Assembly (NCBI GenBank): GCA_964523975.1
Contig: CAZGBM010000001.1
Coordinates: 6,116-70,115 of the forward strand
DNA from: an uncultured bacterium
GTDB lineage: Bacteria > Hydrothermota > UBA3072
DNA length: 64,000 nt
Direction of reading: 5' to 3'
Shown: positions 1-64,000 of the stretch, piece by piece
Numbering within the stretch: the stretch's first letter is position 1
How the letters are laid out: the number at the start of each line of letters is the position of its first letter
Program-made: the position numbers and the translations under genes
Notes under the pieces: generated by a model
What the model saw: only the letters and a program-made list of their open reading frames with translations
The model's database searches: none
What the model was told of the DNA's origin: nothing

Positions 1-10
1 CTGTAAGCAG

Positions 11-2167
11 TTACATTTCTTTATTCTTGCACTGGAGGCAGTAAATATAATTTTGTCTCGCATTAAATTTTTCCACCATAAAGGGAGCGCCACATTTGGA
101 ACATTCTTCGGCAACAGGCTTGTCCCATAAAACGTTATCACAATCCTCCCGGGAACAGGGATAAAAAAGCCTGCCTTTTTTAGATTTTCTTTCTACGAAT
201 TCTCCTTTACCGCACTTGGGACATTTAACGCCCGTAGAAATAGAAGCACTCCAATCGCAATTCGGATAATTGGCACAGGCTTTGAATCTCCCGAACTTTC
301 CCTGCCTCAATATTACCTTCCCGCCGCATTTGGGACATTTCTCATCGAGAATATCGTCAGCGTGAGGCTCGATATAACCTTCACAACTATCGGGATAACC
401 AGAACAGGCAATAAACTTTCCGTAACGTCCCCATTTAACCACCAAATTCCTGCCGCATTTCGGACATTTTTTATCGGTTTTTTCGCTGATGCTATCTCTA
501 ATCTCGGGGAGTTTTTCTTCAACCGAAGCCACGGAATCTTTAAAGGAATCATAGAATTTTCCAACTGATTGTTGCCAGTCTTCCTTACCTTCTTCTATTC
601 TATCCAGAGTCTCTTCCATTTTGGAAGTAAAACCACAATTAATTATCGTGGAACCGAAATTAGAAACCAAAACCTTATTGACAATTTTGCCAATTTCTTC
701 CGGCACAAGAAATCCTTTGATTTTCTTTATGTAATTTCTTATCAAGAGAGTCGACATAGTAGGAGCATAAGTGCTGGGTCTCCCTATACCTAATTTTTCC
801 ATTTCCCTGACCATCGTTGCTTCGGAATATCTTGCCGGAGGCTCCGTCGTCTTTTTTTCATCCTGGAGTTTAGCAAGCCGAACCGAATCCCCTATCTCCA
901 TCAAAGGTATTTCCGCCTGTTCTTTCGGAGGAGAAAGAACTTTATAAAAACCTTCGAATTTCAAACCCTTTGAAGAACCCTTGAATTCATAGGGAGAACT
1001 TTCGACAGTAACTCTGCGAGTATCGAAAACCGCTGGTGTAAACTGGCTCGCCAGGGCTCTTTCCCAGACGAGTTTATAAATTTTATATTCGTCAGGAGTC
1101 AAATATTCCTTGATTGAATCCGGTATCTTATTTATATCGGTTGGTCTAATTGCCTCATGTGCTTCCTGTGCAGTTTTCTTCGATTTGAATATGTTGGGTT
1201 TCGAAGGAAGATAAGCATCTCCATATTTATCTTTAATAAACTGCCTCATACTTTCTTCCGCATCTTTAGAAATCCTGAAGGAATCCGTCCTCATATAAGT
1301 AATAAGACCCATAGTTCCTTCCGGAAGTGCAATACCTTCGTATAGTTTCTGGGCTACAAACATCGTTTTCTTTATAGCAAATCCGTAACTATTGGAAGCA
1401 CCTCTTTGCAGAGTACTCGTTATCAAAGGAGGAAAAGGAGATTGCCTGGTATCTTCTCTTTTAAACTCTTTGATTTTAAATTCGGCATTTTTCAAATCTT
1501 TTTTTATTTTTTCCATTTGCTCCGGACTTAAAACCTTCGCCTTTTTCCCATCAATCTTTTCAAGAAAAGCCTCGAATTCTCCATTGGGATGAATAAAATT
1601 CCCGTCAAACACCCAGTAATCCTGCGGAATAAATTTGGCTATTTCTTCTTCCCTTTCGCAGATAAGACGAAGAACCACGCTCTGAACCCTCCCCGCAGAT
1701 AAGCCTTTCCTAATGGCTTTCCAGAGTAAAGGACTGATTTTATATCCTACCAGCCGGTCCAGAATCCTTCTTGTCCTCTGAGACATAACTTTATTCATAT
1801 CTATATCGCCTGGTTCTTCAATACCTTTAGTTATGCCGTTTTTGGTCATTTCGAAGAATAAAACTCTTTTGGGCGCAACCGGAAGTTCTTCCGCAAGGTG
1901 ATAGGCAATAGCCTCTCCTTCCCTGTCCGGGTCGGTTGCGATGAAAACTCTATCGCTTTTCTTGCTTTCCTTTACTATCTGTTTAACAATTTTACTTTTT
2001 CCTTTTATTATTTTATAATCCGGCTTGAATCCATTATCGATATCTATACCCATCTTACTCTTGGGAAGATCCTTGATATGACCCATCGTTGCCATAACTT
2101 TTGTTTTCTTTAGATAATTTGTTATTGTTCCGGCTTTTGCCGGAGATTCAACAATTATTAAATCCAT
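11..2167 (-). CDS. topA: DNA topoisomerase I with C-terminal CxxC zinc-ribbon repeats
   Basis: 718 aa; TOPRIM N-terminus (MDLIIVESPAKA...), Topo IA core, and several C-terminal CPKCG...C zinc fingers. Confidence 0.9.
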   Translation of the reverse strand: MDLIIVESPAKAGTITNYLKKTKVMATMGHIKDLPKSKMGIDIDNGFKPDYKIIKGKSKIVKQIVKESKKSDRVFIATDPDREGEAIAYHLAEELPVAPKRVLFFEMTKNGITKGIEEPGDIDMNKVMSQRTRRILDRLVGYKISPLLWKAIRKGLSAGRVQSVVLRLICEREEEIAKFIPQDYWVFDGNFIHPNGEFEAFLEKIDGKKAKVLSPEQMEKIKKDLKNAEFKIKEFKREDTRQSPFPPLITSTLQRGASNSYGFAIKKTMFVAQKLYEGIALPEGTMGLITYMRTDSFRISKDAEESMRQFIKDKYGDAYLPSKPNIFKSKKTAQEAHEAIRPTDINKIPDSIKEYLTPDEYKIYKLVWERALASQFTPAVFDTRRVTVESSPYEFKGSSKGLKFEGFYKVLSPPKEQAEIPLMEIGDSVRLAKLQDEKKTTEPPARYSEATMVREMEKLGIGRPSTYAPTMSTLLIRNYIKKIKGFLVPEEIGKIVNKVLVSNFGSTIINCGFTSKMEETLDRIEEGKEDWQQSVGKFYDSFKDSVASVEEKLPEIRDSISEKTDKKCPKCGRNLVVKWGRYGKFIACSGYPDSCEGYIEPHADDILDEKCPKCGGKVILRQGKFGRFKACANYPNCDWSASISTGVKCPKCGKGEFVERKSKKGRLFYPCSREDCDNVLWDKPVAEECSKCGAPFMVEKFNARQNYIYCLQCKNKEM

Positions 2168-2239
2168 AACATTACTTCCGTCATTATATTTTTAACCAGT
2201 AAACTTTTTTAAACATATTACATTTAGTCTCGTTTTTAT

Positions 2240-2505
2240 AGTAAATAAAATATCAAAATTTAAAAAGCAAAATGACAAATAAAAATGCAAAATTATCTTT
2301 AAATCCCCACCCAAAGCAACCCATTTTTTAACAACAAATTGCACAAATTTCACGAATAATTTTTTTTGTTTTTTCAACTCGAAACTCGCAACCCGAAACA
2401 ACAGTTAATATTTGTGTTATTCGTGTGATTCGTTGTTTCTATTTTTAATTCATTTTTGAATTTTAATCTGTCATTTTCCATTTTGATATTTGATTTTTGC
2501 ACTCC
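2240..2505. mobile_element. MITE-like internally deleted copy of the IVS-like element (two inverted arms plus internal modules)
   Basis: Arm 2243-2297 and inverted arm 2447-2502. Only an 11-codon remnant (MENDRLKFKNE...) of the four-helix-bundle ORF remains. The interior carries the shared modules cacccattttttaacaacaaattgcacaaatttcac and attcgtgtgattcgttgtttct. Confidence 0.55.
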
Positions 2506-2529
2506 AATAATTTAACCCTCCAAAATTCC

Positions 2530-3558
2530 TTAGTGTCTTCGTGTCTTAGTGGCTGTACCTTTATTTAAAAATTTAATCAGTTCTTTCATATCATCATAAA
2601 GCGGCGCGGTAAAAATCATCTTCTTTTTCTTCACAGGATGAGTAAATTCGATTAATGCGGCATGAAGCGCCTGCCTATCTATAATCCCCATTATCTTATC
2701 GAAAGTATCTTTATAGTCAAGCCCTATTTCCCTCAAAATTATTTTATCTCTGCCTCCATAATCCGGGTCACCAATCACAGGGTAACCAAAATGCGAAAGA
2801 TGAACTCTGATTTGATGTGTCCTTCCCGTTTCCAGCATAACTTTTAGTATAGAAGCAAACCCATACGAATGTAGAACTTCAAATCGCGTAAGCGAGTCGC
2901 GTGAGTTCAACGGGGTAACCGCCATAAGCTTTCTGTCAAAAGAATTCCTCCCTATAGGTGAACTTATCTCGCCCTCTTTCATCGGAGGCGTTCCCCAGAC
3001 CACAGCCAGGTAAATTTTCCTAACTTGCCTTTTCTGAAATTGGCTGGCAATCTTAGAATGAACCCTTTCGGTTTTCGCAAACACTATAACCCCCGTGGTA
3101 TCCTCATCAAGTCTATGTATAACTCCGGGTCTTGCAAGACTCGAACCTTCCGCAAGAGTAGAACAATGATGTAAAAGTGCGTTAACGAGCGTACCGTCGG
3201 AATTCCCTTTCGCGGGATGTACGACTATGCCTTTTTGTTTATTTAAAACGATTATATCCTTATCTTCATATAAAATCGAGATCGGTATTTCCTGAGGCTT
3301 TATCTCAAAAGGCACAACCGCCTCATAGACCGCTTCAATTACATCTCCCCTCTTTACCTTGTAGGACGGTTTGGAACTTTCACCATTTACAAGGATTTCT
3401 CTATCTTTTATTTTTTTCTTTATATTACTTCTACTAAAAGGAAGACTGGTTTTAGACAAGTATGTGTCAAGTCTTATATTTTCGCTTCTGACTTCTTCCC
3501 GCCATGTCTTGGTAACACCAGAATCGCCGTTTTTATTATTTTCCATAGAATCTACCAA
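2530..3558 (-). CDS. rluD: 23S rRNA pseudouridine synthase, RluA/RluD family with N-terminal S4 domain
   Basis: 342 aa; S4-like region followed by the HRLDEDTTGVIVFAKT catalytic motif. Confidence 0.85.
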   Translation of the reverse strand: MVDSMENNKNGDSGVTKTWREEVRSENIRLDTYLSKTSLPFSRSNIKKKIKDREILVNGESSKPSYKVKRGDVIEAVYEAVVPFEIKPQEIPISILYEDKDIIVLNKQKGIVVHPAKGNSDGTLVNALLHHCSTLAEGSSLARPGVIHRLDEDTTGVIVFAKTERVHSKIASQFQKRQVRKIYLAVVWGTPPMKEGEISSPIGRNSFDRKLMAVTPLNSRDSLTRFEVLHSYGFASILKVMLETGRTHQIRVHLSHFGYPVIGDPDYGGRDKIILREIGLDYKDTFDKIMGIIDRQALHAALIEFTHPVKKKKMIFTAPLYDDMKELIKFLNKGTATKTRRH

Positions 3559-3595
3559 AGATATTTAAACAATTGACTTAATTCCATAGAATATG

Positions 3596-3815
3596 AAATA
3601 TTAAAAATTAAAAAGCAAAATGACAAATTAAAATGCAAAAACTAAAAATAAAAGGACGCAGTTGCTCGCAGATAAAAAAAGATTTTTGATTTGTTACTTT
3701 TCCCAAGAACCAACTACTAACTAATAATATATGATTCGTTATTTCTTTGCTTTTTGAATCATTTTTGAATTTTGATTTGTATTTTTCCATTTTGATATTT
3801 GATTTTTACATTTTT
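3596..3815. mobile_element. MITE-like internally deleted copy of the IVS-like element
   Basis: Arm 3596-3650 and inverted arm 3752-3812. The internal 60-aa ORF (3608-3790, minus) starts MEKYKSKFKN like the intact gene and then degenerates. Confidence 0.55.
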
Positions 3816-3879
3816 ACGGATTTGTATTTCCAAGCTGTTTATTTATTACTGCTTGACCCTTCTTTAAATAGCTCAAACT

Positions 3880-4593
3880 TCACTTTACTCCGAGCGCTTC
3901 TTTTTGCCTGGCAATAAGATTTTTTATTCCTTCTCTACCGATTTCAATCAATTTGTCAAGTTCTTCTTTCCTGAAAGGTCTTCTTTCCGCAGTACCCTGA
4001 ACTTCGATTACCCCTCCTTCTTCGTCCATCACGAGATTAATATCGGCATCGGCACTAGAATCCTCTTCGAAATTAAGGTCAAGGAAAATCTCATCATTAA
4101 TAATACCTCCTGAAACAGCCGCAACCCAGCGTTTTAAAGGAACTTTTCTAATCTCTTTCATAGCAACCATCTGGCGAAGAAGCTCATAGACCGATACTAC
4201 TCCAGCAGTTATTGACGCCGCCCTTGTGCCTCCATCTGCCTGAATAACATCACAATCCACAATAATGGTTTTCTCGCCTAATAAATCCATATCGAACGCC
4301 TGTCTTACGGAACGGCCTATCAATCTCTGAATCTCATAGATTCTACCGGATAAGCCATCCCTTTCTCTGTTTTGTCTTGAGTTACAGCTTTTGGGTAACA
4401 TACCGTATTGCGCCGTTATCCAGCCCTGCCCAAAACCTTTAAGAAAAGAAGGTACCGAATCGTTAATAGTCGAGGAAACAAGAACAATCGTATTTCCCTG
4501 TTCTATCAAGACCGAAGCCGGAACCAGCTTAAGATAATTAACCTGTATTTCTACCGGACGTATTTTATTCTTTTCTCTTCTCTTCCTGGACAT
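3880..4593 (-). CDS. rph: Ribonuclease PH
   Basis: 237 aa; RPVEIQVNYLK...GSVLIEQGNT...IQADGGTR motifs typical of RNase PH. Confidence 0.9.
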   Translation of the reverse strand: MSRKRREKNKIRPVEIQVNYLKLVPASVLIEQGNTIVLVSSTINDSVPSFLKGFGQGWITAQYGMLPKSCNSRQNRERDGLSGRIYEIQRLIGRSVRQAFDMDLLGEKTIIVDCDVIQADGGTRAASITAGVVSVYELLRQMVAMKEIRKVPLKRWVAAVSGGIINDEIFLDLNFEEDSSADADINLVMDEEGGVIEVQGTAERRPFRKEELDKLIEIGREGIKNLIARQKEALGVK

Positions 4594-4927
4594 TCCTGCT
4601 CTTATCTTTCATTGTTATATTCCCATCGATCGTCACACCTTCATCAACCACCAATTTTTTACATTTGATATCTCCATCTATTTCAGCAGTAGCATGAAGG
4701 AGAACACAATTTTCTATGACTACTTGGCCTGTACATTTCCCGGAAATATTCGCTTCCTTAGCTTTTATATCTCCTTCAATTACTCCTGTTTCTCCTACTA
4801 TAACAGATTCAGTCGCCTCAATCTCGCCTTTTAGTTTTCCATCAATTCTAATAGAACCGTTTACCCGTATCTTACCATCAATCGTAGAGCCTTTATGAAA
4901 AACGTTCATTATTGCATCTTGTCGCAT
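4565..4927 (-). CDS. Bactofilin (polymer-forming cytoskeletal protein)
   Basis: 120 aa; repetitive beta-helical G(K/E)I.GDIK pattern typical of the bactofilin DUF583 domain; overlaps the rph start by 29 nt. Confidence 0.8.
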   Translation of the reverse strand: MRQDAIMNVFHKGSTIDGKIRVNGSIRIDGKLKGEIEATESVIVGETGVIEGDIKAKEANISGKCTGQVVIENCVLLHATAEIDGDIKCKKLVVDEGVTIDGNITMKDKSRNVQEEKRKE

Positions 4928-4929
4928 AA

Positions 4930-5703
4930 TTACCTCCTGATTAGTAAATAATTAATTGGGTTAACCCACGTCCCCTGCATTTGTAAAGCATAGTGCAGAT
5001 GAGGAGCATCACTTCTTCCGCTACTACCGGAAAGAGCGACCAGCTCGTTCTTTTTAACCTCTTGTCCTTCCCGAACCAGAATCTCACTCAAATGACCGTA
5101 AACTATTGCAAAACCCTCATCGTTACGAATTTCCAGCGTTTTGCCGAGATATTCTCTATCTCCGGCAAAAAATACCCTTCCGTCCATCGTAGAATAAAGG
5201 GACGTTCCTTCCTTCAAAGATATGTCAAGCGCTTTATGGTCGTCGGAAAACTTCTTGCTCAACCATCCCTCCGATGTAGGCAAAATATTAGGAATAAAAT
5301 CCTGTAATAGCAAAGCCTCTTCTTCCAACGCTTCAACTCCGCTTAAATCATTGTATTCCGGAGATTTCTTAACTTCTTCAGTCTTATAAAATTCATCCAG
5401 TGAAATTTCAAGACCAAGAGCTTTATTTAATTTATCGGCGACATCGTAAAGTTTTTTTATCTTACTGTTAAGTTTTGCAATCTCGAGTCCCCTGTTATCA
5501 AGATACGCAACTTTTTTCTTCAATAAATTGTATTCCGCTTTATTTACAATCAATTCCCCAACACCTACGGAAAAATACACAATTGTGCCTATTATCAAAA
5601 AAATGAGCACACCCCAGAATACCACCATTTTCCCGGATAAATGTATCTCTTTAACTTCGCCGTTTTCTGGAATAATTTGGATTGTATAATTTTTAATTAT
5701 CAT
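4930..5703 (-). CDS. Membrane-anchored M23/LytM family metallopeptidase
   Basis: 257 aa; N-terminal TM helix, coiled coil, M23 motifs (H..LDI, GHLSEI, SGRSDAPHLHY). Confidence 0.8.
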   Translation of the reverse strand: MIIKNYTIQIIPENGEVKEIHLSGKMVVFWGVLIFLIIGTIVYFSVGVGELIVNKAEYNLLKKKVAYLDNRGLEIAKLNSKIKKLYDVADKLNKALGLEISLDEFYKTEEVKKSPEYNDLSGVEALEEEALLLQDFIPNILPTSEGWLSKKFSDDHKALDISLKEGTSLYSTMDGRVFFAGDREYLGKTLEIRNDEGFAIVYGHLSEILVREGQEVKKNELVALSGSSGRSDAPHLHYALQMQGTWVNPINYLLIRR

Positions 5704-5720
5704 CGCTGACTTTTAAAACT

Positions 5721-6530
5721 CTATTTTTTTCCTTTAATTATTATATCGATGATTCTTTCTAAATCCTCAATCGAATAAAATTCTATTATTAAATGACTTT
5801 TTCTCTTTCCGGTCTTTATCATTACTTCAGTATTAAACAAGTGCATGAGTTCTTCCCTCAAATCTTTATATTCCGAAGATATCTCTTTAGTCTTTTTCTT
5901 TACTGAAGCTCTTTCTGTTTCTCTTACTGTTTTCTCACTTTCTATTATGCTTTTTAATTCCTTTAAAATCTTATTTTTATCTTCGAAACCCAAAAGCGCT
6001 CTGGCATGACCCTCGGTTATTTTATTTTCGGATAAAGCTCGTTTTACCTCTTCGGGAAGAGAAAGCAATCTCATCTTATTGGTTACAGTTGTTCTTGCCT
6101 TTCCAACTCTTTCGGCTATTTCTTCCTGGGTAAGATTAAACCCAACATTCAACTTATAATAAGCATTGGCTTCCTCAATAGGGTTTAAATCTTCTCTCTG
6201 TATATTTTCAATAATGGCAATTTCGAGCACCTCCCTGTCGGAAAGCCTCCTGAAAACTGCGGGTATTTCTTTGAGACCTGCCCTTTTCGCTGCCTCAAAA
6301 CGACGGTGTCCGTAAACCAATTCGTATCTACCATCTTCTGCTTTTCTGAGCAGAACTGGCTGCAAAATTCCATTCTGCTTTATCGACGCTACAAGCTCCT
6401 TTAAATCTTCTTCATTGATTCTATTTCTCGGCTGCAGGGGAGAATGAAATATCTGCCCTATCGGTATTTTATCTTCCTCTATCTGAGGAATAAGAGCATC
6501 AAACCCTTTGCCAAGTGCCCGTCTTACCAT
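5721..6530 (-). CDS. parB: Chromosome partitioning protein ParB
   Basis: 269 aa; ParB/Spo0J N-terminal box (GKGFDALIP, GILQPVLLRK) and HTH. Confidence 0.85.
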   Translation of the reverse strand: MVRRALGKGFDALIPQIEEDKIPIGQIFHSPLQPRNRINEEDLKELVASIKQNGILQPVLLRKAEDGRYELVYGHRRFEAAKRAGLKEIPAVFRRLSDREVLEIAIIENIQREDLNPIEEANAYYKLNVGFNLTQEEIAERVGKARTTVTNKMRLLSLPEEVKRALSENKITEGHARALLGFEDKNKILKELKSIIESEKTVRETERASVKKKTKEISSEYKDLREELMHLFNTEVMIKTGKRKSHLIIEFYSIEDLERIIDIIIKGKK

Positions 6531-7281
6531 TTCTACGCATTACCTCCAGCGCAAGCATTTTATAAACTTCAGCACCTCTTGATCCAGGATCATAATCAAA
6601 AATATTTTTCCCATAACTCGGAGCTTCTGCAAGTCTAACATTCCTCGGAATTATGACCTCATACACTTTATCTCCGAAATACTTACAAACCTCGGTAGTA
6701 ACATCATTGGCAAGATTCAATCTTGTATCAAAAAGGGTTAAAAGAACCCCCTCGATAGTCAGCCTGGAATTTAACTCCTTCTGAATACTCCTAACGGTAT
6801 TTAAAAGTTTGCTTAAACCTTCCATCGCATAAAACTCCGTCTGAATAGGAATCAATACGGAGTCAGAACCGACCAGGGTGTTTACGGTAAGCAGTCCAAG
6901 CGAAGGAGGAGAATCAATCAAAATAAAATCGTATTCTCTCTTAAGCGTCATTATTTTACGCTTCAGCTGCATTTCTCTTCCTCTGACATTGACAAGTTCA
7001 ACTTCAGCTCCCACAAGAGAAATATCCGATGGAATAATATCCAGACCATCAATATTTGTCTTTTTTATTACTTCTTCCGGATTTTTTCCTTTTACAAGCA
7101 TATCATATACAGTCGGAGATTTGCCTGTAAAACCTAAACCACTTGTCGCATTCGACTGGGGATCCATATCGATTATCAGAGAACGTTGTTTATAAAGCGC
7201 AAGCGCGGCAGCCAGGTTTATTGCAGTAGTGGTTTTACCCACGCCACCTTTCTGGTTAACTATCGAGATACTTTTCCCCAT
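6499..7281 (-). CDS. parA: Chromosome partitioning ATPase ParA/Soj
   Basis: 260 aa; deviant Walker A KGGVGKTT; overlaps parB by 32 nt. Confidence 0.9.
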   Translation of the reverse strand: MGKSISIVNQKGGVGKTTTAINLAAALALYKQRSLIIDMDPQSNATSGLGFTGKSPTVYDMLVKGKNPEEVIKKTNIDGLDIIPSDISLVGAEVELVNVRGREMQLKRKIMTLKREYDFILIDSPPSLGLLTVNTLVGSDSVLIPIQTEFYAMEGLSKLLNTVRSIQKELNSRLTIEGVLLTLFDTRLNLANDVTTEVCKYFGDKVYEVIIPRNVRLAEAPSYGKNIFDYDPGSRGAEVYKMLALEVMRRNGKTGTWQRV

Positions 7282-7287
7282 ACCGCC

Positions 7288-9741
7288 TTAGATAACTTCT
7301 GCGACAGAACGAGACGAGAAAAATATTAAATCGTTGCCTTCTATGGAAACCACAATTTTATTTCCCTTCTCCCATTTCCCCTTTAAGAACCCTTCTGCCA
7401 ACTTATCTTCCAACTGCCTCTGCATAACTCTCTTTAGAGGCCTGGCTCCGAATTCGGGGTCAAAACCCTTCTCGATAAGGAATTCTTTCGCTTCTTCAGT
7501 AAGAGAAATCTCAAAACCCTTTTCCTCTACTCTCTCCCTTACCTCGTCGAAAAATATATCCACGATTAAAGCCATCATCTTTCTATCAAGAGACTGAAAA
7601 ACGATACTTTCATCTATCCTGTTTAGAAATTCAGGATTGAATTTATCTTTAATTTCCTCAAGAAGATATTCTTTCATCTGTTCATAGTCGATTCCTTTAT
7701 CGGGTTTCTTAAAACCAACATGTGTTCCGCGCATTATCTCCTTAGACCCTATATTCGAGGTCATAATGATAACAGTATTTTTAAAAGAGACTTTTCTGCC
7801 ATACGCATCCGTAAGCGTACCTTCATCAAACACCTGAAGAAGAATGTTGTAAACGTCAGGATGGGCTTTCTCTATTTCGTCCAGAAGGATTACAGCGTAA
7901 GGTCTTCTTCTGACAGCCTCGGTCAGAAGTCCACCCTCATCATATCCGACATACCCCGGAGGTGCTCCTATCAATTTGGAAACATTGAATCTCTCCATAA
8001 ATTCACTCATATCAATCCTGACCAGAGCTTCTTCCGTATTGAAAAGGAATTTTGCGAGTTGTTTTGCGAGTTCGGTCTTTCCCACACCGGTAGGCCCAAG
8101 AAAGAGAAAAGCGCCTAAAGGTCTTTTCATATCACGGAGACCCGCTCTGCTTCTTCGTATCGCACGAGAAACAACTTTAATTGCCTCATCCTGTCCCACC
8201 AATCTCTTTTTGATTTCTTCTTCCATAGAAAGAAGACGCTCGGTCTCTTCTTCTCTCAGCCGTTTAAGAGGAATCCCGGTCCACAGAGAAATGACTTCTC
8301 TTATATCGTCTTCCGTAACTTCGACTTTCTCGAGACCCCCGTACCTACCCCAGTCTTCTAAACTTTTCTCCAATTTTCTTTCGATTTCATCTCTCCTGTC
8401 ACGCAGTTCAATTGCCACTTCATATTTTCCCTCTTCTCTGGCTTTCATCAACTCCTCTTTAACTTCCCGCAGTTGCCCCTCCAGCTTCACGATTTCATCA
8501 GGCACTTTTGTTTCTCTTAACCTGACTTTAGCTCCGGTTTCGTCAAGAACATCGATCGCCTTGTCAGGAAGACTCCTGTCGGTAATATATTGACAGGAAA
8601 GTTTTACCGCTGCTTTGATCACTTTATCAGTATAAACAACTTTATGAAAATCCTCATATTTACGCTTGATACCCTTCAAAATATCTATCGTTTCATCTAT
8701 CGTAGGCGGGTCTATGAGAACCATCTGCAATCGGCGTTCCAGAGCACCATCTTTCTCTATATATTTCCTGTACTCCTCGGTAGTAGTAGCCCCAATTGTT
8801 TGAATCTCTCCCCTTGCCAGAACAGGTTTCAACATATTGGAAGCATCTATGGCTCCCTCTGCAGCTCCGGCACCTACGATAGTATGCATCTCATCGATAA
8901 AAAGAATATTCTCCGAATCTTTCAACGACTCTAAAATCTGTTTCAATCTTTTCTCGAATTGACCGCGATACTTCGTTCCGGCTATAACGGAAGCCAAATC
9001 CATCGAAAGAATTTTCTTACCCTGCAACATCTTGGGTATTCCACCGGAAATTATTCTCTGCGCGAGTCCTTCCACTATCGCAGTCTTACCTACACCGGGG
9101 TCACCCACAAGCACGGGATTATTCTTTTTTCTCCGACATAAAGTTTGAATAACCCTCTCCATTTCGCCCTCTCTGCCGATAACGGGGTCGATTTTTCCCC
9201 GCTTCGCAAGGTCGGTAAGGTCTCTTGTATAAAAATCCAGAGTTCTATCGCCGGTGGTTCTAGACTTTTCTTTATCCCTGTCGCCTAATTTTTCCTTTTC
9301 AAAAAGGTCAAGAAGCATCTGTTTCGCCAGATAATAATCCAGTTCTTCAGGCTTCAAAACTTCAATAAATGCACCTTCTTTCACCTTAAGCAAAGCCAGG
9401 AGAAGATGTTCGGTACCTATTATCTGCCTGCCAAGCATCAAAGCTTCTTCTTTAGCTTGCTCAAGAATATTAAGAGAATCTTCAGATAATCCGACAGGTT
9501 GTTCTTCCACCATCAAACTCTCTCTGTGTCCTCCAACAAGCCTCTGAATACGATTTTCAAGCACTTCGATATCTATTCCCGCTTCTTCAATTATGGTAAC
9601 CGCAACATTGCTACCGTGCTTTAATATCGCCAGAAAAAGAACGACTGGGGTCACTTCGTTTAACCCGGCTTCCTGTGTTAAATCTTTCGCTATCTTTACG
9701 ACATCTATAAGTTTTTTGGTAAAGCTTTCATCCATAAACAT
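7288..9741 (-). CDS. clpC: ATP-dependent Clp protease ATP-binding subunit ClpC (two AAA+ modules, UVR linker)
   Basis: 817 aa; duplicated Clp-N domain, NBD1 [18 protein letters not shown]-like coiled-coil linker, NBD2 [12 protein letters not shown]. Confidence 0.85.
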
Positions 9742-9745
9742 AATT

Positions 9746-10786
9746 CTATCCTCCTAAGTTACTTCTTATTAGTCGCGCTCTTAGAATATTTTCTTCTTTC
9801 TCATTATTCATATCTTCATTCAAAATATTCAGATGTCCGGGGAGAGCTTGAAAAAGCCATTTGTTCAAATCCATAATATTAATATCTCTTATAATGCCCA
9901 AACTCAACCCGAGCCTTACAGCCGACGTCAAATTTAAGAAATCGGTAACCGACAGAATACGCGCATTCTTAAGTATTCCATAAGATCTCCAGATTTTATC
10001 TTCCGTCTCATAGCCGACTTTTTGTGTTAAATATTCTCTGCTGCTAACTTCATTCTTCATTATACCTTTGATTTTATTCTCGAACAATTCCAATATTTCC
10101 TCTTCGGAAATACCCAGAGTAAATCTACTGTTTACTTTAAAATAACTTCCCTCCACGCTTTCCCCTATATTGAAAACGCCATCAATAGAGAAAAGAGAAT
10201 CCTCAAGATCATCGATAACTTCCACAAATTTACCTGTGATGACAAGAGCGGGAAGATGAACCACGGCAGAAACCACCATACCTGTTCCAACCTTATCGAC
10301 TGCAGAAGTAAGAAATCCTAATTCCTCATTATACGCAAAATTGAATTCCTCGTTAAGCTCGTCATCCAAATTATCGCATTGAACGAATGCCTCTTTGACG
10401 GATAATTCGGGAGATATAGAAGAAATTTCAAGATGTTCCTCCGAGTTCAAAACGAGTATATTGTTTTGCAAATCGTTTAAAGCCAAACCTAGAAACCTAC
10501 AATTACCTGCCTGATCTCGCGAAATGAAATTCCTCTCTACAAAGAATCTCTTCTCATTATCTTTCAGGTCTTTCAGCTGAATAACATTCTCGAAGGAAGA
10601 CGAGGTTGATATCCCTTCGATAAGTAAATCCAGAATTTCTTCTTTCTCTTTGTCCGAAGTCTTCTTGTTGAACTTATATCCTCCCAGGTTGCGGTACAGG
10701 GAAACTTTGGAAAACAGAACCATCTCCGAATAAGGACCAACCTTTTCCAGCCACACGGGAAGATGCTCTATCAGAGAATCAATCAT
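9746..10786 (-). CDS. mcsB: Protein arginine kinase McsB (phosphagen-kinase fold)
   Basis: 346 aa; resembles Bacillus McsB around EELGFLTSAVDKVGTGM...HLPALV and RSYGILKNARIL...RLGLSLGII. Confidence 0.75.
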   Translation of the reverse strand: MIDSLIEHLPVWLEKVGPYSEMVLFSKVSLYRNLGGYKFNKKTSDKEKEEILDLLIEGISTSSSFENVIQLKDLKDNEKRFFVERNFISRDQAGNCRFLGLALNDLQNNILVLNSEEHLEISSISPELSVKEAFVQCDNLDDELNEEFNFAYNEELGFLTSAVDKVGTGMVVSAVVHLPALVITGKFVEVIDDLEDSLFSIDGVFNIGESVEGSYFKVNSRFTLGISEEEILELFENKIKGIMKNEVSSREYLTQKVGYETEDKIWRSYGILKNARILSVTDFLNLTSAVRLGLSLGIIRDINIMDLNKWLFQALPGHLNILNEDMNNEKEENILRARLIRSNLGG

Positions 10787-11246
10787 TTTTTCCTCTTATG
10801 GATTTAAGTTCTTCTTTCCGTTCCTCAATTTTATCTCTTAGCTTCACAGCTTCTTCGAATTTTTCACCTTCAACGTAACTTTCAAGTTTCTTTTTCATTT
10901 CCAGGATTTCTTTTTTTACAATTAGAATCTTGCTGTTACTAACAGGCTCTTTTCCTTTGTGTAAAATTCCCAATTGCGATTCTTTAAGAAATATTTTAAT
11001 CTCGTCATTTAAAATCTTATAACATTCGACACACCCAAGACTACTGGAATCCTTATATTCGATAAAAGTAAGCCCGCAGTTCGGACATACTTTGTTTCTA
11101 TCCGCAAGAGTTTCCTCTTTGTTTTTTCCGTCAATACCCTTTTCTCTAGCACATTCCTCGCAAATATTTATCTCGCGAACTTTATCGGAATCCACTTCAT
11201 AATATTTATATTTCGCGTTATTTATTCCGCATAACTCGCATTTCAT
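10779..11246 (-). CDS. mcsA: McsA-like activator of McsB (CxxC zinc fingers plus UVR motif)
   Basis: 155 aa; CELC...CEEC and CPNC...CVEC zinc knuckles followed by a C-terminal UVR-like EEAVKLRDKIEERKEEL. Confidence 0.65.
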   Translation of the reverse strand: MKCELCGINNAKYKYYEVDSDKVREINICEECAREKGIDGKNKEETLADRNKVCPNCGLTFIEYKDSSSLGCVECYKILNDEIKIFLKESQLGILHKGKEPVSNSKILIVKKEILEMKKKLESYVEGEKFEEAVKLRDKIEERKEELKSIRGKND

Positions 11247-11947
11247 TTATTTTTTAACTTTCCTCCAATTAAATTATACGTTTTTTCACCCATTTGTGCA
11301 AGCCTCTGATTATGGCTTACAAGAATAATTGTCATTCCTCTATCGCGATGTATTTTACTCAACATTTTTAAAACTACGTCTGCGTGAACCCGGTCTAAAT
11401 CACCCGTAGGTTCATCCGCGAGTAACAATACAGGGTGATTTATAATTGCACGAAGCACGGCAACCCTCTGCCTTTCTCCTCCGGAAAGAGTCCTCGGCTT
11501 AGCATGTATCCTGTGTTTGAGATCAACTCGAGAAAGCAAATCTTCCGATTCTCTATAAGCTTCTTTAAGAGTAATACCCTTTATCAAAAGAGGTATCGTT
11601 AAATTTTCTAACACGGAAAAATCAAGAAGAAGGTGATGGAATTGAAATATAAATCCTATTCTCTCGTTTCTTATCTTTGCAAGTTCCTTATCCTGATGCT
11701 TATACAGAGATTTCCCTTCAAGTATAACATTTCCTTTATCGGGGTGCAGGAGCCCGCCCATAATATTAAGCAGAGTACTTTTCCCGGAACCCGAGGGTCC
11801 GGTTATTGTTATAAAATCGCTTTTCTTTATTTCCAGATTAATACCCTCCAGAACTTTTATTTCCTCATCACCGGAGGTAAAATTCTTTTTTATATCCTCA
11901 AGAGCTATTATAATATCACTCATTTCTGATAGCCTCCACGGGGTCAA
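11243..11947 (-). CDS. lolD: Lipoprotein-releasing system ATP-binding protein LolD
   Basis: 234 aa; Walker A GPSGSGKSTLLN, ABC signature LSGGERQR; 4-nt overlap with mcsA. Confidence 0.8.
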   Translation of the reverse strand: MTPWRLSEMSDIIIALEDIKKNFTSGDEEIKVLEGINLEIKKSDFITITGPSGSGKSTLLNIMGGLLHPDKGNVILEGKSLYKHQDKELAKIRNERIGFIFQFHHLLLDFSVLENLTIPLLIKGITLKEAYRESEDLLSRVDLKHRIHAKPRTLSGGERQRVAVLRAIINHPVLLLADEPTGDLDRVHADVVLKMLSKIHRDRGMTIILVSHNQRLAQMGEKTYNLIGGKLKNK

Positions 11948-13142
11948 GTTTCGAAGCTTTCATCGCGGGATATAAAGCTGCAAAGAGAGATAAAACTACC
12001 GCGGAAAAAGCCACCAAAAGAAAATCGACCACTTGCATCTCCACCGGCAATTTAGTAAGGAAATAAACATCCGAAGGCAAATCAATAAACTTATATTTAC
12101 CTAAAAGGAAGCAAAGCACCCAGGCAATAGTAATTCCGATAGCGGTCCCGCCTCCGCCTACTATAAGACCATCTATAAGGAAGACTTTCGTAATCGAAGA
12201 AGCAGAGGCTCCTAAAGCTTTAAGAATGCCTATTTCCCGCATTTTTCCTAAAACGATAAGGACCAGAGAAGAAATAATATTAAAAGCCGCAACAATTATT
12301 ATAAGAATCAATATTATAAACATGACTTTCTTCTCTATTTCCAGAGCCCTGAGTAACGTTCTGTTCCTATCCATCCAATTTATAGCCCGAAACGGATAAC
12401 CAAGTTCCGCTACAATAGCGACCGAAAGTTCCGGAGCATCATATGGGTCATCCACCGTAAAATCAATACCCGTTACCCCGTTAATCCCAAAAAGATTACC
12501 AGCATTTTCCAGCGATATTATGGCAAGCGTTGCATTGTATTCGTACATACCCATATCAAAGACTCCAGACAGTATATAATCATCAGAAGGGAGAAGAAAC
12601 CCAAAAGGGGTCGGCGCAGAAGAAAAAGGAGAAGAAATTGTTATCGTATCTCCCACATGAGCCCACAAACGGTCGGCCAGATAATTCCCGAGAACCACTT
12701 TCCTACCGGAAAGGTCAAATTCACCGGTTTCGATGTTCTTGGGAATATCGGAAACCAGAGAGAACGAATTGGGGTCAACACCTCTTATTATGGCTCCGTC
12801 AGTTCTTCTTTTGTGTCTCAAAAGAGCCTTTTCGTAAATATAAGGCGAGGCGTCTTTAATATCCGGCACACTTTCCTTTAAACTGTCCACAATCGACTGC
12901 CAATCGGTAAAAGCTTCCTGGTCTATTGTCATGACCGTAATCGGAGAACTAGCACCGAGAACTTTGTTTTTAAGGTCGGTCTGCATTCCATTCATTACCG
13001 AAAGTACCACCAGAAGTGTCGCAACACCCAGGCCTATTCCTCCTGCCGCAAAGAGTGTTATCAAAGACCTAAAGCCCTCTCCTTTCTTAATTCGAATATA
13101 TCTCTTGGCAAGAAAGAATTCTATATTAAACAGCTTCTTCAT
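11916..13142 (-). CDS. lolE: Lipoprotein-releasing system permease, LolC/LolE family (FtsX-like); single permease gene
   Basis: MacB-like periplasmic domain plus C-terminal FtsX 4-TM domain; start placed at ATG (MKKLFNIEFFLAKRY), the ORF-track start being an upstream TTG extension. Confidence 0.75.
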   Translation of the reverse strand: MKKLFNIEFFLAKRYIRIKKGEGFRSLITLFAAGGIGLGVATLLVVLSVMNGMQTDLKNKVLGASSPITVMTIDQEAFTDWQSIVDSLKESVPDIKDASPYIYEKALLRHKRRTDGAIIRGVDPNSFSLVSDIPKNIETGEFDLSGRKVVLGNYLADRLWAHVGDTITISSPFSSAPTPFGFLLPSDDYILSGVFDMGMYEYNATLAIISLENAGNLFGINGVTGIDFTVDDPYDAPELSVAIVAELGYPFRAINWMDRNRTLLRALEIEKKVMFIILILIIIVAAFNIISSLVLIVLGKMREIGILKALGASASSITKVFLIDGLIVGGGGTAIGITIAWVLCFLLGKYKFIDLPSDVYFLTKLPVEMQVVDFLLVAFSAVVLSLFAALYPAMKASKLDPVEAIRNE

Positions 13143-13189
13143 ACAATTTAGTATATTCTTTTTACTCCTTTGAGCAAGGGGGATGAAGA

Positions 13190-13400
13190 AAATCAAATAT
13201 CAAAAATCAAAATGACAAATAAAAATGTAAAATTATAAATCAAAACAAAAAAAGAGAAACAACGAATCACACAAATAGCACGAATAAAAACAAAAAAATT
13301 CTATTTTTTGTAAAAAATAACTATCGTTAATTCATTTGTGTAATTTGTGCTATTTGTTGTTAAAATAGGGGATGTTGGGGGATAAACAGAGAAATCTTTG
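13190..13400. repeat. Solo arm plus internal modules of the IVS-like repeat family
   Basis: Arm at 13190-13250; agaaacaacgaatcacacaaatagcacgaat and gtgtaatttgtgctatttgttgttaaaatagggg modules match the element at 2240-2505 in reverse orientation. Confidence 0.55.
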
Positions 13401-13419
13401 TGTTCTTTGTGGTTATAAC

Positions 13420-14214
13420 TCACTCCAGGCTTTTCAAAAAATCTTTAATTGCAGCGATATAAATCTCTTTCGACTCCGAAAAATAAGTGTTATGAAACCC
13501 ATGAATTTTGAGAAATCTTTTGGGCGCCGGAGCTTCATCGAATAACTTCTTTCCGTGATAAAAAGGTATTAAACCATCATTTTCGCTGTGTATAATCAAT
13601 TTCGGGGCTTTTATATTCTTTATTCTCTTAACAGATTCAAAACGATTCGATATTAAAGCTTGCGGGTAATTAAAACCAAGTTTTGCATAACTCATAGCTC
13701 GAATGGACTCGAAAGAACTATCCACTATCACTCCTTTGAATCCTTCAATTTCGCTCGCAAGAAAAACAGCGACAGCGCCTCCAAGGGACCTACCGAAAAG
13801 AACAATATCTCTACTGTCGAAACCTCTACTTTTAAGGTAATCATACGCACCCAAAGCATCACTATATAAACCCTTTTCGCTTGGTATGCCGTCACTTCTA
13901 CCAAAGCCTCTATAATCGAATATAAAAATATTATATCCAAGCAAATGCAGCTCTTTGATAGTATCTATTTCATACGAAATATTACCAAAATTACCGTGAA
14001 AAAAAAGAACAGCCACAGGGGACATCCCCCCAACGAACCAACCGTTAAGCAGAACATAGTCACGGGAAGCAAAATTGGCGTCTTCGAACTCAATACCGAA
14101 ATCGGAAGGAAAAGCAATTAATTCTCTTTTAGCCCTGTAGATTTTGATATGCTCGTAATATTTGAGTGCAAAAAAAAGAAAAAGAATTAAAAACAATAAA
14201 AAAAACAAAAACAT
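13420..14214 (-). CDS. Alpha/beta-fold hydrolase (membrane-anchored)
   Basis: 264 aa; N-terminal hydrophobic segment, nucleophile elbow GRSLGG, HG oxyanion region. Confidence 0.65.
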   Translation of the reverse strand: MFLFFLLFLILFLFFALKYYEHIKIYRAKRELIAFPSDFGIEFEDANFASRDYVLLNGWFVGGMSPVAVLFFHGNFGNISYEIDTIKELHLLGYNIFIFDYRGFGRSDGIPSEKGLYSDALGAYDYLKSRGFDSRDIVLFGRSLGGAVAVFLASEIEGFKGVIVDSSFESIRAMSYAKLGFNYPQALISNRFESVKRIKNIKAPKLIIHSENDGLIPFYHGKKLFDEAPAPKRFLKIHGFHNTYFSESKEIYIAAIKDFLKSLE

Positions 14215-14235
14215 TAATGATATAAGAAAGACTTT

Positions 14236-14481
14236 TTACTTATCGCTCTTATCCTCACTTTTCTCTTTTTCCTTATCCTTCCCCGTTTCACTACCGCTTG
14301 ATTTTTTATAATCGGTATGATAAAAGCCTTTGCCTTTGAATATAATACCCCCACCCATACCAATCAATCTCTTCAACCTACCACCGCATTCAGGACATAC
14401 AGTCAAAGGTTTATCTTTCATTCCTTGAGATTTTTCGAACTTATGTTTACAGTCCAAGCACTCATATTCATAAGTCGGCAT
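14236..14481 (-). CDS. FmdB-family zinc-ribbon protein
   Basis: 81 aa; MPTYEYECLDCKHKFE...CPECGG motif, acidic/Ser-rich tail. Confidence 0.6.
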   Translation of the reverse strand: MPTYEYECLDCKHKFEKSQGMKDKPLTVCPECGGRLKRLIGMGGGIIFKGKGFYHTDYKKSSGSETGKDKEKEKSEDKSDK

Positions 14482-14699
14482 ATAACCTCCTGCTTTACAG
14501 TATTACCAATCAACTTTTTGTTCTTTTGCAAAAAAATATCTCATTTAGTTCTACCTTCCTTTCACGGTAAATAAAATATCAAAATTTAAAAAGCAAAATG
14601 ACAAATGAAAATGCAAAATTATCTCCTACCTTTCAGCGTTAAAACACTTGAAGCAAAAATTTTACTGATTTCATCCAATTCTCTTAAGAACCAACCAAC

Positions 14700-14990
14700 T
14701 TATTCTGGCATGGCTCTTTTAATATCTCCAAGCAGATTAATCCATAGTTTACTTTCATTAGTAGATTTAAGAGAATAATTGAAATAATTTGTAAAATCTC
14801 TCTTACTGCTTGCAGATTGACCTTCAACATAATTACCTAAGATACTTGTACCACTGCAAAGCAATTGATCTCCAAGTCTTTTAGACACATTATCTTTAGG
14901 TAAACCATCTAAAAACTCAATAAGCTTCAGGACAAAGTTGTACAACCTTTTTTTGTATTCATTTTTGAACTTTGATTTGTCATTTTCCAT
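14700..14990 (-). CDS. Four-helix-bundle protein (23S rRNA intervening-sequence protein family)
   Basis: 96 aa; family-typical length and composition; its start codon and first ~11 codons lie inside the dispersed 'arm' repeat. Confidence 0.65.
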   Translation of the reverse strand: MENDKSKFKNEYKKRLYNFVLKLIEFLDGLPKDNVSKRLGDQLLCSGTSILGNYVEGQSASSKRDFTNYFNYSLKSTNESKLWINLLGDIKRAMPE

Positions 14991-15035
14991 TTTGATATTT
15001 AATCTTTACATTTTAGCGGCTTTGCCACTTTATCA

Positions 15036-15064
15036 AATATATTTCTCTAAAACCGCTTGTCAAG
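15036..15064 (-). promoter_or_regulatory. Sigma70-type promoter (TTGACA-17-TATATT) for the four-helix-bundle gene
   Basis: Minus-strand reading cTTGACAagcggttttagagaaatATATTTgat, followed by the gcggcaaagccgc hairpin and the arm containing the ATG. Confidence 0.45.
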
Positions 15065-15073
15065 TGAAGTCGA

Positions 15074-17788
15074 CTAACGACTCTTATCCCCTGATTCCAT
15101 CTTCCCTTTTTCGGCTCTCATATCTTCCAGAACCTTATCCAGATTTTTATCACCAGGGAATCTATCTTTAACTCTCCGAGTTAACTCAATAGCACTTCCA
15201 ATATTATCTCTTCTTAAAAGCATAAAAACGTCGGAAAACACCTTGTTGTCTTCTAACAATTTATCAATTAGATTCTCCAACTTTTCTCCTTCGCCGGAAG
15301 CAACATACGTTTCCACAAGACCCTTATAAGCGAACAAATGCCATCCTTTCATGGGAAGTAATTTATTGAAATCATCTTCCGCAAGAGCCAACATATTTTT
15401 TGCTTCTTCTTTATGCTCCGTACTTCCTGCCTTCATTACAAGTAACTCACCCCGCAACAAACGAAGTCTCGGGACATCTTTTATCTTGAGAAACGAATTT
15501 GCAAATTGGAGACCATCATCGTAATCATTCAATTTTTTATAAATCAACTTCTGTGCCTCAATCAAATTAACAGCCAAACGTAAGAAAACTCCGTCATTCT
15601 CAGCATATATAAAAACTTTACTGTAAAGATTTTCGAGCATTTTAAGTGTATCCTCTGCAGGCCCTGTTGTCTTTCCAGATATCAAATTAGGGTAAATATC
15701 ATAGAAAACTTCATCACTAAAAGAAAACAATGTTATAGCAAGGTTCACCAGAGTCATAATTTGAGCTTCGCTTTCCAAATTAGCCCAGAAGTTATCATAA
15801 TAACTATATGCAAATTCGTTCAGGAAAAGATTCATTGTCTTTTCTCTATTACTCTTGAAACCAACTTTTTCTTTAACAAGTTTATAAGCAAGTCCTTCCT
15901 GTAACAAATGTTCGCTAAACGCATTACGATAATCGCCGGGAATAGGAGAGGAAAAATATATATTGATTGAAGGATTGAAATCTTCACTGTTTACATACTT
16001 TTCGACAAACAAATCCAATTTCATAAAGATATCTTCCAGGCTAGGTTTCTTCCCTATTGCGGAAAGGATTATTGATTTAACCGCCATATCCTTCAATTCG
16101 ACCATACCGCCATCTCTGAGGACCATTGCTCCGGGTATAGTGTCTATAATCCAATCCTCGAAATCCTTATTCGTTCTGCCCATCTGTTTTTCCTGTTTGT
16201 ACTCGTTCCAAAATCTTGTATGCATAAAAGGTGACGCAAAATCCATCGGGATACCCGATTCTTTAAGCTCTTTTATATACCACTTGGTATTCATAAGAGA
16301 GAAATTACCCAGCCTGACGCCTTTCTTTTTCTCCGGGTCGAATTTTCTGAAATCTTTAACCTCCTGCAGGAACCAGACCGGGAACGTATCGTTGTCTCCG
16401 TATGTAAAGAGAATGGAATTATCATCCGGACTAACCAGTAAATTATGAGCGTAATCATGAGCAATCCAGTTCCCTCTCCTGTTTGCGTGAGAATTTATGT
16501 TGCTAACAAAAGGAAGAAAACCAATGATGCCGGAGAGCATTACTGCACTCCACGCATAACGTGGAATTCTTTTCTTTATCCAACTCCATATCCAGTACAG
16601 ACCTATCGATACATACAACATAAAGAGGAAAAATGCCGGACCCCAGAAGTAATCCCTTTCCCTTGGTTCTCGAGGCTTGTGTGCAGGATTCGGGTCGGAC
16701 GGGGAAAACTCATGATTCAGATAAACAACCAACCCTAATGTCAAAATAATATACAGTATGAAGAACAACCAGAAAGACTCCTTATCTTTCTTAAAATGCA
16801 CCCACATCCCCCAGATTCCTATTGAAACATAAATACAGGTTCCGAATATCGATAGATACCGAAGCAAAATTCCGGTAGAAACTCTCGGATAAGGGAAAAA
16901 CTGCCATGAAAAATACTTAAAGAAAACTTTAAGCTGCTCGATAAAAGCAGGTATCACACCCAAGTGGGTTTCCCATGAGGTGTGCCTTGGCAATATATCC
17001 ATTTTACCATATTGCTTCCTCGAAAACACTTCCCATAATTTTGAAAAAGTGGTTGGGTCTACTTCATTAATGGCGGGGTTAGCGTGTGCTCTTATCATTA
17101 AAACCAGGTATGTAGAAACTCCAATCAAAACCAAAGCTGCCGACAAAGCAAGAAATTTCGTGCTCTTCAACATTTTCCAATCAACCAGGATTAAAAATAA
17201 TAAAACTCCCGGTATCAGTAACAATGGCTCTAAACTAATCCCGATTGATAAAGAAATCAAATATACCAATAAAAGTAAATAATTATTATCTCCTTCTTTA
17301 CGAATATTTTCGCTCCAGAGCAGGGTCAGCCACAATCCCAAGGTCACTATCAATATTGACGTTGCATATACTTCTGCTTCTACGGATGAATCCCAGACAC
17401 TAAAACATAACCCTGCTCCAATTGCGGAAAAAGCCGCAATCAAATGATTTCCCAAAGAATGTTCTTTGCCTTTATTCTCTTTGAAGCGGCCTATTACCTT
17501 CAGTATCACAAGATATAAAAAGGCTCCGGCTAAAGCTCCGGATAACGCAGAAATAAAATTTATTCTCTTTGCAACTTCATTGAATGGTAAAAGAATATCG
17601 AATATCCTGCCGAGCAATATATAAAAAGGCGTACCAGGAGGATGCGGTACTCCCAATATATGGGAACAGGCTATAAATTCTCCGCAATCCCACAGGGATA
17701 CGGTAGGAGCTATGGTATATGAATAAACACCAATCAAAACCGCAAAAACAAAAATAAAACACGATATCTTTACCTTATCAAAATTCAT
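15074..17788 (-). CDS. DUF2723/TMEM260-like polytopic membrane protein (glycosyltransferase-like N-terminus, C-terminal TPR-like region)
   Basis: 904 aa; N-terminal motif LWDCGEFIACSHILGVPHPPGTPFY and more than 10 TM helices. Confidence 0.65.
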   Translation of the reverse strand: MNFDKVKISCFIFVFAVLIGVYSYTIAPTVSLWDCGEFIACSHILGVPHPPGTPFYILLGRIFDILLPFNEVAKRINFISALSGALAGAFLYLVILKVIGRFKENKGKEHSLGNHLIAAFSAIGAGLCFSVWDSSVEAEVYATSILIVTLGLWLTLLWSENIRKEGDNNYLLLLVYLISLSIGISLEPLLLIPGVLLFLILVDWKMLKSTKFLALSAALVLIGVSTYLVLMIRAHANPAINEVDPTTFSKLWEVFSRKQYGKMDILPRHTSWETHLGVIPAFIEQLKVFFKYFSWQFFPYPRVSTGILLRYLSIFGTCIYVSIGIWGMWVHFKKDKESFWLFFILYIILTLGLVVYLNHEFSPSDPNPAHKPREPRERDYFWGPAFFLFMLYVSIGLYWIWSWIKKRIPRYAWSAVMLSGIIGFLPFVSNINSHANRRGNWIAHDYAHNLLVSPDDNSILFTYGDNDTFPVWFLQEVKDFRKFDPEKKKGVRLGNFSLMNTKWYIKELKESGIPMDFASPFMHTRFWNEYKQEKQMGRTNKDFEDWIIDTIPGAMVLRDGGMVELKDMAVKSIILSAIGKKPSLEDIFMKLDLFVEKYVNSEDFNPSINIYFSSPIPGDYRNAFSEHLLQEGLAYKLVKEKVGFKSNREKTMNLFLNEFAYSYYDNFWANLESEAQIMTLVNLAITLFSFSDEVFYDIYPNLISGKTTGPAEDTLKMLENLYSKVFIYAENDGVFLRLAVNLIEAQKLIYKKLNDYDDGLQFANSFLKIKDVPRLRLLRGELLVMKAGSTEHKEEAKNMLALAEDDFNKLLPMKGWHLFAYKGLVETYVASGEGEKLENLIDKLLEDNKVFSDVFMLLRRDNIGSAIELTRRVKDRFPGDKNLDKVLEDMRAEKGKMESGDKSR

Positions 17789-18096
17789 TTTTTTAACCCA
17801 CCTTTTATGTTTTTTACGTTATAAAAAAATAAACTATCCGATTATATTTTAATTTTTTTATTATAACAACGAATAATATTATAGCAAGAGAAAAAATTCT
17901 TTTTACTAGCCTGAGAATTTTAACCACAAAGTTATCAAAGAACCATAAAATGATAATGGTAAAGTGAGATATCAGATACCGGGTACCGGATACCAGAAAT
18001 TAGTTAGAAGGTTATCGGTCAATATATCAGTAAATCAGTGAATCGGTAAATTAGTAATAAAAAACAGCTACAGTATCTACATGTCCTACATGTAAA

Positions 18097-18335
18097 AATG
18101 GTGTGTGGGTTGGATTTTAAACCGCAAAATATCCTGTTTATCTTGTTAATCCCGTCTGATTGATTCTTCGAATCGGTTAAATAGTTGAATTGTCGAATGG
18201 TTGAATAGTAGCAACAAAAATTTTTTTATCCGTGACCATCCGTGTTAATCCGTGGCTAATTTCGGGGTTGTGGGTTGGGTTTTAAAGAACAAAAAATCTT
18301 GTGTTAATCTTGTGAAATCTCGTGATTAATTTTCC
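18097..18335. repeat. G-rich modular repeat region in the divergent intergenic region (two blocks)
   Basis: gtgtgtgggttggattttaaaccgcaaaatatcctgtttatcttgttaatcc and ccgtgttaatccgtggctaa...ggttgtgggttgggttttaaagaacaaaaaatcttgtgttaatcttgtg. Confidence 0.55.
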
Positions 18336-18337
18336 CC

Positions 18338-18365
18338 TTGACATCATACAAATATCATATATAAT
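18338..18365 (+). promoter_or_regulatory. Sigma70-type promoter TTGACA-16-TATAAT upstream of the RHH/PIN pair
   Basis: ccTTGACAtcatacaaatatcataTATAATatt; GGAGG at 18387-18391; TTG start at 18398. Confidence 0.5.
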
Positions 18366-18397
18366 ATTAATACATAAACTGTATATAGGAGGCAAAA

Positions 18398-18637
18398 TTG
18401 AAGAGTCAGGCTGTAAATATTTCGTTTAAAAAGGATTTACTAAAGAAGATTGATGACATCGCTAAAGAAGAATCCCGTACCAGGTCTGAACTGGTACGTG
18501 AAGCGGCAAGAATTTACATTGAGAGAAAGGAGGAATGGAGTAAGATTTTTTCTTACGGGGATATTCTTACTCGAGAAAAGCAACTCTCCGAAGAAGACTT
18601 GAAGAAAGAAATAGAAACTTACAGAAAAGAGAAGTAA
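18398..18637 (+). CDS. Ribbon-helix-helix (CopG/VapB-like) antitoxin, TTG start
   Basis: 79 aa; N-terminal RHH pattern (SFKKDLLKKIDDIAKEESRTRSELVREAARIYI); 1-nt gap to the PIN gene. Confidence 0.7.
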   Translation: MKSQAVNISFKKDLLKKIDDIAKEESRTRSELVREAARIYIERKEEWSKIFSYGDILTREKQLSEEDLKKEIETYRKEK

Positions 18638-18638
18638 T

Positions 18639-19043
18639 TTGTTCAAAGTTGTTTTTGACACCAATGTTTTAATTTCCGCCATTCTATTTGGTGGTTATCC
18701 CAGAAAATGTTTCGAGCTTGTAATTGAAGGGAAAATAGAATTATATATTTCCGAAGAAATCATAGGTGAATTTGAGGGAGTTTTAAAACGAGAAAAATTT
18801 GGCGTCGCCAAAGAAAATTTGCATTATATAGTTTCTTCTCTTAATTCATTTGCAAATTTCGTAAAACCTGAAACAAAATTAAATATAGTAAAAAAAGACC
18901 CCGAAGACAATAAATTTGTTGAATGTGCAATAGCAGCAGAAGCTGATTTTATCATATCCGGAGATACTCATTTGCTCGAGCTTTCCAAAATTCGAAAAAT
19001 AAAGATATTAAATCCAGCCGATTTTTTAAAGCATTATTTTTAA
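18639..19043 (+). CDS. PIN-domain toxin (VapC-like)
   Basis: 134 aa; VVFDTNVLISAILFGG...CAIAAEADFIISGDTHLL, acidic residues characteristic of the PIN fold. Confidence 0.75.
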   Translation: MFKVVFDTNVLISAILFGGYPRKCFELVIEGKIELYISEEIIGEFEGVLKREKFGVAKENLHYIVSSLNSFANFVKPETKLNIVKKDPEDNKFVECAIAAEADFIISGDTHLLELSKIRKIKILNPADFLKHYF

Positions 19044-19049
19044 CTAAAG

Positions 19050-19262
19050 TGATTTTAGATGTTAGGAAGTTAGGAGGCTAAAACAGAAAATAAAAGATTG
19101 GGCTTAGTTGAGCTTTGTGCTCTCTGTGCCTCCGCGGTTATGAGAATTTTTTTTATTAGTGTGTATCCGTGTTAATCCGTGGCTAACTCAGTGGTTTTGG
19201 GTTGGGTTTCGAATAACAAGAAAATCCTTTTTAATCTGCGTCTATCTGTGTACGATTCTTTT
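19050..19262. repeat. G-rich modular repeat region
   Basis: gttaggaagttaggagg, ctttgtgctctctgtgcctccgcgg and gtgtatccgtgttaatccgtggctaactcagtggttttgggttgggtttcgaataacaag modules shared with other loci. Confidence 0.55.
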
Positions 19263-19265
19263 TAA

Positions 19266-19338
19266 ATTTTGCATTTTTATTTGTCATTTTGCTTTTTGAT
19301 ATTTGATTTTTACTTTTAAGCGGCTTTGCCGCTTATCT
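19266..19338. repeat. Solo arm of the IVS-like family plus GC hairpin aagcggctttgccgctt
   Basis: tttgtcattttgctttttgatatttgatttttac then a 7-bp stem/3-nt loop hairpin whose 3' end overlaps the TAA stop of the 782-aa gene. Confidence 0.55.
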
Positions 19339-21681
19339 GCTCTCAACAAATCTCACAATTGATGCCGTAAAAATGAGTAATATGACAAACATAAGAAGAG
19401 GGTAATATAAATAAATCCTTAAAGATAAACAGACGAGTAGAACTACAGTCACAATCGCAAGAAGTCCACCGGGTCTTAAAGCAAGTTTGAACCATTTCGA
19501 TAACTTAACAAGCTCCTTCCATAGAGCCTCGAACAGAGGAATAAAAATCCGTCTCTTACGGATAAACACATAAATCAAAATCAAAACCAGTAGAATAACC
19601 AGAGCTTTTATTATTAAATCATTCACATAATTGAAGCCTAAAAATAAAGCTTCTTCTCTTTCTACAATCTTTTTCTCAAAAGAATACTTATTACCGGAAA
19701 CCGGAATATTGACTCTGACGGACAGTACCCCGGCTTCTCCTGTAGCGAATACCTTTGCCGATTTATCGAGTATTGCTTGAGGCATTGAAGGTGCAAGAAT
19801 TTCTTTTGTTGCCGAAATTCCTCTCATTTCTTCATCCTTAGCCTCCTCTTCAAAACCTTCTGTTTCCGTAGGCATAGCAGTCGGCATAACAACAGGAATA
19901 ATTTCTTCAATCTTCGGTTTGAGATTACCACTAAATTTCATATAAGTATAATCTACAGGCAAATATAGACTCCACTCGGCTTTGTTGATTAGAATATCCG
20001 TAGTCGGGAAGCAATGCTTCTTCTTACCCAATAGATTAAAACCTCCCATTTTTTCGGTGTAAATAAGTTCGATATCAAAAGGCGTAAGACTTCCATCCCC
20101 TCCCCTTTCCGAGCGGACAAGCGGAATCAGCACTTTACCATCATCATCTTTAGAAGCCTTTTCTCTTTTGCCGTTAACATAAACACTCCAGATACTCACG
20201 TCTTGCGGTAAACTTACCTTCAGGAACTGGTCCCACAGATTTTGCATCGTAAAGGTAACCTGATAAACCAGTTTGCCGTCTTCCGTAAGGAGGGTAATTC
20301 CCTTCGCCAAATCGATAAAAGAAGTAAGAGCCTCTTCTTTTTTGTATTTGGTAATACGAACAACCATACCAAAGGGATGTTTTACATATCTGAAAGCGAA
20401 AAGAATCGGTCTGGCAGAAAGATTGCTGAGCTGGTAAGGAATCTTCTGAAAATCAATTCTTTCAAGGTTATTAAATTCCTGAACTTCAGCTCCGGCATCG
20501 CTTTTTACTTCTCCCGCCACATACCCAGATTCTCTCACTGCTCCCAGAACTTCAAACCCTTCGAAATCCGCAATTATCGTTTCTTCCGGCAATAATTTTT
20601 CCGATTTTACAGTCACCACCTTCGTTCCTTCAAACATATATTCGAAAGACACATCAAGAAGCTGCCTTCCTTTTTCCTCCCTGCTACTCCACCCCGATAC
20701 CCCATCGCCGCTTACCTCGATAACCTGATAACCCTCAGGAACGATAAGCGAAAGCAAATTGATTTTATTCTGCATTACGTTCAACTCGACCATCGTGGTA
20801 ACGGTAATCGCGTCTGCCTCAATAGAAAGAAGATTGAAAACCTCAGAGTATATCCTGGCCGAACCTCTCACCACTTTCCCTTCCTCTTTCTTCCAGGAAA
20901 TACTTACATAAGAAGCAGGAGAAAGATAGCTTCTTATGACGGTATGGCCTTTTGTCTCTACGGTTTTCACTTCCTGGGCATTCCCGATATTAACCTCAAG
21001 ATAGGGCTTGGGGATATCAAGAGAAAGGTAAGTAATCGGTGTTTGTGGAATACTGAAATTCAAACCCGGACTCCCATTATCCGGCGACGAATTAAGGGAA
21101 AACTTTATACCGACCGAATGCCGACCAACCTCACTGGTAGACAAATAATGCCACCCTCCCTCGGTTATTATAGAAGCAGGCTTTCCGTCAAGTTTAACTT
21201 CCGATATAGCAAGATTTTCCCCGAAAAGAGGAATCTTCAAATAAGATTTCTGATGTTTATCGAAAATCTCCAGGTCGAGGAAAACGGTAAAATTCGTACT
21301 CTGACTTCCCATAACACCATTGTACGACGCTCTCGTAATAATATAATCCGCGGGAGGCTTAAGCTCCCCTCCCACGGGAGCTATCATCCTATCCACGAGT
21401 TTTTTAAATTCCTCTCTCGTAAGTACCACTTCCCCACCCTCGACCCTGTACTCGGGCTGGTAAGTGGCTCCTGTCTGTTCCATCAGTTTAGCGAACTCAT
21501 CCCAGGAAAGTTTTATCTCATCAACGTCAAGTTTCAAAAGAGAACGGAATTCATTCCAATCTATTGTTACTTTTGAATCCTTCGAATCATCAGCACGAAG
21601 GGCGAACCCAAAAGAGGTGCATAACAGAATCAAAGATAAGCTAATTAAAAAAATATGATTTCCTGTTCTTTTCTTTGTCAT
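19333..21681 (-). CDS. Large secreted protein with C-terminal triple-TM anchor, paralog A, function unknown
   Basis: 782 aa; signal peptide, duplicated (I/L)SW(D/E)EF..L motifs near the N-terminus, three C-terminal TM helices; paralogous to the upstream gene. Confidence 0.6.
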   Translation of the reverse strand: MTKKRTGNHIFLISLSLILLCTSFGFALRADDSKDSKVTIDWNEFRSLLKLDVDEIKLSWDEFAKLMEQTGATYQPEYRVEGGEVVLTREEFKKLVDRMIAPVGGELKPPADYIITRASYNGVMGSQSTNFTVFLDLEIFDKHQKSYLKIPLFGENLAISEVKLDGKPASIITEGGWHYLSTSEVGRHSVGIKFSLNSSPDNGSPGLNFSIPQTPITYLSLDIPKPYLEVNIGNAQEVKTVETKGHTVIRSYLSPASYVSISWKKEEGKVVRGSARIYSEVFNLLSIEADAITVTTMVELNVMQNKINLLSLIVPEGYQVIEVSGDGVSGWSSREEKGRQLLDVSFEYMFEGTKVVTVKSEKLLPEETIIADFEGFEVLGAVRESGYVAGEVKSDAGAEVQEFNNLERIDFQKIPYQLSNLSARPILFAFRYVKHPFGMVVRITKYKKEEALTSFIDLAKGITLLTEDGKLVYQVTFTMQNLWDQFLKVSLPQDVSIWSVYVNGKREKASKDDDGKVLIPLVRSERGGDGSLTPFDIELIYTEKMGGFNLLGKKKHCFPTTDILINKAEWSLYLPVDYTYMKFSGNLKPKIEEIIPVVMPTAMPTETEGFEEEAKDEEMRGISATKEILAPSMPQAILDKSAKVFATGEAGVLSVRVNIPVSGNKYSFEKKIVEREEALFLGFNYVNDLIIKALVILLVLILIYVFIRKRRIFIPLFEALWKELVKLSKWFKLALRPGGLLAIVTVVLLVCLSLRIYLYYPLLMFVILLIFTASIVRFVESR

Positions 21682-21691
21682 TTTGATGCTC

Positions 21692-24187
21692 CTATTTCGC
21701 CCTTGGGTTTTTTGTTTTTTTTGTTTTCTTCTTTCTCCTGGCTGGAGATTTAACCTTCCGTGCGGGTATCAAGTCGGGTCTTATCCAGGCAATCAAAAAG
21801 ACGAGAACAAAAATAACAAAAAGAAATTTCGAAAGGAAGAAGAAAATGAATGCCCCCAGAACGAGGAGACTCTTTATGCCGGCAGGAGTCTTTAATCTCA
21901 TCCAGAAGTCTTTATTGGAATAAAGACGATTTTTAAATTCAAGAAAGAGGACTCTTATTTTAATTCTAAGACGATAAATAAGGTAAAGAACGATAAGAAC
22001 TATAAGAATCTTGATTAAAGAATAAATCCATCCTCTGGTATATTGAAAAGTCAAGAACAACTGTTCATCTTCTATCACGGTTTTCGCAAAACGGTAAAGT
22101 TGTCCCGAGGTAGGAACTTCAATCTTAAAGAGAGCTACACTGGTTACTCCGCTTTCCCTGTCTCTTTTTAGATTTTCCGCAAAGCCGATTTCCTGCCTGA
22201 CCTGGTTCAAGAAATCAGCCTGCTCATTAGCCGAACTCAACCTGAAATTGCTCTTTAACTTACTCTGTGTTTGTTGTATTTTTTTATCTTCGATTTGCTT
22301 CGGCTCTTCCCAACTTTGAAGAGCTTGTTCGTATCCGCGAACCTCCTCATAGGTAAAAACTCTGCTTCCTCCGAACAAAGGACGAATCCCGGTGGCGATG
22401 TCTTCTTTTTCGACATTTCCTCCGAAATGGACGTAACGATATTCTAATGGCAGGTAACAGGACCATAGCATCTTACTTATCACTACATCAGCCTTGGGAA
22501 ACAATATAGTTTTCGAGCCGACAAGCGGCAATGAATTTTCCTTGTAATAAAAGAGAAATTCGACATCAAAGGATTCTATACTTTCACCCGATAAGCCTGA
22601 ACGGACAAGAGGTATCATAAATTTTCCTTCGTTGTTTTTGGAAGGAATTTCTCTTTTGCCATCAACATAAAGACTCCATATCTCAGCATCGGCGGGCAAG
22701 CTCAACTCCAGAAATTGCTTACCGGTATTACGCATAGTGTAAATAACCCTGCTTATAACCTTACCTTCCGGAAGTAAAACCGACATAACACTGGCATTAT
22801 CAATAACGGTATTGACCATTGGAAGTTCTTCGTGCTTCGTAACTTTCAAAGTCAGCGAGAACGGATGTCTTAAATATCGCAGTCCCAGGATTAAAGGCCT
22901 CGTGGACATATTCACCAGATCTAAAGGCAATTCCTGTATATCAACAACATCGATGTCTTTATTCCCGACAATCTCTGCTTCAGCCGCACTTTTCTTTTCG
23001 ATTCCGACAAAACCGGTTTCCCTGACGGACCCGAGAACTTCAAAACCATTGAAGTCTATCTCGTTACTCTTTTCCGTAAAGATCTTTTCAACTACTACAG
23101 TAAATACTACTGTACCTTCTTTTTCTCCTCCGAAAGGAACGGTTAAAACTTCTTTACCTTCAACTTCTTCCGTACTCCAGTCTCTTATTTCTTCGTAGTT
23201 TTGTCCCCTAACATATAAAACGCTATAGCCACGAGGAACAGATACTTTAATACCGGAAATCGAATTTTGCAGGACATCAAGTTTGAATCTTGCAGTAACC
23301 TGCAAAGCATTGTCCAGAACGGAAAGCAAATTCATAACCTCCGTATAAATTTTTGCGGGAACTTTCTTCTTCTCTTTCACGATAGTCCGGTGAACCTTTA
23401 AGGAAATATAAGAGGTTGTTGAAAGAACCGACCTGACACTTATATAGCCACCCCTGTTCAAAACGGTAATATATTTAGCCTCCGGTATCTCAACTTTGGC
23501 GTCAGGCACGGGAATATCAATATTAAATAACGTAATTGCGGTTTGTGGAATAGTAATACTCAAAACATCAGGACCTTTATCAAGTTCAGTTTTGACGGAG
23601 AATGAGAGCGTTACCTTATGCCGACCCAGTTTATCTGTTGCAAGGACATACCAGCCGTTTTCAGCCATCACTAAAGCAGGGTTACCATCTAACTCGATAT
23701 TTCTGAGCGCTACTCCCTGCGGTATAAGCTTAATCTTCGGATAATCTGTTCTACCTGTTTTGAATATTTCCAGGTCAAATGTGACGTTGAATGTGGTACT
23801 ATTCTGCTCCATAACACCGTTATATTCAGCTCTGGTTATAATATAATCACCTGGAGGAATAACCGGAGAAATATCCGGCTTCTTCATTTTATCAAGCAAT
23901 TCTTTAAACTGCTCCCTGCTCAAAACCACCATACCATTTTGTATACTGTATTCTATCTTGACCTCACTGCCGGTCTGTGCCAAAAGTTTTTTAAACTCAT
24001 CCCAGGAAAGCTTAATCTCGTCTGCGTCAATCTTTAAAAGTTCTTTGAATTCTTCCCAGCTTATTCTTACTTCGCTCGATTCTTTCTTGGGTTCAGCTTC
24101 CTCAGCATAAAGAGGTAACGCCGATAAGAGAGAAAAAAACAACAGAAAAACAGATGCAACATTTGTTAAACTCCTGAACTTTATCAT
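21692..24187 (-). CDS. Large secreted protein with C-terminal TM anchor and basic tail, paralog B, function unknown
   Basis: 831 aa; same architecture; shared blocks include ISWEEFKELLKIDADEIKLSWDEF, PLVRS...FD(I/V)E(L/F), YLP(V/L)(D/E)Y.Y. Lys/Arg-rich cytoplasmic tail. Confidence 0.6.
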   Translation of the reverse strand: MIKFRSLTNVASVFLLFFSLLSALPLYAEEAEPKKESSEVRISWEEFKELLKIDADEIKLSWDEFKKLLAQTGSEVKIEYSIQNGMVVLSREQFKELLDKMKKPDISPVIPPGDYIITRAEYNGVMEQNSTTFNVTFDLEIFKTGRTDYPKIKLIPQGVALRNIELDGNPALVMAENGWYVLATDKLGRHKVTLSFSVKTELDKGPDVLSITIPQTAITLFNIDIPVPDAKVEIPEAKYITVLNRGGYISVRSVLSTTSYISLKVHRTIVKEKKKVPAKIYTEVMNLLSVLDNALQVTARFKLDVLQNSISGIKVSVPRGYSVLYVRGQNYEEIRDWSTEEVEGKEVLTVPFGGEKEGTVVFTVVVEKIFTEKSNEIDFNGFEVLGSVRETGFVGIEKKSAAEAEIVGNKDIDVVDIQELPLDLVNMSTRPLILGLRYLRHPFSLTLKVTKHEELPMVNTVIDNASVMSVLLPEGKVISRVIYTMRNTGKQFLELSLPADAEIWSLYVDGKREIPSKNNEGKFMIPLVRSGLSGESIESFDVEFLFYYKENSLPLVGSKTILFPKADVVISKMLWSCYLPLEYRYVHFGGNVEKEDIATGIRPLFGGSRVFTYEEVRGYEQALQSWEEPKQIEDKKIQQTQSKLKSNFRLSSANEQADFLNQVRQEIGFAENLKRDRESGVTSVALFKIEVPTSGQLYRFAKTVIEDEQLFLTFQYTRGWIYSLIKILIVLIVLYLIYRLRIKIRVLFLEFKNRLYSNKDFWMRLKTPAGIKSLLVLGAFIFFFLSKFLFVIFVLVFLIAWIRPDLIPARKVKSPARRKKKTKKTKNPRAK

Positions 24188-24295
24188 TTACTCCTCCTTT
24201 ATATTAATATTTATAAAAATATTAGACAGGACTCCTCCCCATTCGTTCCATAAAAAATTAAGTTTTCCCACTTTTCTTTTAAAGTATAGAGATTT

Positions 24296-24480
24296 TAGCA
24301 CGTTATGTCAAGAAGTTAAAAGTCGCCCCCCCGCTTACCGCTTACGGCTAACAGCAGGAAAAAAATCACATGTAGGAAATGTAGGGATTTTATTTTTTGT
24401 TTTTAAGCAACACAATAAATCTTTTTTTAATCCGTGTTTATCTGTGTTCATCCGTGGCTATTTCCTTTTTATCTATTCGT
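24296..24480. repeat. Composite repeat region (modules shared with both repeat families)
   Basis: taatccgtgtttatctgtgttcatccgtggcta. The block ttcgtgctattcgcctacctcataaggaagaatgactgtatcggggtg matches 56340-56390. acatgtaggaaatgtaggg matches 18070-18095 in reverse complement. Confidence 0.5.
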
Positions 24481-24788
24481 GCTATTCGCCTACCTCATAA
24501 GGAAGAATGACTGTATCGGGGTGTGTTAAACATAGCTCTTTGCCTTTAGACTTTGGCTCTTGGCCGAAAAAATAAATAAAAAATTTAGTGTATTTTGTTT
24601 GTTTAAAGCAAAAACCACAAATCTTTAGAAAAACAACAGAATTTTAAAAATAATCATCTATCTTCTCCTCGGAATGACCAAAAACACTCTTAATGCCCCT
24701 CATTGAGCCAGCAGCAAGGTACATAAGTTCATCTATAAAATAATTGTTATTTCTAAAAGCTAAAGGCAAAAAGCTAAAAGCTATTTAA

Positions 24789-25853
24789 TTACGAAAGTTT
24801 TTTCTTGAAAGCCGATATACTTAAAAACAAAAAAGTAAAGCCAAAGCAAAAGAGGATAACAGTCTCTCTCCACAGAATTTTTAAACCCACTCCTTTTAAA
24901 AATATACTTCTTAGAATTATTATATAGTACTTAACAGGTACGATATAAGTCAATTTTTGTATTACGGGCGGCATGTTTTCTATAGGAAACATAAATCCCG
25001 ACAGCATAATGTTTGGAAGCATTACCATAAATGCCGTCATAACAGCCTGCTGCTGAGTTTTTGAGGTTATAGATATAAAAATTCCAAGCGAAATCGTGGT
25101 AAGTATAAAAGGGAATGTCGTAAATACAAGAAATCCGAAATTTCCTTTAAAAGGCGTTTTAAAAATAAAAATACCCGCTGCAACCACCAAAAAAAGGTCA
25201 AATAAACCTATTATCATAAAAGGTAGTAGCTTACCCAGTATTACCTCCGAAGACGAAAGAGGTGTAACAAATATATGTTCAATAGTACCGATTTCTTTCT
25301 CTTTTACCAATATGGCCGACGCAAGTACCATGGTAATTATAAGTAGTACCAGTCCCGTAACGCCGGGAACCATAAAATTAACCGTCTTTAATTCAGGATT
25401 AAAAAGGACTTTGAATACCGGAACAATTACCGGAGTTTCTATCGAAGTATTACGCTTTTCGGCAAGTATCTTTTCGAAATATCCTTCAATCAATGCGGCG
25501 GTGTTATTATCGGAACCATCAATCACGATATTAGTTTGATTTTTGCCTAATATAAGCCCCGCCTTCACTCTACCACGCAAAATCGCATTTTCGACTTCGT
25601 ACATGCTGTGAACATTTTCTTTTATTACAAAATAATTGCTGGACACAAGAGAAAGCAATATTTCATTTGAGTAACTGTCTTGCTTCTCTTTCATAATTGC
25701 TATAGGGATTTCTTTTATGTCAAGACTGACCGCATAGCCGAAGAGGAAAAGCTGAATCACCGGAGCAAAAATTACCAGTGGAAACAATCTCCTGTCTCTC
25801 CTTATTTGAATAAACTCTTTTTTTAACATCGCAATCAGGTGAATTCTTTTCAT
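24789..25853 (-). CDS. ABC-2 family transporter permease
   Basis: 354 aa; N-terminal TM, large extracytoplasmic loop, five C-terminal TM helices. Confidence 0.75.
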   Translation of the reverse strand: MKRIHLIAMLKKEFIQIRRDRRLFPLVIFAPVIQLFLFGYAVSLDIKEIPIAIMKEKQDSYSNEILLSLVSSNYFVIKENVHSMYEVENAILRGRVKAGLILGKNQTNIVIDGSDNNTAALIEGYFEKILAEKRNTSIETPVIVPVFKVLFNPELKTVNFMVPGVTGLVLLIITMVLASAILVKEKEIGTIEHIFVTPLSSSEVILGKLLPFMIIGLFDLFLVVAAGIFIFKTPFKGNFGFLVFTTFPFILTTISLGIFISITSKTQQQAVMTAFMVMLPNIMLSGFMFPIENMPPVIQKLTYIVPVKYYIIILRSIFLKGVGLKILWRETVILFCFGFTFLFLSISAFKKKLS

Positions 25854-25854
25854 C

Positions 25855-26910
25855 TTAGCCTATTTTCTTTCTTGCTCCTTTTATTGAAATTAAAATATAA
25901 ACCAATCCCAGAGCAAAGAGACTCAGAGAATCTTGGGGGAAAAATGAAGTTCCCTTTAAAAATATACCCCTTACAATTTTCAGAAAATGTGTCGCCGGTA
26001 TTAAAGCAGATATCGGTTGTAACCATGAAGGCATATTTTCAACAGGAAATATAAAACCCGATAAAATAATCGAAGGAAGCATAGTAGAAATAAACGATGT
26101 GGTAAGTGCAGTAAGTTCCGTTTTCGCATAAGATGAAATCATTGCACCAAGAGATAGTGTAGGAAAAAGAAAAAGCATAGAATAGAAAGAAAGACTGAGG
26201 AGACTACCTTCAAACGGAATCTTAAATACAAAAAAAGAAAAACCGGTTATAATAAATACATTGATAAAAGCAATTGTTCCGTACGGTATTATTTTTCCCA
26301 GTATTATTATATACGCTCTCACGGGAGTTGTACTCAACATTTCGAAATTTCCTCTTTCTTTTTCACCAACTATCGAACGAGTTGTTAGGATAACACCCAA
26401 CATTGTCATAAGTACGACAATCAAACCGGGGATAACGAAATTTCTGCTTTTAAGTTCGGGATTATAAAGAAATCGAACATTGTTTTCAGATTCTATAAAA
26501 AACCTCTGTACTGTTTGCTGGACTTTTTTCGCCAGGTTGGCATCGCTTCCGTCTACCAAAATCTGCACTTCGGAAAAACCTTTAATGTATCTATTTTTTG
26601 AGAAATCATATGGAAAAACAAAGCCACATTTAATCTTACCCGCGGAGAGAGCCTCATACATTTCTCCGGTAGATTCGAAGTTGACTGTTCTGAAATAATC
26701 GGATGCCGAAAGAGACAATAAGACCTCTTCTACATAAACAGATTTATCGAACGAAACTATACCTGTTGGGATTTTTTTGAGGTCAAAAGATATTGCGTAC
26801 CCATATAAAATTGTCATAAATAATGGTAAAACGAAAGCAATTATTAGTGAACGACCGTCTCTTTTTAAGTGAACCGTCTCCTTCCAGATTATTATTCGGA
26901 GATTACGCAT
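25855..26910 (-). CDS. ABC-2 family transporter permease (paralog)
   Basis: 351 aa; same topology as the neighbour, 1-nt gap. Confidence 0.75.
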   Translation of the reverse strand: MRNLRIIIWKETVHLKRDGRSLIIAFVLPLFMTILYGYAISFDLKKIPTGIVSFDKSVYVEEVLLSLSASDYFRTVNFESTGEMYEALSAGKIKCGFVFPYDFSKNRYIKGFSEVQILVDGSDANLAKKVQQTVQRFFIESENNVRFLYNPELKSRNFVIPGLIVVLMTMLGVILTTRSIVGEKERGNFEMLSTTPVRAYIIILGKIIPYGTIAFINVFIITGFSFFVFKIPFEGSLLSLSFYSMLFLFPTLSLGAMISSYAKTELTALTTSFISTMLPSIILSGFIFPVENMPSWLQPISALIPATHFLKIVRGIFLKGTSFFPQDSLSLFALGLVYILISIKGARKKIG

Positions 26911-27652
26911 TTTTTACAAGACGCACAAAGGTTTCCTCAAGCGGTTCTTTTCCGTTTCTGGTAAGTTCTTTTGGTGTACCATATGCTACCAGCTTACCCA
27001 GATGCATGAAGCCCAGAGAATCACATTTGTAAGCTTCATCCAGAAGATGTGTAGAAACAATGAGACTTTTACCTTCTTTTGCAAGTCCTTTCAAAGTATC
27101 CCAGAATTCTTTACGGGTAATGGGGTCTACACCTACCGTAGGTTCATCAAGTATAAGAAGCTCCGGTTCATGAACAAGCGCACAAACAAGCGCCAATCTC
27201 TGTTTTAATCCTCCGGAAAGGTAATAAGATATTGTGTTTTCTCGACCAATAAGTCCGGCGAGTTCAATCATCTTTTTTATCCTGTCTTTTGCTTTTTGTC
27301 CGGAAATATCATATATATGTGTGTAAAAATAGAGATTTTCATATACTGTTAGGTCCTGATAAAGACTAAATTTCTGGGAAACGTATCCTATGTGAGATTT
27401 TAAAAGTTCGGTTTCCTTTATAATATCGTAACCACAGACTTTAGCCATCCCCGAAGTGGGTTGCAATATTCCGCAGAGCATTCTGATAGTTGTCGTTTTG
27501 CCCGCACCATTAGGTCCCAGAAAACCGAAAATCTCGCCCTTTTTTACAGAAAGATTGAGATTGTCGACGGCTTTAATTTTACCGAAATGCCTGGAGAGGT
27601 CAAAAGTTTGAACTATAAAATCATTAGAAGACGGCATCTCCGTATATACCAC
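26903..27652 (-). CDS. ABC transporter ATP-binding protein
   Basis: 249 aa; Walker A GPNGAGKTT, signature LSGGLKQR, Walker B LLILDEPT. Confidence 0.85.
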   Translation of the reverse strand: MVYTEMPSSNDFIVQTFDLSRHFGKIKAVDNLNLSVKKGEIFGFLGPNGAGKTTTIRMLCGILQPTSGMAKVCGYDIIKETELLKSHIGYVSQKFSLYQDLTVYENLYFYTHIYDISGQKAKDRIKKMIELAGLIGRENTISYYLSGGLKQRLALVCALVHEPELLILDEPTVGVDPITRKEFWDTLKGLAKEGKSLIVSTHLLDEAYKCDSLGFMHLGKLVAYGTPKELTRNGKEPLEETFVRLVKNA

Positions 27653-28406
27653 TCTTTATTTTCCCTTCCGGATTGTCAACTATAATTTTTACTCTGTAAA
27701 CGAGTAATGTCCTGTCTTCTTTTGTTTGAATATTCTTGGGCGCAAATTCAGCCTTTCCGGCTATAAAGGAAACTTTCCCTTTAGAAGATTCCCCCGGAAA
27801 TGCGTCAATTCTAATTTTAACAGATTGATTGATAGAAATTTTAGGTAACTCGTCTTCAGGAACATATATATTGAGATATATCAAAGAAGGGTCAAGAATT
27901 TCAACAATAGGTACACCAGGCAGAGTTGTTTCTCCAGCCCTTAAATATTTTAAGCTTATATAACCATTCACAGGAGAAATTATATGGAATTTTTTCAGAT
28001 TTTCTTTTTTTGCTTCAAGAGAAGCAGCGGCTGATTTAAGCTCCATATACACTAAATCACGATTTCTTTTGACTCTTTCAAATTCCATTTCCGAAATTGC
28101 CAAATCCTTGAAAAGTCCTTCTGATTTTTTAAGGTCATCATCCAGATTTTTAAGCTGAATTTTTAAACTCCCAACCTGATATTCTATTGACTTTATAACA
28201 AGTTTTATTTCTTCATTATCAATAATAGCTAGCGTATCACCTTCGCTGATTTTATCGCCTTCTTCAAAATTAAACACATTAAGCTTCCCTGCTACTTCAG
28301 CCTTCAGCAGATAACTTTCTTCTGTAAAAATTCCCGAGTAAACACCATTTTTGTTTTTGCCGCATGAGGCAATTAAAACAAAAAGAAAAAGCAAAAATCT
28401 TTTCAT
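27624..28406 (-). CDS. HlyD-family membrane-fusion / periplasmic adaptor lipoprotein
   Basis: 260 aa; lipobox LIASCGK, coiled-coil segment, beta-barrel C-terminus. Confidence 0.7.
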   Translation of the reverse strand: MKRFLLFLFVLIASCGKNKNGVYSGIFTEESYLLKAEVAGKLNVFNFEEGDKISEGDTLAIIDNEEIKLVIKSIEYQVGSLKIQLKNLDDDLKKSEGLFKDLAISEMEFERVKRNRDLVYMELKSAAASLEAKKENLKKFHIISPVNGYISLKYLRAGETTLPGVPIVEILDPSLIYLNIYVPEDELPKISINQSVKIRIDAFPGESSKGKVSFIAGKAEFAPKNIQTKEDRTLLVYRVKIIVDNPEGKIKSGIYGDAVF

Positions 28407-28516
28407 AATATATTAATTATAACTGCTACAACAAGCTTGTCAACAATTGATATATTGAAATAATAAGAGTTTCGTCTAATCTATTTTTTATTGTATGTCA
28501 AACTCTGTCATTATCC

Positions 28517-28544
28517 TTGACAGTTACCGGGCATAAGTTAATAT
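28517..28544 (+). promoter_or_regulatory. Sigma70-type promoter TTGACA-16-TAATAT for the TIM-barrel/methyltransferase cluster
   Basis: ccTTGACAgttaccgggcataagtTAATATtcc, 15 nt upstream of the ATG at 28560. Confidence 0.4.
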
Positions 28545-28559
28545 TCCATAGGATATAAA

Positions 28560-29345
28560 ATGAATTTCTTTTTATGTTTATCAGGTTACGAAAACGAAAA
28601 CGATATACTGCCGAAGCTTGAAGAATTAAATGTAGGGATTGAGCTGCAAAGCTATGGTCTGAAAGGAGTTACCTCTCCCCTACTCTGGGAAGAGAAAATG
28701 AAACAGCATAAAAAAATAATAAAAAATTTTTCCGGAAGGATTGCAATCCACGGACCATTTGCAGGTATTCAATATACACACAGAGATTATCTGTTTAAAA
28801 AAGCCGTAAAAAATAGAATGCAACTTACATACGAAATGGCAAAAGAATTAAAACCGGAAATTTTAGTTTTTCACAGCGGAATTATAGGAAATATTAAAAG
28901 ATGGAAATTAGAAGATTTTTGGCTGGGAGAGACGACAAAATTCTGGAAAGAAGAAATAAAAAAATATAAAAAAGAAGGAATCAAAATAGTTATCGAAAAT
29001 CTGGTCGAAGAATCACCAGATATTCTGATAGAACTCTGTGATGCAGTTAATAGCGAATTTTTTGCTCTCTGTTTGGATATTGGACACATGAATGTTTTCT
29101 CCGAATTATCACCATCTGATTGGGTCGAAAAAATGGATAGGAGACTCCAATATGTACACCTTCACGATAATAATGGTAAAAGTGACGAACACTTACCCGT
29201 AGGTAGGGGTAACATCGATTTTGAAAGTTTTTTCAATAGTATTAAAAATACCGGAAATGATATCATTATTGCACTTGAACTCGATAATTCAACTCTGGAA
29301 GAAAAGATCAAAAACCTAATCAAGGTTATGAATAAGTATACATAG
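28560..29345 (+). CDS. Sugar-phosphate isomerase/epimerase (xylose-isomerase-like TIM barrel)
   Basis: 261 aa; metal-ligand motifs LDIGHMNVF and VHLHDNNG. Confidence 0.6.
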   Translation: MNFFLCLSGYENENDILPKLEELNVGIELQSYGLKGVTSPLLWEEKMKQHKKIIKNFSGRIAIHGPFAGIQYTHRDYLFKKAVKNRMQLTYEMAKELKPEILVFHSGIIGNIKRWKLEDFWLGETTKFWKEEIKKYKKEGIKIVIENLVEESPDILIELCDAVNSEFFALCLDIGHMNVFSELSPSDWVEKMDRRLQYVHLHDNNGKSDEHLPVGRGNIDFESFFNSIKNTGNDIIIALELDNSTLEEKIKNLIKVMNKYT

Positions 29346-29373
29346 ATCTCATATTTACAGAAATAAAAAAACA

Positions 29374-30027
29374 ATGTTAGATAATGGTTCTATACATAAT
29401 CGTCAAGCAGAACATTACGATGAAAAAATTAAAGGAGATGTCAATGATTATCTCAGAGAAAATTACTTCGAAATCCTTGATAGAGTCGTAACTCTCGCTG
29501 ATCTTAAAAAGGGGATGCGAGTTTTAGATATCGGAGTTGGGACTGGTTTATTAACTGAAAGATTACCCAAAGGTTTATCGAACTTCGGCATCGACATTTC
29601 CGAAAAAATGTTAGAAAAAGCAAAAGAAAAGAATTTACCAATTAAGCTTCAGAAAGGTGATTTTTTAAATATTCCATTTGTCGATAATCGATTTCACAGA
29701 ATAATCAGCACTTTTGCCTTTCATCACTTATCTTCTAAAGAGAAAGAAAAAGCTTTCACTAAAATGGATTGTGCCTTACTTAAAAACGGAATTATTGTCA
29801 TCGGTGACTTTATGTTTAAAGATGAAAATCAAAAGAATGAAGTCATCAATAAATTTAAGAAGGAAAACAGAAAAGACATGCTGCTTGAAGTAGAAGATGA
29901 ATATTTCATGGATATAAGTAGTGTAGAAAAGGTCTTACGCAATCTAAATTACAATGTCATCTATGAAAGAGCTTCGGTACTTACCTGGATACTAAAAGCA
30001 AAAAAAGTAGTTGACAGTCCACCTTAA
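29374..30027 (+). CDS. Class I SAM-dependent methyltransferase
   Basis: 217 aa; motif I VLDIGVGTGLLTERL. Confidence 0.65.
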   Translation: MLDNGSIHNRQAEHYDEKIKGDVNDYLRENYFEILDRVVTLADLKKGMRVLDIGVGTGLLTERLPKGLSNFGIDISEKMLEKAKEKNLPIKLQKGDFLNIPFVDNRFHRIISTFAFHHLSSKEKEKAFTKMDCALLKNGIIVIGDFMFKDENQKNEVINKFKKENRKDMLLEVEDEYFMDISSVEKVLRNLNYNVIYERASVLTWILKAKKVVDSPP

Positions 30028-30069
30028 AAACTTGACAAACTGATTTACTCAGCCTAAAATCTAATAAAT

Positions 30070-30687
30070 ATGAAAACCGAAGATTCATATAATAAAAAAT
30101 ACTCAGGAAAAGATTATTACTGGGGTAAGAATCCTTCCTCTATAGCTATAAAGCTTACAGAATTAATTTCAAAAATAAATTATAACGGCAGTAAACTAAT
30201 AGACCTTGGATGCGGTGAAGGCAGAGATGCTGTTTTCTTCGCAAAGAAAGATTTTGAAGTACTTGCAATAGATATATCTGAAAAAGGGCTCGAAAAAACA
30301 AAAATGTATGCCAAAGAAGAAGGATTGAAGATTAAAACTTTAAAAAATAATATCATTGATTATTTATTAGAAGAAAAATATGATATTATTTTTTCAACTG
30401 GAGTTCTACATTATTTGCCTCCAGAGCAAAGAACTGAAAAATTTGAGAACTATAAAGAATTTACAAACGCCGGTGGAATCAACGCCTTTTCTGTTTTTGT
30501 AAAAAAGCCATTTATCAAAAAGGCACCTGACGCCGACCCGAAAGCATATTCCTTTAAATCCGGAGAAATAATGACATACTATTGGGACTGGGAAATACTA
30601 TACTGCGTGGAAGAAATATTTGATTGTAATTCCAGTAATATTCCACACAGACATGCAGTAAATCGAATCATAGCAAGAAAACCATAA
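30070..30687 (+). CDS. SAM-dependent methyltransferase, TehB-like
   Basis: 205 aa; LIDLGCGEGRDAVFFAKK motif I. Confidence 0.65.
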   Translation: MKTEDSYNKKYSGKDYYWGKNPSSIAIKLTELISKINYNGSKLIDLGCGEGRDAVFFAKKDFEVLAIDISEKGLEKTKMYAKEEGLKIKTLKNNIIDYLLEEKYDIIFSTGVLHYLPPEQRTEKFENYKEFTNAGGINAFSVFVKKPFIKKAPDADPKAYSFKSGEIMTYYWDWEILYCVEEIFDCNSSNIPHRHAVNRIIARKP

Positions 30688-30690
30688 ATC

Positions 30691-31473
30691 ATGAAGAAAG
30701 TCGACTATTCTCAGATTTTCTCAAAGTATGAACTTGATCCATTACGTCAAAAAATAATAGGAAATACTCTTATTAAAACACTCAAGAAAAATCATTCACA
30801 AAAAAATACTTTTAGAATAATAGATATCGGATGTGGAAGCGGAAGTTGGTTAAAAGTGAATTTCAATAATTTAGTTAATTACAAAAATATAAAATGGTTT
30901 GGGATTGATAAATCTAAAGAAATGCTTTCATTAGCAATAAATAAAATCTCCAATATAAATTGGATTCAAGCTTCAGCTAACGCATTGCCACTACCTTCTG
31001 ATTATTTCAATTTCGCAATAACAGAGTTTACCTACCATCATTTTGAAAATAAAGAAGTTTCTTTCAAAGAAATGTATAGGGTAATAAAAAAAAAGAGCAC
31101 CCTAGTAATCCGAAATATAGAACCCTGGAAGATGCAGGACTGGAGTCTATATCATTTTTTCCCGGGAGCAAGAAATTCCGATTTAGAGAGATTTTTGAAG
31201 CCGAAAATTCTAAAAGCCATCCTGAGTAATATAGGCTTTACGAAAATAGAGATACATTTCCAAATTATACATGGAAATTTATATGAAACAGTCGATGAAT
31301 GGTTCAAAATAATTAAAAATAGAACGCATTCCCAACTTAGGATTATAAGCGATGAAGAATATCAAAACGGAATCAAAAGAATCTCGGAACTATTTCTAAA
31401 TAAAAAGGAAGAATTAGAAGAAATTCTTTCTAATGATATTTCAGCCATAATTGAAGTAAACGCTATAAAATAA
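30691..31473 (+). CDS. Class I SAM-dependent methyltransferase
   Basis: 260 aa; IIDIGCGSGSW motif I. Confidence 0.65.
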   Translation: MKKVDYSQIFSKYELDPLRQKIIGNTLIKTLKKNHSQKNTFRIIDIGCGSGSWLKVNFNNLVNYKNIKWFGIDKSKEMLSLAINKISNINWIQASANALPLPSDYFNFAITEFTYHHFENKEVSFKEMYRVIKKKSTLVIRNIEPWKMQDWSLYHFFPGARNSDLERFLKPKILKAILSNIGFTKIEIHFQIIHGNLYETVDEWFKIIKNRTHSQLRIISDEEYQNGIKRISELFLNKKEELEEILSNDISAIIEVNAIK

Positions 31474-31490
31474 TTTCGGCATTATTCAAA

Positions 31491-31756
31491 GTTATTAGTG
31501 AGTGGGTGAGTTGGTTAAAAAACGGACCAACCGACCCACAGGCCAACGATTTAAAATCTCTTTGTCCTCTGTGTCTCTGTGTGAAAATAATTGGGTGTTG
31601 TGTGGAGGGTTTTTTAACAACAATAATGTTTTTTCTTTGTGTTCTTTGCGGCTTTGTGTGAGAATAACTTGGGGTGGTGGGTTGGGTTTTAAACAACAAA
31701 ATATCTTTTTGTTTTTTCTCTGCGGCCTTTGCGCCTCTGCGGTGAAATATTTTTTT
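31491..31756. repeat. G-rich modular tandem repeat (about 2.5 units of ~80 bp)
   Basis: Units of ctttgtgt(c/t)ctctgtgtgagaataa plus ttggggtggtgggttgggttttaaacaacaaaata. Confidence 0.6.
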
Positions 31757-31757
31757 A

Positions 31758-32165
31758 TTATTCAATAACCTGTATAACCATTTTCCTCGAACGTGGGCCG
31801 TCAAATTCACAAAAAAAGATTCCCTGCCATCTGCCAAGGTCAATATCTCCGCCCGTAACCGGAATAAAATCCGAACTACCTATAATAGAAGCTTTAATAT
31901 GACTATCTGCATTTCCTTCCGAATGTGAATATTCTGCTCCGGGAGGAACAATGTCCGACAATTTACTTAAGATATCATTTTTCACCGATGGGTCGTAATT
32001 TTCATTTATTGTAACCGCGGCAGTTGTATGCGGCACATATAAGTGGACATAACCATCCTCTACCCCACTCTCTCTAACAACTTTTCTCACTTTCTCAGTC
32101 ACATCTACAAACTCGTTTCTTCTGTTTGTCGAAACGGAAATTTCCGCTCTCTTTTTTATTCCCAT
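31758..32165 (-). CDS. YjbQ/UPF0047 family protein (secondary thiamine-phosphate synthase-like)
   Basis: 135 aa; HTTAAVTINENYDPSV and GRWQGIFFCEFDG motifs match the YjbQ family. Confidence 0.8.
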   Translation of the reverse strand: MGIKKRAEISVSTNRRNEFVDVTEKVRKVVRESGVEDGYVHLYVPHTTAAVTINENYDPSVKNDILSKLSDIVPPGAEYSHSEGNADSHIKASIIGSSDFIPVTGGDIDLGRWQGIFFCEFDGPRSRKMVIQVIE

Positions 32166-32252
32166 TTATTCCTCCTTTGATTGAAATAATTCTTATACAA
32201 ATTTATTTTCCTGTCAAGTGCGTACAGAAAAATCGAATAATCTTCAGCCACC

Positions 32253-32281
32253 TTGACATACAATCAAATTAAAATTATATT
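32253..32281 (+). promoter_or_regulatory. Sigma70-type promoter TTGACA-17-TATATT for the giant C25 peptidase gene
   Basis: ccTTGACAtacaatcaaattaaaatTATATTtt; AAGGAG RBS at 32330-32335. Confidence 0.45.
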
Positions 32282-32340
32282 TTAGTCTTACAAAAAACAA
32301 GATTCTTGTAATATTAAAAAATTTTCAATAAGGAGATTGA

Positions 32341-35300
32341 ATGAAAATTTTATGTAAGAAAGAGGTGATATTTCTTTTCTTTTTCGCATTAATTGCCTCA
32401 GCCGGCGTCATACAAAAAGAATTAACTTTTGATAAAAACGACATTTCTTTTGCCAAAATTGACAAGTACGACTTTATAAGATTAAAAGGATGCGAGTCGA
32501 CTGTAGAGACAGGGGCTCCTTCTCTTCCGAGAGCATCTTTTTCTCTTTTAATTCCTCAGGGTGCGGAGGTTATAGATGTTGAGGTTATTTCCGTCGATAA
32601 AGAAGTAATTAGCGGAGAATATGATATTTATCCAACTCAACATCCTCAGCCTTTCATAAAAGGTAAAGTCTTCCCATTTGTTGAACCTGACAAGAATATT
32701 TACACTCAGGCTACCCCATATCCCGAAAAAATTATCGAGTCTTCTCACACCGGCTCAATGAGCGGCTATAGACTTGCAAGTTTACTGATTTATCCAATAC
32801 AATATATACCTAAAGATAAGCAGTTGATTTTCTATTCGAGAATAAAGTTCAGGGTTACATACAAAGAGAACGTACGTTCGTTGAATACGAAAACAGAGAA
32901 ACAAAAAATGATATTTGAAGAAAGAGTCAAAAAATTAGTCCTCAATCCCGAAGATATCGGAATGTCCGAGCCTTCCGTCGGACTTAGCGGAAGTCTGGCA
33001 TTACTTTCGGATACGGTGGAATATGTGATAGTAACCACATCTTCGCTCAAAGAACCTTTCCAGGAACTTGCGGACTGGAAAACGAAGAAAGGGATTCCTG
33101 CGAGGGTTGTAACTCTTGATTCCATCTATGCGAATTATTCAGGTGTAGATAATGCCGAAAAGGTAAGGAATTTCATAATCGATGCTAATTCATCCTGGGG
33201 AACAATCTGGGTTCTTCTCGGCGGGCAATGCGACTATGAATGGGGACAGGAAATCGTTCCGAGAAGGAATGTCTGGTATGTAACCTCAGGTGGTGGAAAT
33301 TATAACGATGAAGATACCATTCCATCGGACCTTTATTTCTCCGACCTTGACGGGAACTGGAATGCGGACGGAGATGGTGTATTTGGTGAATCAACCGACG
33401 ACGTTGACTTCTATTCGGACGTGTTCGTGGGAAGAGCTCCTGTTCGAACTTTAGCTCAGGCAGAAATTTTTGTTAATAAGGTTCTCACTTACGAAAAAAA
33501 TCCTCCCAGTGGTTATCAAAAAAAGATACTTCTGCCTGCAGCCTATCTATGGCCATTTATATACGATGAGAGGACCTCACAGGAGGCAATTTCCAATATA
33601 GTTCCTTCGGACTGGCAGGTTACAAAGATGTACGAGCGGGACGGAAATTTAATCCACTCGACTTTTGTTGATTCGGTTCGCGCGGGATTCGGGTTCGCTC
33701 ATCTCATAGGACACGGCAACGAGTATGGTGTTTATACTTATTACGCCGATGCTTATATTAATTCCGATGACATGGATGCTCTTGGTAATGGCGATTTGCT
33801 TGGTATTCATAACTCTATAGCCTGTATGTCCGGCGGGCTTGACCTTGTGCCTGACGGAGACTGCTTTGCAGAACATTATCTGACTCCAAGTACAGGCGGA
33901 AGTTTCTCCATTATGAATTCAAGGTATGGCTGGGGACAACCCCCAAATATGGGACCTTCGGAGCATATCGACACCTGTTTCTACCATGAAATATTCAGAG
34001 AAAATTATCTTTATCATGACCATATTGGTGTAGCACACGCCTTTTCGAAAGACGGCTACGTACCTCAAGTTACCTGGTCATCTCTCTGGCCGTGGTGCAT
34101 TTATGAGTTAAATCTATTCGGAGACCCGGAAATGCCTTTATGGACGGATACTCCTGCTAAATTAACCGTAACTCATGACTTCGTAATACCCGTTGGCGGC
34201 AGCAGCTTTGCTGTGAATGTTACAGATGGTGGCTCAGGTGTAGAAGACGCGCTTGTTTGTTTATATAAAGAGGGAGAAGTATATGAAAGAGGATACACCG
34301 ATGCTTCAGGTAATCTTACCTTAACTCTATCTCCGCCTCCCGCTTCTCTCGGTTTAATGTGCTGTACGGTTACAAAAAGCAATTACCTTCCCTACGAAGA
34401 TAGTGTGGATGTTATTTCTCCTTTTGGTCCCTGGGTTATTTTTGATAGTTATTCAGTATTGGACATATCCGGAAATAATGATGGCAATGTTGACCCAGGA
34501 GAGAATATTAAGTTGTGGCTGATAGTACATAATGTAGGTCTTGATACTGCTTATAGTATCACGGGTATTTTGCGAACGACTGATTCTTATGTCATCATTG
34601 CTGACTCAATGGAAGGATTCGGAGATATCCCGCCCGATTCATTCTTGAGCAGCTTAGAGGACTTTGACTTTGATGTGGCACTGGAATGTCCGGCAAACCA
34701 TGTTATTACTTTTGAGCTCGTTGTTAGAGATATAAACGATAGTACCTGGGTTAGTTGTTTTTCTGTGCCTATATCAACGCCAGATATAACCGTTTCTGCC
34801 GACACCATAATTTTCGATACAGTATTTGTAGATTATTCTGATACATTGGAACTTCTGGTAAATAATATTGGTAGAGATACCTTAGTTATAAGTGATATTA
34901 CATCTGACAATATCGATTATTCCATTGATATTACTGGCTTTAATTTACCCCCAAATGAAAGTCAACCAGTAAGGGTGATATTTGCTCCGGCTTCTGAAGG
35001 TAGCTCCACTGGTAATCTGACTGTTGCGAGTAACGATTTAGATGAACCCAGCTTAACAGTCTTCTTACGGGGAGAAGGTTTAGAGCCGCCTGATATATCT
35101 TTTTCACCCGATTCCGTGAGTGATAGTTTATTTGCAGGTGAAACGACTACCCATACTTTAACGATTTATAACACGGGAGAAAGTGAACTTAATTTTGATA
35201 TATCGATTATGGAATTACTATCAACAACAAAAGCACCAAATATAAGTTTTAAAGTCACCGAATTCAAAAGCAATAAAATAGCAATACCTGACGAGAATTC

Positions 35301-38300
35301 GGGAACGGTAAATGAGTTTGGAGCGAAATTTTCCAAGCGGATTTACAAGAGTAGCGCGCCTACTTTAGCTTTAGAAAATATACTTGTTATGGAAAATGGT
35401 CCGGGTTCATATCATTATAATACAGCTCTGGATAATCTTGGACTATCAAGGACACTTGTAACTTACTGGGACGAATTGCATATGGAACTCAACAGTGGAA
35501 CCCAGTGGGAGCTGGTTATTGTTAATTCCTATAGCAATATACCTTCGAACGAAATACTTGATTTGCTCAATGATTATCAAGCAGAAGGTGGACTTTTAAT
35601 ATATGCCGATTGGGCTCTTTACAACTATTCTTCGCACTCTTTACTTACAAGTTTAGGTATCGGTTTCGTTTCGGATTTTACAACGCCTTTAAACTTCTAT
35701 GCCGTCAATACCGGGCATGTACTTTTTAATAATCCGAATGATATAGACAGTCTATACTGGACAGATAACCAGTATAACAGAGATGCTGAGATTGTTGACG
35801 TTCTTCCTGGTGCGACTCAACTGGCTTATCTCGAAGGTTATCCTGACAATGGAGCAATAGTGCTTAATGCGAGAAAGAACTGTCTGTTCAATGCTTTTCA
35901 GTCAATGAACTTTAACGTAGATGATGATGGCGATGAAAAACTCGACATTGTTGAACTTATAGAGAATGAGATTAGGTTCCTTTCGATGCGCTGGCTTTCG
36001 GTTGATCCATTCTCTGGCACCATTCCATCAGCCGATAGTGTACTTGTAGAAATTACATTTGACGCTACCAACCTTTATGGAGGGAACTACTTTGCAGATA
36101 TTATCATTACCAGTAATGACCCGGATGAGCCGAGAGTTAGGGTTCCTGCTCATTTGCATGTAACTGGGGTGCCTGATATTTCTGTTTCGGAAGACACCTT
36201 AAATTACGGTATTGTTTTCACTGGTTATTCTGCAACTGACACATTAATTATTGAAAATGTCGGGACCGATTCACTGAGTGTTAATGACATCTCGTCTGAT
36301 AATCCTGATTTTACTGTAGATGTAACTAATTTTACCTTGGACCCCGGAAAAACGCATGGTATTGTGGTAACCTTTACGCCCGGCTCACTGGGAATGGTTA
36401 CGGGAACCTTGACCATCGATTGCGATGATCCGGATGAGCCAACTATAGATATTGCCTTACAGGGGGAATGTTTAGAACCACCGGACATATCGGTTTCGCC
36501 TGATTCTTTGAGAGATAGTCTGTTTACGGGCGAGACTTCAACCCATACTTTAACTATTTATAATACTGGCTTAAGTGAACTGATTTTTGATATTTTGATT
36601 GAAGGAGAGGGCGAGGCGGAACCTCTGGTATCTCTGAATACAAGAATGTCTATAGAGGACAAGAAGATAAATACTACGGGACCTCAAAAAAGTATAAGCG
36701 GTGAAACTGCTGCCGTAAATCAGTCAAATAGTCCTGTTCAATTATACAAATCTTCAAAAACAAGGGGAACGCAGGATATCGCGATACTTGGACCGGATGG
36801 CTCCGACAGTAATTTATATCTTGATGATATAGCTCGGTATTTGATAAACTCGGGGCAATTTTCTTCAGTAACAACTATAAATGGATACCTGGTTACCCCT
36901 ACCTTAGCTGAACTGAAAACATTTGATGCAGTAGGTGCCTTTGGTTGGTATGGCTGGAATGACGCAGTTGCTGTTGGTGATATACTGGCGGATTATGTTG
37001 ATGCAGGAGGTAATCTTTTTATTGCCTTTGCAGCAAATGGAACCGGAGGCGATTGGATGATTGAAGGTCGGTTTGATACTGAAAATTATTGGTTGATTTC
37101 TCCATATTCTTATAATGGAGGAACTTCCTATCATATGGGTAACGTTTATGAACCAGATCATCCCATTATGGATGGGGTAAGTACGTTAATTTCAAGATCA
37201 AAATTGAACAGCGGAACTTCTGTTAGTCCCGGCACAACTTTACTGGCGGAGTTCCTAGATGGAACACCGCTTGCCGCTATTAATAAAGTAGGATATAGCC
37301 GACGTGTTGATATAAGTTTTCCGTTTTTCACCTCCGCTGTAAGTAATTGGGGAATAGATACGACCTCGGACACAAAACTGTTGATAATCAATGCACTTGA
37401 TTGGGTTATGGGTTCTGACTGGCTTTCCGAAAATCCCACCACAGACACTGTTCCCCCAGGTGATAGCGTAAAGATAGAAATAACTTTTGACGCAACTGGC
37501 CTATACGGTGGTGATTATTTTTCAAACATCATTATTGCCAGTAACGACCCGGACGAGCCGGGAGTTGTTGTTCCCGCTCACTTACATGTAACAGGAGTGC
37601 CCGATATAGATGTTTCAGAAGATACTTTAGATTACGGTATTGTTTTCGCTGGTTCTTCTGTTACCGATACGTTAATCATTTCAAATAAAGGAACCGATAC
37701 GCTAACAATAAGTAATATTGCAACTGATTACTATAATTTTATTATTGATACTACAAATTTTACCTTAAATCCCAAAGAATCTCAGAAAGTTCTGATAACA
37801 TTTACACCAATCTCACTGGGAACGATTATAAGAGTCTTAAGGATTTATTGCGATGACCCGGATGAATCAACTGTAACATTATTTCTGCGAGGGGAATGCT
37901 TAGAACCACCGGATATATCGGTTTCGCCTAATTCTTTGAATGATACTCTATCCGAAGGTGAAATATCCAGACATATTTTGGCGATTTATAATACAGGTGC
38001 AAGTGATTTGAATTTTAACATTACGATTGAGAAATCGGATTCATCTGGGGTAAAATCGGCAAAAAATAGCAAACAGCCTATAGCCTTATCTTCCTCTGTT
38101 ATTCGTGAGTCTTCTATATTAAGCCTCGAAGAGACGGCCGAACATACACCTTTTGATTTCCACAGTACTCCTCGTCAATTTGCTCCACCAATGATATTTA
38201 GAGATAATTTTGAAGATGGCAATTATGACGGCTGGCTTAGCGGAGAAGGCTCAGGTACAAAGGAAGTTACGAATTCTACAGCCGCTAATGGAACAGTATA

Positions 38301-39237
38301 TAGTTACCATGAGTACAATTCTCCGGACGGATACCATTTCAGCGGAATTTATCGCCAACTTGGCGCTGTACAACCTGGTTATATTAGTTTTTATATCCGT
38401 TCCGGGTCTACTACTACACATGATGCCTATTTTGTACTACAAAATAGCACTGGTTATGACGCAATCTGGTTTTTCGCAAAAGGAGGCGGATATCTTTATG
38501 TCAATTCAAATGTTGGTGGAGACGAAACGTATGCATATACCGCCGAAACATGGTATCATATCGAGTTTAAAAATATTGATTTCATTACAAAAACTTTTGA
38601 CTACTATGTCAATGAAAACATGGTAAAGGCAAGTATTCCCTTCCGAGATGCTCAGTATATTGAAGACTTTGACCATCTGGATATTTACAATTTTAGCGGT
38701 GGTTCGCAGGCTTGGTGGGATGAGATTTTAATTTTGACAGGAGAGTTCCCTACCTGGGTCGTGGTTGATACCCTTTCGGGTACAATTTCATCAGGTGACA
38801 GTGTTAATATAGAGGTTACTTTTGATGCGACAGGTTTAGACATCGGCTATTATTTCGCAGAAATCATTATTGAAAGTAACGATCCGGATAATCTCCAAGT
38901 AATTGTTCCAGCTCATTTGCATGTACTTGGCAGCGGGATAGAAGAAAGGGCGATTCCGAAAGTCTTCTCTATTTCTCAAAACTATCCTAACCCATTCAAT
39001 CGCCAAACAACGATAATGTACGGATGCCCGAAAAGTTCCAAAGTTGAGATTCGAATTTTCGACATTACGGGAAGGTTGGTAGCAACTCTTGTGAATAGAG
39101 AAGTCGAAGCCGGATATCACGAAGTAATCTGGAACGGATGCACCGATTCCGGCAATAAAGTTGTAGGTGGTATATATTTCTATAAAATGAAGACAAGTGA
39201 CTTTATGGCAACTAAGAAGATGATTCTTTTACGGTAA
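32341..39237 (+). CDS. Giant (2298 aa) secreted gingipain-like C25 cysteine peptidase with ThuA-like, choice-of-anchor-D/ASH-like and LamG-like domains and a T9SS C-terminal sorting domain
   Basis: Signal peptide; C25 propeptide; catalytic His (GHGNEYG) and Cys (NSIACMSGG) about 37 aa apart. Two flavodoxin/ThuA-like segments. At least four repeats ending ...DPDEP..VPAHLHVTG and three CLEPPDISVSPDSL...IYNTG repeats. Concanavalin-like region. C-terminus NYPNPFN...IFDITGRLV...GIYFYKM matches the Por/T9SS CTD. Confidence 0.8.
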   Translation: MKILCKKEVIFLFFFALIASAGVIQKELTFDKNDISFAKIDKYDFIRLKGCESTVETGAPSLPRASFSLLIPQGAEVIDVEVISVDKEVISGEYDIYPTQHPQPFIKGKVFPFVEPDKNIYTQATPYPEKIIESSHTGSMSGYRLASLLIYPIQYIPKDKQLIFYSRIKFRVTYKENVRSLNTKTEKQKMIFEERVKKLVLNPEDIGMSEPSVGLSGSLALLSDTVEYVIVTTSSLKEPFQELADWKTKKGIPARVVTLDSIYANYSGVDNAEKVRNFIIDANSSWGTIWVLLGGQCDYEWGQEIVPRRNVWYVTSGGGNYNDEDTIPSDLYFSDLDGNWNADGDGVFGESTDDVDFYSDVFVGRAPVRTLAQAEIFVNKVLTYEKNPPSGYQKKILLPAAYLWPFIYDERTSQEAISNIVPSDWQVTKMYERDGNLIHSTFVDSVRAGFGFAHLIGHGNEYGVYTYYADAYINSDDMDALGNGDLLGIHNSIACMSGGLDLVPDGDCFAEHYLTPSTGGSFSIMNSRYGWGQPPNMGPSEHIDTCFYHEIFRENYLYHDHIGVAHAFSKDGYVPQVTWSSLWPWCIYELNLFGDPEMPLWTDTPAKLTVTHDFVIPVGGSSFAVNVTDGGSGVEDALVCLYKEGEVYERGYTDASGNLTLTLSPPPASLGLMCCTVTKSNYLPYEDSVDVISPFGPWVIFDSYSVLDISGNNDGNVDPGENIKLWLIVHNVGLDTAYSITGILRTTDSYVIIADSMEGFGDIPPDSFLSSLEDFDFDVALECPANHVITFELVVRDINDSTWVSCFSVPISTPDITVSADTIIFDTVFVDYSDTLELLVNNIGRDTLVISDITSDNIDYSIDITGFNLPPNESQPVRVIFAPASEGSSTGNLTVASNDLDEPSLTVFLRGEGLEPPDISFSPDSVSDSLFAGETTTHTLTIYNTGESELNFDISIMELLSTTKAPNISFKVTEFKSNKIAIPDENSGTVNEFGAKFSKRIYKSSAPTLALENILVMENGPGSYHYNTALDNLGLSRTLVTYWDELHMELNSGTQWELVIVNSYSNIPSNEILDLLNDYQAEGGLLIYADWALYNYSSHSLLTSLGIGFVSDFTTPLNFYAVNTGHVLFNNPNDIDSLYWTDNQYNRDAEIVDVLPGATQLAYLEGYPDNGAIVLNARKNCLFNAFQSMNFNVDDDGDEKLDIVELIENEIRFLSMRWLSVDPFSGTIPSADSVLVEITFDATNLYGGNYFADIIITSNDPDEPRVRVPAHLHVTGVPDISVSEDTLNYGIVFTGYSATDTLIIENVGTDSLSVNDISSDNPDFTVDVTNFTLDPGKTHGIVVTFTPGSLGMVTGTLTIDCDDPDEPTIDIALQGECLEPPDISVSPDSLRDSLFTGETSTHTLTIYNTGLSELIFDILIEGEGEAEPLVSLNTRMSIEDKKINTTGPQKSISGETAAVNQSNSPVQLYKSSKTRGTQDIAILGPDGSDSNLYLDDIARYLINSGQFSSVTTINGYLVTPTLAELKTFDAVGAFGWYGWNDAVAVGDILADYVDAGGNLFIAFAANGTGGDWMIEGRFDTENYWLISPYSYNGGTSYHMGNVYEPDHPIMDGVSTLISRSKLNSGTSVSPGTTLLAEFLDGTPLAAINKVGYSRRVDISFPFFTSAVSNWGIDTTSDTKLLIINALDWVMGSDWLSENPTTDTVPPGDSVKIEITFDATGLYGGDYFSNIIIASNDPDEPGVVVPAHLHVTGVPDIDVSEDTLDYGIVFAGSSVTDTLIISNKGTDTLTISNIATDYYNFIIDTTNFTLNPKESQKVLITFTPISLGTIIRVLRIYCDDPDESTVTLFLRGECLEPPDISVSPNSLNDTLSEGEISRHILAIYNTGASDLNFNITIEKSDSSGVKSAKNSKQPIALSSSVIRESSILSLEETAEHTPFDFHSTPRQFAPPMIFRDNFEDGNYDGWLSGEGSGTKEVTNSTAANGTVYSYHEYNSPDGYHFSGIYRQLGAVQPGYISFYIRSGSTTTHDAYFVLQNSTGYDAIWFFAKGGGYLYVNSNVGGDETYAYTAETWYHIEFKNIDFITKTFDYYVNENMVKASIPFRDAQYIEDFDHLDIYNFSGGSQAWWDEILILTGEFPTWVVVDTLSGTISSGDSVNIEVTFDATGLDIGYYFAEIIIESNDPDNLQVIVPAHLHVLGSGIEERAIPKVFSISQNYPNPFNRQTTIMYGCPKSSKVEIRIFDITGRLVATLVNREVEAGYHEVIWNGCTDSGNKVVGGIYFYKMKTSDFMATKKMILLR

Positions 39238-39253
39238 GCAGGAAAAAATTACA

Positions 39254-39949
39254 TCATTTTCTACCTACAGGCATTATATATAAAGGAACCTCTTCCTTCA
39301 AATCCAGGAGTTCTTTAACCTTATCATCCCAGAAAGCGCCCACCACAACGGTCCCTAAACCTAAAGCTTCTGCCTGCAGGTAAACATTTTGAGCTGCATG
39401 CCCGGCTTCCATATATGTATATCTGATACCTCTTTCTCCATATTTTTTTGTTATTCTATCGTAAACTCCTGAAATTACTATATCTACAGCACCATTTTTA
39501 ACGCAAGATTGATCGAGCGCAGCAAACGAAAGAGCTGATCTAAAGTCACCATTCTTCATTTTAACAATTTCATGGCTAAAAGGAAGATACCTGTATATCC
39601 CTTCTTGGAGCGAAAACACTTTCCCTACAACAGCAAAGATTTCAAGAGGATAAAGTGCACCGGCAGAAGGAACTGTTCTAAAATTTCTTTCTTTGTCTGT
39701 GATTCCCTGCACCGACCACAAAAGTTGTGAAAGCTCGCTTAAATCGATCGGTTTATTGAGATAATTTCTGATTGACCTTCTATTTAATATGGCTTCTTCA
39801 ACCGAAACCTGACTTTTATATCTAGGCTCTGGTAGTTTTATTGTATTTTTCTTTCCGGGCATTGTTTCACCTCCTGAGATTCTTAAAAAAGTTACAAAAA
39901 AAGACGAAAAAGCGGCTAATATAACTATGATTTTCACAAATTTTTTCAT
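39254..39949 (-). CDS. SagB-type (nitroreductase-fold) dehydrogenase with N-terminal signal/TM segment
   Basis: 231 aa; RRSIRNY...LSQLLWSVQGIT...TVPSAGALYPLEIF signature of the SagB-type dehydrogenase domain; hydrophobic N-terminus MKKFVKIIVILAAFSSFFV. Confidence 0.7.
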   Translation of the reverse strand: MKKFVKIIVILAAFSSFFVTFLRISGGETMPGKKNTIKLPEPRYKSQVSVEEAILNRRSIRNYLNKPIDLSELSQLLWSVQGITDKERNFRTVPSAGALYPLEIFAVVGKVFSLQEGIYRYLPFSHEIVKMKNGDFRSALSFAALDQSCVKNGAVDIVISGVYDRITKKYGERGIRYTYMEAGHAAQNVYLQAEALGLGTVVVGAFWDDKVKELLDLKEEVPLYIMPVGRK

Positions 39950-40102
39950 ATAAACCTCCCTAATTAATAATAAACTAATAAGATACTTTAGGCAAGAGTT
40001 AATCGCCTGAAAAAAATATAAAAACCATAATTGGTAACTTCCAATAACAATAATTCTCTATAACAAGCTTGACAAATCTGATTTTTTACTTAAAATTATA
40101 AC

Positions 40103-40933
40103 ATGAAAATTAAAGTTCTGGGAACAAGAGGTTCTATCCCGACACCCGGTAAGGAAACAATTAAATACGGCGGCAACACAACATGCATAGATCTGACTAT
40201 AAACAGTGGAAAAAAAATAATCATTGATGCGGGCTCGGGAATCAGGCTTCTTTCGAAAGAGATTATTTCAAAAAAAATAAATCATATCGACCTATTTCTT
40301 ACCCACTCTCATTGGGACCATATACAGGGCTTCCCCTTTTTCGTCCCCATTTATAATCCCAATTTCTCAATAAAGATATTCGCTGCTTCTCCCACCTATG
40401 AAAAATTAGTGGATATCCTCAAAGGTCAAATGAAACACCTTTATTATCCTGTTCCATTTAGAAAAATCGGAGCTAAAATCGAATTCGAAAAGATAAGAAA
40501 ATCCGGTATTTCGATTGACGGTGTAAAAATCAGTTCGATATTAACAAACCATCCTCTCGACACTCATGCTTTCAAGTTTGAAGAAAACGGGAAAACATTT
40601 GTATTTATGAGCGATAACGAACTTGACCATCAGGATATTGCTACTGTGCCATATGAAAAACATCTGAATTTTGTAAATAACGCCGATATTCTTTTCCACG
40701 ACGCACAGTACGAAAAACCGGAGATAGATAAGCATAAAGGGTGGGGACATTCCTCGTGGGAGCAAACTGTTTCTTTCGCAAAAGAAGCAAAAATAAAAAT
40801 GCTTTACTTAACTCATTACGATCCGTCAAAAAAAGACAAACAAATAGATAAAATCCTAAAGATAGCTAATAAATTATCCGGCAAAGGATTAAAAGTAAAG
40901 GGCGCTCAAGAAGACAAAGAAATTAAATTATAA
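40103..40933 (+). CDS. MBL-fold metallo-hydrolase
   Basis: 276 aa; THSHWDHIQG metal-binding motif. Confidence 0.7.
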   Translation: MKIKVLGTRGSIPTPGKETIKYGGNTTCIDLTINSGKKIIIDAGSGIRLLSKEIISKKINHIDLFLTHSHWDHIQGFPFFVPIYNPNFSIKIFAASPTYEKLVDILKGQMKHLYYPVPFRKIGAKIEFEKIRKSGISIDGVKISSILTNHPLDTHAFKFEENGKTFVFMSDNELDHQDIATVPYEKHLNFVNNADILFHDAQYEKPEIDKHKGWGHSSWEQTVSFAKEAKIKMLYLTHYDPSKKDKQIDKILKIANKLSGKGLKVKGAQEDKEIKL

Positions 40934-40966
40934 AAACTCCTAAATTGAACATTTAATTTATGTTTT

Positions 40967-41965
40967 ATGAAAATTTTATTAGCAGATGATGATAAGAAAA
41001 TATTAAGTTCACTTTCAAATATTCTTTCTCTCCAGGGACACCATTGCAAAACCACTTCAGATGGTTACGAAGCAGTTACTGAGTATAAAAAAAACATCTA
41101 TGATTGTATACTTCTTGATATTGAGATGCCTATAATGAACGGTATAGAAGCAGCAAAAACGCTGATTAGCATAAATCCTGATGTATCAATAATAATGGTT
41201 ACGGCATTCAAAGACATTGACATAATAAGAAGTACCATGCGAGTAGGCGTATTTGACTATCTTGTAAAACCCGTTTTCCCCGAAGAAATTGTAAGAGTCC
41301 TCGAAAAAGTAAAAGAAAGAAATTTTCTCCTGCAAATAAAAAAAGATTATCAAATAGAGTTGGAAAAAAAGATTAAGGAACAACGCGAAAAAATTGAAAG
41401 GAAAATGTTAGATACCATTACCTCTCTGGTCAATGCTCTCGAAACAAAAGATCCCTATCAGGAAGGGCACTCAAAACAGGTTAAAGAAATTGCTCTAAAA
41501 ATTGCAGATAAGCTTGGCTATTCCAAAAAAGAAAAAGAAATGCTTGGATACGCATCTTTGATTCATGATATAGGTAAAGTCGGCATACCCGATTCTATAT
41601 TAATGAAACCTAATACTCTAACAGAAAAGGAATATGACATAATGAAAAAACACCCGGAAATAGGTAACTTCATAATTAATCCAGCTATCGGAAATAAAAA
41701 AATACTAAACGCCGTCCTTCATCATCATGAAAGATTTGACGGTGAAGGTTTTCCGGAAAGACTAAAAGGGAAAAATATTCCCCAATCAGCAAGGATACTT
41801 GCTATTGCAGATTCTTTAAGTGCAATGTTATCAAAAAGACCCTACCGAAAAGGACTCGAAAAAAAACACATTATAAAAGAACTAATAACTAATTCCGGAA
41901 CTCAATTTGATCCGGAATTAGTTGAAATAAGTCTAAACCTTATAAGAGAAAATAAAATCAAGTAA
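40967..41965 (+). CDS. Response regulator with receiver and HD-GYP domains (RpfG-like c-di-GMP phosphodiesterase)
   Basis: 332 aa; receiver domain with phospho-acceptor Asp (LLDIEMP); HD motif IHDIGKVGIPDSIL; HHERFDGEGFPERLKG. Confidence 0.8.
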   Translation: MKILLADDDKKILSSLSNILSLQGHHCKTTSDGYEAVTEYKKNIYDCILLDIEMPIMNGIEAAKTLISINPDVSIIMVTAFKDIDIIRSTMRVGVFDYLVKPVFPEEIVRVLEKVKERNFLLQIKKDYQIELEKKIKEQREKIERKMLDTITSLVNALETKDPYQEGHSKQVKEIALKIADKLGYSKKEKEMLGYASLIHDIGKVGIPDSILMKPNTLTEKEYDIMKKHPEIGNFIINPAIGNKKILNAVLHHHERFDGEGFPERLKGKNIPQSARILAIADSLSAMLSKRPYRKGLEKKHIIKELITNSGTQFDPELVEISLNLIRENKIK

Positions 41966-42049
41966 AAATTCTGAAAATTATTATACACAAATAAGTTAAG
42001 TCAATTTTTATTTTTCGACTAAAATCCTGTATCTAAAATTATAACCAAA

Positions 42050-42652
42050 TTATACTTCGTCAGGTCGCGAAAATTCAATAGATATTTTCTTATCAACGAC
42101 AGACACCTCTCCACCCACTCTACTAAGCGTTTTTTTCATGGCATAAAATGGGAGAAATTCAATGTTACCGGAAAGTTCCTGAAAAGCACTAACAGATAAT
42201 TTGGTAAAAGAAGGAGAAACAAAACTGATAAGACAACTCTTATCCGTCACATTAACAGATAAATCATAATTACCGCCACAAAATTCGATCAAGGTATCAA
42301 AAACAAAAATGAGTTTTTCTTTATCTATCTCCAAAACACAAGAATTTTCGGTTTTTATATTATAATTCTCTTCTATAAATTTACCTATTTCCACTTCTTC
42401 CAAATTAAGATTTCTATATTTTAAATAAGGTTCATAAAGCATCTGTAGTTCTTTTGTTTCTTCGTCTAAATCATTAAGTATGTTTTCTTCAATTAATCCT
42501 CGCAACGCTACAATGAATTGCTGAATTCCTCTGACCTTATGATCTATTGTCGAAAGTATCTCTACGGTAACTATTTTGTGAAATTTTTCCATTTCTCCGT
42601 ATTCCATATACAAAAACAATATACGAAAAAAACCCAATATGTCAAGAGCCAA
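42050..42652 (-). CDS. Hypothetical protein
   Basis: 200 aa ORF, no recognisable motif; convergent with the HD-GYP regulator. Confidence 0.4.
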   Translation of the reverse strand: MALDILGFFRILFLYMEYGEMEKFHKIVTVEILSTIDHKVRGIQQFIVALRGLIEENILNDLDEETKELQMLYEPYLKYRNLNLEEVEIGKFIEENYNIKTENSCVLEIDKEKLIFVFDTLIEFCGGNYDLSVNVTDKSCLISFVSPSFTKLSVSAFQELSGNIEFLPFYAMKKTLSRVGGEVSVVDKKISIEFSRPDEV

Positions 42653-42671
42653 ATTAGGGAAAAACCTAATA

Positions 42672-43829
42672 TTATTTTAATTCCTTTCTAATAACCTTTG
42701 TTTCGGAAAAAAGTCTTTCAATTTTTTTTCTGTAAGACTCATCTAAATCTTTATCTCTTCTCCGCATAACTTTAATGGCTGTATCGATAGCTTTATCCAC
42801 CTTATATTCTTCCATGTCTCCCCCCCACCAGCTAAAAGGAGGTACATATTTAGGAGGAAAACCTCTTCCAAACAAATTACAAAAAGGTTCAACAATTGTG
42901 CCCGTATTAAAAGAGGTATTGATAGCGGTTTTCGAGTGATCTCCAATTATCAATCCAAGAAACTGCATACCTGTCTCGTAACGTTTTCCCTCTAAGACAA
43001 CACTTATTTTACTATAATTATTTTTTAAATCGGAATTAGTTGTACCTGCTCCCAAATTCACCCATTCACCAACAAAAGCATGTCCAAGAAAACCTACATG
43101 CTGTTTATTAGAATAACCCTGAAATATACTGCCTTCAATCTCACCTGAAGCTTTCACTAACTCACCAATCGCCACAATATCCAAAAGACTTGCGGGCTTG
43201 ATTTTAGAACGCTTACCTATATAAGCAGGACCTTTGACACAACAATGGCTTTCAATAACCACACCGTCATCAATCCAGATCGGAGCATCTTCCGCATTTA
43301 AAACAACGTACTCCGCAAGCTCCACACCATTACCTATATAAACATTTTTCTTATTTCTTATACTAACAAAATTCCCTATCGGACTTAAAATTTCACCTAA
43401 AGACAAATCTTTACTTAAGTCCGTATTCAATCTTTCCGAGAGACCAGCTATTACGTCCCATATAAAATTATAAGCAGGTATTTCCTTTGTAATTACATTG
43501 AACCCACTAAAATTTTTATCTTCAATAATTTTATTACCTCTGTACCCAAGAATATCACCGTCGTTATTAATAACACATGTATTTCTGTCCAGATCATTAA
43601 AAAAACTAAAGTCCCTTAACCTCGCATTCAAAAAAAGAGTATCGTCCTTCACTTTAAATTTGTCCCCGTAATCCTTTCTTAAAGAAAGGGTTGACGGTTT
43701 TATCTTGAATTGCAGAAACACCCTTTCTTTCTGTGTCCACCTACCGGTCCTGATCTCATCGACTGTACGCAATCTTGCAATAGGAAAGAAATTGCTGACT
43801 TTTTCATCCTCAAATAAAACAATCTTCAT
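42672..43829 (-). CDS. Putative sugar nucleotidyltransferase with C-terminal left-handed beta-helix (GlmU-like)
   Basis: 385 aa; N-terminus MKIVLFEDE...PIARLRTVDEIRTGRWT; hexapeptide-repeat C-terminal half. Confidence 0.55.
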   Translation of the reverse strand: MKIVLFEDEKVSNFFPIARLRTVDEIRTGRWTQKERVFLQFKIKPSTLSLRKDYGDKFKVKDDTLFLNARLRDFSFFNDLDRNTCVINNDGDILGYRGNKIIEDKNFSGFNVITKEIPAYNFIWDVIAGLSERLNTDLSKDLSLGEILSPIGNFVSIRNKKNVYIGNGVELAEYVVLNAEDAPIWIDDGVVIESHCCVKGPAYIGKRSKIKPASLLDIVAIGELVKASGEIEGSIFQGYSNKQHVGFLGHAFVGEWVNLGAGTTNSDLKNNYSKISVVLEGKRYETGMQFLGLIIGDHSKTAINTSFNTGTIVEPFCNLFGRGFPPKYVPPFSWWGGDMEEYKVDKAIDTAIKVMRRRDKDLDESYRKKIERLFSETKVIRKELK

Positions 43830-43859
43830 AGTTGTATTTTATTGAATTAAGAGCATAAG

Positions 43860-46667
43860 TCAAGGGTTGAAATCGGCGGTAACACCCATTCTTATGTTAT
43901 AATATGTTTCTCCTGAACTAAGCTCATGAATTTTTCCGTTTATCACGAGATGAACTTTCTCGGTAAAATCGAGGGTAATGGAAGAATTCAAATCGTAAAA
44001 AAATCCTGGTGGATAAAGATCGTTCATCCTATAAGAATTAACGTTCCCATCAGCATAATAATTATAGCCTAGGGTGACCTGAATCAGGCCGTTTTTTTTA
44101 TCCCCGGAAATCATGTATCCTAAACCTATAATTGGGGAAAAAAGAGTATCTTCTCCTGTTGTAAAGAGACCTTCTAGTTTAAATTCGATGCCCTTCTCAT
44201 TCCAGAAACTTATAAATCCACCAAATTTATCTTCTTCCGAGCTCCACTCCCTTGTTAATCCCAGTTCCTTATAGCCACTTGAGCTGTTTTCCCATCCAAA
44301 ATCAATCTTTTTGTAATCGCGGTCAGGAAAACTCAAAAAGGCTTCTCCGTTATTGGATTTAAAATTTCCTTTAAAAAAGACTTTATTTTTGCTTTCCTTA
44401 GGAAACTTAACACCTATTAAACCATCGTTTGTAGACGCCAGTCCCGGATTATACGTCGAATTAAAGTATCCGTTGAGTATAATTGCCAGCTCGCTACGAA
44501 CAGAAATGCTTGCCGAGTATTCTTTCGAGTCTCTTTCCTCTCCTGTATATATAATTCTTTGAACATAATCTCCGTATGGATTTTCATAATAAGTATTGGA
44601 AGTTGAATCAAACGAGTAATTCCCCTCTCCGGGATTTACATTTTGATAATATTTTTCCCAGATGCTTGCCTTCTTTCTGGAAACATTAAACTGACTCCTT
44701 AAATGGAAATCATTTAAATTAAAATTCGTATTTAGAGTACCATTAGTAATTACTTTCATTTCCCCGGAACTCAAATGTTTCCTGTAAATTTGTGATGCAA
44801 TTAGCGATATTCCTCTGTATTTAAAATCGGTTTTTGCGGAATAAACTTTAGCTGTGTCTATCTGGTTTCTGCCTTCCAAGCCGTATGCCAGAGCAAGATA
44901 TGAACTGCTCAAAGAGATTTCCTTTTTATAATCATCTTCTCTCTGAAAATTCCTATAAAAAACTTCATAATTATTTAATTTAAATCCTCCTTTCAAATCT
45001 TTTCGGTAGTCCTTTATGTCTTCCCAATAGAAATAAAAAGGTAGGAAACTGAGATTTATTTTATCTTTACGAATAGAATCGGCTTTCCCATAAGTATAAG
45101 AACATTTAATCCTTGAATTCGGAATGAGCTTCACTCCGCATTCCAAAAAATCAGAAGGGAAAACAGCCAGTTCCCAGGTTTTCAATAAATCCTTTTCTCC
45201 TTCCCATTCTCTCGTAACAAAATCAGCTGTCTTTTTAGAATAATTAATAGAAAAACTTAAAAATCGATAGGGATTATAGTCGGTATCAATTTTTGCATTT
45301 AAACCATCCTTTTCTAATCCTCCGACAGGCATTCTAATTCTTCTGGCTTTAATATCACTCGATACAGCAATTTTTTCTGATTTCTTATTTAACCCAAACG
45401 AAAGAAGGTTATCCTCTTCTCCAAGAGGGACTTTCCTTTTAACGGAATATGGGCCGTCACCTGTCCATAAAAAATAATGCAAAGAATCTACATATAAATA
45501 TTCGCCATTTCCCTCTCCCACCCAATCAAAATACACTTCATATGAACCATTTTTATAACCTTCATAAACAAAAATAGAATCTTGCAGTTCGTAATCGCCA
45601 TTGCCTTCTCCGACATCCACAGCCGAATAACGATACCCGAAACCGGAATCAGGATAGGACTCTATTAATTCTTTCTCCGAGAAGTCTTCTTTCCTTGTAA
45701 AAGAAAGAGAATAATCTCTATTTTCAAAACCGGTTTTATAGAAAACATTACTTTCCCCATAAATGCTATATTGAAAAAGCACGAGAACCACTGATTCGTT
45801 ATCAAGGAAAACAGAAGGATTAAACGTAAGAGAATTTTCCGAGTAATTTATTACGTAATCTTTTTCTTTTCCGTTTTGCAATAGTCTTCCGTCGAGCCAA
45901 ACCTGTTCGGATCCTCTTACTATTGAAATGCCGCTTATGTTTTCTTCGGAACTGATTTTGTAAGGACCCTGTTTATTCTCGACGGTTTTAAAAGTGTTTT
46001 TTCCGTATTTAGCCTTGGAAATCCCCGCGACTCCGGATATATTTCTCCAGTTAGAAGATACTCCAAGTAATCTTTTATCTACATCTTCATCAACAGTCAC
46101 AATGTCACCGATTCTAAAAGACATATTATCGGAAATTGCTTCGATAAATATTTCGTCTATTTCGCGCAAGTTCTGAGAAACCGCCCCTTTAGGAATATTT
46201 TCATCGGAAAGGATTCCGGAAACATCAAACTGCCCGGCCCTCCCCCCTATTTTCATCCACAAACTCTGGCTTATGTCTGTTCCGCTTGATTTTACATCCA
46301 CAAACAATCCTTTGTTTCCATTTATAATAAGCTGATTTTTATCTTGAGGTTTTAAGTCCTCTATAATCTCCGCATTGGAAGGTTTTATTGTATCGGATAT
46401 CCATCTTAAGTAAGTTTCATTCAAAACAACATCCAGATGTGAAAATTTAAATTTTATCGATAATGAACATTTCTCTTTAATTTTCAATTTACCGTCTCTA
46501 TAATTTATTATATAAGCCGAATCTCTTATCAGCAGTTTCTCTCCACACCACAAACTGTCAGAGCCTTTAATAACAAAGGAATAACCAAGGTTAATCACCG
46601 ATGTATCCGGCGAATCAATTATTAATATTTCAGATGATATGGAAAACAATAATAATATCAAATACAA
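43860..46667 (-). CDS. Large secreted, probably outer-membrane protein, function unknown
   Basis: 935 aa; hydrophobic N-terminus, Tyr/Gly/Asn-rich alternating beta-strand-like pattern in the C-terminal half. Confidence 0.5.
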   Translation of the reverse strand: MYLILLLFSISSEILIIDSPDTSVINLGYSFVIKGSDSLWCGEKLLIRDSAYIINYRDGKLKIKEKCSLSIKFKFSHLDVVLNETYLRWISDTIKPSNAEIIEDLKPQDKNQLIINGNKGLFVDVKSSGTDISQSLWMKIGGRAGQFDVSGILSDENIPKGAVSQNLREIDEIFIEAISDNMSFRIGDIVTVDEDVDKRLLGVSSNWRNISGVAGISKAKYGKNTFKTVENKQGPYKISSEENISGISIVRGSEQVWLDGRLLQNGKEKDYVINYSENSLTFNPSVFLDNESVVLVLFQYSIYGESNVFYKTGFENRDYSLSFTRKEDFSEKELIESYPDSGFGYRYSAVDVGEGNGDYELQDSIFVYEGYKNGSYEVYFDWVGEGNGEYLYVDSLHYFLWTGDGPYSVKRKVPLGEEDNLLSFGLNKKSEKIAVSSDIKARRIRMPVGGLEKDGLNAKIDTDYNPYRFLSFSINYSKKTADFVTREWEGEKDLLKTWELAVFPSDFLECGVKLIPNSRIKCSYTYGKADSIRKDKINLSFLPFYFYWEDIKDYRKDLKGGFKLNNYEVFYRNFQREDDYKKEISLSSSYLALAYGLEGRNQIDTAKVYSAKTDFKYRGISLIASQIYRKHLSSGEMKVITNGTLNTNFNLNDFHLRSQFNVSRKKASIWEKYYQNVNPGEGNYSFDSTSNTYYENPYGDYVQRIIYTGEERDSKEYSASISVRSELAIILNGYFNSTYNPGLASTNDGLIGVKFPKESKNKVFFKGNFKSNNGEAFLSFPDRDYKKIDFGWENSSSGYKELGLTREWSSEEDKFGGFISFWNEKGIEFKLEGLFTTGEDTLFSPIIGLGYMISGDKKNGLIQVTLGYNYYADGNVNSYRMNDLYPPGFFYDLNSSITLDFTEKVHLVINGKIHELSSGETYYNIRMGVTADFNP

Positions 46668-46678
46668 TCATAACTCCA

Positions 46679-48430
46679 TCAGTGAATAGAATTATAGACA
46701 ATATCTGCCAGTTTTCTTCCGATTCCCGGCACTTCATTTATTTCTTCTTTAGACGCCGCAAGTATTCTATCTTTTGAACCAAAGTGCTGTATTAAAGAAA
46801 CTTTACGCTTATAACCTATACCTTCAATCTCATCCAATTCCGAAAGAGAGAGTTTTTTCCTTCTGAGTTTTTTATGATAATTCAAAGCAAACGAATGAGC
46901 TTCGTTGCGTACCCTGATTAACAGTCGTAATGCTTCCGACCGGAAAGGTAAAGAAATAATTTTTCCACTCGGTAAATATATCTCTTCAACTCTTTTTGCA
47001 AGAGCTATCACAGGGATTTTCAAAGATGTGATTTTCTCAATCACTTTAATAGCCGAATTTAACTGAGTTTTCCCTCCGTCAATTAAAATCAAATCCGGTA
47101 AATCTTCTTCGGAAATCAGTCTTTTTATTCTCCTGGAAACAATTTCTCCTATCATCGCAGGGTCGTTTATACCTTCAACACTCTTAATCTTAAAACGTCT
47201 ATATTTTTCCTTCACGGGAAATCCATTTATAAAAACAACACACGAACCCACGGAATCGGAACCTCCAATATTCGAAATATCAAATCCTTCTATTCTAAGA
47301 GGAACTTTTTCAAAAGAAAGAATATTCTGAAGTTCGACAAGAGAACTATTCAGTCCTCTCACGGGATGCAGAAACTCTCTTTCCAGTTCAAGTTTTGCAT
47401 TTTTCATAGCCATCTCTATTAATTTTCTCAAATCGCCTCTTTCAGGTATCCTGATTTTGGAAGGTAAAAGCTGTTCCAACAGAACCCTGTCCTCTATTTT
47501 AACCGGAATCAAAATTTCTTCGGGAATATATGAAACTTTAAGATATTTCCAGAGAATAAATCTACGTATATAGTCCCCTAACGACACATCTTCACCCGAA
47601 CGAAGAACATATCTCTCCGTGTTAATCAATTTCCCCTCTCTTATTTGAAAAAGAAAAATAGAAGCCATTCCAGATTTATTACCGATCCCAATAACATCTC
47701 TGGATTTTTTATCTTCAAGTACCATACGCTGCTTTTTTGTTAAATCCCGCAGGCTCATAAGCTGGTTTCTATAAATGGCAGCCATTTCAAAATTCAATTC
47801 TTCAGCAGACTTTTTCATTTTTTCTTGGATTATTTTCTCAAGTTTCTTCGTTTTACCCCGAAGAAAATCTATTATTTCTTCGATAAATCCTCCATATTCA
47901 TCTTTTCCGATTTTTCCTATACAGGGACCAATACATTTATCGATATGGTATTGAAGACAAACTTTATCCGGTAAATTTTTACCTCTACATGTTCTGACAG
48001 GAAAAAAATTTCTAACTGTTTTAAGTGATTTTTTGACAGCCTTTACATCCGCATACGGTCCAAAATAAAGAGAACCGTCATTTTCGATCTTTCTAGTATA
48101 AAAAATAGCCGGAAATTCATCTTTTATTGTTATTTTTATATATGGATATCTTTTATCGTCTTTCAATCTTACATTATATTTAGGCTGATGTTCTTTTATC
48201 TCATTTTCTTCCAGTATTAAAGCTTCCAGTTCGTTTGAGGTAGCGGTATAATCCAGAAATTTTGCTTTTTGTATTATTCTATTTTCCTTTATAGAGTTTC
48301 TGCCGGTAAAATAACTTTTGATTCTCTTTCTCAAATTTTTCGCTTTACCGATATAGAGTATCTCTTCTTCATTTCCGAAATGATATACTCCCGGAAGTTC
48401 AGGAATATCTTTTAATGAAATCTCTATCAT
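46679..48430 (-). CDS. uvrC: Excinuclease ABC subunit C
   Basis: 583 aa; GIY-YIG N-terminus (GVYHFGNEEEILYIGKAKNLRKR), UvrC homology region, C-terminal HhH. Confidence 0.9.
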   Translation of the reverse strand: MIEISLKDIPELPGVYHFGNEEEILYIGKAKNLRKRIKSYFTGRNSIKENRIIQKAKFLDYTATSNELEALILEENEIKEHQPKYNVRLKDDKRYPYIKITIKDEFPAIFYTRKIENDGSLYFGPYADVKAVKKSLKTVRNFFPVRTCRGKNLPDKVCLQYHIDKCIGPCIGKIGKDEYGGFIEEIIDFLRGKTKKLEKIIQEKMKKSAEELNFEMAAIYRNQLMSLRDLTKKQRMVLEDKKSRDVIGIGNKSGMASIFLFQIREGKLINTERYVLRSGEDVSLGDYIRRFILWKYLKVSYIPEEILIPVKIEDRVLLEQLLPSKIRIPERGDLRKLIEMAMKNAKLELEREFLHPVRGLNSSLVELQNILSFEKVPLRIEGFDISNIGGSDSVGSCVVFINGFPVKEKYRRFKIKSVEGINDPAMIGEIVSRRIKRLISEEDLPDLILIDGGKTQLNSAIKVIEKITSLKIPVIALAKRVEEIYLPSGKIISLPFRSEALRLLIRVRNEAHSFALNYHKKLRRKKLSLSELDEIEGIGYKRKVSLIQHFGSKDRILAASKEEINEVPGIGRKLADIVYNSIH

Positions 48431-48468
48431 GGATATAAATTAAGATTATTTCTTATCCTCCGCAAGTC

Positions 48469-48690
48469 TTAACTGAAATTTAACCACGAGATTACACAAG
48501 ATTAACACCAGATTTTTTTGTTGTTTAAAACCCACCCCCATCCCAAATATTTCGACAGGATTAACAAGATAAACAGGATATATTTTTTTTATTTTAACCC
48601 TCCAAACTTCCCAACCCCTAACTTCCTAACTGATATTTCACACAGAGTCCACAGAGAAAAAAAACAATATTTTTTGTTTTTATTGACTCG
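48469..48690. repeat. G-rich modular repeat region (reverse orientation)
   Basis: The reverse complement reads gggatgggggtgggttttaaacaacaaaaaaatctggtgttaatcttgtg and cagttaggaagttaggggttggg, matching loci at 18100-18335 and 19050-19260. Confidence 0.55.
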
Positions 48691-48800
48691 CGACCAGTGA
48701 CTAATGACAAGCGACTGCATTCCATAATGCGGTTGACAAACGAAAAAGAACAATTATTTTAACAATCAAGAACTCAAAAAAAGGGGGAGTAGATAAGATT

Positions 48801-49592
48801 ATGGAAATTACCATTACTTCCGATTATGATGAGATGAGCAGGGCGTCTGCTCGAATAATTTCAGAAGAGATTCAAAAAAAGCATGACCTTGTATTGGGTC
48901 TGGCAACCGGAGATACTCCAATCGGTACCTATAAAGAACTCGTAAAAATACATAAAAAAGAAGGCCTGGATTTTTCTAAAGTAAAGTCTTTCAATTTAGA
49001 TGAGTACCTGGGGCTCGCTCCACTACACAAAAACAGTTATAACTACTTTATGTGGGAAAATCTGTTTAAACACATAAATATAAACCCCGAGAACGTTTAT
49101 ATACCTCAGGGAAATATGAAGGACCCCGAACAATTTTGTATATGGTATGAAAAACAAATTGAAAAAGTCGGCGGCATAGATCTTCAGGTACTTGGTATCG
49201 GTGCCGACGGTCATATTGCTTTCAATGAACCGGGGTCTTCTTTTGCAAGCCGTACAAGAGTAAAAGCATTGTATAAACAAACAATAGAAGATAATGCCCG
49301 TTTTTTCGACAAAATTGAAGAAGTCCCTCGTTTTGCCATTACTATGGGAATAGGAACTATTATGGAAGCAAAAAAAATACTCCTTATAGCAAACGGAAAA
49401 AATAAAGCCGAAGTATGTGCTCAATTTATCGAAGGACCGGTTACAAGTCAGATAACTGCAACTGCTTTACAATTACACAGTTATGTAAACGTAGTTCTGG
49501 ATAACGAGGCTGCCTCAAAACTTACAAGAACCGAGTATTACAACTGGGTGCGCGATAACAAGCATTTAATCCAGAAAAAGGTAGGACGATAA
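48801..49592 (+). CDS. nagB: Glucosamine-6-phosphate deaminase
   Basis: 263 aa; LGLATGDTP and GIGADGHIAFNEPGSS motifs. Confidence 0.85.
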   Translation: MEITITSDYDEMSRASARIISEEIQKKHDLVLGLATGDTPIGTYKELVKIHKKEGLDFSKVKSFNLDEYLGLAPLHKNSYNYFMWENLFKHININPENVYIPQGNMKDPEQFCIWYEKQIEKVGGIDLQVLGIGADGHIAFNEPGSSFASRTRVKALYKQTIEDNARFFDKIEEVPRFAITMGIGTIMEAKKILLIANGKNKAEVCAQFIEGPVTSQITATALQLHSYVNVVLDNEAASKLTRTEYYNWVRDNKHLIQKKVGR

Positions 49593-49880
49593 TTTAAACA
49601 TTGAAGCAATTGAAAATATATAAGTGATTCATTTGTCAAAATAGAAGTCATATTGGATTTAAATTTAAATAATAGTACATTTGGACGTTTGAATTGTAAA
49701 TAACTTGACAAACAAGAACAATTATTTAATATTATTAACAACACAAAAGGCTTTTCAATTATATAAGGAGGTAAATTTATAAACCTAATAATTTTATTTT
49801 TATTTGCTAATGATTATACGCCCTTCCAGTCGTTCTGGGATTTTTATACAGATAACAGAATATCTTCTTCAGCCTGTGGT

Positions 49881-50522
49881 ATGGGTTATACCAGAGTAGC
49901 AAATAGAGGTAGCATATCAAGCACCTTCATAAATCCCGCTTCCCTATCTTTAGAAAATAAAAAGCAGCTCTATTTTGAATATGTTTACAAAGATGATATA
50001 GAATGGATTGCGGATATTAAATACAAAAACTTAAATCCCAATTTTTCCATTGGTTTTGGTCTGCCTATAAATGATTATTTCCAAATCGGTTTAACCTATC
50101 GGATAGAAAATTCTCTTAAGGCGGACTATGGAGAAATGCAGGGAACAGCGGTCAGCGATACAGCTGAAGATGGTTACATAGATACTGGTCTAATAGAAGC
50201 TTATAGAGACCTTAAAATCAGTTCTTTTTCAGTACCTATTGTATTTAAATTCAAAGATATGCTTAACATTGGAATCGACTTGAGTTATACCAATTTTTAT
50301 TCGAAATATTTTCTGGGAACCGACGCTGACACTCTGGAAGCAGAATCTAATACTCCAAAAGTAGAATTCAATAAAATAAGACCCAAAATTGGAATCATCT
50401 TCTCCCCTTTGAAAAATCTTTCTTTCGGTTTAACTTATTTAGCTGAAACAAAAGAAGCTGTCATCATTGAAACTGATACCTTAGACCCTAATATATTCCC
50501 ACATTCACCACCTTCGGGATAA
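49881..50522 (+). CDS. Outer-membrane beta-barrel-like protein, possibly PorP/SprF-like; N-terminus uncertain
   Basis: 213 aa from the ATG. The frame is open back to 49767 and encodes a hydrophobic segment (NLIILFLFA) with no ATG/GTG/TTG. GGAGG at 49766-49770 precedes ATA at 49779. FINPASL motif near the N-terminus. Confidence 0.45.
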   Translation: MGYTRVANRGSISSTFINPASLSLENKKQLYFEYVYKDDIEWIADIKYKNLNPNFSIGFGLPINDYFQIGLTYRIENSLKADYGEMQGTAVSDTAEDGYIDTGLIEAYRDLKISSFSVPIVFKFKDMLNIGIDLSYTNFYSKYFLGTDADTLEAESNTPKVEFNKIRPKIGIIFSPLKNLSFGLTYLAETKEAVIIETDTLDPNIFPHSPPSG

Positions 50523-50689
50523 CCTATAAAGTTAGTTCTCTAACATTAAATTTATCTTTAATGGACAGTCATTTGTTTTCCAGTGGCTCGGTCGAACAAA
50601 CTTACGTAAACACTGGAATAAGTTATGGTTTTTAAAACCTTTTTATTGGCCACTAAGTCACCAAGACACAAAGGACGGAGATTTCTAAA

Positions 50690-51036
50690 TAAAAATAACA
50701 AATTAGCTGTCAGGCTTTGTGTCTTTGCGTGATGAAAATTTTTGGGTGGTGGTATGGGCTTTAAACTAAAAATATATTGTGCTCTTTGTGTGCTCTGTGT
50801 GAGATAAATTTGGTGCGGTGGGTCGGGTTTTAAACAACAATATAATTTTTTTTCTCTGTGTGTTTTTTGTTTTCTCTGTGTCCTCTGTGGTAATTATTTT
50901 AGTTAGGATATTAGAAAGTTAGGTGGTCGGGAAGTTAGAACAAACATAATATAAGGGTTGCGTGGAAGGGCTTTGTGTTCTTTGTGTCTTTGTGTGAGAA
51001 TATTTTTGTTGTTTTAGGGTTGTGGGTGGTTCTCCC
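50690..51036. repeat. G-rich modular tandem repeat (3-4 diverged units)
   Basis: Repeated ctttgtg(t/c)(c/t)tctgtgtgaga(t)aa plus ttgg(g)tg(c/g)g(t)ggg(t)(c/t)gggttttaaacaacaa(t)ata units, with an inserted gttaggaagttagg-like module. Confidence 0.6.
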
Positions 51037-51064
51037 TTGACAAAAGCTTATATTTTAAATATTA

Positions 51065-51541
51065 ATGAACATGCGAATTGGTTTTGGATATGATTTGCAC
51101 CGATTGGTAGAAAATCGGAAACTTATAATAGGAGGAGTCGAAATAAAAAGCCCTCTTGGGCTTCTCGGACATTCAGACGGAGATGTGCTCATACATACTG
51201 TTATTGACTCCCTTCTTGGCGCTTTCGCTCTAAATGATATAGGAACACATTTCCCTGATACCGATGATTCTTATAAAGATATTTCGAGTTTACACTTGTT
51301 GAAAGAAACCATGAAGATAATTCCAGGTAAGGTTATCAATATAGATGCAACGATAGTTGCAGAATACCCAAAAATGGCTCCTTATATTTCTTCTATGAGA
51401 AAAAATATTTCGGAAGCTACCGGTATGGATGTTTCATCCGTTTCCATTAAAGCAAAAACTAACGAAGGTCTTGGATACGTCGGAAGAAAAGAAGCCATTG
51501 CCTGTTATTGCGTTTCTCTATGCAAGGAGGTAAGTAAATGA
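51065..51541 (+). CDS. ispF: 2-C-methyl-D-erythritol 2,4-cyclodiphosphate synthase
   Basis: 158 aa; GFGYDLHRL...GHSDGDVLIHTVIDSLLGA motifs; the second Met (51071) may be the true start. Confidence 0.9.
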   Translation: MNMRIGFGYDLHRLVENRKLIIGGVEIKSPLGLLGHSDGDVLIHTVIDSLLGAFALNDIGTHFPDTDDSYKDISSLHLLKETMKIIPGKVINIDATIVAEYPKMAPYISSMRKNISEATGMDVSSVSIKAKTNEGLGYVGRKEAIACYCVSLCKEVSK

Positions 51542-54303
51542 ACTTTCTTTTTTTGGTATTATCGCTTACACCGGTAAAGGATTTCAAATATGCAAAAGGA
51601 CTCTTTGAAGACGGGTTTTACGACCTTGCGGAAACCGAATTTGTTGACTTTATAAGTAATTATCCCAACAGCATATATGCTCCGGAAGCCGCTGTTCTTT
51701 TAGTCAAATCACTGAACATGCAAGGAAGCTCCGAAAAAGCAATTATAAAAAGTAAAGAGTTCATTTTTAAATACCCATCCCAAAAAGAGGATTTCCTTAT
51801 CGAGTGGAGTAAAGCAGAGATAAAACTTGCCAATTACGATTCGGCAATAGAAGTAATAAACCGAATTACAGATAAAGATAAAAGAGAACTCTATCTTGGC
51901 GAAGCTTACTACGCAAAAGGAGATTTTAAAGAAGCCCTTAATCATTATTCGAAGTCGGGTCTACCATACAGCAATCTAAGTATAGGCTGGACTTATACGG
52001 CATTAAAAGATTACAAAAAAGCTGCATCGTTTTTTGCAAAAGCAAAAGGAGAGTATCCGGAAGAAAGCTCTTTCCTTTACGCTAAATCACTATTTCTTTC
52101 AAATAATAAAGACTCGGAAAACGCTTTTCTCTCATATCTTAAAGATTTTCCCGAAGGGAAATATACCGCTCGAACATATTCCTACCTTGCAGATATTAAA
52201 GAAAACGAGGGAAAAATCGAAGAAGCAATTCAATACTTAAAAAAAATTCCGCTTGGGGACCCTTCTCTTGCAGGTTTCTCTTATTACAGAATAGGACTCA
52301 TTGAACACGAAAGAGGCAACTACAAAGAAGCGATAGAATATTTTGATAGCGTTGGCGAAAACGACCTGTATTTCTGGGACGCCCGGTACTGGAAAGCTTT
52401 AACTTTAAGTAAACAAGGCAATGAAAACGAAGCGCTTACAAACCTTATTCCGATAAGCAAAAGCAGTTCTACTTTAAAGAACGAATCACTATTTGAAATA
52501 GCACTGATATACAAAAAACGGGGTGATTACAACCAGGCTAAAGAAATCTTTAAAAACGTAGAAGGCGAATTATGGGATGAGGCGTGCATTGAAGTTGGAA
52601 ATATTTTACTGAAAGAGGAAAATTACGTTGAAGCCTATTCCGAATTCATGAAAGTAGTTGAAATGGGAAAGGGAAATGTTAATCTTGCGTTATTTCAAGC
52701 CGCATTAACAAAGAAAAAACAAGGTGAATTCAATAATTCTCTTGGTCTTCTGGAGAAATATGAGCAGAAATTTCCCGGAGGTAACGAAATTGGTAAAGTT
52801 CATCTGTTAAAAGGTGATATCTATCAAAACCTTAAAGAATACCGGAAAGCAATGGAAGAATACAATAAAGTTGATACAGAAAAGTCTCCCGAACTGGCTC
52901 CCTATGTTCTTGAGGCAAAAGGATGGGCATGGATGGGGCTAAAAAGATATGATATGGCATTTAATAACCTTGAAGAATTATCTAAAAAATTTCCCGATTT
53001 TTGCAGCAGAGCCGAGATTTATTTCCAGCTTGGTAATGCAGCTTACGCAATGGGAGATACGAAAGCGGCTGAACGGGCTTTCCGTCAGGTACAGGGCGAG
53101 CGAAAACCCGAAGCCTTATTCAACCTCGGAAAGATGTATCTCGAAAACAAGGAATATAATAAAGCAATCGAAGAATTTGTGAATATAAAAAGAGATTTTT
53201 CCGTTTCGAATTACAGCGAAGTAAGTTCTTATTATATCGCTCTAGCTTTACGAAAAAGTAACGATTTAAGGGCTTCAAATGAACATCTTTATACGATGAT
53301 TTCCGAATCCCAAGATGCTGAAATCTTGGTAGAATCTTTTTTGCTTCTCGGTGATAATTACTTCGACCAGGCTAAATTTGACTCTTCGTTTAAATACTAT
53401 ACCAGAGGATTCGAGATGACAAGAGAAAAGCTACAAGGCGCGGATGCGTCTTCCTTAACGATCTCTGCAGTCCGGGGTATTTTATTATCCGTAAATAAAT
53501 CATGGGGAAGTTCACAAATGGAGAAAGAAGCAAAAGATCTTATAAGAAAATTAAAGGGGAGTAATTTAGAAGGAAAAGTTAATCTCCTTGTAGGAAGCAT
53601 GCTTTTCAACTCCGGAGAATACAACAGAGCTATTAATTACCTGGAATATTCCAACGAGCCGGATAGTTACTACCAAGTGGGTCTTGCCTTTTTGAAATTG
53701 GGACGGAGAGAACAGGCAATTCAATTTCTGAATAAAGCAGCAAAAACAAATGAATTTAAGGATAAAGCCCTCCTGGAACTTGGCAGGATTGAATTTAATT
53801 CAGGCAATATAGAAGGGGCAAAAAAATACCTGGTCAAATCTTCGTCTAATGAAGCATCTCTTTTGTATGCGCTGTGTTTGAAAAAAGAGGGAAAGGAAAA
53901 AGAATCCGTGGAACAGCTACTGCAATTGAGAGGTAAAGTTGAGGGTCTGGCTTATATTGAACTCGCAAAAATCCAGATGGAAAATAAAGATTTTGCCTCC
54001 GCATTAAAAAATCTTCAAGAAGCTATAGCATTTGAACGCTCGGAAGCTGAAGCTTACTATCTTACCGGTCAAATATTAATCAATACCGGAAAGGAAGAAG
54101 AAGCTTTAAAAACGCTCCTTAAAGTTAAATACTTACACCCGGAAAGCGAGTGGGTATCCGCATCTCTTTTACTTTTATCCGAAATAACCATAAAAAGAGG
54201 TGAAAAAGAAAGAGCGTTGAATTATTTACAGGAAATAGTCGAAAGAGGCGATGAACCCTGGAAAACGAAAGCCAAAAACAAAATTTCAGAGTTGAAAAAA
54301 TGA
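51538..54303 (+). CDS. Large TPR-repeat protein with N-terminal signal sequence
   Basis: 921 aa; numerous 34-residue TPR-like repeats (W/Y...A..Y....G.Y..A...F); overlaps ispF stop by 4 nt. Confidence 0.7.
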   Translation: MNFLFLVLSLTPVKDFKYAKGLFEDGFYDLAETEFVDFISNYPNSIYAPEAAVLLVKSLNMQGSSEKAIIKSKEFIFKYPSQKEDFLIEWSKAEIKLANYDSAIEVINRITDKDKRELYLGEAYYAKGDFKEALNHYSKSGLPYSNLSIGWTYTALKDYKKAASFFAKAKGEYPEESSFLYAKSLFLSNNKDSENAFLSYLKDFPEGKYTARTYSYLADIKENEGKIEEAIQYLKKIPLGDPSLAGFSYYRIGLIEHERGNYKEAIEYFDSVGENDLYFWDARYWKALTLSKQGNENEALTNLIPISKSSSTLKNESLFEIALIYKKRGDYNQAKEIFKNVEGELWDEACIEVGNILLKEENYVEAYSEFMKVVEMGKGNVNLALFQAALTKKKQGEFNNSLGLLEKYEQKFPGGNEIGKVHLLKGDIYQNLKEYRKAMEEYNKVDTEKSPELAPYVLEAKGWAWMGLKRYDMAFNNLEELSKKFPDFCSRAEIYFQLGNAAYAMGDTKAAERAFRQVQGERKPEALFNLGKMYLENKEYNKAIEEFVNIKRDFSVSNYSEVSSYYIALALRKSNDLRASNEHLYTMISESQDAEILVESFLLLGDNYFDQAKFDSSFKYYTRGFEMTREKLQGADASSLTISAVRGILLSVNKSWGSSQMEKEAKDLIRKLKGSNLEGKVNLLVGSMLFNSGEYNRAINYLEYSNEPDSYYQVGLAFLKLGRREQAIQFLNKAAKTNEFKDKALLELGRIEFNSGNIEGAKKYLVKSSSNEASLLYALCLKKEGKEKESVEQLLQLRGKVEGLAYIELAKIQMENKDFASALKNLQEAIAFERSEAEAYYLTGQILINTGKEEEALKTLLKVKYLHPESEWVSASLLLLSEITIKRGEKERALNYLQEIVERGDEPWKTKAKNKISELKK

Positions 54304-55466
54304 AAAGAAATCCGATTCTTTCCGTAATTTTCGTTTTCTCTGTATTAAATTTAAGTGCCGATATTCTGGATATACCCGAAGTAAAAGTATACGGAGAAAG
54401 GAAAATCGAATTTAAGACGATAAAAAAAGAACTCCTGCCGTTCGAAAAAGAATACCTGGAACCTGCGGTCACCAAAAAGAAAAAAGGGCTGCCAATTTTT
54501 GAAGTCCGCAAAGAAAAAATAAATATGAAAAATATTGGATGTCAAATACAGGGAAATGCCGGAACATACCTGGGAGGCCATCTTCTCGGTTACGCAAGAA
54601 AAAACTTATATCCATTGGAAGTAGGCATGAATTTCATTACAGGTTCAAAAGCAGTGGACTCATCCCTACAGGTCTTTTCAAGGACTTCCATAGAAAATCT
54701 TTACGTTAGTTCGGCTGTTTTGGGCAGAAAATCATTTAAACCTGTTTACCGATTAAATGTTAGCAACATTCACGATATTATCGATTTTGATTTATTTGGA
54801 ATATATTCCGACTCTCTCATAGGAGTTGCCGATATTGACTTTAAATACAGTTACTTTCGATTGAATTTACAAGTCGAAACATCTATGAACTACAACGTAA
54901 AAGTTGCATATGAAGAATATCCGATTCAAGCCGGAATAGTATTGTTTGAGAATAATAGAATCTATCCTGAATTAGTTTTCTTTCTGCCTGTTTACGACTT
55001 ATACATTAAAGGTAATTTATTTAATAAAACAGGTATAGCTTATTTATATTGCCAATCTCTCCCGTATCTGCCAGAATACTCATCTTCCGATACCTATTAC
55101 CGCATCGAATTCGGTCAATCGACAAACATCCTGCCATTATCCCTGATTTATTCCCGTTATTTAGACAACTCTTTAAATTACATAGGTATAAAAGGCACTT
55201 ACAGAGAAATATTTTTCGAATTCGAATATCCTTTGGAATCCGATTACGATTATATCTTAAGAACAGGATTAGGCACCGAATTCTCAGGATTAATATATGC
55301 AAATATTTTCGGGTATATGAACGGTTCGGAAAATTACTTTATAGGAGCTGATTTAGGATATAACTTAATGAATTACTTAAAAGTGGGAATAGAAGCTGAT
55401 TATATTTACAATCTGAGCAGCGAAAACGGTTTCGATATAAGCGGATATGTCTTTGTTTCCTTTTGA
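54300..55466 (+). CDS. Outer-membrane beta-barrel protein
   Basis: 388 aa; signal peptide, alternating amphipathic strands, C-terminal YVFVSF with terminal Phe; 4-nt overlap with the TPR gene. Confidence 0.55.
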   Translation: MKRNPILSVIFVFSVLNLSADILDIPEVKVYGERKIEFKTIKKELLPFEKEYLEPAVTKKKKGLPIFEVRKEKINMKNIGCQIQGNAGTYLGGHLLGYARKNLYPLEVGMNFITGSKAVDSSLQVFSRTSIENLYVSSAVLGRKSFKPVYRLNVSNIHDIIDFDLFGIYSDSLIGVADIDFKYSYFRLNLQVETSMNYNVKVAYEEYPIQAGIVLFENNRIYPELVFFLPVYDLYIKGNLFNKTGIAYLYCQSLPYLPEYSSSDTYYRIEFGQSTNILPLSLIYSRYLDNSLNYIGIKGTYREIFFEFEYPLESDYDYILRTGLGTEFSGLIYANIFGYMNGSENYFIGADLGYNLMNYLKVGIEADYIYNLSSENGFDISGYVFVSF

Positions 55467-55956
55467 TATAGAGATATTCAACGAGCAAAAAGAACAAAAA
55501 CAAAAAAGAGTTACCACTTGCACCAAGTGTGGCAAAAAAATGCAAATCCCCGAAGAACACTACAAAGAAGAACAAATAAAAACTCTAAACTTCGTATGTT
55601 CCGATTGCACCAACAACGAAATAGTAGAAACAGAAATACAATTAGAAAAAGAGATCATCTCAAAATCAGATATCAATCCGGATAAAAAATACAGCACGCC
55701 AGAAGCAGCCAAAAGATTGGGACTCTGTATCGGGACAGTCCATAAAGAAATACGAAGAGGCAAAATAAAAGCCGGAAGAGGAAAAGGAAAAATCAAACCC
55801 CGTTACCGCATTTCAGGAAAAGAACTCATTAAATACGCGAAGAACTGCCATAAACGACAAATAGGCGCTCATAAAACCCCCAGGAAGCGTTTCTCCGCCC
55901 CAACCCGCAGTTGTATACCCTTGATTTTGGAGTATAAAGATGAGTATCCTGTATAA
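55447..55956 (+). CDS. Zinc-ribbon plus helix-turn-helix (excisionase/MerR-like) DNA-binding protein
   Basis: 169 aa; CTKCGKK...CSDCTNNE zinc ribbon then STPEAAKRLGLCIGTVHKEIRRGKIKA HTH; basic C-terminus. Confidence 0.5.
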   Translation: MSLFPFDIEIFNEQKEQKQKRVTTCTKCGKKMQIPEEHYKEEQIKTLNFVCSDCTNNEIVETEIQLEKEIISKSDINPDKKYSTPEAAKRLGLCIGTVHKEIRRGKIKAGRGKGKIKPRYRISGKELIKYAKNCHKRQIGAHKTPRKRFSAPTRSCIPLILEYKDEYPV

Positions 55957-56079
55957 AATTAAGGAGGTTTAAAAGTATCAGAGTGAAAAAATCAATTATA
56001 TTACCCAAAACTAAAAGAAACGACCTTTAAACAAGGAGAGAGAAAGAAGAAAGAAGGCAAATCGAGAGAATTGTTTTAA

Positions 56080-56292
56080 ATGAAAAAGAAAACTAAAGAA
56101 TTAGAGTATTATTTTAATCCCTTGGTCTTATACTTAAACGATTTGGAAAAAATTGAAGAGTTCTTCAAAGAAGCTGGTTGCAATGTAAAAATTGAAACCG
56201 AAAATTTTGTCCTCGGGAATATAAAAGAATTAAAAGAGCAACTAGTAGATAATGTTTTTAATGGTTGGACGGTTAGCCAGTGTGTCAGTTAA
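56080..56292 (+). CDS. Hypothetical small protein
   Basis: 70 aa ORF followed by an IVS-like arm; no recognisable motif. Confidence 0.35.
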   Translation: MKKKTKELEYYFNPLVLYLNDLEKIEEFFKEAGCNVKIETENFVLGNIKELKEQLVDNVFNGWTVSQCVS

Positions 56293-56415
56293 TCATTTAG
56301 TCTGTTGGCCTGTAGAAAAACTACACCAATAAATTTTGATTCGTGTTATTCGCCTGCCCCGTAAAGAAGAATGAGTGTATCGGGGTGCAATTCGTTGTTT
56401 CTTCGTTTCTTTGAA

Positions 56416-56488
56416 TTCCTTTTTGGATTCTGATATATCATTTTACATTTTGATATTTGATTTTTACTTTCTAGCGGCTCTGCCGCTT
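56416..56488. repeat. Solo arm plus hairpin of the IVS-like family
   Basis: ttttggattctgatatatcattttacattttgatatttgatttttac followed by tagcggctctgccgctta. Confidence 0.55.
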
Positions 56489-56494
56489 ACCCGC

Positions 56495-56523
56495 TTGACA
56501 TTCCCCCGCTTTCAGCATATACT
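56495..56523 (+). promoter_or_regulatory. Sigma70-type promoter TTGACA-17-TATACT
   Basis: cTTGACAttcccccgctttcagcaTATACTataaatacAGGAGGtaaaaATG upstream of the 99-aa ORF. Confidence 0.45.
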
Positions 56524-56542
56524 ATAAATACAGGAGGTAAAA

Positions 56543-56842
56543 ATGGAACAATCAAAAATCTCAATGAAATTTTATAAGGACGCAGATATGGGAAACCAAA
56601 CTCAAGGGGCGTATTGGTTAAGTTTATATAAAAACGGCAAAAACATTAGTAACGAACCTTTTGTTAAACAAGACCTTGCACAATTGAAGTCTATTGCTCA
56701 AAAGAAAGGAGATTCAGGACACATTGAACTACACAAGTGGTTAAAAAATAACCGCCCTAGATTTTTTGAAAAATCCATTACAGATTCCGATCCGGATAGG
56801 ATTGTTGTAGAAATCCTTAAATTTTTAAAAGAAATTTTATAA
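56543..56842 (+). CDS. Hypothetical small protein
   Basis: 99 aa ORF with strong RBS AGGAGG at 56533-56538; no recognisable motif. Confidence 0.45.
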   Translation: MEQSKISMKFYKDADMGNQTQGAYWLSLYKNGKNISNEPFVKQDLAQLKSIAQKKGDSGHIELHKWLKNNRPRFFEKSITDSDPDRIVVEILKFLKEIL

Positions 56843-56911
56843 GTAGTATAAATGAATGAAAAAGCTAATCCCTATAATTCTATTTATCCTCTTCTGCACC
56901 TCTATTTTTTA

Positions 56912-56968
56912 AATTCATTTTTGAACTTTGATTTGTAATTTTACATTTTGCTATTTGATTTTTAAATT
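56912..56968. repeat. Solo arm of the IVS-like family
   Basis: ttcatttttgaactttgatttgtaattttacattttgctatttgatttttaaatttcag. Confidence 0.5.
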
Positions 56969-57083
56969 TCAGAAGTTTCCCTCTATCCAATTATAAATTG
57001 CTAATAAACGGTCGTGAATATGTAGAGTAGTATAAACTTATATTGTATTGACTTATAACCTCAATTTAATTATTATAGTATAT

Positions 57084-58280
57084 ATGAGGATTTATGAAAC
57101 ATTAATCGAAATAGGAATCAAATTATCATCAGAGAAAGATCTTAATAAATTACTCAATATAATCCTTGAAGACGCCTGTAAAATTTGTAAGGCTGATGCA
57201 GGAACTTTCTACCTGAAGAACAACAACAGCCTGGAGTTTAAAATTTCGCGTAATTTGACCCTCGAAGAAAAAATGGGCAAAAAAAACTTCCTTGAATCGA
57301 TTTCTCCGCATGCTTTACCCATATCGAATAAATCCATCGCTGGCTGGAGTGCTCAAAACAAAAAAATATTAAATATAAAAGATTTGAACTCGATAAAAAA
57401 TTGCCCTTACTGTCACAACACGGAGTTCGAGGAGAAAACAGGATACAAATGCAAATCTATGTTAACGGTTCCGATTATTGACAGGGAAGATAAATTAGTA
57501 GGCGTATTTCAGCTCATAAACAAAACGGAAAAATGGGAAGTAACGTCTTTTAAAAAGGCAGACGAAAAAATAGCCGAATCGCTTGCTTCACAGGCTGCAG
57601 TGGCAATAAGAAATGCTCAACTTACCGATGAGCTCAAATCCGCTCAGCTTGAAACCATATATGTACTTGGTGAAGCCGCCGAATATAAAGATAAAGAAAC
57701 GGGAAATCACATCAAAAGAGTCGCCAGTTTCTCAAAAATAATCGCAGAAAATCTGGGACTGGATGATAATTTAATCGAAACGATTTATAAAGGAAGCCCT
57801 CTGCATGACATCGGTAAAATCGGCATTCCCGATAAAATACTCACAAAACCCGGTAAACTGGATGCAGATGAGTGGGAAACAATGAAAGAACACACAACTC
57901 TTGGATTTAAGCTATTAAAGGATTCTCAATCGGATATAATTAAAACTGCCGCCGAAATTGCCTACACACATCACGAAAAATGGAACGGAAAAGGCTACCC
58001 GCAGGGACTTGCAGGTAAAGAAATTCCTCTTTCAGGCAGAATTGTAGCTTTATCCGACTTCTTTGATGCATTGACTTCGGAAAGACCCTACAGAAAAGAG
58101 CCTTTTTCTCTTTCGGAAACATTTTCTATGATTGAAGAAGAGAAAGGTAAACATTTTTGCCCGGAGGTTACCGATGCGTTCTTCAGGGCGATAAAACACA
58201 TCGAAGAAATCAGCGATTATTTTTCGAAACACACGGAGCCCACACACAACCACACCAATAAATTTAACAACAGAGAATAA
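57084..58280 (+). CDS. GAF-domain plus HD-GYP-domain phosphodiesterase (possibly leaderless; ORF-track start is an upstream TTG at 57048)
   Basis: GAF-like N-terminal half; HD-GYP motifs LHDIGKIGIPDKIL and HHEKWNGKGYPQGL; TTGACT-17-TATTAT ends 7 nt before the ATG at 57084. Confidence 0.75.
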   Translation: MRIYETLIEIGIKLSSEKDLNKLLNIILEDACKICKADAGTFYLKNNNSLEFKISRNLTLEEKMGKKNFLESISPHALPISNKSIAGWSAQNKKILNIKDLNSIKNCPYCHNTEFEEKTGYKCKSMLTVPIIDREDKLVGVFQLINKTEKWEVTSFKKADEKIAESLASQAAVAIRNAQLTDELKSAQLETIYVLGEAAEYKDKETGNHIKRVASFSKIIAENLGLDDNLIETIYKGSPLHDIGKIGIPDKILTKPGKLDADEWETMKEHTTLGFKLLKDSQSDIIKTAAEIAYTHHEKWNGKGYPQGLAGKEIPLSGRIVALSDFFDALTSERPYRKEPFSLSETFSMIEEEKGKHFCPEVTDAFFRAIKHIEEISDYFSKHTEPTHNHTNKFNNRE

Positions 58281-58289
58281 AAAAATTTT

Positions 58290-58497
58290 TGTTGTTTTTC
58301 ACCACACCACCCATTTTTTAACAACAAATTGCACAAATTTCACAAATAAATTTGAGAATAGTCAGTATCTGTTTTTTAAATATTCGTGCTATTCGTGTTA
58401 TTTGTTGTTTCTCTTTTTTTTAATTCCTTTTTGAATTTTGATTTGTAATTTTGCATTTTGCTATTTGATTTTTGAATTTCAGTGGCTTTGCCGTGCT
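58290..58497. repeat. Internal modules plus solo arm plus imperfect hairpin of the IVS-like family
   Basis: caccacaccacccattttttaacaacaaattgcacaaatttcac...attcgtgctattcgtgttatttgttgtttct...ttgaattttgatttgtaattttgcattttgctatttgatttttg...cagtggctttgccgtgctg. Confidence 0.55.
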
Positions 58498-58600
58498 GAG
58501 TTCTTTCTACCTTCTGTAGTTAAAGAATGCGGCAGGATACACTTTTAGGCTCTTGACAATAAATTACTTCTATTTATTTTCCATTATATATGGAGGAACA

Positions 58601-59452
58601 ATGTCATCGATTTTAATACCTGTACTGGTACTCGGAGGATTAGCGCTTGGGTTCGGAGCTTTCCTTGTATTCAGTGCTGAGAAATTTAAAGTCATAAAGG
58701 ATAAAAGAATTGAAAAAATTCTTGAAATATTACCCGGTATCGATTGTGGTGCCTGCGGAGCTCCGGGTTGTGCTGCGTTTGCCGGTGGCGTAATTAAAGG
58801 GGAATACGCTGTAAACGGTTGTAAAGTAGGCAGAGAAGAAGTCGCTGGTAAAATTGCCGGAATCCTGGGCGTTAAAGCAAAAGACGCAACTCATGAAGAA
58901 GTAGCTGTGCTTTGTTGTCTTGGAGACTACGAAATAGCAGTAAGAATTGCAGATTACGACGGAATTTCCACATGTGAAGCTCTTGATTTAATGGGTGGAA
59001 ATAAGGGATGTCAGTATGGATGCCTTGGACTCGGAGATTGCGTGCGTGAATGTCCTTTTGACGCAATTGTAATGAGCGAAAAAGGGTTACCATACATAAT
59101 AGAAGATAAATGTACTGCATGCGGAATTTGTGTAGAAACCTGCCCGAGAAGACTTTTCGAAATTATTCCCAGAAATCAGGATATATACATTGCCTGCCGT
59201 TCTTATGACGACGCAAAAACCGTAAAACAGGTTTGTTCACGTGGATGCATTGCCTGTACTCTCTGCGTAAGAGTAACAGAAGACGAAATAATAAAAATGG
59301 ACGGGAACCTCGCAAAAATACAGTGGAACAAGATAAAAGATAATAAACAATTAGAACCTGCTTTAGAAAAATGTCCTGCCAGGACTTTCGTAAGAAGATC
59401 AGAATTGAAAAAGAAACAAAAAAGCGAACGGTCAATTATAAATGTCAATTAA
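58601..59452 (+). CDS. RnfB-like iron-sulfur protein (N-terminal TM helix, CxxCGxxGC cluster, 4Fe-4S ferredoxin motifs)
   Basis: Start placed at ATG 58601 (GGAGG 5 nt upstream); ILPGIDCGACGAPGCAAFA and CTACGICVETCP / CIACTLC ferredoxin motifs. Confidence 0.6.
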   Translation: MSSILIPVLVLGGLALGFGAFLVFSAEKFKVIKDKRIEKILEILPGIDCGACGAPGCAAFAGGVIKGEYAVNGCKVGREEVAGKIAGILGVKAKDATHEEVAVLCCLGDYEIAVRIADYDGISTCEALDLMGGNKGCQYGCLGLGDCVRECPFDAIVMSEKGLPYIIEDKCTACGICVETCPRRLFEIIPRNQDIYIACRSYDDAKTVKQVCSRGCIACTLCVRVTEDEIIKMDGNLAKIQWNKIKDNKQLEPALEKCPARTFVRRSELKKKQKSERSIINVN

Positions 59453-59482
59453 CAATCTTATATTATATTTCAGGAGGAATTA

Positions 59483-60340
59483 ATGCACAGGTATTTGCTG
59501 GTAATTAAAGACTTTTCTTTGCCTGCTTACGGAGTTATGGCAGTAATGGGATATCTCGTAGGTATGTTTTTCATAATGAAAGAAGCAAAAAGAAAGAAAA
59601 TCGAACCTATCCTTTTACAATCTCTTACAATGTGGATTATTGTTGGAATGTTAATAGGAGCAAGAATATGGTACGTGCTGGAAAACTGGGACCAATTCAG
59701 TTCGAATTTTATTTCGATTTTCAAGCTCTGGGAAGGAGGAATGGTATTCTACGGAGGTTTTATAGGTGGATTTTTGGGCGGATTTTTATTTGTTAAAATA
59801 GCAAAATTACCATTATCAGAAATCATGGATATTGTTGCTCCCGGAATCGCAATAGCTATTGCCATTGGCAGGATAGGATGTTTTCTCAACGGATGCTGCT
59901 ACGGTAAAGTTACAGATAGCTGCATTGGTGTCAGCTTTCCTTCAAGATGGTTACCTCCTGCATATCTAGACCAGGTACAAAAAGGGCTGATTTCTCAAGA
60001 AGCCCAGCGAAGCCTGCCGGTTATCCCAACACAACTTATATCAACCTTGAATCTTTTGATAATTTTTGCAATATTATGGAAAGTAAGAAAGAAAAGAGTC
60101 TTTAAGGGCTTTCTTTTCACTTTATTCTTAGGCTTATATGGACTTCATCGTTTTATAATCGATTTTTTCCGGCAGTATTCGGAAAACGCTTTAATACTCA
60201 AATATCTCACCCTCTCACAAGTTCTGAGTATAATTTTTATGATAACTTCTACCCTGGTCATAATGTTTAGCTATAGAAAAGACAAGAACCAAAAAGTAAA
60301 ACCAAAACTCTTAAAAAATAATAAAGAAACACAAAAATGA
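59483..60340 (+). CDS. lgt: Prolipoprotein diacylglyceryl transferase
   Basis: 285 aa; polytopic; IGRIGCFLNGCCYGK signature. Confidence 0.85.
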   Translation: MHRYLLVIKDFSLPAYGVMAVMGYLVGMFFIMKEAKRKKIEPILLQSLTMWIIVGMLIGARIWYVLENWDQFSSNFISIFKLWEGGMVFYGGFIGGFLGGFLFVKIAKLPLSEIMDIVAPGIAIAIAIGRIGCFLNGCCYGKVTDSCIGVSFPSRWLPPAYLDQVQKGLISQEAQRSLPVIPTQLISTLNLLIIFAILWKVRKKRVFKGFLFTLFLGLYGLHRFIIDFFRQYSENALILKYLTLSQVLSIIFMITSTLVIMFSYRKDKNQKVKPKLLKNNKETQK

Positions 60341-60466
60341 TTTTAAAGTTGCGGGTTTTAAGTCAATTTTTTCGAGTGTAACAACGATTGATATGATAAT
60401 ATATTCTCTAAACAGCCCAACACACCAACAGTCCAACGGACCAACATATTGCAAAAAGGAATAATA

Positions 60467-62521
60467 ATGAGAAAAATATTCTCATTATTATTATTTATTT
60501 CCTGTGTTGTTTTCTCTTATAAAATTGAATTGAATAACGGGGAGACTATAAGTTCGGATTCGCTCCGGATGAGAAACGACTCCATTTACGCAATCGACAC
60601 CGTTTTTTTAAGAAGTGATATAAAATCCATCATATTTGGTGCGGGAGATGTGGAAAAAGGTACGGGAGGGCTCCCCCAGGATATTAAAAAAATTCTTGAA
60701 GATAGAGAAAGATTAATAGTAGAATATTCCGATTTCGACGGAGTGGTTATGCTCGATAAAGGCATAAATACGCTCTTTTCTGACGGCACACGCAGTTATG
60801 AATATCACTTCCAAGGTTTGATTTTAAAAGATTCCAAAAGAACCTGGGCTAACTTCCAACGACAGTTTGACCAACAAAGAGAAAAAATGAAAATCGATAT
60901 GGCAAGAGTTATAAAAGAAGATGGCAGAATAATACCTCTCGATATGAACAAAGTAACCATAACAAAACCAAAAGCAGATGATATGTTCTTCGATAAAGAT
61001 AAAATAATCTCATTCAGCATTCCTGAAGTAGAAGTAGGAGATATCATTGAATATAAATACACAGAGGAAATTTTTAACCCCTGGGATAAGAAAATCTTTT
61101 CGATGGGATGGTTCTTCGGAGGGTCGGAACCGGTAATTGAATCGTCCGTCAGAATAATTGTTCCTTCTGAAATTTATTTAGGATTTAAGATAAAAAACGA
61201 TGGGAATGTCAAAGTAGATTCTGCATCTACCGATTCAACGAGAGAATATGTATTCGAAAAAAACAATACCTTACCACCTATAGAAGAGCCCTTAATGCCG
61301 GTTACAGCAGAACTGGTACCTTTTCTCAATATTTCGAATCAGAAAGACTGGAATTATATATTCAACTGGTACGCCGATTTCCAGAAAAGCAGAATGGAAA
61401 TTACCGAAGAAATCCAAAGAATTACCGATTCTTTGACAAAAGGTTTGAACACTCATGAAGAAAAAACAGCAGCTTTATACCACTGGATTCAACGAAATAT
61501 AAGATATATATCAATAAAAGGAGCTGTGGCAAGCGGAGTCTCAGGTCATAGTGCTTCCCAGACCCTGGAAAACGGGTACGGTGATTGTACTGATAAGGCT
61601 ATTCTCTTCTCTACCCTATTAAAAGCAGCAGGCATCGAAGCATATCCCGTCTATTTGCACACCTATCCTGCTCCTGAGTTAGTCAAAGAAATTCCTTCAT
61701 TCTGGGGAAACCACGCTATTGTAGAAGTTTTCCCAAAAGAAGGGAAACCTTACTTTCTTGACCCTGTCTCTGAATATTTTCGATATCCTTCCTTTGCCAC
61801 AATGGACCATGGAATGGATGCAATATGCGCACAAAAATCAAGGATTGACTTAATCGAAGTACCACTACCAGAAAATAACCGTAGAAATTACCAATACACA
61901 ATCGACATACCGAAAAACGGCGGAGCTACGGTAATCTTTAAGTCGAATTACAACGGAAGTTATGAAGCCGGAATAAGAGCTTATTGGGAAAGGCTCGACC
62001 CCAGCGAAAAAAAGAGACAATTCGAAAAGATGGCAAAAAGCGTTTCTTCCTCTGCCCTATTAGTTGACTATAATATATCAAATATAACGGATATTTCCCA
62101 ACCTTTAGAAATGACAATAAAATATGAAGTACCGGATTTTCTAAAAAAACAGGGCGAGTTATATGTATTGAAGCTTCCCGAATTGGAAGGAAGATATACG
62201 AAAGACGAACTTTCTCTTTCGACTCGCAATTATGACTTAATTTACGACACATCCGAAGAAATTGTCCACACATTTAAAATAACTTTACCAAATGAAATAA
62301 AGATTGTATCTGTTCCGGAACAGTTCTCCGGAAAATCAAAAAATGCCGAATATACAGCCTCATATACCCAAAAAGAAGATACATTGATATTTAAGGACGA
62401 CTGGAAAAGAAAAAACCGTAAAATAAGTGTTTCCGAGTACAAAGATTATAAGACTTTATGCAATGAAATATTGAATTACGTAAAAAGACCTGTAATTATG
62501 CAACTAATAGGAGGAAACTAA
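60467..62521 (+). CDS. Transglutaminase-like (DUF3857/TGase/DUF3858-type) protein
   Basis: Signal sequence; ENGYGDCTDKAILFSTLLKAAGIEAYP with the putative catalytic Cys of the transglutaminase-like cysteine-protease fold; start at ATG 60467 (track begins at an upstream TTG). Confidence 0.6.
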   Translation: MRKIFSLLLFISCVVFSYKIELNNGETISSDSLRMRNDSIYAIDTVFLRSDIKSIIFGAGDVEKGTGGLPQDIKKILEDRERLIVEYSDFDGVVMLDKGINTLFSDGTRSYEYHFQGLILKDSKRTWANFQRQFDQQREKMKIDMARVIKEDGRIIPLDMNKVTITKPKADDMFFDKDKIISFSIPEVEVGDIIEYKYTEEIFNPWDKKIFSMGWFFGGSEPVIESSVRIIVPSEIYLGFKIKNDGNVKVDSASTDSTREYVFEKNNTLPPIEEPLMPVTAELVPFLNISNQKDWNYIFNWYADFQKSRMEITEEIQRITDSLTKGLNTHEEKTAALYHWIQRNIRYISIKGAVASGVSGHSASQTLENGYGDCTDKAILFSTLLKAAGIEAYPVYLHTYPAPELVKEIPSFWGNHAIVEVFPKEGKPYFLDPVSEYFRYPSFATMDHGMDAICAQKSRIDLIEVPLPENNRRNYQYTIDIPKNGGATVIFKSNYNGSYEAGIRAYWERLDPSEKKRQFEKMAKSVSSSALLVDYNISNITDISQPLEMTIKYEVPDFLKKQGELYVLKLPELEGRYTKDELSLSTRNYDLIYDTSEEIVHTFKITLPNEIKIVSVPEQFSGKSKNAEYTASYTQKEDTLIFKDDWKRKNRKISVSEYKDYKTLCNEILNYVKRPVIMQLIGGN

Positions 62522-64000
62522 TGAAAAAGGTTTTTACTATAATAATTATTTCAATCAATATCTTTATCTTTTCTTGCAACCGGCAAGCTTTGAAAAACGA
62601 AAATGAATGGAAAGAAGATATAATATACACCGAAAAAGGCGAAGAATATAAATGCAGAGTGACAAAAATAACTCCTGATTCAATATACATAGCAACATCG
62701 GAAGGCACGGCTACATTTCCTCAAAAAGAAGTTCGCAGTATCGACCTGGCAAAGAAAAGAGAAGGTTATTTGTGGAAAACCGTAAAAGATATAAACGACC
62801 CTATATTATTGCAAAGTTTAAAAACCGACCTTTCGAAGTTCACGGAGAAAAAATATGTAGACATTTATCTTAGGAAAGAATTGAAAATAAAAAAAGATTC
62901 CAGTTATGCTTATTCTATAAGATGCATACGGGCTATTTTTTCCGAAAAAGGAAGAAGTTACGGGAATATAAGTTTTGAATATCAATCGAAAGAAGAAGAC
63001 ATCGAAATAAATTTCGCAAGGACGATAACAAAAGAAAGCGAAATACTTCACCTAAGAGAGAATGCTATCGAGGATGCCTCTGTTTATTCCAGAATACCGC
63101 CTTACGAGAACACTCATGAAATGAAAATAGCAATGAGAGAAGTAAAACCCGGAAATTTTCTTGATTTTAAAGTTACTATTTACGGAAAAATATCCGAGGA
63201 ATTCCCATTCATTTTAGAAAATACTCTGGGAAGTTCCGGCCCAACTCTTAAAAGTATTATCAGGGTTGAAGCACCCAGAAGTTTTGATATAGCCTGGCAG
63301 AACTGGAAAACAGATTCACCCGAATTAAAATTCTCGGGCAGAAATAAAATTTTTGAATGGAAAATTGGCTTTCTCGAAGAAGTAGAAAAAGAAGAAAATG
63401 CGCCGCCAAAATCTTATATTTTTCCGAGGGTAGCTGCCGGACTTAAAAATGATTGGAATAAAATAGCCGGAGACTTCGAAAAACGCTTAAAGGGAGAATA
63501 TACTGCAGAAAAGAAAGAACCGGAAGAGATATATAGTGAAATTACATCTTTGATTAGATTTGCAGATATACCTTCCTATGAATACAATGTTTATTCTAAA
63601 AATGTAGAAGAAATACTGGAAAACAAATTAGCAAACTCACTTGATAAATCCTGTCTTCTGTATTCTGCTTTTAAATCACAAGAACTTCCTGCGGAACTTA
63701 TATTAGTTCGTTCAAAGACAAGAGGCGAATTAGCCAGAGATGTCCCGTCTTTATATCAGTTTGATGGTGCTCTGGTAAAAATGGGAGAAATCTTTCTCGA
63801 CCCTTCATCAGAACTCAATCCATACGGATATATAAGAGCTGAATATCAGGGTACGGAAGGGCTTTCTGTAACAAAAAAAGAGTTCACCCAAATACCTCTA
63901 TTCGAAGGGGATAAAGAAAAAACATCCGTAAAAAGGATAGTAGAACTCGATAAAGACGGCGATGCAGAAATAGAAGAGAAAATCAAATCTTTTGGTAATA
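62521..64000 (+). CDS. Transglutaminase-like lipoprotein paralog, 3'-truncated by the window edge
   Basis: Open frame from ATG 62521 to the window end; lipobox IFIFSCN; LDKSCLLYSAFKSQELPAELILV aligns with the catalytic-Cys region of the upstream gene. Confidence 0.55.
   Translation, partial: MKKVFTIIIISINIFIFSCNRQALKNENEWKEDIIYTEKGEEYKCRVTKITPDSIYIATSEGTATFPQKEVRSIDLAKKREGYLWKTVKDINDPILLQSLKTDLSKFTEKKYVDIYLRKELKIKKDSSYAYSIRCIRAIFSEKGRSYGNISFEYQSKEEDIEINFARTITKESEILHLRENAIEDASVYSRIPPYENTHEMKIAMREVKPGNFLDFKVTIYGKISEEFPFILENTLGSSGPTLKSIIRVEAPRSFDIAWQNWKTDSPELKFSGRNKIFEWKIGFLEEVEKEENAPPKSYIFPRVAAGLKNDWNKIAGDFEKRLKGEYTAEKKEPEEIYSEITSLIRFADIPSYEYNVYSKNVEEILENKLANSLDKSCLLYSAFKSQELPAELILVRSKTRGELARDVPSLYQFDGALVKMGEIFLDPSSELNPYGYIRAEYQGTEGLSVTKKEFTQIPLFEGDKEKTSVKRIVELDKDGDAEIEEKIKSFGN

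Follow-up and report, generated by a model that had tools for sequence, protein, structure and literature searches.

A gene-less cassette in the rluD–topA spacer of an uncultured Hydrothermota bacterium belongs to a dispersed, putatively mobile family of arm-bounded elements

The 362-bp spacer between rluD and topA in an uncultured bacterium (GTDB lineage Bacteria; Hydrothermota; UBA3072) houses a cassette of about 270 bp, element A, whose sequence identifies it as a gene-less member of S3, an ORF-less subfamily within a dispersed family of elements bounded by inverted arms. The observations as a whole are probably best explained by an S3 cassette that was inserted as a short form through duplication-free, copy-paste spread and that would give rise to a hairpin of the RNase III type. 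The original prediction had presented the element as a non-coding, internally deleted copy of an ORF-bearing parent bearing the classic signature of a miniature inverted-repeat transposable element (MITE), a label that holds only loosely.

The window analysed here, a stretch of 64,000 nucleotides (contig CAZGBM010000001.1, positions 6,116 to 70,115; assembly GCA_964523975.1), is AT-rich, with a GC content of 36.7%, and its nearest genomes are WOR-3 MAGs. An Rfam scan of the window gave zero hits at the gathering thresholds and revealed no rRNA, and a tRNA scan of the same stretch returned nothing. Exact-protein look-ups gave no match for topA or for the long rluD ORF. When rluD was read from an internal ATG, the sole match was an identical sequence on the JGI metagenome contig Ga0315555_1003075, so that no strain-level variant of the rluD–topA junction was obtained in this way. 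For the wider comparison, an nhmmer profile was built from the 11 arm copies present in the window, and metagenome DNA of the related candidate division WOR-3 was scanned with an exact 25-nt pattern of the left (L) arm, followed by a profile search over 1.2 Mb. The set of L arms was thus ascertained by an exact pattern, and the apparent conservation of this arm is inflated for that reason. The features of element A, its neighbouring genes and the other copies of the family in the window are collected in Table 1.

Table 1. Element A, its flanking genes and further family members in the window
Feature	Position	Strand	Description
topA	11-2167	-	
degenerate 3' tail of element A	2168-2240	-	L arm to topA start; homologous to tails of the D, L005 and L006 elements
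L arm (3') of element A	2241-2303	-	nhmmer E=1.2e-9; TRF period 7, degenerate heptamers CAAAATG x5.9
G-rich block	2305-2322	-	GGGTTGCTTTGGGTGGGG on sense strand, just inside L arm
interior module 2	2323-2359	-	ATTTTTTAACAACAAATTGCACAAATTTCACGAATAA on + strand; 3' half of internal inverted repeat
central loop	2360-2409	-	T-run and AACTCGA x3.4 heptamer array; homologous loop in L066
interior module 1	2410-2440	-	9-nt tandem array TATTCGTGT x2.8
R arm (5') of element A	2444-2508	-	nhmmer E=6e-13; carries ATG 2481-2479
rluD	2530-3546	-	
element B, rph-rluD spacer	3584-3820	-	internally deleted; ~13 N-terminal and ~25 C-terminal codons kept
rph	3880-4593	-	
element C	13179-13385	+	S3-type composite, chimeric single arm, without L arm; antisense to flanking genes
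element D, full-length cassette	14563-15021	-	PF05635 ORF 14619-14990; 5' hairpin 15016-15028
element E	19261-19332	-	solo chimeric arm and GCGGCAAAGCCGC hairpin; S2-type interior remnants 19205-19260
element F1	56410-56486	-	solo R-type arm and hairpin
element F2	56909-56975	-	solo R-type arm
element G	58298-58494	-	S3-type composite: R arm, both interior modules, hairpin variant; without L arm

Element A is read in the sense direction on the minus strand and occupies window positions 2168/2241–2508. Over 56 nt its arms (2248–2303 and 2443–2498) show 75% complementarity, and 139 nt separate them; the 42 complementary positions out of 56 lie far above the 28.9 ± 1.4 (maximum 35) obtained in 200 shuffles of the region. 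Two mutually inverted arms at 2243–2297 and 2447–2502, enclosing about 150 bp, had been proposed from the sequence, and these coordinates proved right to within a few bases. As an estimate of the extent of the element they fall short, since homology with other copies continues beyond the L arm up to the start of topA (2168–2240). A comparison with the copy at 14568–15070 had also been suggested, and its alignment established that the arms are homologous: the L arm of A is 92–94% identical to that of element D (14563–14628), and the right (R) arms share 80% identity (14953–15021 in D). The coding remnant likewise agrees with the earlier description. From the minus-strand ATG, 11 codons (2481..2449) encode MENDRLKFKNE, which equals the first 11 residues of the intact homologues at loci L062 and L052, and unrelated sequence follows. 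A Pfam search of this remnant (2374–2502, minus strand) gave no match to PF05635.

Measured between the outer ends of its arms, the complete form of the element is about 457 bp long, and it carries a single gene, which encodes a 123-aa PF05635 protein. This ORF takes up precisely the interval that the arms enclose, with its first ~12 codons inside the R arm and its stop abutting the L arm. Five intact 123-aa ORFs were found at no fewer than four distinct sites or gene contexts, and their pairwise dN/dS values of 0.04–0.17, at dS of 0.3–1.9, indicate that the protein is functional and that the copies are old. An intact copy matches PDB 2RLD (E=1.5e-12). Homologues of the protein form more than 120 clusters (at 90% identity) within 75% identity, and all among the 120 homologues listed are about 123 aa long with PF05635 as their single domain. 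The intervening sequences (IVSs) of 23S rRNA encode proteins of this same family, PF05635, whose Avd relatives bind nucleic acid. In the window, the full-length form is represented by element D, whose ORF remnant (14700–14990, minus strand) still matches PF05635 with E=5e-13 and 49.5 bits against a cut-off of 33.8. An in-frame TAA stands at 14700–14702 where the five intact copies have CAA, and the frame continues beyond it; D is therefore a recent pseudogene.

Further modules accompany the arms. In all full-length copies a GCGGCAAAGCCGC hairpin followed by TAAAATG directly precedes the R arm, and all four occurrences of this hairpin motif in the window adjoin arms, where 0.3 would be expected by chance. 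In most copies the L arm is followed by a conserved tail of about 90 nt, which ends in a Shine-Dalgarno sequence at the start of the next gene. At the sites L076a and L076b homology stops at the arm ends; in many other copies the hairpin or the tail lies outside them.

The 11 arm copies in the window comprise four in one orientation (2243, 3596, 13189 and 14569) and seven in the other (2447, 3760, 14950, 19260, 56416, 56918 and 58421). Overall, 207 arm hits resolved into 81 pairs, all convergent, and 45 solo arms, and the family occupies about 85 site clusters. Nearly every pair combines an R arm with an L arm (a few were left untyped), and the two differ by a fixed asymmetry of 7 nt: the R arm has the ATG and the L arm has one extra heptamer. 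Most pairs are short, with about 57 spanning 130–200 bp, about 16 spanning 220–350 bp and eight spanning 454–561 bp. Two further ORF-less subfamilies, S1 (~190 bp) and S2 (~175–183 bp), each recur at a dozen or more unrelated sites. The arms at 13179–13240 and 19261–19325 are chimeric, being R-like in their outer part and L-like in their inner part, and one interior module is inverted in L009; both observations hint at recombination or conversion between arms.

The interior of element A defines its place in the family. In the sense direction the element runs from the R arm through AGAAACAACGAATCACACGAATAACACAAAT, a loop, TTATTCGTGAAATTTGTGCAATTTGTTGTT, the G-rich block and the L arm to a degenerate tail that reaches the topA ATG. 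The interior modules are 9-nt and 7-nt arrays. On the sense strand module 1 reads AGAAACAACGAATCACACGAATAACACAAAT and forms the 5' half of an internal inverted repeat, in which TTATTCGTGAAATTTGTGCAATTTGTTGTT is the inverted partner; module 2, which pairs with it in the minimum free energy (MFE) fold, is the signature of S3, its motif being found 20 times in the window plus loci. The position of the G-rich block is conserved across S1 and S3. These modules had been noted to recur near 13250–13390 and 58290–58420, and matches were indeed located at 13249–13381 and 58309–58415: the segment 2319–2363 is 96% identical to 58309–58353, and in inverted orientation 2310–2362 and 2404–2446 are 79% and 86% identical to 13329–13381 and 13249–13291, respectively. 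Across its whole length, A shares 83% identity with L066, an element at another site, and the same architecture is found in L087, L092, L083, L046 and L076a/b as well as, without an L arm, in the window copies C and G. S3 thus comprises ORF-less elements of 257–346 bp with a second, internal inverted repeat, present at eight or more unrelated sites. The earlier view of A as a simple internal deletion of an ORF-bearing parent is not upheld, as its interior is a different set of modules with an inverted repeat of its own, and this set is common to the S3 elements at all these sites.

Evidence for the mobility of the family comes from the comparison of orthologous junctions, of near-identical copies and of distant hosts. 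The order of genes from lolE to topA (~13 kb) is the same in all relatives. For about nine distinct genomes among them, which keep the rph–rluD–topA order with flank identities of 77–87% (with no relative closer than about 86% available for this junction), the rluD–topA spacer measures 80–150 bp and is free of arms. The search for empty sites in related genomes suggested by the original prediction was in this sense successful, though the spacers of these relatives hold other repeat modules, so that a clean empty site is not visible; spacers throughout the clade are mosaics of several such modules. The parB–M23 junction measures 17–34 bp in six genomes including that of the window and is filled by an S1 element in L116, L071 and L005. 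The corresponding empty alleles occur in L003, a relative of L116 with 94–95% flank identity, in L010, a relative of L071 (89–92%), and in L006, a relative of L005. Where the site is filled, the last four codons of parB have given way to the insertion. Altogether, filled and empty alleles are found at the rluD–topA, parB–M23 and rph–rluD junctions.

Two S3 copies, L076a and L076b, lie 0.9 kb apart on one contig in opposite orientation and are 95–98% identical, and their flanks are unrelated, the homology stopping at the outer arm ends. At greater distance, on a contig labelled Sedimentisphaerales, leuC and leuD are separated by a cassette that encodes a protein with 76% identity and has recognizable arms; its GC content is 33%, against 53–59% in the flanks. 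Further cassettes with similarly related proteins and recognizable arms lie in a spacer between a histidine kinase and a sigma-54 regulator and between two HHH_3 genes. The L076 pair, the filled and empty alleles and the occurrence in hosts of very different GC content bear out the claim of copy-paste spread, and mobility of the family is supported by these sequence comparisons. Gene conversion between existing copies could nevertheless mimic recent transposition.

The sense-strand RNA of A is predicted to form a single long hairpin, closed by pairing between the two arms and, further in, between the inner modules, with an MFE of −62.1 kcal/mol (z=−3.75). An S1 element gave a similar fold with paired arms (z=−2.4). 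For a full-length copy, arm pairing is predicted by the MFE as well as the centroid structure, and the 5' GC hairpin forms a fold of its own. The arms do not covary: pairing with their own partner (0.724) is no better than pairing with partners from other copies (0.729; permutation p=0.95), and the mismatches between R and L arms are themselves conserved. The test thus yields no evidence that an RNA stem is under selection. Each arm rather seems to be constrained as a sequence, be it through protein binding, promoter function, coding or recent descent, and not merely as one half of a stem.

As for orientation, six of the seven distinct full-length sites examined are co-directional with both neighbouring genes, and the seventh, L117, with the downstream gene only. 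Among paired elements, nearly all of them ORF-less, at distinct sites between co-directional genes, 26 are co-directional and 10 antisense. No intrinsic terminator was predicted in or beside A or D. Given this orientation bias and the lack of a predicted terminator around A, co-transcription of A with rluD and topA is likely. The L arm contains a promoter-like match, TTGTCA-18-GATATT, directed towards topA or the respective downstream gene, which is consistent between copies and weak (9/12), in a sample biased by the search pattern; as the R arm is one heptamer short, the corresponding spacing is too short there. A second candidate, a sigma-70 promoter in the tail (TTGCAA...TAATAC), was discarded, its spacing of 18–22 nt being inconsistent between copies.

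Such features could also be expected if the element were a regulatory or structural spacer module of the host (a promoter, a terminator, an mRNA-stabilizing hairpin or a protein-binding heptamer array) and not a selfish mobile element, maintained by selection and moved between spacers through recombination or gene conversion. The arms, mismatches included, have stayed conserved in copies whose ORFs differ by dS of 0.5–1.9, and the promoter-like match in the L arm, the tail ending in a Shine-Dalgarno sequence, the bias in orientation and the mosaic spacers of the clade all fit this reading. It is nonetheless rather unlikely, because the elements occur sporadically at orthologous junctions of housekeeping operons, at which many relatives manage with spacers of 17–30 bp, because a copy of discordant GC content resides in a distant host, and because 10 of the 36 sites mentioned above are antisense to the flanking genes. 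In addition, the conservation of the L arm on which it partly relies is inflated by the exact 25-nt pattern.

Another way to obtain a short copy is decay in place, in which a full-length cassette encoding the four-helix-bundle (4HB) protein would have lost its ORF within the rluD–topA spacer and the short form would never have moved. This process does occur in the family. Element B in the neighbouring rph–rluD spacer still contains the start and the end of the ORF. Orthologous copies occur in L005, L006 and L008, and what is left in L009 and L010 is eroded; from this series of progressive erosion B is concluded, on sequence grounds, to have decayed in place. Element D, moreover, is a fresh pseudogene, and the ORF of the Coxiella IVS is also subject to reductive evolution (PMC4990558). 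Vertical inheritance and in-place decay at rph–rluD thus mean that not every short copy is a product of transposition. Beyond the 11 codons in its R arm, however, the interior of A has no remnant of the ORF; it holds the S3 modules, which occur in the same order at eight or more other sites, including L066, C and G, and this makes parallel decay implausible. About nine relatives, furthermore, have no trace of an arm at rluD–topA. Decay in place is accordingly an unlikely origin for A itself. Short copies thus arise in both ways, and A matches the route by which elements spread as a short form.

The remaining question of classification is whether A can be called a MITE in the strict sense, namely a deletion derivative of a DNA transposon whose arms are terminal inverted repeats and which a DDE transposase from another place in the genome mobilizes in trans. 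It has the terminal inverted repeats around a short, non-coding unit, and its family has the many dispersed copies with polymorphic insertion sites; in the L076 pair homology stops precisely at the termini of the long arms. On the other hand, the suggested search for target-site duplications found none that was consistent at any junction compared (L116/L003, L071/L010, L005/L006, L076a/b and element A), and no defined target emerged either; the insertions replace 10–20 nt of native spacer instead. An ATAAAG repeat at L116 and D had looked like a duplication but belongs to the stem of the 5' hairpin and to the conserved tail. Among about 50 ORFs of the window, none showed a transposase or integrase domain, and no transposase-encoding relative was found, the ORF-bearing relatives encoding the 123-aa PF05635 protein alone. 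The parent ORF thus specifies a four-helix-bundle protein. The arms, finally, are asymmetric, and R and L always appear in one order. Descent from a classical DNA transposon is therefore very unlikely. As neither target-site duplications nor a transposase nor arm covariation were found, mobility is supported and strict MITE status is not, although a transposase could still be encoded outside the window. One ORF in the window (55447–55956) has an HTH_17 domain. That the arms are a chance inverted match in a low-complexity spacer, as its 26% GC content and A/T-rich heptamers might suggest, is already refuted by the evidence for a family: the complementarity exceeds every shuffle, the profile E-values reach 1e-9 to 1e-13, and the same arms recur around intact ORFs from independent assemblies.

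Among known systems, the ORF-containing IVSs of 23S rRNA are the closest in anatomy. The Coxiella IVS, 428 nt in length, contains an S23p ORF with heptamer repeats in front of its ATG, and RNase III excises it (PMC4990558); an ORF-containing IVS has also been described in Leptospira (Ralph & McClelland 1993, as cited in PMC4990558). The full-length cassettes resemble these sequences in their size of about 430–460 nt, in their single PF05635 ORF and in terminal inverted repeats predicted to close a stem. Heptamer repeats upstream of or around the start codon, with copy numbers that vary by whole heptamers, are also shared, as is an ORF prone to reductive decay, and mobility of IVSs has long been suspected. 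The PF05635 ORF is present in the full-length members, whereas A has 11 codons and no Pfam match; the terminal complementary stem appears in the predicted folds of A, of S1 and of the full-length form, where covariation lends it no support. Unlike IVSs, which are located in helix 25 or 45 of 23S rRNA, all copies examined here sit between protein-coding genes, so that the location that defines an IVS does not apply to them. Many ORF-less derivatives and the additional 5' hairpin and 3' tail modules also set them apart.

In behaviour, the closest counterparts are the Correia (NEMIS) elements of Neisseria, the enterobacterial ERIC (IRU) sequences and the pneumococcal RUP and BOX elements. These are MITE-like repeats of 100–300 bp that are intergenic, non-coding, dispersed and bounded by inverted repeats, are often co-transcribed and fold when transcribed. 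Their size variants arise through internal deletions or insertions. RNase III cleaves Correia hairpins, which can also carry promoters, and BOX elements are modular. However, Correia elements duplicate a TA, and an IS630-type transposase is associated with RUP; for the cassette family, neither a duplication nor a transposase-encoding relative was found. Its arms are also far longer (~55–60 nt), are asymmetric, and overlap the start of a gene that does not encode a transposase.

The parent ORF is a member of the PF05635/TIGR02436 four-helix-bundle proteins, which include Avd, an accessory protein of diversity-generating retroelements, and PDB 2RLD; A keeps 11 of its codons. Neither a reverse transcriptase nor TR-VR repeats were found; the window ORFs scanned contain no RT domain and the neighbours are housekeeping genes, so that the element is not a diversity-generating retroelement. 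Integron attC sites, IS200/IS605-type elements and retrons were set aside on anatomy only, given that no integrase, TnpA or RT is present and that the ends are true inverted repeats. In the literature that could be searched, on the protein family and on IVS-like elements outside rRNA, nothing was found on cassettes of the IVS type that sit in operon spacers and have ORF-less derivatives.

The explanation preferred here, the insertion of an S3 cassette as a short form, can be outlined as follows. Element A would have entered the rluD–topA spacer by insertion or replacement in the lineage of the window, and it would have arrived already devoid of an ORF, as arms plus an internal inverted repeat, rather than having decayed from a full-length copy at this site. 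The family as a whole would spread by a copy-paste process that leaves no target-site duplication. Once inserted, the element would be co-transcribed with the flanking genes, and its arms (~55 nt, built of AAAATNN heptamers) together with the inner repeat would fold into a long, imperfect hairpin. By analogy with the rRNA IVSs and Correia elements, this hairpin is a probable substrate of RNase III. The downstream gene may regain a promoter or a ribosome-binding site through the L arm and the tail, and the 5' hairpin and 3' tail may limit the damage to neighbouring cistrons.

How ORF-containing IVSs originated, whether they move and what their four-helix-bundle protein does are questions that date back to the early 1990s (PMC4990558). 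The present family offers comparative evidence for the mobility of IVS-type four-helix-bundle cassettes, and the lineage provides dozens of independent insertions in ordinary operon spacers, unlike the copies in rRNA. With filled and empty alleles, strong purifying selection on the intact ORFs, ORF-less subfamilies and a copy of discordant GC content at hand, mobility, target choice and the role of the protein become directly testable. For genome annotation, such spacers should be treated as repeat insertions, through which the 3' codons of the upstream gene and the ribosome-binding site of the downstream gene can be rewritten. More tentatively, and with more doubt than confidence, the ~460-bp palindromic cassette may be an autonomous mobile element of a kind not described before that spreads without duplication, the PF05635 protein encoded by its only gene, together with host RNase III or recombination functions, mediating or licensing the spread and acting in trans on ORF-less copies such as A. 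If this is true, the 23S rRNA IVSs would be joined to a wider family of elements that colonize operon spacers across phyla, and the S23p/IVS protein family would receive its first function.

The strongest candidates for recent duplication of the cassette are two copies of the ORF-less S3 subfamily on a single metagenome contig (L076). They are inverted to each other, lie 0.9 kb apart and share 95–98% identity, and their flanks are unrelated. In locus L135, the same element is found between leuC and leuD with a protein identity of 76%, recognizable arms and a GC content of 33%, against 53–59% for the contig. This occurrence suggests a transfer between phyla, or else a mis-binned contig.

Positions of the features discussed in this part; window positions unless a locus is named
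Feature	Locus	Position	Remark
HTH_17 (excisionase-like) ORF	window	55447–55956	
Small unannotated ORFs	window	56080–56292, 56543–56842	after the HTH_17 ORF
ORF-less S3 copies	L076	2614–2915 (+), 3788–4093 (−)	
leuC–leuD cassette	L135	2977–3422	contig JAFGGE010000138.1, label Sedimentisphaerales
Second repeat system	window	18079–18334, 19100–19237, 31558–31745, 48475–48566, 50722–51020, 13385–13410	
Other spacer modules	L007, L008, L009		spacers
Other spacer modules	L004, L005		rluD–topA spacers
parB 3′ end sites	L005	7620–7640	
parB 3′ end sites	L116	5130–5150	
parB 3′ end sites	L008	7885–7910	

The sole four-helix-bundle (4HB) gene within the window (14619–14990, minus strand), carried by the full-length element D, is a recent pseudogene. 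At 14700–14702, where five intact homologues have CAA (Gln97), it has an in-frame TAA, after which the frame stays open for 26 further codons up to the normal stop. The arms at 13179–13240 and 19261–19325 are chimeric, R-type (5′ arm) outside and L-type (3′ arm) inside, and in a related locus (L009, 9735–9960) one interior module is inverted. Both features could have arisen if inverted arms recombined or underwent gene conversion.

Among the arms without a partner, F1 (56410–56486) lies between the two small ORFs that follow the HTH_17 ORF and F2 (56909–56975) after the second; the stretch 55447–57000 may be a small foreign island. Directly upstream of another solo arm, E, a ribbon–helix–helix antitoxin and PIN-domain toxin pair is encoded (18398–19043). 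The genes at 19333–21681 and 21692–24187 are adjacent paralogues for which no Pfam match was found, and a 6.9-kb ORF (32341–39237) contains ~1.4-kb repeats at 35064–38930 with 70–79% identity.

At the 3′ end of parB, insertion of the cassette alters the final four codons from KGKK* to TRQSR*, the new stop being located after the hairpin. In L008 this site holds a hairpin-like remnant from which the arms are absent, and which may be the footprint of cassette loss.

The spacers also hold a second repeat system, separate from the arms, which combines tandem 8–9-nt ‘xTTxGTGx’ units with a G-rich block and TTTTAAACAACAAAAT, and often stands immediately 5′ of strong TTGACA/TATAAT promoters. The interiors of elements A, C and G (the ORF-less cassette of the rluD–topA spacer and two S3-type copies without L arm) are part of its module set. 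In the window, the final rluD codons are themselves an octamer array (CTTAGTGT ×2.9; 2529–2556). Three relatives (L002, L003 and L006) have an inverted copy of this array immediately upstream of topA, which would allow the entire spacer to fold into a hairpin; in the window, this inverted partner has given way to element A with its tail. At the same junctions, relatives carry other palindromic modules, namely CATTGCGAGGAGC...GACGAAGCAATC and AGCCAAxAGCxAAAGGC arrays. The spacers of this clade are subject to turnover among several repeat families.

Follow-up and report, generated by a model that had tools for sequence, protein, structure and literature searches.

What occupies the 321-nt spacer between rph and rluD in this uncultured bacterium, and does it do anything there? 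The initial annotation of the window (by which we mean the whole stretch of 64,000 nucleotides analysed) had proposed a MITE-like derivative of an IVS element, in which inverted arms enclose the decaying remnant of a four-helix-bundle (4HB) gene and, if paired in RNA, might create sites cleavable by RNase III. On closer analysis that observation is partly confirmed and its interpretation partly supported. We consider it likely that the element, hereafter copy B, is a decaying, dispensable, non-coding relic of a repeat family derived from a gene cassette.

Copy B and its interior

Copy B covers window positions 3575-3819 on the minus strand, a length of ~245 nt. Its upstream neighbour is rph, encoding RNase PH (3880-4593, minus; Pfam RNase_PH and RNase_PH_C), and its downstream neighbour is the gene for an rluD-type pseudouridine synthase (2530-3558, minus; Pfam S4 and PseudoU_synth_2), the start of which JGI places at an ATG 12 nt further in, giving a product of 338 aa. 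No intrinsic terminator is predicted after rph. As first described, two spacers, of 321 and 362 nt, break a chain of minus-strand genes that is otherwise tightly packed; the junctions of relatives measure 50-65 nt or overlap.

The inverted arms are present where they had been reported and, by homology within the family, extend slightly further. The 5' arm, an array of A-rich units of ~7 nt, occupies 3750-3819 (minus; nhmmer E 2.2e-13 against the 5'-arm profile), and the 3' arm, a T-rich array complementary to it, occupies 3575-3643 (minus; nhmmer E 1.3e-14). The alignment of periodic arrays is ambiguous, and the arms can be paired either as 3580-3641 with 3762-3823 (62 nt, 73% complementary) or as 3602-3649 with 3761-3808 (48 nt, 75% complementary). 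Their duplex has a computed energy of -20.9 kcal/mol, compared with -13.8 +/- 3.0 kcal/mol for shuffled arms, of which 12 in 500 were as good; the inverted arms of copy B are not due to chance. By blastn, copy B matches copy C, the full cassette of the window described below, at 87% identity over 75 nt in the arm and at 85% over 59 nt, and a degenerate pattern for the arm and start region has five matches in the window where none is expected.

A mechanical open reading frame of 60 aa (3608-3790, minus) runs through the element, as the list of open reading frames had indicated, and has also been called as a gene by JGI on an identical metagenome contig, without any Pfam match, PF05635 included. 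Nine of its first 13 residues match those of the 4HB protein, a likeness noticed from the outset, and this is because the 5' arm carries the start codon and the first 10-12 codons of that gene; in copy B the arm includes the ATG at 3788-3790 and codons 1-13 of the frame. Past codon ~13 the sequence (…aaagaaataacgaatcat…) aligns to the ACGAAT-word module of the gene-less subfamily, a remnant of which lies at 3729-3756 (minus; aligned with copies A, E, L010b, L011a and L011c) and reads ...KSKEITNH... in the mechanical frame. The remainder of the frame passes through repeat modules and the T-rich 3' arm. An interior module at 3644-3686 (minus; …atctgcgagcaactgcgtcc…) is homologous, in inverted orientation, to the flank of copy G, and blastn aligns positions 145-235 of copy B with window 19221-19311 (80% over 91 nt, E 5e-18).

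The parent gene has left no detectable trace in this interior: nhmmer, run with --max and a profile built from 65 cassettes, found no remnant of the open reading frame in copy B even at E up to 10, its matches falling solely on the arms (profile positions 31-95 and 432-491), and blastn of copy B against copy C at a word size of 7 likewise gave matches confined to the arms. The orthologous copies in L004, L009, L010 and L011 read ATG-TAA, so that codon 2 is a stop, and a 4HB gene occupies the rph|rluD site in no relative. The description of the frame as a decaying gene remnant is not supported by these comparisons, by which the interior of copy B comes from a repeat module of the gene-less subfamily and not from a 4HB open reading frame, and the 60-aa frame itself is judged accidental and non-coding.

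The repeat family and its parent cassette

By blastn and nhmmer, the family has at least nine loci in the 64-kb window. The sibling that had been placed between rluD and topA is there: copy A (2227-2507, minus; blastn and nhmmer) is gene-less and consists of a 5' arm, an ACGAAT hairpin, a G-rich module and a 3' arm. Copy C (14555-15020, minus; blastn, nhmmer and Pfam) is a full cassette, laid out as a GC hairpin, a 5' arm, a PF05635 gene (14618-14990) and a 3' arm. Three shorter copies on the minus strand were recovered with nhmmer, namely copy G (19253-19324; GC hairpin and a solitary arm), copy D (56407-56478; GC hairpin and a solitary 5' arm reading ATG-TAA) and copy D2 (56905-56975; a solitary 5' arm, again ATG-TAA). 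Copy F (13189-13416, plus), an arm variant with an ACGAAT hairpin, is oriented opposite to its flanking genes, and copy E (58300-58486, minus, the start being approximate), which combines a GC hairpin, a 5' arm and an ACGAAT hairpin without a 3' arm, lies between plus-strand genes; a further fragment of the family is found near 24475-24523. The ACGAAT-word module stands in place of the gene in copies A and E and at L010:12137-12323, L011:4606-4811 and L011:12524-12707. Among the gene-less copies of the window, A, B and G run in the direction of the neighbouring gene and F, E, D and D2 against it. Across the sampled loci, gene-less copies are essentially confined to the clade of the window, which most likely belongs to candidate division WOR-3. 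At most independent loci, WOR-3-type copies have TA(A/G) as their left boundary, ahead of a GCGGCAAAGCCGC hairpin, and (A)TAA as their right one, and WOR-3-type elements carry past the 3' arm a conserved tail of ~85 nt that stops just short of the ribosome-binding site of the next gene.

The proposed descent of copy B, as a form without the gene, from an element that in full consists of a 23S_rRNA_IVP/4HB gene between inverted arms is upheld. In the complete form, a 123-aa PF05635/TIGR02436 gene is set between ~50-nt inverted arrays of AAAATNN-type heptads, with AAAATNN units ahead of and into the gene and NNATTTT units past its stop codon. The 5' arm spans from ~24 nt before the ATG to ~30 nt after it, encoding the first 10-12 residues; it starts at, or itself provides, the stop codon of the upstream gene, and the 3' arm stops just short of the next start codon. 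The 4HB protein (P0012) matches TIGR02436, 'four helix bundle protein', with 83 bits and PDB 2RLD with an E-value of 1e-12.

The copy C gene (14618-14990, minus), the sole 4HB gene in the window, had been taken as an intact standard of comparison, and this has to be corrected: it has an in-frame TAA at codon 97, where its close homologues, which are 123 aa long (more than 1500 homologues exist in all), have Q, K or E. The Pfam match to PF05635 (23S_rRNA_IVP; 56.9 bits, cut-off 33.8) covers residues 12-112 and thus spans the internal stop. The truncated 96-aa product is recorded on three contigs and is therefore not a one-off assembly error. In L036, which is orthologous to the copy C locus, the 123-aa gene is intact, and the copy C gene looks like a recent nonsense mutant.

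An arm-blind, protein-based scan of metagenome contigs returned 80 loci and, with other look-ups, led to 69 distinct cassettes in 49 independent flank contexts, nearly all with both arms, many of the loci being short metagenome contigs. Taking x as the position relative to the ATG (its A being 0) and y as the position relative to the stop codon (its first base being 1), the common ungapped pairing register of the arms is x+y=31. The arms have a period of 6.7-7 nt (self-identity 0.65 at lag 7 and 0.64 at lag 20), and their complementarity is 0.70 in the main register, 0.60-0.69 in registers ~7 nt apart and ~0.4 in between. Counted per independent context, upstream genes share the orientation of the cassette in 37 of 40 cases and downstream genes in 40 of 43 (p about 1e-8). 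In 18 of 37 contexts the stop codon of the upstream gene is found 20-29 nt ahead of the ATG, right where the arm starts, and the next start codon is often found 5-20 nt past the 3' arm. None of the 113 loci fetched contains a universal 23S motif, and viral contigs contain no relative of this 4HB gene subfamily.

A dN/dS ratio of 0.07 points to strong purifying selection on the 4HB protein. Synonymous divergence is 0.39 in the arm-encoded codons 1-11 as against 0.875 in the rest of the gene, which indicates that the arm is constrained as a nucleotide sequence. A leuC|leuD site is common to eight diverged cassettes (L021:2977-3440, L071, L078, L087, L095, L096, L099 and L106) from Sedimentisphaerales-like genomes of much higher G+C content, in which the arms are still AT-rich and periodic while the gene itself has GC-rich codons; these cassettes appear to have been inherited vertically with their arms still conserved. 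Such retention hints at a function in place, since ends needed only for a past transposition would not be expected to stay conserved. This function could be the control of the 4HB gene's own expression, an option raised by the location of the start codon within the arm, or the binding of a protein to the heptads. At L097:4370-4560, a second arm pair directly follows the stop codon of the 4HB gene, which suggests the insertion of one element into another.

The window also contains long intergenic mosaics of hairpin-prone modules (17790-19330, 24190-24790, 55960-57050 and 58281-58552). Each module is a repeated word of 7-10 nt, such as CACGGAT, ACGAAT, CCCAACCC, GTTTCGAG or CACAGAG, and these word modules recur, recombined differently, in the rph|rluD spacer of related species. 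At the 3' end of rluD, in window 2530-2560 and in relatives, the last codons (…actaagacacgaagacac…) resemble a word-repeat module, which suggests that such a module may have been absorbed into the rluD coding sequence. At 18398-19043 (plus), a ribbon-helix-helix-like small open reading frame and a PIN-like one resemble, judged by eye, a toxin-antitoxin pair, flanked by direct copies of a 'aaacccaaccca...ttagccacggattaacacggat' module. A second kind of cassette was seen in a related WOR-3 locus (L026:4813-5479), where a 125-aa PDDEXK_3 gene (PF13366) is bracketed by inverted ACAGGAT-word arrays in the same architecture as the 4HB cassette; arms of this type occur without cargo in the window at 18131-18155 (minus) and 48555-48579 (plus), two matches where 0.02 are expected.

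Turnover and copying of the gene-less elements

The gene order bactofilin-rph-rluD-topA is found in ten species-level relatives, one of them named WOR-3, with RNase PH 78-84% identical. Their rph|rluD junction holds a compact hairpin of both arms around a ~25-nt loop in L009, L010 and L011, both arms together with other modules in L004, the 3' arm alone in L003 and L006, and just the final ~20 nt of the 3' arm, with GATATT, in L007; in L005, L012 and L008 the arms are missing and other word modules are found. The 3' arm is the best-kept part of the site, persisting in 8 of 11 genomes, whereas the 5' arm is found in 5. Sister pairs differ in their arm state (L010/L012, with 93% identical proteins, L008/L009, L004/L005 and L003/L007), as paired by a rough neighbour-joining tree in which L004 and L012 are partial, and on this comparison the element at the copy B site appears to have been lost or replaced in at least four lineages; MAG assemblies can collapse or break at repeats, and contig L002 ends within the 5' arm. 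An element that is old at this junction and yet has been lost or replaced several times is, by that history, dispensable.

Sister copies vary between genomes as well. Copy A is missing at rluD|topA in seven relatives, in which 0-140 nt separate the two genes, and is unique to this genome among the eight. At parB|M23, L011 carries a gene-less copy where L010, L003, L005, L006, L007 and the window have a junction of 17-65 nt instead. Comparison of the filled site with the empty one (L011:4596-4860 and L010:4795-4921, from genomes with 90% identical proteins) shows that the insert replaces the last four codons of parB and supplies a new parB stop codon, and that 10-14 nt of the empty site are missing, which is not the pattern of a clean insertion. 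At the end of parB in L009, only a GC-hairpin-like remnant (gtgcggcgaagccat) is seen.

Site turnover among the ten relatives and the insertion polymorphisms of the sister copies make the term MITE-like fitting. Copy B is small and non-coding, its terminal inverted repeats are 73-75% complementary, and its family has been amplified and is polymorphic for presence and absence, L011 being filled where L010 is empty. The term does not extend to the machinery: no autonomous, transposase-encoding parent with the same ends was found, and Pfam identified no transposase, integrase, reverse transcriptase or RNase III among the 36 open reading frames of the window. As to a target-site duplication, none appeared at fixed offsets in 44 cassettes (k = 3-8, all offsets; no better than a permuted null), and the WOR-3-type copies have the TA(A/G) and (A)TAA bounds given above.

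In this WOR-3 clade an ACGAAT-word hairpin module has taken the place of the gene and the resulting derivative has multiplied, copy B being one of its copies. In the history that we favour, these were presumably copied as DNA, with the machinery provided in trans. Copying of this kind is consistent with the occurrence of gene-less window copies in both orientations, unlike the strictly co-oriented gene-bearing cassettes, and also with the TA(A/G) and (A)TAA bounds of the WOR-3-type ends; against it, neither a clean target duplication nor, in the window, a transposase was found, the cargo 4HB protein is not a known recombinase, the parent encodes nothing but this 123-aa protein, and the arms of vertically inherited cassettes have stayed conserved. 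Copy B would have been at rph|rluD before several of the sampled species diverged, and would later have been eroded or swapped out independently in several lineages. It would ride passively on the rph-rluD-topA transcript, its A-U-rich arms probably still able to fold back weakly, and would be dispensable, serving at most as an incidental source of a weak hairpin or a promoter-like sequence for rluD. Two findings count against reading copy B as a relic. At all four independent gene-less sites that have both arms, the element is oriented like its flanking genes, which, although the number is small, would also fit a role at the RNA level, and the rluD-adjacent 3' arm has persisted in most of the genomes compared.

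Pairing of the arms and other possible roles

The foremost alternative is that the arms form a functional intercistronic hairpin, pairing in the polycistronic transcript and being cut by RNase III or protecting RNA ends; by analogy with the arms of the 23S rRNA IVS, processing would then uncouple the rph, rluD and topA messages. We regard this as unlikely, although several observations speak for it. The architecture mirrors that of the Coxiella and Leptospira IVS (PMC4990558), the gene-bearing cassettes are co-oriented with their host operons and have arms constrained as nucleotides, and the minimum-energy folds of copies A, B and C and of the orthologues all pair arm with arm (28-46 pairs). 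The arm duplexes also beat those of shuffled arms, with z-scores of -2.4 for copy B, -4.1 for copy A (-28.9 kcal/mol) and -3.7 for copy C (-31.5 kcal/mol). When folded as whole elements, copies A (z -3.2 and -4.35) and C (z -3.6) and L010b (z -3.5) stand apart from their shuffles, but copy B (z -0.69 and -1.1) and its three orthologous hairpins, L009 (z -1.3), L010a (z +0.3) and L011b (z +0.1), fold no better than shuffled sequence. The arms do pair in the predicted folds; the stem of copy B is by the same folding models thermodynamically unremarkable. Most of its pairing comes in short runs of 4-5 A-U pairs, and little of it is lost when the register is moved by 7, 14 or 21 nt.

The comparative data point in the same direction. 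In 41 diverged cassettes, 75% of the cells pair in the register named above, as against 37-56% when the arms are slid by 1-3 columns, but exchanging partners among the cassettes gives an equal level of pairing (75.1 +/- 0.3%, with 333 of 500 shuffles as high), and the covariation score is 0.087 compared with a shuffle mean of 0.088; the pair counts were made on arm sequences joined by an artificial loop. The complementarity therefore belongs to the two conserved arrays, whose variable positions drift independently. RNAalifold on 17 WOR-3-type hairpins gives -7.2 kcal/mol and no compensatory pair. There is a mild excess of G-U pairs over A-C mismatches (139 versus 75), though a single fixed coding position accounts for 37 of these G-U cells, and the loss or replacement of the hairpin in at least four lineages likewise speaks against a function. 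Rfam gives no family at the gathering score anywhere in the window, nor does it for 2100-4000 when E is allowed to reach 1; the window has no tRNA or tmRNA genes. The comparative data lend no support to RNase III cutting, and for copy B an RNase III-cleavable stem is a weak prediction.

One could also speculate, at lower probability, that the arms may not be primarily a helix, and would instead be paired arrays of ~8 heptads bound by a ring-shaped protein, possibly the cassette's own pentameric 4HB toroid, with the 4HB and PDDEXK_3 cassettes forming one class, of which the classical rRNA IVS would be the representatives inserted in rRNA. TRAP and HutP, which recognise repeated triplets, offer a parallel. 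If true, this would define one class of small genes that lie between inverted word arrays and settle at operon stop codons, with copy B as a relic that lacks the cargo.

A slimmer chance still attaches to the idea that copy B is a regulatory carrier, its rluD-proximal 3' arm being kept as a promoter or leader for the downstream gene. The 3' arm of copy B contains a sigma-70-like TTGTCA-N17-TAATAT (3626->3598) facing rluD, a consensus that may not be that of WOR-3, and the 3' arm of copy A contains TTGTCA-N18-GATATT facing its downstream gene. The better retention of the 3' arm than of the 5' arm at the copy B site, with an outer 3' arm carrying GATATT still present in L007, would agree with such a role, as would the conserved ~85-nt tail of the WOR-3-type elements, and Correia elements can act in this way, being reported to generate promoters at their ends (PMC2649163). 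However, hexamer pairs of this kind are common in the AT-rich window (20, versus 6.7 in shuffles) and lie mostly within repeats, the arm is wholly absent in L005, L012 and L008, and in most cassettes from outside WOR-3 the arm is separated from the next start codon by just 5-20 nt, which leaves little room for a leader. That the 60-aa frame is a real small-protein gene, a diverged 4HB paralogue, is scarcely credible, for despite its ATG start, its JGI gene call and its 4HB-like N-terminus it matches no family, its likeness is limited to the arm-encoded codons, TAA is codon 2 in the orthologues and in copies D and D2, and the remaining frame is made of repeat modules and the T-rich 3' arm.

Among known systems, the closest is the S23p-bearing 23S rRNA IVS. 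In Coxiella and Leptospira, the inverted ends of the IVS form a stem that is cut by RNase III, and the S23p gene lies in the loop in sense orientation (PMC4990558). The parent cassette shares with the IVS of Leptospira, Coxiella, Xanthomonas and Brucella the cargo family PF05635/TIGR02436, the layout of complementary ends around a sense-oriented loop gene (PMC4990558) and, as a family, a sporadic distribution across phyla. The family differs in sitting between protein-coding genes (rph|rluD here, leuC|leuD and 47 other contexts elsewhere) and in having arms that are ~50-nt arrays of 7-nt repeats with ~70-75% pairing, whereas in Coxiella the 28-bp stem is paired almost perfectly. An IVS lies in helix 9, 25 or 45 of 23S rRNA; copy B instead has rph and rluD as its flanks, the window gives no Rfam rRNA match, and its loop holds no S23p/4HB gene, unlike those of copy C, where the gene is truncated, and of 69 cassettes elsewhere. 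The Avd accessory protein of diversity-generating retroelements is a distant homologue of the cargo protein (PMC10053308); the 4HB protein scores 19 bits against the Avd model NF033474, far under the cut-off of 80 bits, and the window yielded no reverse transcriptase or template/variable repeats.

As a functional analogue, the Correia element of Neisseria seems the best, a co-transcribed MITE reported to create promoters and to be a substrate of RNase III (PMC2649163). Correia elements are likewise small and non-coding, with inverted ends and many copies between genes. Their sequence is unrelated, the TA duplication was not found here, and the present family differs further in its 4HB-bearing parent and in the internal periodicity of its arms. 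REP/BIME, ERIC and BOX-type repeats are modular hairpin-formers that make up mosaic intergenic regions and can sit inside operons, and the window family resembles them in forming modular hairpin mosaics. They are not known to derive from gene cassettes or to consist of tandem 7-nt units. REPs are associated with RAYT transposases, which did not turn up in the window.

The four-helix-bundle IVS protein has been called functionally uncharacterised (PMC11270868, PMC4990558). We found nothing specific in the literature on the 4HB family outside rRNA or on intergenic repeats of WOR-3, an absence that is not proof, and no paper that presents the family as a cassette residing in operons and framed by periodic arms; the papers found discuss it solely in the contexts of rRNA or diversity-generating retroelements. 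Taken alone, copy B matters little, because it is probably a decaying relic, and the parent cassette is the more interesting object. The origin of the rRNA IVS and the role of its open reading frame bear on this same gene with its conserved periodic inverted arms, which is found here between ordinary genes in at least 49 operon contexts of uncultured lineages. For the organism itself, the repeat family accounts for a large part of the unusual intergenic mosaics of this genome.

Follow-up and report, generated by a model that had tools for sequence, protein, structure and literature searches.

A four-helix-bundle gene between complementary heptamer arms as a candidate free-standing intervening-sequence-type cassette

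The locus and its relics in the window

The window, meaning the whole 64-kb stretch of DNA that was analysed, carries on its minus strand a four-helix-bundle ORF (14700-14990) that, as now read, encodes 96 aa and ends at an in-frame TAA (14700-14702). Genes for a TMEM260-like glycosyltransferase, a zinc-ribbon protein and a hydrolase adjoin it. The original prediction had placed the ORF in the family of proteins encoded by 23S rRNA intervening sequences (IVS) and had named two models for comparison. Run as profile HMMs, both scored the ORF above their curated cut-offs, PF05635 with E = 5e-13 (49.5 bits vs 33.8) and TIGR02436 with E = 1.5e-15 (57.3 bits vs 24), and the family assignment stands. 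These matches cover only profile positions 3-83 of 106-109, i.e. the first three quarters, and the complete four-helix domain (~110-125 aa) is absent from the window ORF, whereas its relatives are intact apart from the 6-8 of 55 cassette copies in which premature stop codons were found. Almost all database homologues of the window ORF are 123 aa long, homologues have a C-terminus reading ...SSILTLKGKK, and the full-length homologue P0004 matched PDB 2RLD with E = 6e-13.

The rest of the gene is still legible downstream (14619-14699, minus strand). In-frame reading past the TAA at 14700-14702 stays in phase, yields a typical last helix, VGWFLRELDEISKIFASSVLTLKGRR, and reaches the original stop codon, also TAA, at 14619-14621, indicating an ancestral 123-codon gene with one nonsense mutation and not the complete 96-aa gene first proposed. 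An identical truncated protein is present in two further metagenome samples, showing that the nonsense mutation is not a sequencing error. Judged by its sequence, the window copy is apparently either a nonsense-mutated pseudogene or a truncated protein. Among cassette copies in general dN/dS was ~0.05, with dS often near saturation, which points to a protein under strong purifying selection and to copies that are old.

Two long arms bracket the ORF. The 5' arm (14963-15013, minus strand) comprises an A-rich leader (-23 to -1), the ATG (14990-14988) and the first nine codons, contains about seven degenerate heptamers, and in most loci extends from position -23 to position +28, counted from the ATG. 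Its reverse complement, rich in U when read on the sense strand, is the 3' arm (14568-14621, minus strand); since the in-frame TAA at 14700-14702 breaks a frame that runs on to the TAA at 14619-14621, this arm begins at the true stop codon. An inverted-repeat search paired 14574-14618 with 14963-15007 over 45 nt at 78% ungapped complementarity, and as RNA the arms (14568-14621 with 14963-15013) form a duplex of 40 pairs when a 7-nt bulge is allowed. Long, mutually complementary arms around the ORF had been predicted and are real, but their limits had to be redrawn: the right arm had been placed at 14948-15012 and the left at 14568-14622, and the right arm, which does hold the ATG, takes in nine codons and not the ~11 originally given.

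Folding of the predicted transcript had been proposed as a check, and in the minimum-energy fold of 14555-15035 (minus strand) the arms were paired (z = -3.6 vs shuffles). The stem is imperfect, with ~38 Watson-Crick pairs per 50 nt and recurrent G.A and A.A positions. The window locus therefore has the terminal complementary sequences, able to enclose the insert in a predicted stem, by which an IVS is recognized. Together with the protein family and the conservation of the arms described below, this predicted enclosing stem upholds the reading of the architecture as an IVS-type ORF-in-stem.

Just 5' of the arm, sequence reading fixed the position of a short GC hairpin (15015-15029, minus strand; AGUGG-CAAAG-CCGCU on the sense strand), which had been noted beside the right arm. 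WOR-3-type copies from several contexts have an identical hairpin ahead of their 5' arm, and one is found with the solo arms near 19312-19326, 56470-56484 and 58476-58490. Upstream of the cassette is a sigma-70-like promoter (15036-15063, minus strand) that matches 11 of 12 consensus positions; its TTGACA and TATATT hexamers were correctly called, with a spacer of 16 nt in place of the 17 nt first counted, and this promoter-like site is conserved in the orthologous locus L028. On the other side lies a tail (14507-14567, minus strand) common to close, WOR-3-type copies only, in which homology runs to ~14507, and ~61% identical among seven independent contexts. The idea that this tail is an outward promoter was dropped; its best hexamers lie 20 nt apart and are unlisted by the promoter scan.

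The arm sequence recurs 11 times in the 64 kb, exactly as predicted, seven times as a 5'-type arm and four times as a 3'-type arm; shuffled sequence gave 0 matches for the 45-mer and 0.4 for its 18-mer core. An ORF-less derivative (2230-2505, minus strand) retains its 5' portion at 2442-2501 (87% identity) and its 3' arm at 2230-2298 (90%), its interior having been swapped for another inverted-repeat module, and an internally deleted copy (3577-3824, minus strand) keeps a 5' part with ~13 codons (3751-3824, 88%) and the 3' arm (3577-3640, 83%). Solo arms are found at 13174-13238 (A-rich strand on the plus strand, followed by the GAAACAACGAAT module) and, on the minus strand, at 19238-19328 (with GC hairpin, directly past the stop codon of the gene at 19333-21681, minus strand), 56392-56482 (with GC hairpin), 56890-56980 (degenerate) and 58400-58490 (with GC hairpin). 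Beside the last of these, 58309-58353 matches interior sequence of the 2230-2505 copy at 96% identity.

Five ORF-less copies share one common junction to the GAAACAACGAAT module, indicating that an ORF-less derivative has itself multiplied. The solo arms in the window keep remnants of the first codons of the ORF, indicating that they are cassette debris and not independent operators. Terminal inverted repeats thus stand at the ends of a unit repeated in multiple copies, as in MITEs. The window locus itself appears to be a pseudogene in a decaying local family. The window contained no tRNA and no match to Rfam families, including rRNA, and no close relatives were found among viral contigs.

A conserved unit between housekeeping genes

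Over 200 related loci in all stand behind the comparative analysis. A genome scan with a full-length homologue as query recovered 56 loci with 50-100% amino-acid identity from at least 10 phyla, among them WOR-3, Planctomycetota, Ignavibacteria/Chlorobi, Bacteroidota, Gemmatimonadota, Gammaproteobacteria, Dehalococcoidia, Microgenomates/Levyibacteria, KSB1 and Thermodesulfovibrionales. Where the nucleotide match covers the whole unit, blastn homology starts at 15007-15013 and ends at 14567-14574; only in the closest copies does it reach beyond the arms, out to 15026 and ~14507. Homology across phyla is therefore bounded by the outer arm ends, and the conserved unit consists of the arms plus the ORF, ~445 bp in total. 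Occurring in many unrelated gene contexts and at least 10 phyla, this arm-bounded unit bears out the earlier suggestion of a copy-spreading family.

Within the unit the arms are better conserved than the third codon positions of the ORF. Identity among seven independent contexts was 90% for the 3' arm and 87% for the 5' leader compared to 70% at third positions of the ORF, and dS was 0.64 in the arm-embedded codons 2-10 compared to 1.29 for the rest of the ORF, showing that the arms are selected as nucleotide sequence. In an alignment of 39 loci, 84% of cells were paired in the window's register compared to 45-58% when the partner was slid by 1-3 columns, a count biased towards pairing in that it took the window's own duplex as its structure. 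That choice was made because RNAalifold returned no consensus helix on the 39-locus arm alignment. Double changes, such as UA/CG and AU/UA, occur at several arm positions of this alignment, and its covariation score of 0.114 (vs 0.089) was reached by 0 of 500 shuffles. When the whole unit was folded with its flanks, the minimum-energy structure joined the two arms by 20 or more long-range pairs at 37 of 40 loci (median 33), and the cognate arm duplex had a median energy of -32.5 kcal/mol compared to about -21 kcal/mol for shuffles.

The window cassette is flanked by protein-coding genes and is not inserted in an rRNA helix, and no rRNA was found by Rfam in 20 related loci, where only an SRP RNA matched, in agreement with the original placement of the element outside rRNA. 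In this subfamily, 51 of 54 upstream neighbours and 48 of 53 downstream neighbours were co-oriented with the cassette gene; as a rule the preceding stop codon lies 21-28 nt ahead of the ATG, and the following gene starts 40-60 nt past the cassette gene's own stop codon. These short gaps on both sides indicate that the cassette fills the gap inside one transcription unit, usually with no room for a promoter; in most relatives from other phyla it is the nearness of the upstream stop codon that leaves none. Co-orientation in a second clade, described below, was 77% and 70%, close to the usual genomic background, and we therefore treat co-orientation as weak evidence.

The cassette was found in at least 30 different gene contexts, and its neighbours in the 56 related loci are housekeeping genes, e.g. 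leuC/leuD, plsY and recR. Planctomycete genomes provide filled and empty versions of the same sites: the leuC-leuD junction lacks a cassette in L038, where the spacer measures 17 nt, and has one in eight other genomes; leuD-X has none in L039 and one each in L038 and L064; and the X-Y junction is filled in L039, L045 and L046. At the filled leuD-X junction, leuD ends within the 5' arm, which provides its final codons and its stop, and some leu-operon junctions are occupied by a different four-helix-bundle subfamily with different arms. Comparison of filled with empty leu-operon junctions gave no consistent target-site duplication.

These neighbourhoods also bear on whether the gene could be an Avd-type accessory gene of a diversity-generating retroelement. 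PF05635 is a family that resembles Avd, and the two have a homologous four-helix-bundle fold, which in Avd forms pentamers (PMC10053308). Unlike Avd, the cassette gene stands alone among housekeeping genes without a reverse transcriptase or TR/VR partner; no adjacent reverse transcriptase or template/variable repeat pair lies at the window locus, and the neighbours at the 56 related loci are of the housekeeping kind throughout the examples above. With the glycosyltransferase, zinc-ribbon and hydrolase genes adjoining it, we rejected this identity as very improbable.

Inverted heptamer arrays in other PF05635 clades

In this subfamily the autocorrelation of both arms peaked at lags 7 and 13-14, a tandem 7-nt period in the intergenic sequence beside the start codon. 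Where the fetched loci carried other four-helix-bundle subfamilies, the arms were unrelated in sequence to these but once more complementary to each other. Six distant PF05635 members on plasmids of cultured bacteria proved to be flanked by period-7 tandem arrays (TRF), and in five of the six the units on the two sides are reverse complements of each other. The flanking arrays read CAATTCG x4.7 and AATTGCG x4.9 in Nostoc punctiforme, the units TTAGTGA and TCACTAA in Bernardetia, and ATTTTAG and AAATCTA in Gloeocapsa; Treponema saccharophilum has direct arrays instead of inverted ones. In Planktothrix the four-helix-bundle gene is flanked by arrays of AATCCCC, the STRR1 unit.

An independent clade of 67 metagenomic loci, found with a 6-sequence alignment of four-helix-bundle proteins, repeated this layout. 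Inverted complementarity of the flanks exceeded z = 3 in 48 of 67 loci and z = 5 in 43, compared to 1 of 54 control ORFs from the same loci. Arrays of period 7, 14 or 21 were present in 46 upstream and 38 downstream flanks, compared to 0.056 per 150 nt in the remainder of these loci, with a median length of 4.3-4.4 units and the downstream array beginning a median of 5 nt past the stop codon. Upstream and downstream units were reverse complements in 22 of 31 pairs, and more than 15 different units were in use. Many different sequences, each with its own complement, amount to covariation at the level of the family. Selection acts on complementarity, or on inverted duplication of one motif, and not on a particular sequence, and the PF05635 genes of several sampled clades are cassettes wrapped in inverted heptamer arrays. 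In the full-text literature that could be searched, no link between heptamer arrays and four-helix-bundle/S23p genes is described.

The same data dispose of a trivial explanation, a chance match of A-rich and T-rich low-complexity intergenic DNA. The window is AT-rich, and shuffled arms still pair at about -21 kcal/mol, as such an account would have it. It is refuted by the absence of shuffle matches to the 45-mer, by pairing that is specific to one register, by arms that are kept across phyla, and by a layout specific to four-helix-bundle genes when set against the control ORFs (48/67 vs 1/54), and we consider coincidence next to impossible.

A proposed stem in RNA, possible sites in DNA, and known systems

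Our preferred explanation, to which we give about even credence, is that the window locus is a decaying member of a widespread, horizontally spreading, free-standing IVS-type cassette whose arms form a stem in RNA. Such a cassette would lodge between co-directional genes, usually from the upstream stop codon to the downstream ribosome-binding site, and would be co-transcribed with them, the window copy apparently being served by an additional promoter as well. Once transcribed, the A-rich 5' arm would pair with the U-rich 3' arm in an imperfect stem of ~40 bp, leaving the entire ORF as a loop with its start codon sequestered. The stem may let the host RNA tolerate the insertion, whether because it brings the flanks close to each other or because it permits excision, and may limit translation of the passenger gene. 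We infer the pairing at the RNA level, the cutting by RNase III and the mode of movement; by analogy with known IVS, an RNA stem cut by RNase III would be the best-supported mechanism.

Pairing that is selected in the sense RNA predicts more G.U than A.C among the non-Watson-Crick cells. The counts were 74 G.U vs 33 A.C in this subfamily, whose loci are related and not independent, and 50 vs 50 in the independent clade. As the asymmetry was not reproduced in the second clade, we did not use it to choose between RNA and DNA.

The arms might instead act on DNA, as terminal inverted repeats or as arrays bound in double-stranded form, for moving or recombining the cassette; the factor would then be a trans-acting enzyme or the four-helix-bundle protein, and RNA pairing would be a by-product. 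Homology that stops exactly at the outer arm ends, sites that are both empty and filled, in many contexts, and the MITE-like multiplication of ORF-less copies with one deletion junction would all fit such a role. So would the equality of G.U and A.C in the second clade, and two inverted arrays of one motif present the same site twice to a dsDNA-binding protein. However, the cassette encodes no transposase or recombinase, no transposase was found beside any copy examined, the immediate neighbours in the window are ordinary genes, and a target-site duplication was not seen. The conserved block of close copies reaches beyond both arms, and pairwise dS among WOR-3-group copies, at 0.3-2.8 with a median of 0.83 in the 42 unsaturated pairs, speaks against recent bursts of transposition. 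In both clades the 5' arm has many purines and little C, and strand asymmetry relative to the gene points to a single-stranded reading. We regard action on DNA as possible but somewhat unlikely.

A second use of the heptamers would be as cis-regulatory sites to which a pentameric four-helix-bundle protein binds with about one heptamer per subunit, regulating its own gene, with the dispersed solo arrays as its regulon. The median of 4.3-4.4 heptamers per array fits this idea, as does the heptamer particular to each clade, and work on Nostoc and Beggiatoaceae has proposed a factor acting on heptamer repeats beside start codons. Solved homologues are pentameric, with five chains in 2RLD, and a toroidal homopentamer is cited in PMC4990558. 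On the other hand, the two arms, being complementary, differ as RNA, so one RNA-binding specificity cannot read both; this subfamily has about seven degenerate units, not five; and the solo arms in the window are cassette debris with first-codon remnants. We consider such a regulatory role doubtful and quite unlikely.

The observations that lean towards an RNA reading are the sole experimental data on this architecture, those on Coxiella IVS RNA, together with the strong orientation bias of this subfamily and the strand asymmetry of the arms. Those that lean towards DNA or protein binding are heptamers that a stem does not need, their fairly fixed unit number and the multiplied ORF-less derivatives. 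Heptamer arrays of ~4-5 units are not accounted for by stem formation alone.

Intervening sequences with an ORF have been on record in rRNA since the early 1990s, and to our knowledge their origin, their mobility and the role of the ORF are still unexplained. In the 23S rRNA IVS of Leptospira, Coxiella burnetii (helix 45) and others, as in the present element, a PF05635/S23p ORF lies inside ends that close a stem. Heptamers lie beside the start codon in both, the ORF often decays, and the size is ~430-760 nt (PMC4990558). In Coxiella a 28-bp terminal stem encloses the S23p ORF, RNase III cuts this stem in vitro, and repeats of the heptamer GACAGAT precede the ATG (PMC4990558). Start signals stand in or next to the stem in both cases, the ATG here and a putative SD in Coxiella. 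The present stem differs in being imperfect and A.U-rich with ~40 pairs, compared to 28 nearly perfect ones, and its protein is under strong purifying selection in most copies, whereas the Coxiella ORF is thought to be unexpressed. The defining difference is location, between protein-coding genes and not in an rRNA helix; by analogy the element appears to work like an rRNA IVS, yet by its location it is not one. An ORF-in-stem unit outside rRNA, in ordinary operons of at least 10 phyla, would make the rRNA IVS one landing place of a general cassette family.

Small intergenic inverted-repeat elements present in many copies, such as Correia/NEMIS of Neisseria, ERIC and RUP/BOX, are co-transcribed with genes and fold into stems, and the NEMIS stem is an RNase III substrate. 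The ORF-less copies in the window resemble MITEs of the Correia/NEMIS type. The full cassette differs from them in its selected non-transposase gene, its heptamer arms, its spread across phyla and the lack of a visible target-site duplication. A different likeness is to free-standing homing-endonuclease genes, which are wedged between conserved phage genes, and to integron cassettes, each an ORF with an imperfect inverted repeat (attC). All share the layout of one small gene between conserved co-oriented genes with presence/absence polymorphism, but the present cassette has no nuclease or integrase motif, and its repeats flank the ORF, whereas the integron cassette has one attC at the 3' end.

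Cyanobacterial STRR are dispersed intergenic heptamer repeats, and the cassette thereby becomes tied to another long-standing puzzle. Beggiatoaceae, cyanobacteria and Bacteroidetes carry TAACTGA repeats (PMC4679880), and Nostoc 7120 carries TTTTGAA repeats (bioRxiv 10.1101/2022.06.06.494920). Their patchy spread across phyla suggests horizontal transfer with "no mechanism evident", and an "unidentified interacting partner" has been postulated; neither study mentions four-helix-bundle/S23p genes (PMC4679880; bioRxiv 10.1101/2022.06.06.494920). The cassette arms resemble these repeats as tandem 7-nt units in sets of 2-6, intergenic and often ending at a start codon. Unlike them, described as solo direct arrays, the arms are inverted pairs around a four-helix-bundle gene. 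We tentatively raise a broader and unlikely reading, that PF05635 pentamers and heptamer arrays form one horizontally mobile system in which each clade reads its own 7-nt repeat, at about one per subunit. STRR, TAACTGA and Bacteroidetes repeats, together with ORF-bearing rRNA IVS, would then be its footprints or targets, and the inverted arrays around the gene would be its cis sites.

For annotation, such a cassette would account for many short genes labelled "four helix bundle protein" that lie, with repeats on either side, among housekeeping genes, and for the debris of such genes there. Intact cassettes are present in the cultured strains Nostoc punctiforme PCC 73102, where NPUN_RS35560 on pNPUN02 has CAATTCG/CGAATTG arrays, and Gloeocapsa PCC 7428, and in Planktothrix agardhii, for example NIES-204, and Treponema saccharophilum.

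Four-helix-bundle cassettes in other genomes and on plasmids

Among loci related to the window cassette, a planctomycete leuC-leuD-X-Y operon (L038, L039, L064 and others) looks like a hotspot for four-helix-bundle cassettes, as 3/3 of its junctions are filled in some genomes and empty elsewhere. These junctions sometimes carry a different four-helix-bundle subfamily. At another related locus (L007, 690-1350), the interval between recR and a tRNA gene holds a second four-helix-bundle subfamily with AAATTGG-type arms; this type of cassette is absent from locus L008, where only a solo arm-like array is kept (905-1030).

Distant members of the family were found on plasmids of cultured bacteria. 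The four-helix-bundle gene of Treponema saccharophilum plasmid pTS1 (L081, 1014-1690) is flanked on both sides by CTCTCCG-type heptamer arrays of 7-11 units, but these arrays are direct, making this locus an exception to the rule of inverted arms, and a separate, additional purine-rich array lies farther upstream of the gene. At three other plasmid loci (L083, L084, L085), the four-helix-bundle genes lie within defence-like operons, with the gene orders DUF1156 - 4HB - Swt1-family HEPN, helicase - 4HB - N-6 DNA methylase, and helicase - 4HB - large hypothetical protein.

Other repeat modules in the window

Copies of the arms that lack the gene have an inner inverted-repeat module (AACAACAAATTGCACAAATTTCACGAATAA ... 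ATTCGTG..TTGTTTC) nested within or attached to them, located at 2319-2440, 13240-13370 and 58309-58410. The copies of its 45-nt core at 2319-2363 and 58309-58353 share 96% identity. A solo arm also adjoins the second copy of a 49-nt repeat (family D16; 24475-24523 and 56339-56387, 88% identical) that includes a CCCCG...CGGGG hairpin.

An RHH-PIN toxin-antitoxin pair (~18398-19043) is enclosed by two copies of a 93-nt direct repeat (18218-18310 and 19145-19237, 77% identical). Each copy includes ATCCGTG-type units of period 10, after which comes a G-rich GGGTTGGGTTTTAAA block. Together, the pair and its repeats look like a second type of repeat-flanked small cassette. G-rich 'GGTGGGTTGGGTTTTAAACAACAAAA' modules (families D5 and D7; 18079-18303, 31574-31710 and 50722-50851) occur repeatedly between genes, and after them come TTGTG/TCGTG units that repeat every 9-11 nt. 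One of the module copies lies immediately upstream of a TTGACA-17-TATAAT promoter (~18335-18365).

Repetitive and paralogous genes

Further repeat families fall within genes. A 2298-aa ORF (32341-39237), probably encoding a repetitive surface protein, contains internal repeats of ~1.4 kb (families D3, D4 and D9, at 35064-38930). Two neighbouring paralogous genes of ~800 aa each (19333-21681 and 21692-24187) share DNA stretches of 73-76% identity at an offset of ~2.5 kb (families D10 and D12).

Follow-up and report, generated by a model that had tools for sequence, protein, structure and literature searches.

The window, a 64,000-nucleotide stretch of DNA from an uncultured bacterium, contains two adjacent minus-strand genes, A and B, with the lengths and the 10-bp gap given in the first-pass annotation (Table 1). 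The AGGAG ribosome-binding site of B overlaps the TAG stop codon of A and, because of this overlap and the short gap, we regard A and B as an operon with coupled translation. Gene A has a strong ribosome-binding site of its own (AAGGAGGAG, 4–5 nt 5′ of the ATG), and the promoter-like site upstream of it is a candidate by consensus match only. The two proteins are paralogs with a common architecture, as had been proposed (BLASTP, 38% identity over ~790 aa, E = 7e-168). Full-length orthologs share 36–93% identity overall and 73–93% in the case of A, and the B-type orthologs (P0076–P0100) form a separate clade in the tree. At least 90% conservation in both types was found at 111 positions, whereas 15 conserved positions are type-specific, mostly through conservative changes. 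A and B are real genes under constraint.

Table 1. Features of the A/B locus and its surroundings, in window coordinates.
Feature	Position	Strand	Remarks
TMEM260-like (DUF2723) GT-C glycosyltransferase	15074-17788	minus	904 aa; Pfam PF11028, E 2e-43
VapBC-type cassette (RHH + PIN)	18218-19237	plus	Pfam RHH_1, PIN_3; context, not part of the system
Dispersed AT-rich heptad-like repeat copy	19255-19335		Ends in hairpin AAGCGGCTTTGCCGCTT, overlapping the B stop codon
Gene B	19333-21681	minus	782 aa; downstream B-type unit (ORF call)
B membrane anchor (predicted)	19336-19614	minus	About residues 690-782; hydropathy segments 679-716 and 731-782
Gene A	21692-24187	minus	831 aa; upstream A-type unit (ORF call)
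A poly-Lys/Arg C-terminal tail	21695-21763	minus	Residues 809-831; 23 aa, net +13
A membrane anchor (predicted)	21782-22033	minus	Residues 719-802; TM1, basic amphipathic loop, ~35-40-aa hydrophobic hairpin
Juxtamembrane beta-hairpin	22034-22123	minus	A residues 689-718; PTSGQLYRFAKT motif
Tandem beta-sandwich module (predicted)	22388-23374	minus	A residues 272-600; ribophorin I/Ost1-like fold; AF2 pLDDT 89
Duplicated strand-helix motif	23978-24064	minus	A residues 42-70; ISWEEF...LSWDEF, small N-terminal alpha/beta domain
A signal peptide (predicted)	24104-24187	minus	Residues 1-28, ...ALPLYA then EE; hydropathy heuristic
Sigma-70-like promoter candidate	24283-24311	minus	TTGACA-17-TATACT; 11/12 consensus match, ~95 nt upstream of A start

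The A/B genes are surrounded by genes for a topoisomerase, ParAB, ClpC-McsAB, a Lol-like ABC system and UvrC. This context is a housekeeping chromosome and not the accessory, repeat-bounded setting originally suggested: the neighbours are housekeeping genes, the A/B family is broad (see below), and VapBC and the repeats either were inserted secondarily or occur genome-wide. The VapBC-like pair named as a neighbour was confirmed by its Pfam matches. It occupies the spacer that separates B from the TMEM260-like gene, with a 93-nt direct repeat at each end (18218-18310 and 19145-19237). The corresponding spacer in relatives measures 170–315 bp and lacks VapBC, which is absent from every relative's locus except one from the same contig; the cassette is thus an insertion at this site. 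Repeat copies do lie on both sides of the A/B pair, as had been noted, but the 93-nt repeats bracket VapBC and not A/B. The GC hairpin described at the stop of the distal gene is also present; it is an 8-bp, GC-cored structure (ΔG −11.7 kcal/mol, z −3.6) overlapping the B stop codon. The repeat to which it belongs is intergenic and recurs at least 10 more times in the window. An alignment shows the same hairpin in three copies, and the TMEM260-like gene is likewise followed by it. With no U-tract on either strand and its membership of a dispersed repeat, we rejected the hairpin as a canonical terminator. An Rfam scan of the window returned no matches.

Gene A encodes a signal peptide followed by the duplicated motif, the beta-sandwich ectodomain, a helical linker, the juxtamembrane hairpin, three predicted transmembrane (TM) passes and a basic tail. 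Gene B follows the same layout, but its helical linker is variable and the basic tail is absent. Hydrophobic, signal-like N-terminal segments and hydrophobic C-terminal clusters were recognised in both proteins, as first described, using a Kyte-Doolittle hydropathy heuristic together with an argument from fusion linkers given below. In the AF2 model of A, a helix at residues 2–21 is followed by a disordered stretch, and the equivalent N-terminal helix of B is kept as a TM segment in natural fusions. The duplicated SW(D/E)EF motif reported near the N-terminus was recovered as two copies of (I/L)(S/D)W(D/E/N)EF exactly 18 residues apart. It is kept in most A-type and B-type orthologs and in single-copy members too, with W44, E46, F47, L60, E64 and F65 near-invariant.

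The ectodomain comprises ~690 aa of beta-sandwich in both A and B, and the AF2 model of full-length A (mean pLDDT 80) agrees with the long beta-rich ectodomain predicted earlier. The first sub-domain of its tandem module (residues ~285–420) is duplicated again in giant relatives, and one relative carries a LysM insertion within the ectodomain. The PLVRS and YLP.(D/E)Y blocks pointed out in the first reading are near-invariant in the family alignment (P526, L527, R529 and S530; Y578 and P580). A further conservation peak falls in the juxtamembrane hairpin, where P692 is invariant and G695, F700 and K702 are near-invariant. In the AF2 model, its strands (694–705 and 711–718) run straight into TM1, and the anchor helices span residues 719–757, 768–785 and 787–802. 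The invariant residues of the family are proline, arginine, glycine and aromatic residues, and they look structural. The poly-Lys/Arg tail had been assigned to the distal 782-aa gene; it actually belongs to the upstream 831-aa gene, whereas B ends one residue beyond its last TM segment. Among the relatives, a basic tail (+7 to +13) is restricted to the A-type members of the closest clade.

Natural fusions of the two units, such as the 1,754-aa protein P0106, are informative for topology. Their linkers contain, in order, TM1, a basic loop, a hydrophobic hairpin, a basic stretch equivalent to the A tail, a fossil signal peptide retained as a TM segment, and the second ectodomain. Based on this order, both ectodomains would lie on one side of the membrane, the basic tail would be cytoplasmic, and the A anchor would make three TM passes. 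The genome encodes a T9SS-sorted cargo protein, which indicates a diderm organism, and in such an organism the C-terminal TM anchors would place the ectodomains in the periplasm. The LysM insertion in the ectodomain of one relative also speaks for this location.

An exhaustive search with the family profile returned 8,322 cluster representatives (50% identity clusters), and members were seen in WOR-3, TA06, Aminicenantes/Acidobacteriota, Verrucomicrobiota, Elusimicrobiota, KSB1 and others. Judging from this search, A and B belong to a large unannotated bacterial family, here from uncultivated diderm phyla. Pfam and NCBIfam scans of A and B gave no family or enzymatic match, and a Pfam scan of 57 members and 6 giant relatives detected nothing beyond CarboxypepD_reg or LysM insertions, which are incidental and confined to single members. 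A PDB sequence search with the family profile yielded chance matches only (eIF3b, E = 0.04), every named relative is a “hypothetical protein”, and our literature search found neither a description of the A/B family nor a characterised member. These results uphold the earlier statement that no enzymatic motif is recognisable; likewise, the profile searches assign no characterised family. The description of a duplicated, membrane-tethered, large extracytoplasmic pair of unknown type is retained. We propose a family characterised by a signal peptide, the xSWxEF repeat, a ~690-aa ectodomain and a TM cluster, occurring as a tandem pair or fused double; A and B show all of these features, as well as the PLVRS and YLPxEY blocks and the PTSGQLYRFAK juxtamembrane hairpin.

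A genome scan that used A-type sequences only as queries identified 54 non-redundant loci, among them 28 with a tandem pair, 6 with one fused ORF and about 16 with a single copy. The cassette is thus syntenic elsewhere (28 tandem and 6 fused among the 54 loci), so that neither of the two outcomes named beforehand as refuting the first reading, assignment to a known family or lack of synteny, was observed. In all 28 pairs A precedes B on the same strand, with gaps mostly between −11 and +45 bp. Furthermore, 82 of the 149 top family representatives are at least 1,400 aa long, and those examined consist of two ectodomain-plus-TM units. In a crude neighbour-joining tree (one module, BLOSUM distances, without support values), the A and B clades are old and the N- and C-terminal halves of other fusions pair within lineages. 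This suggests that the doubling arose several times independently, although gene conversion could mimic independent duplications in such a tree. The two-unit organisation, tandem or fused, points to a dimer, which here would be an A/B heterodimer. Pairing is not universal, with about 16 of the 54 loci single-copy; these loci could be explained by homodimers.

The same data could be read as showing independent tandem paralogs with parallel, non-interacting roles, such as periplasmic binding or structural envelope proteins of different specificities. Tandem duplication alone would explain the adjacency, the type-specific positions are few and conservative, and single-copy lineages exist. This explanation nevertheless seems rather unlikely to us, since the A-then-B order is fixed and the coupling tight or overlapping across phyla, and since fusion into a single polypeptide, typical of obligate partners, is frequent and possibly repeated.

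Comparison of the AF2 models with the PDB by Foldseek placed ribophorin I (RPN1)/Ost1 in the top 8 ranks, whether the full-length model or the module model was the query (E = 6e-10 to 2e-6). Ribophorin I/Ost1 is a non-catalytic subunit of oligosaccharyltransferase (OST) in eukaryotes and TACK/Asgard archaea. For the module alone, these matches (E = 4e-9 to 2e-6, 325–346 aligned columns) spanned its whole length. Two consecutive non-cytoplasmic beta-sandwich domains followed by a C-terminal TM helix, as in RPN1/Ost1, are present in A/B by this comparison, but the match is weak globally (TM-scores 0.16–0.37, RMSD around 17 Å) and its weight is limited by how common beta-sandwich tandems are. The Pfam Ribophorin_I model (PF04597) matched neither A nor B (E ≤ 1) nor any of the 57 members (E ≤ 0.1). 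Similarly, hhalign of the family against a human and yeast RPN1/Ost1 profile gave a probability of 0.35%, and against a 17-sequence ribophorin profile 0.14–0.22%; the ribophorin profile is shallow, covering vertebrates and Saccharomyces only, and the bait is 100% identical to 6s7o_E. The likeness to ribophorin I appears to be one of fold only, not of sequence. It extends to the signal peptide, the tandem beta-sandwich non-cytoplasmic ectodomain, the C-terminal TM anchor and the absence of catalytic residues, and in one clade the gene neighbour of A/B is a GT-C enzyme. In contrast, A and B are bacterial and roughly double the size; they have additional beta-sandwiches and, at the N-terminus, an additional alpha/beta domain, and they occur as a paralog pair or fused double with no STT3/PglB nearby. 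Their anchors are predicted to make three TM passes instead of one. The cytosolic four-helix bundle by which Ost1 binds the ribosome (PMC11417166) has no counterpart in A, with its 23-aa basic tail, or in B, with its single residue.

We considered whether A and B could be genuinely homologous to ribophorin I/Ost1, though highly diverged, and so form a bacterial branch of the superfamily whatever their current partner. In favour of this, both models rank RPN1/Ost1 first with both sub-domains in the same order, Foldseek E-values are about 100–1000 times better than for the next fold class, A/B and RPN1/Ost1 alike have the N-terminus outside and the TM anchor at the C-terminus, and the best local hhalign pairing sets the family YLPxEY strand on the invariant LPEGA strand of ribophorin. 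Against it stand the hhalign probabilities, obtained with the shallow ribophorin profile, the 0 of 57 Pfam matches, the low TM-scores and the report of OST1 only from eukaryotes and TACK/Asgard archaea (PMC11417166). On this evidence we judge such homology improbable.

The next Foldseek matches were to M1 aminopeptidase/leukotriene A4 hydrolase (LTA4H) N-domains, integrin alpha legs and PIGT. The M1 N-terminal beta-domain covers one module half (~200–245 columns, E = 1e-5 to 1e-4) and is a non-catalytic accessory domain; A and B have no peptidase domain or HEXXH motif. The thigh and calf legs of integrin alpha (E about 1e-6) also form a beta-sandwich chain ending in a TM anchor, and the alpha/beta heterodimer recalls the pairing proposed here for A and B in that two chains are membrane-anchored. 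The A/B partners, however, are paralogs, the resemblance is architectural only, and no Pfam match to the FG-GAP beta-propeller or the VWA/I-domain of integrin heads was found in A, B or the 57 members. PIGT, a non-catalytic subunit of GPI transamidase with a lumenal beta-sandwich and C-terminal TM anchor, gave a weak match (E = 7e-5, TMq 0.22); it is eukaryotic and has no sequence similarity to A/B. BatD, DUF2207 and DUF4139/MuiA-like proteins also combine a signal peptide, an extracytoplasmic beta-sandwich and C-terminal TM helices. Their Pfam models gave nothing significant against A, B and the 57 members, with a single DUF2207 match in one member at E = 0.062, and A/B lack the Bat-operon (MoxR/vWA) context of BatD.

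In 10 loci, one of them that of the window, the gene immediately downstream of B is a same-strand TMEM260-like GT-C, and the A proteins of these loci are 73–100% identical (closest clade only). We regard the enzyme as a possible partner of A/B. Unbiased clustering of 592 neighbouring ORFs identified no family conserved beyond single clades apart from the paralog, the loci of three giant fused relatives had nothing in common, and no STT3/PglB was found near any of the loci. A tricorn/S41-like protease and ClpC, each present at 4 loci, were rejected as partners and attributed to synteny of related genomes or housekeeping coincidence. As no neighbour other than the paralog recurs throughout the family, A/B appear self-contained.

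If A and B were nevertheless ribophorin-like accessory subunits of the adjacent GT-C, the three would make up a periplasmic machine of several subunits for protein glycosylation, comparable to the eukaryotic/archaeal OST with Ost1. Their best PDB fold match is to an accessory subunit of a GT-C enzyme, and the adjacency holds in 10 of 10 close-clade loci; in the window it has survived the insertion of VapBC, whereas the flank upstream has been replaced. In addition, bacteria have distant homologs of human TMEM260, which is a protein O-mannosyltransferase (PMC10214176). However, this adjacency counts as a single evolutionary observation because all loci that show it belong to one clade (A at least 73% identical) in which both flanks are syntenic by descent; the GT-C neighbour is found at 0 of the 44 other loci, and the spacer after B tolerates a 1-kb opposite-strand insertion. 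Adding the missing sequence-level relation to ribophorin I and the missing Ost1-type bundle, we find this proposal doubtful at best. Its most specific form, in which a ribophorin-I-like A/B heterodimer docks on the GT-C in the cytoplasmic membrane and presents nascent or extended periplasmic polypeptides, is more doubtful still; if true, the ribophorin-type accessory subunit would be an ancient prokaryotic invention and not an archaeal/eukaryotic one, and oligosaccharyltransferase in bacteria is regarded as one polypeptide (PMC11417166). It is also quite improbable that A and B are substrates of the GT-C, that is, membrane-anchored periplasmic glycoproteins with O-glycosylated beta-sandwich domains. 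The same synteny and the action of human TMEM260 on the beta-sandwich IPT domains of membrane receptors (PMC10214176) would fit, but the synteny is clade-restricted, A and B show no sign of glycosylation, and in humans the sequon is a feature of IPT domains alone.

Scarcely credible, and largely refuted, is the view of A/B as the periplasmic or accessory part of the HlyD/ABC-2 exporter, or as part of a mobile defence or barrier island with VapBC: the exporter named in the first-pass annotation, here resolved into HlyD, an ABC ATPase and two ABC-2 permeases, does adjoin on the same strand and VapBC and repeats are nearby, but this adjacency occurs only in this genome (the window and its own contig), relatives have an asparaginase and a CarboxypepD_reg-like gene or unrelated genes upstream of A, the 600-bp gap between exporter and A holds the promoter-like candidate of A, neither A and B nor VapBC nor the GT-C matched a PADLOC model (E ≤ 0.01), PHROGs gave no match for A or B, and the VapBC distribution and housekeeping surroundings speak against an island. 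Of the categories first suggested, envelope is still the best general one; a barrier role finds no support in PADLOC or PHROGs, and adhesion is unlikely because the C-terminal TM anchor of a diderm protein would keep the ectodomains in the periplasm.

Our tentatively favoured reading is a self-contained envelope protein with A and B as its two subunits, likely a non-catalytic periplasmic scaffold. Both proteins would be made from one transcript by coupled translation, exported by the Sec pathway and held in the cytoplasmic membrane by their C-terminal clusters of three TM passes. Each would project its ~690-aa beta-sandwich chain into the periplasm, where the A and B chains would pair side by side; single-copy relatives would be homodimers and fused relatives pseudo-dimers within one chain. 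At the core of the complex would lie the tandem beta-sandwich module, which has no catalytic signature and whose best structural match is ribophorin I/Ost1, with PIGT among the weaker ones; these two properties suggest that the complex probably acts as a scaffold or holder. Its most likely task would be to position a partner enzyme, or polypeptides or glycans in extended form, on the outer side of the cytoplasmic membrane. A scaffold is the default reading for a protein lacking a catalytic motif; the proteins may instead have an active site of a new kind, or the six TM passes that a dimer would have may serve in transport.

If our reading is right, a large diderm family of 8,322 clusters (50% identity) has no Pfam or NCBIfam entry, and it deserves a Pfam/InterPro one. 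The two-unit organisation gives a concrete, testable structural hypothesis, and experiments could start from fused forms in phyla that are easier to work with. With low probability, the ribophorin I fold and the one-clade GT-C neighbour might mean that bacterial accessory subunits of lipid-linked glycosyltransferase complexes exist. On the favoured reading, the membrane-anchored periplasmic hetero- or pseudo-dimer would represent a new building block of the diderm envelope.

A and B, the adjacent paralogs on the minus strand, are separated by 10 bp and share 38% identity across ~790 residues (BLASTP E 7e-168), and their coordinates, lengths, spacing and paralogy agree with the first-pass annotation. 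According to a hydropathy heuristic only, both carry a signal-like N-terminal segment and two C-terminal hydrophobic regions, the second spanning 43–52 residues. Most A-type, B-type and single-copy relatives keep two copies of an (I/L)(S/D)W(D/E/N)EF motif, spaced by exactly 18 residues, and across 57 diverse homologs the PLVRS and YLPxEY blocks hardly vary. The poly-Lys/Arg tail, previously assigned to B, is located on A; among A-type genes it is confined to the closest clade. The paralogs differ consistently at the sequence level: the helical linker (residues 601–680) is conserved in A-type genes and variable in B-type genes, and 15 conserved positions are type-specific. Upstream of A lie a strong RBS (AAGGAGGAG) and, at ~95 nt, a promoter-like TTGACA-17-TATACT site. 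The AGGAG of B overlaps the TAG stop of A; with these signals the pair looks like a separate, translationally coupled transcription unit.

Features of the window and of related loci (L-numbers, from the genome scan)
Feature	Position	Strand	Description
Gene A	21692–24187	-	ORF, 831 aa
Gene B	19333–21681	-	ORF, 782 aa
TMEM260-like gene	15074–17788	-	DUF2723 GT-C glycosyltransferase
RHH/PIN (VapBC-type) cassette with bracketing 93-nt direct repeats	18218–19237		In the B-to-TMEM260-like spacer
93-nt direct repeats	18218–18310, 19145–19237		
Dispersed AT-rich element	19255–19335, 14951–15041, 56409–56499, 58417–58507, 2243–2306, 2442–2532, 3572–3698, 3751–3841, 13165–13251, 14545–14632, 56894–56984		
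Gingipain-like protein	32341–39237	+	2,298 aa; Peptidase_C25 with propeptide, T9SS C-terminal sorting domain
ClpC-like AAA+, McsB-type ATP:guanido phosphotransferase (arginine kinase), UVR-motif McsA-like	7288–11246	-	Consecutive genes
935-aa ORF	43860–46667	-	No Pfam match at E ≤ 1e-4; unrelated to A/B family
Tricorn/S41-like protein	L032 15098–18340; L057 3158–6496; L044 2–1099; L043 6407–7171		By eye

Profile HMM searches assigned neither protein to a characterised family, with no match in Pfam, NCBIfam, PADLOC or PHROGs, and the family profile found nothing credible among PDB sequences. A word-indexed search returned 105 relatives from WOR-3 and similar MAGs, all "hypothetical", which divide into A-type (~830 aa) and B-type (~785 aa) proteins. 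An exhaustive profile search yielded 8,322 cluster representatives at E ≤ 1e-3 (2,823 of them at E ≤ 1e-30); named examples belong to Verrucomicrobiota and Acidobacteriota and are likewise all hypothetical. The genome scan added Stahlbacteria, TA06, FCPU426, Aminicenantes, Elusimicrobiota, KSB1, Delongbacteria, Cloacimonadota and Thermoanaerobaculia. By these searches it is a very large family that matches no known one, and no membership test that we ran placed it in a known kind.

The two-gene cassette recurs in related genomes: 28 of 54 non-redundant loci carry A then B on the same strand, mostly with gaps of -11 to +45 bp, and 6 encode a single fused ORF (~1,760–1,790 aa where complete). 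About 16 loci hold a single copy and 4 were uninformative. Giant relatives (1,400–2,600 aa) are likewise doubles: each consists of two successive units, an ectodomain followed by a TM cluster, and has one sub-domain (profile positions ~285–420) in additional copies. Of the 149 top representatives, 82 are 1,400 aa or longer. A crude NJ tree built from the conserved module places A-type and B-type proteins in old, separate clades, Aminicenantes pairs included; in other fused proteins the N-half and C-half group together within lineages. This within-lineage pairing suggests that doubling and fusion of the units occurred repeatedly. On such Rosetta-stone-type evidence, together with the tandem and fused doubles, we read the working unit as a dimer, which in the window would be an A/B heterodimer.

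The fusions also bear on topology. Between ectodomain 1 and ectodomain 2 their linkers carry, in order, TM1, then a basic loop and a hydrophobic hairpin of ~40 aa, then a K/R-rich stretch, and last a hydrophobic helix bearing an AxA-type site; several apparently independent fusions share this pattern. The K/R-rich stretch is the counterpart of A's basic tail and the helix that of B's signal peptide. This "fossil" signal peptide, an internal hydrophobic helix retaining the cleavage-like AxA-type site, was seen in fusions L047, L048, L049, L053, L054 and L055 and in fused proteins P0106, P0118, P0126 and P0223; cleavage there, if it occurs, would restore two chains. The only arrangement consistent with the linker order would place both ectodomains outside and the basic tail in the cytoplasm, each unit crossing the membrane three times. 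The gingipain-like protein, which contains many HYDIN/ASH-type Ig domains, carries a T9SS sorting domain that marks the organism as a diderm with type IX secretion, so the A/B ectodomains should be periplasmic. A LysM insertion in the ectodomain of one relative (P0152, residues 475–523) would fit a site near peptidoglycan. CarboxypepD_reg insertions occur in the ectodomains of P0102 and P0189, and 8 loci of the close WOR-3 clade have a separate 406-aa CarboxypepD_reg-like gene immediately upstream of A.

The AF2 model of A (mean pLDDT 80) is composed of a small N-terminal alpha/beta domain, a beta-sandwich chain (residues 115–590) and a C-terminal part with the helical linker, a juxtamembrane hairpin and TM helices. 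The isolated module, a tandem beta-sandwich (residues 272–600), reached pLDDT 89. For both models the best eight Foldseek/PDB matches were ribophorin I/Ost1 from human and yeast OST (E 6e-10 to 3e-7 for full-length A; 4e-9 to 2e-6 for the module, spanning it entirely), followed by M1 aminopeptidase/LTA4H N-domains, integrin alpha legs, mu-adaptin domains and PIGT. Since TM-scores were low (0.16–0.37), the modelled A resembles ribophorin I/Ost1 in fold and architecture only. Structure prediction, proposed as a check in the first-pass annotation, returned a ribophorin-like fold, but direct tests gave no sign of sequence homology: when authentic RPN1 and Ost1 sequences from the PDB, extended to a 17-sequence profile, were compared with the family profiles, hhalign probabilities were 0.1–0.4%, and Pfam Ribophorin_I matched zero family members. 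A and B also lack the cytosolic ribosome-binding bundle of Ost1. These results do not support placing A and B in the ribophorin I family. The best hhalign local pairing, non-significant (E 0.3–0.4), aligns A residues 564–595 with human RPN1 359–390 and sets the near-invariant YLPxEY strand on the invariant LPEGA strand of ribophorin I, close to where the second beta-sandwich ends. By reasonable analogy, A and B may work like a ribophorin-type non-catalytic, membrane-tethered subunit.

In the 10 closest loci (A 73–100% identity), the next gene after B on its own strand is the TMEM260-like one. Human TMEM260 is a protein O-mannosyltransferase that has distant homologs in bacteria (PMC10214176). 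Because this adjacency occurs in a single clade, where synteny of the flanks reflects descent, we take the GT-C neighbour as a lead, not as evidence of a functional link. A bacterial OST-like complex, joining the ribophorin-like fold of A/B to this GT-C neighbour, strikes us as very improbable; OST1-type subunits are reported only in eukaryotes and TACK/Asgard archaea, and bacterial OST is described as a single chain (PMC11417166).

Besides the paralog and this GT-C adjacency, no conserved neighbours were found across the family. The pair is surrounded by housekeeping genes, contrary to the accessory, repeat-bounded context described earlier, and a link to the exporter is not supported; the ABC-2/HlyD adjacency is confined to this genome. 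The ClpC/McsB/McsA row, here in a WOR-3-type genome, is an arrangement known chiefly from Firmicutes. In L043, L046 (both labelled Aminicenantes) and L057, too, a ClpC homolog is found no more than a few kb from a family gene, probably by coincidence. A ~1,080-aa protein that by eye resembles a tricorn/S41-type periplasmic protease adjoins a family gene in three of four loci and lies ~2.7 kb away in L043; as three of the four come from related genomes, independent cases are too few to call it a partner.

The hairpin reported at B's stop codon is present, but it is the end part of a dispersed repeat with at least 10 other copies in the window, and no U-tract accompanies it; the same hairpin lies 3' of the TMEM260-like gene. 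The repeat is intergenic and AT-rich, is built of degenerate ATTTTG-type heptads (consensus ...TTTTTGAATTTTGATTTGTCATTTTGCATTTTGATATTTGATTTTT...), occurs in both orientations and has no Rfam match. The hairpin AGCGGCTTTGCCGCTT terminates three copies, of which two sit directly after the stop codons of B and of the TMEM260-like gene. The 93-nt direct repeats are 77–81% identical, each with ATCCGTGTTAATCCGTGGCTAA. In related genomes the B-to-TMEM260-like spacer measures 170–315 bp and holds no such cassette; the VapBC-type cassette appears to be a small insertion that the repeat either carries or targets.

The earlier view of an envelope protein pair of unknown type is supported by the lack of a known family and by the two-unit organisation. 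In our best explanation, a tentative one somewhat short of an even chance, A and B would form a self-contained hetero- or pseudo-dimer, anchored in the membrane with its ectodomains in the periplasm, that may serve as a non-catalytic scaffold or holder.
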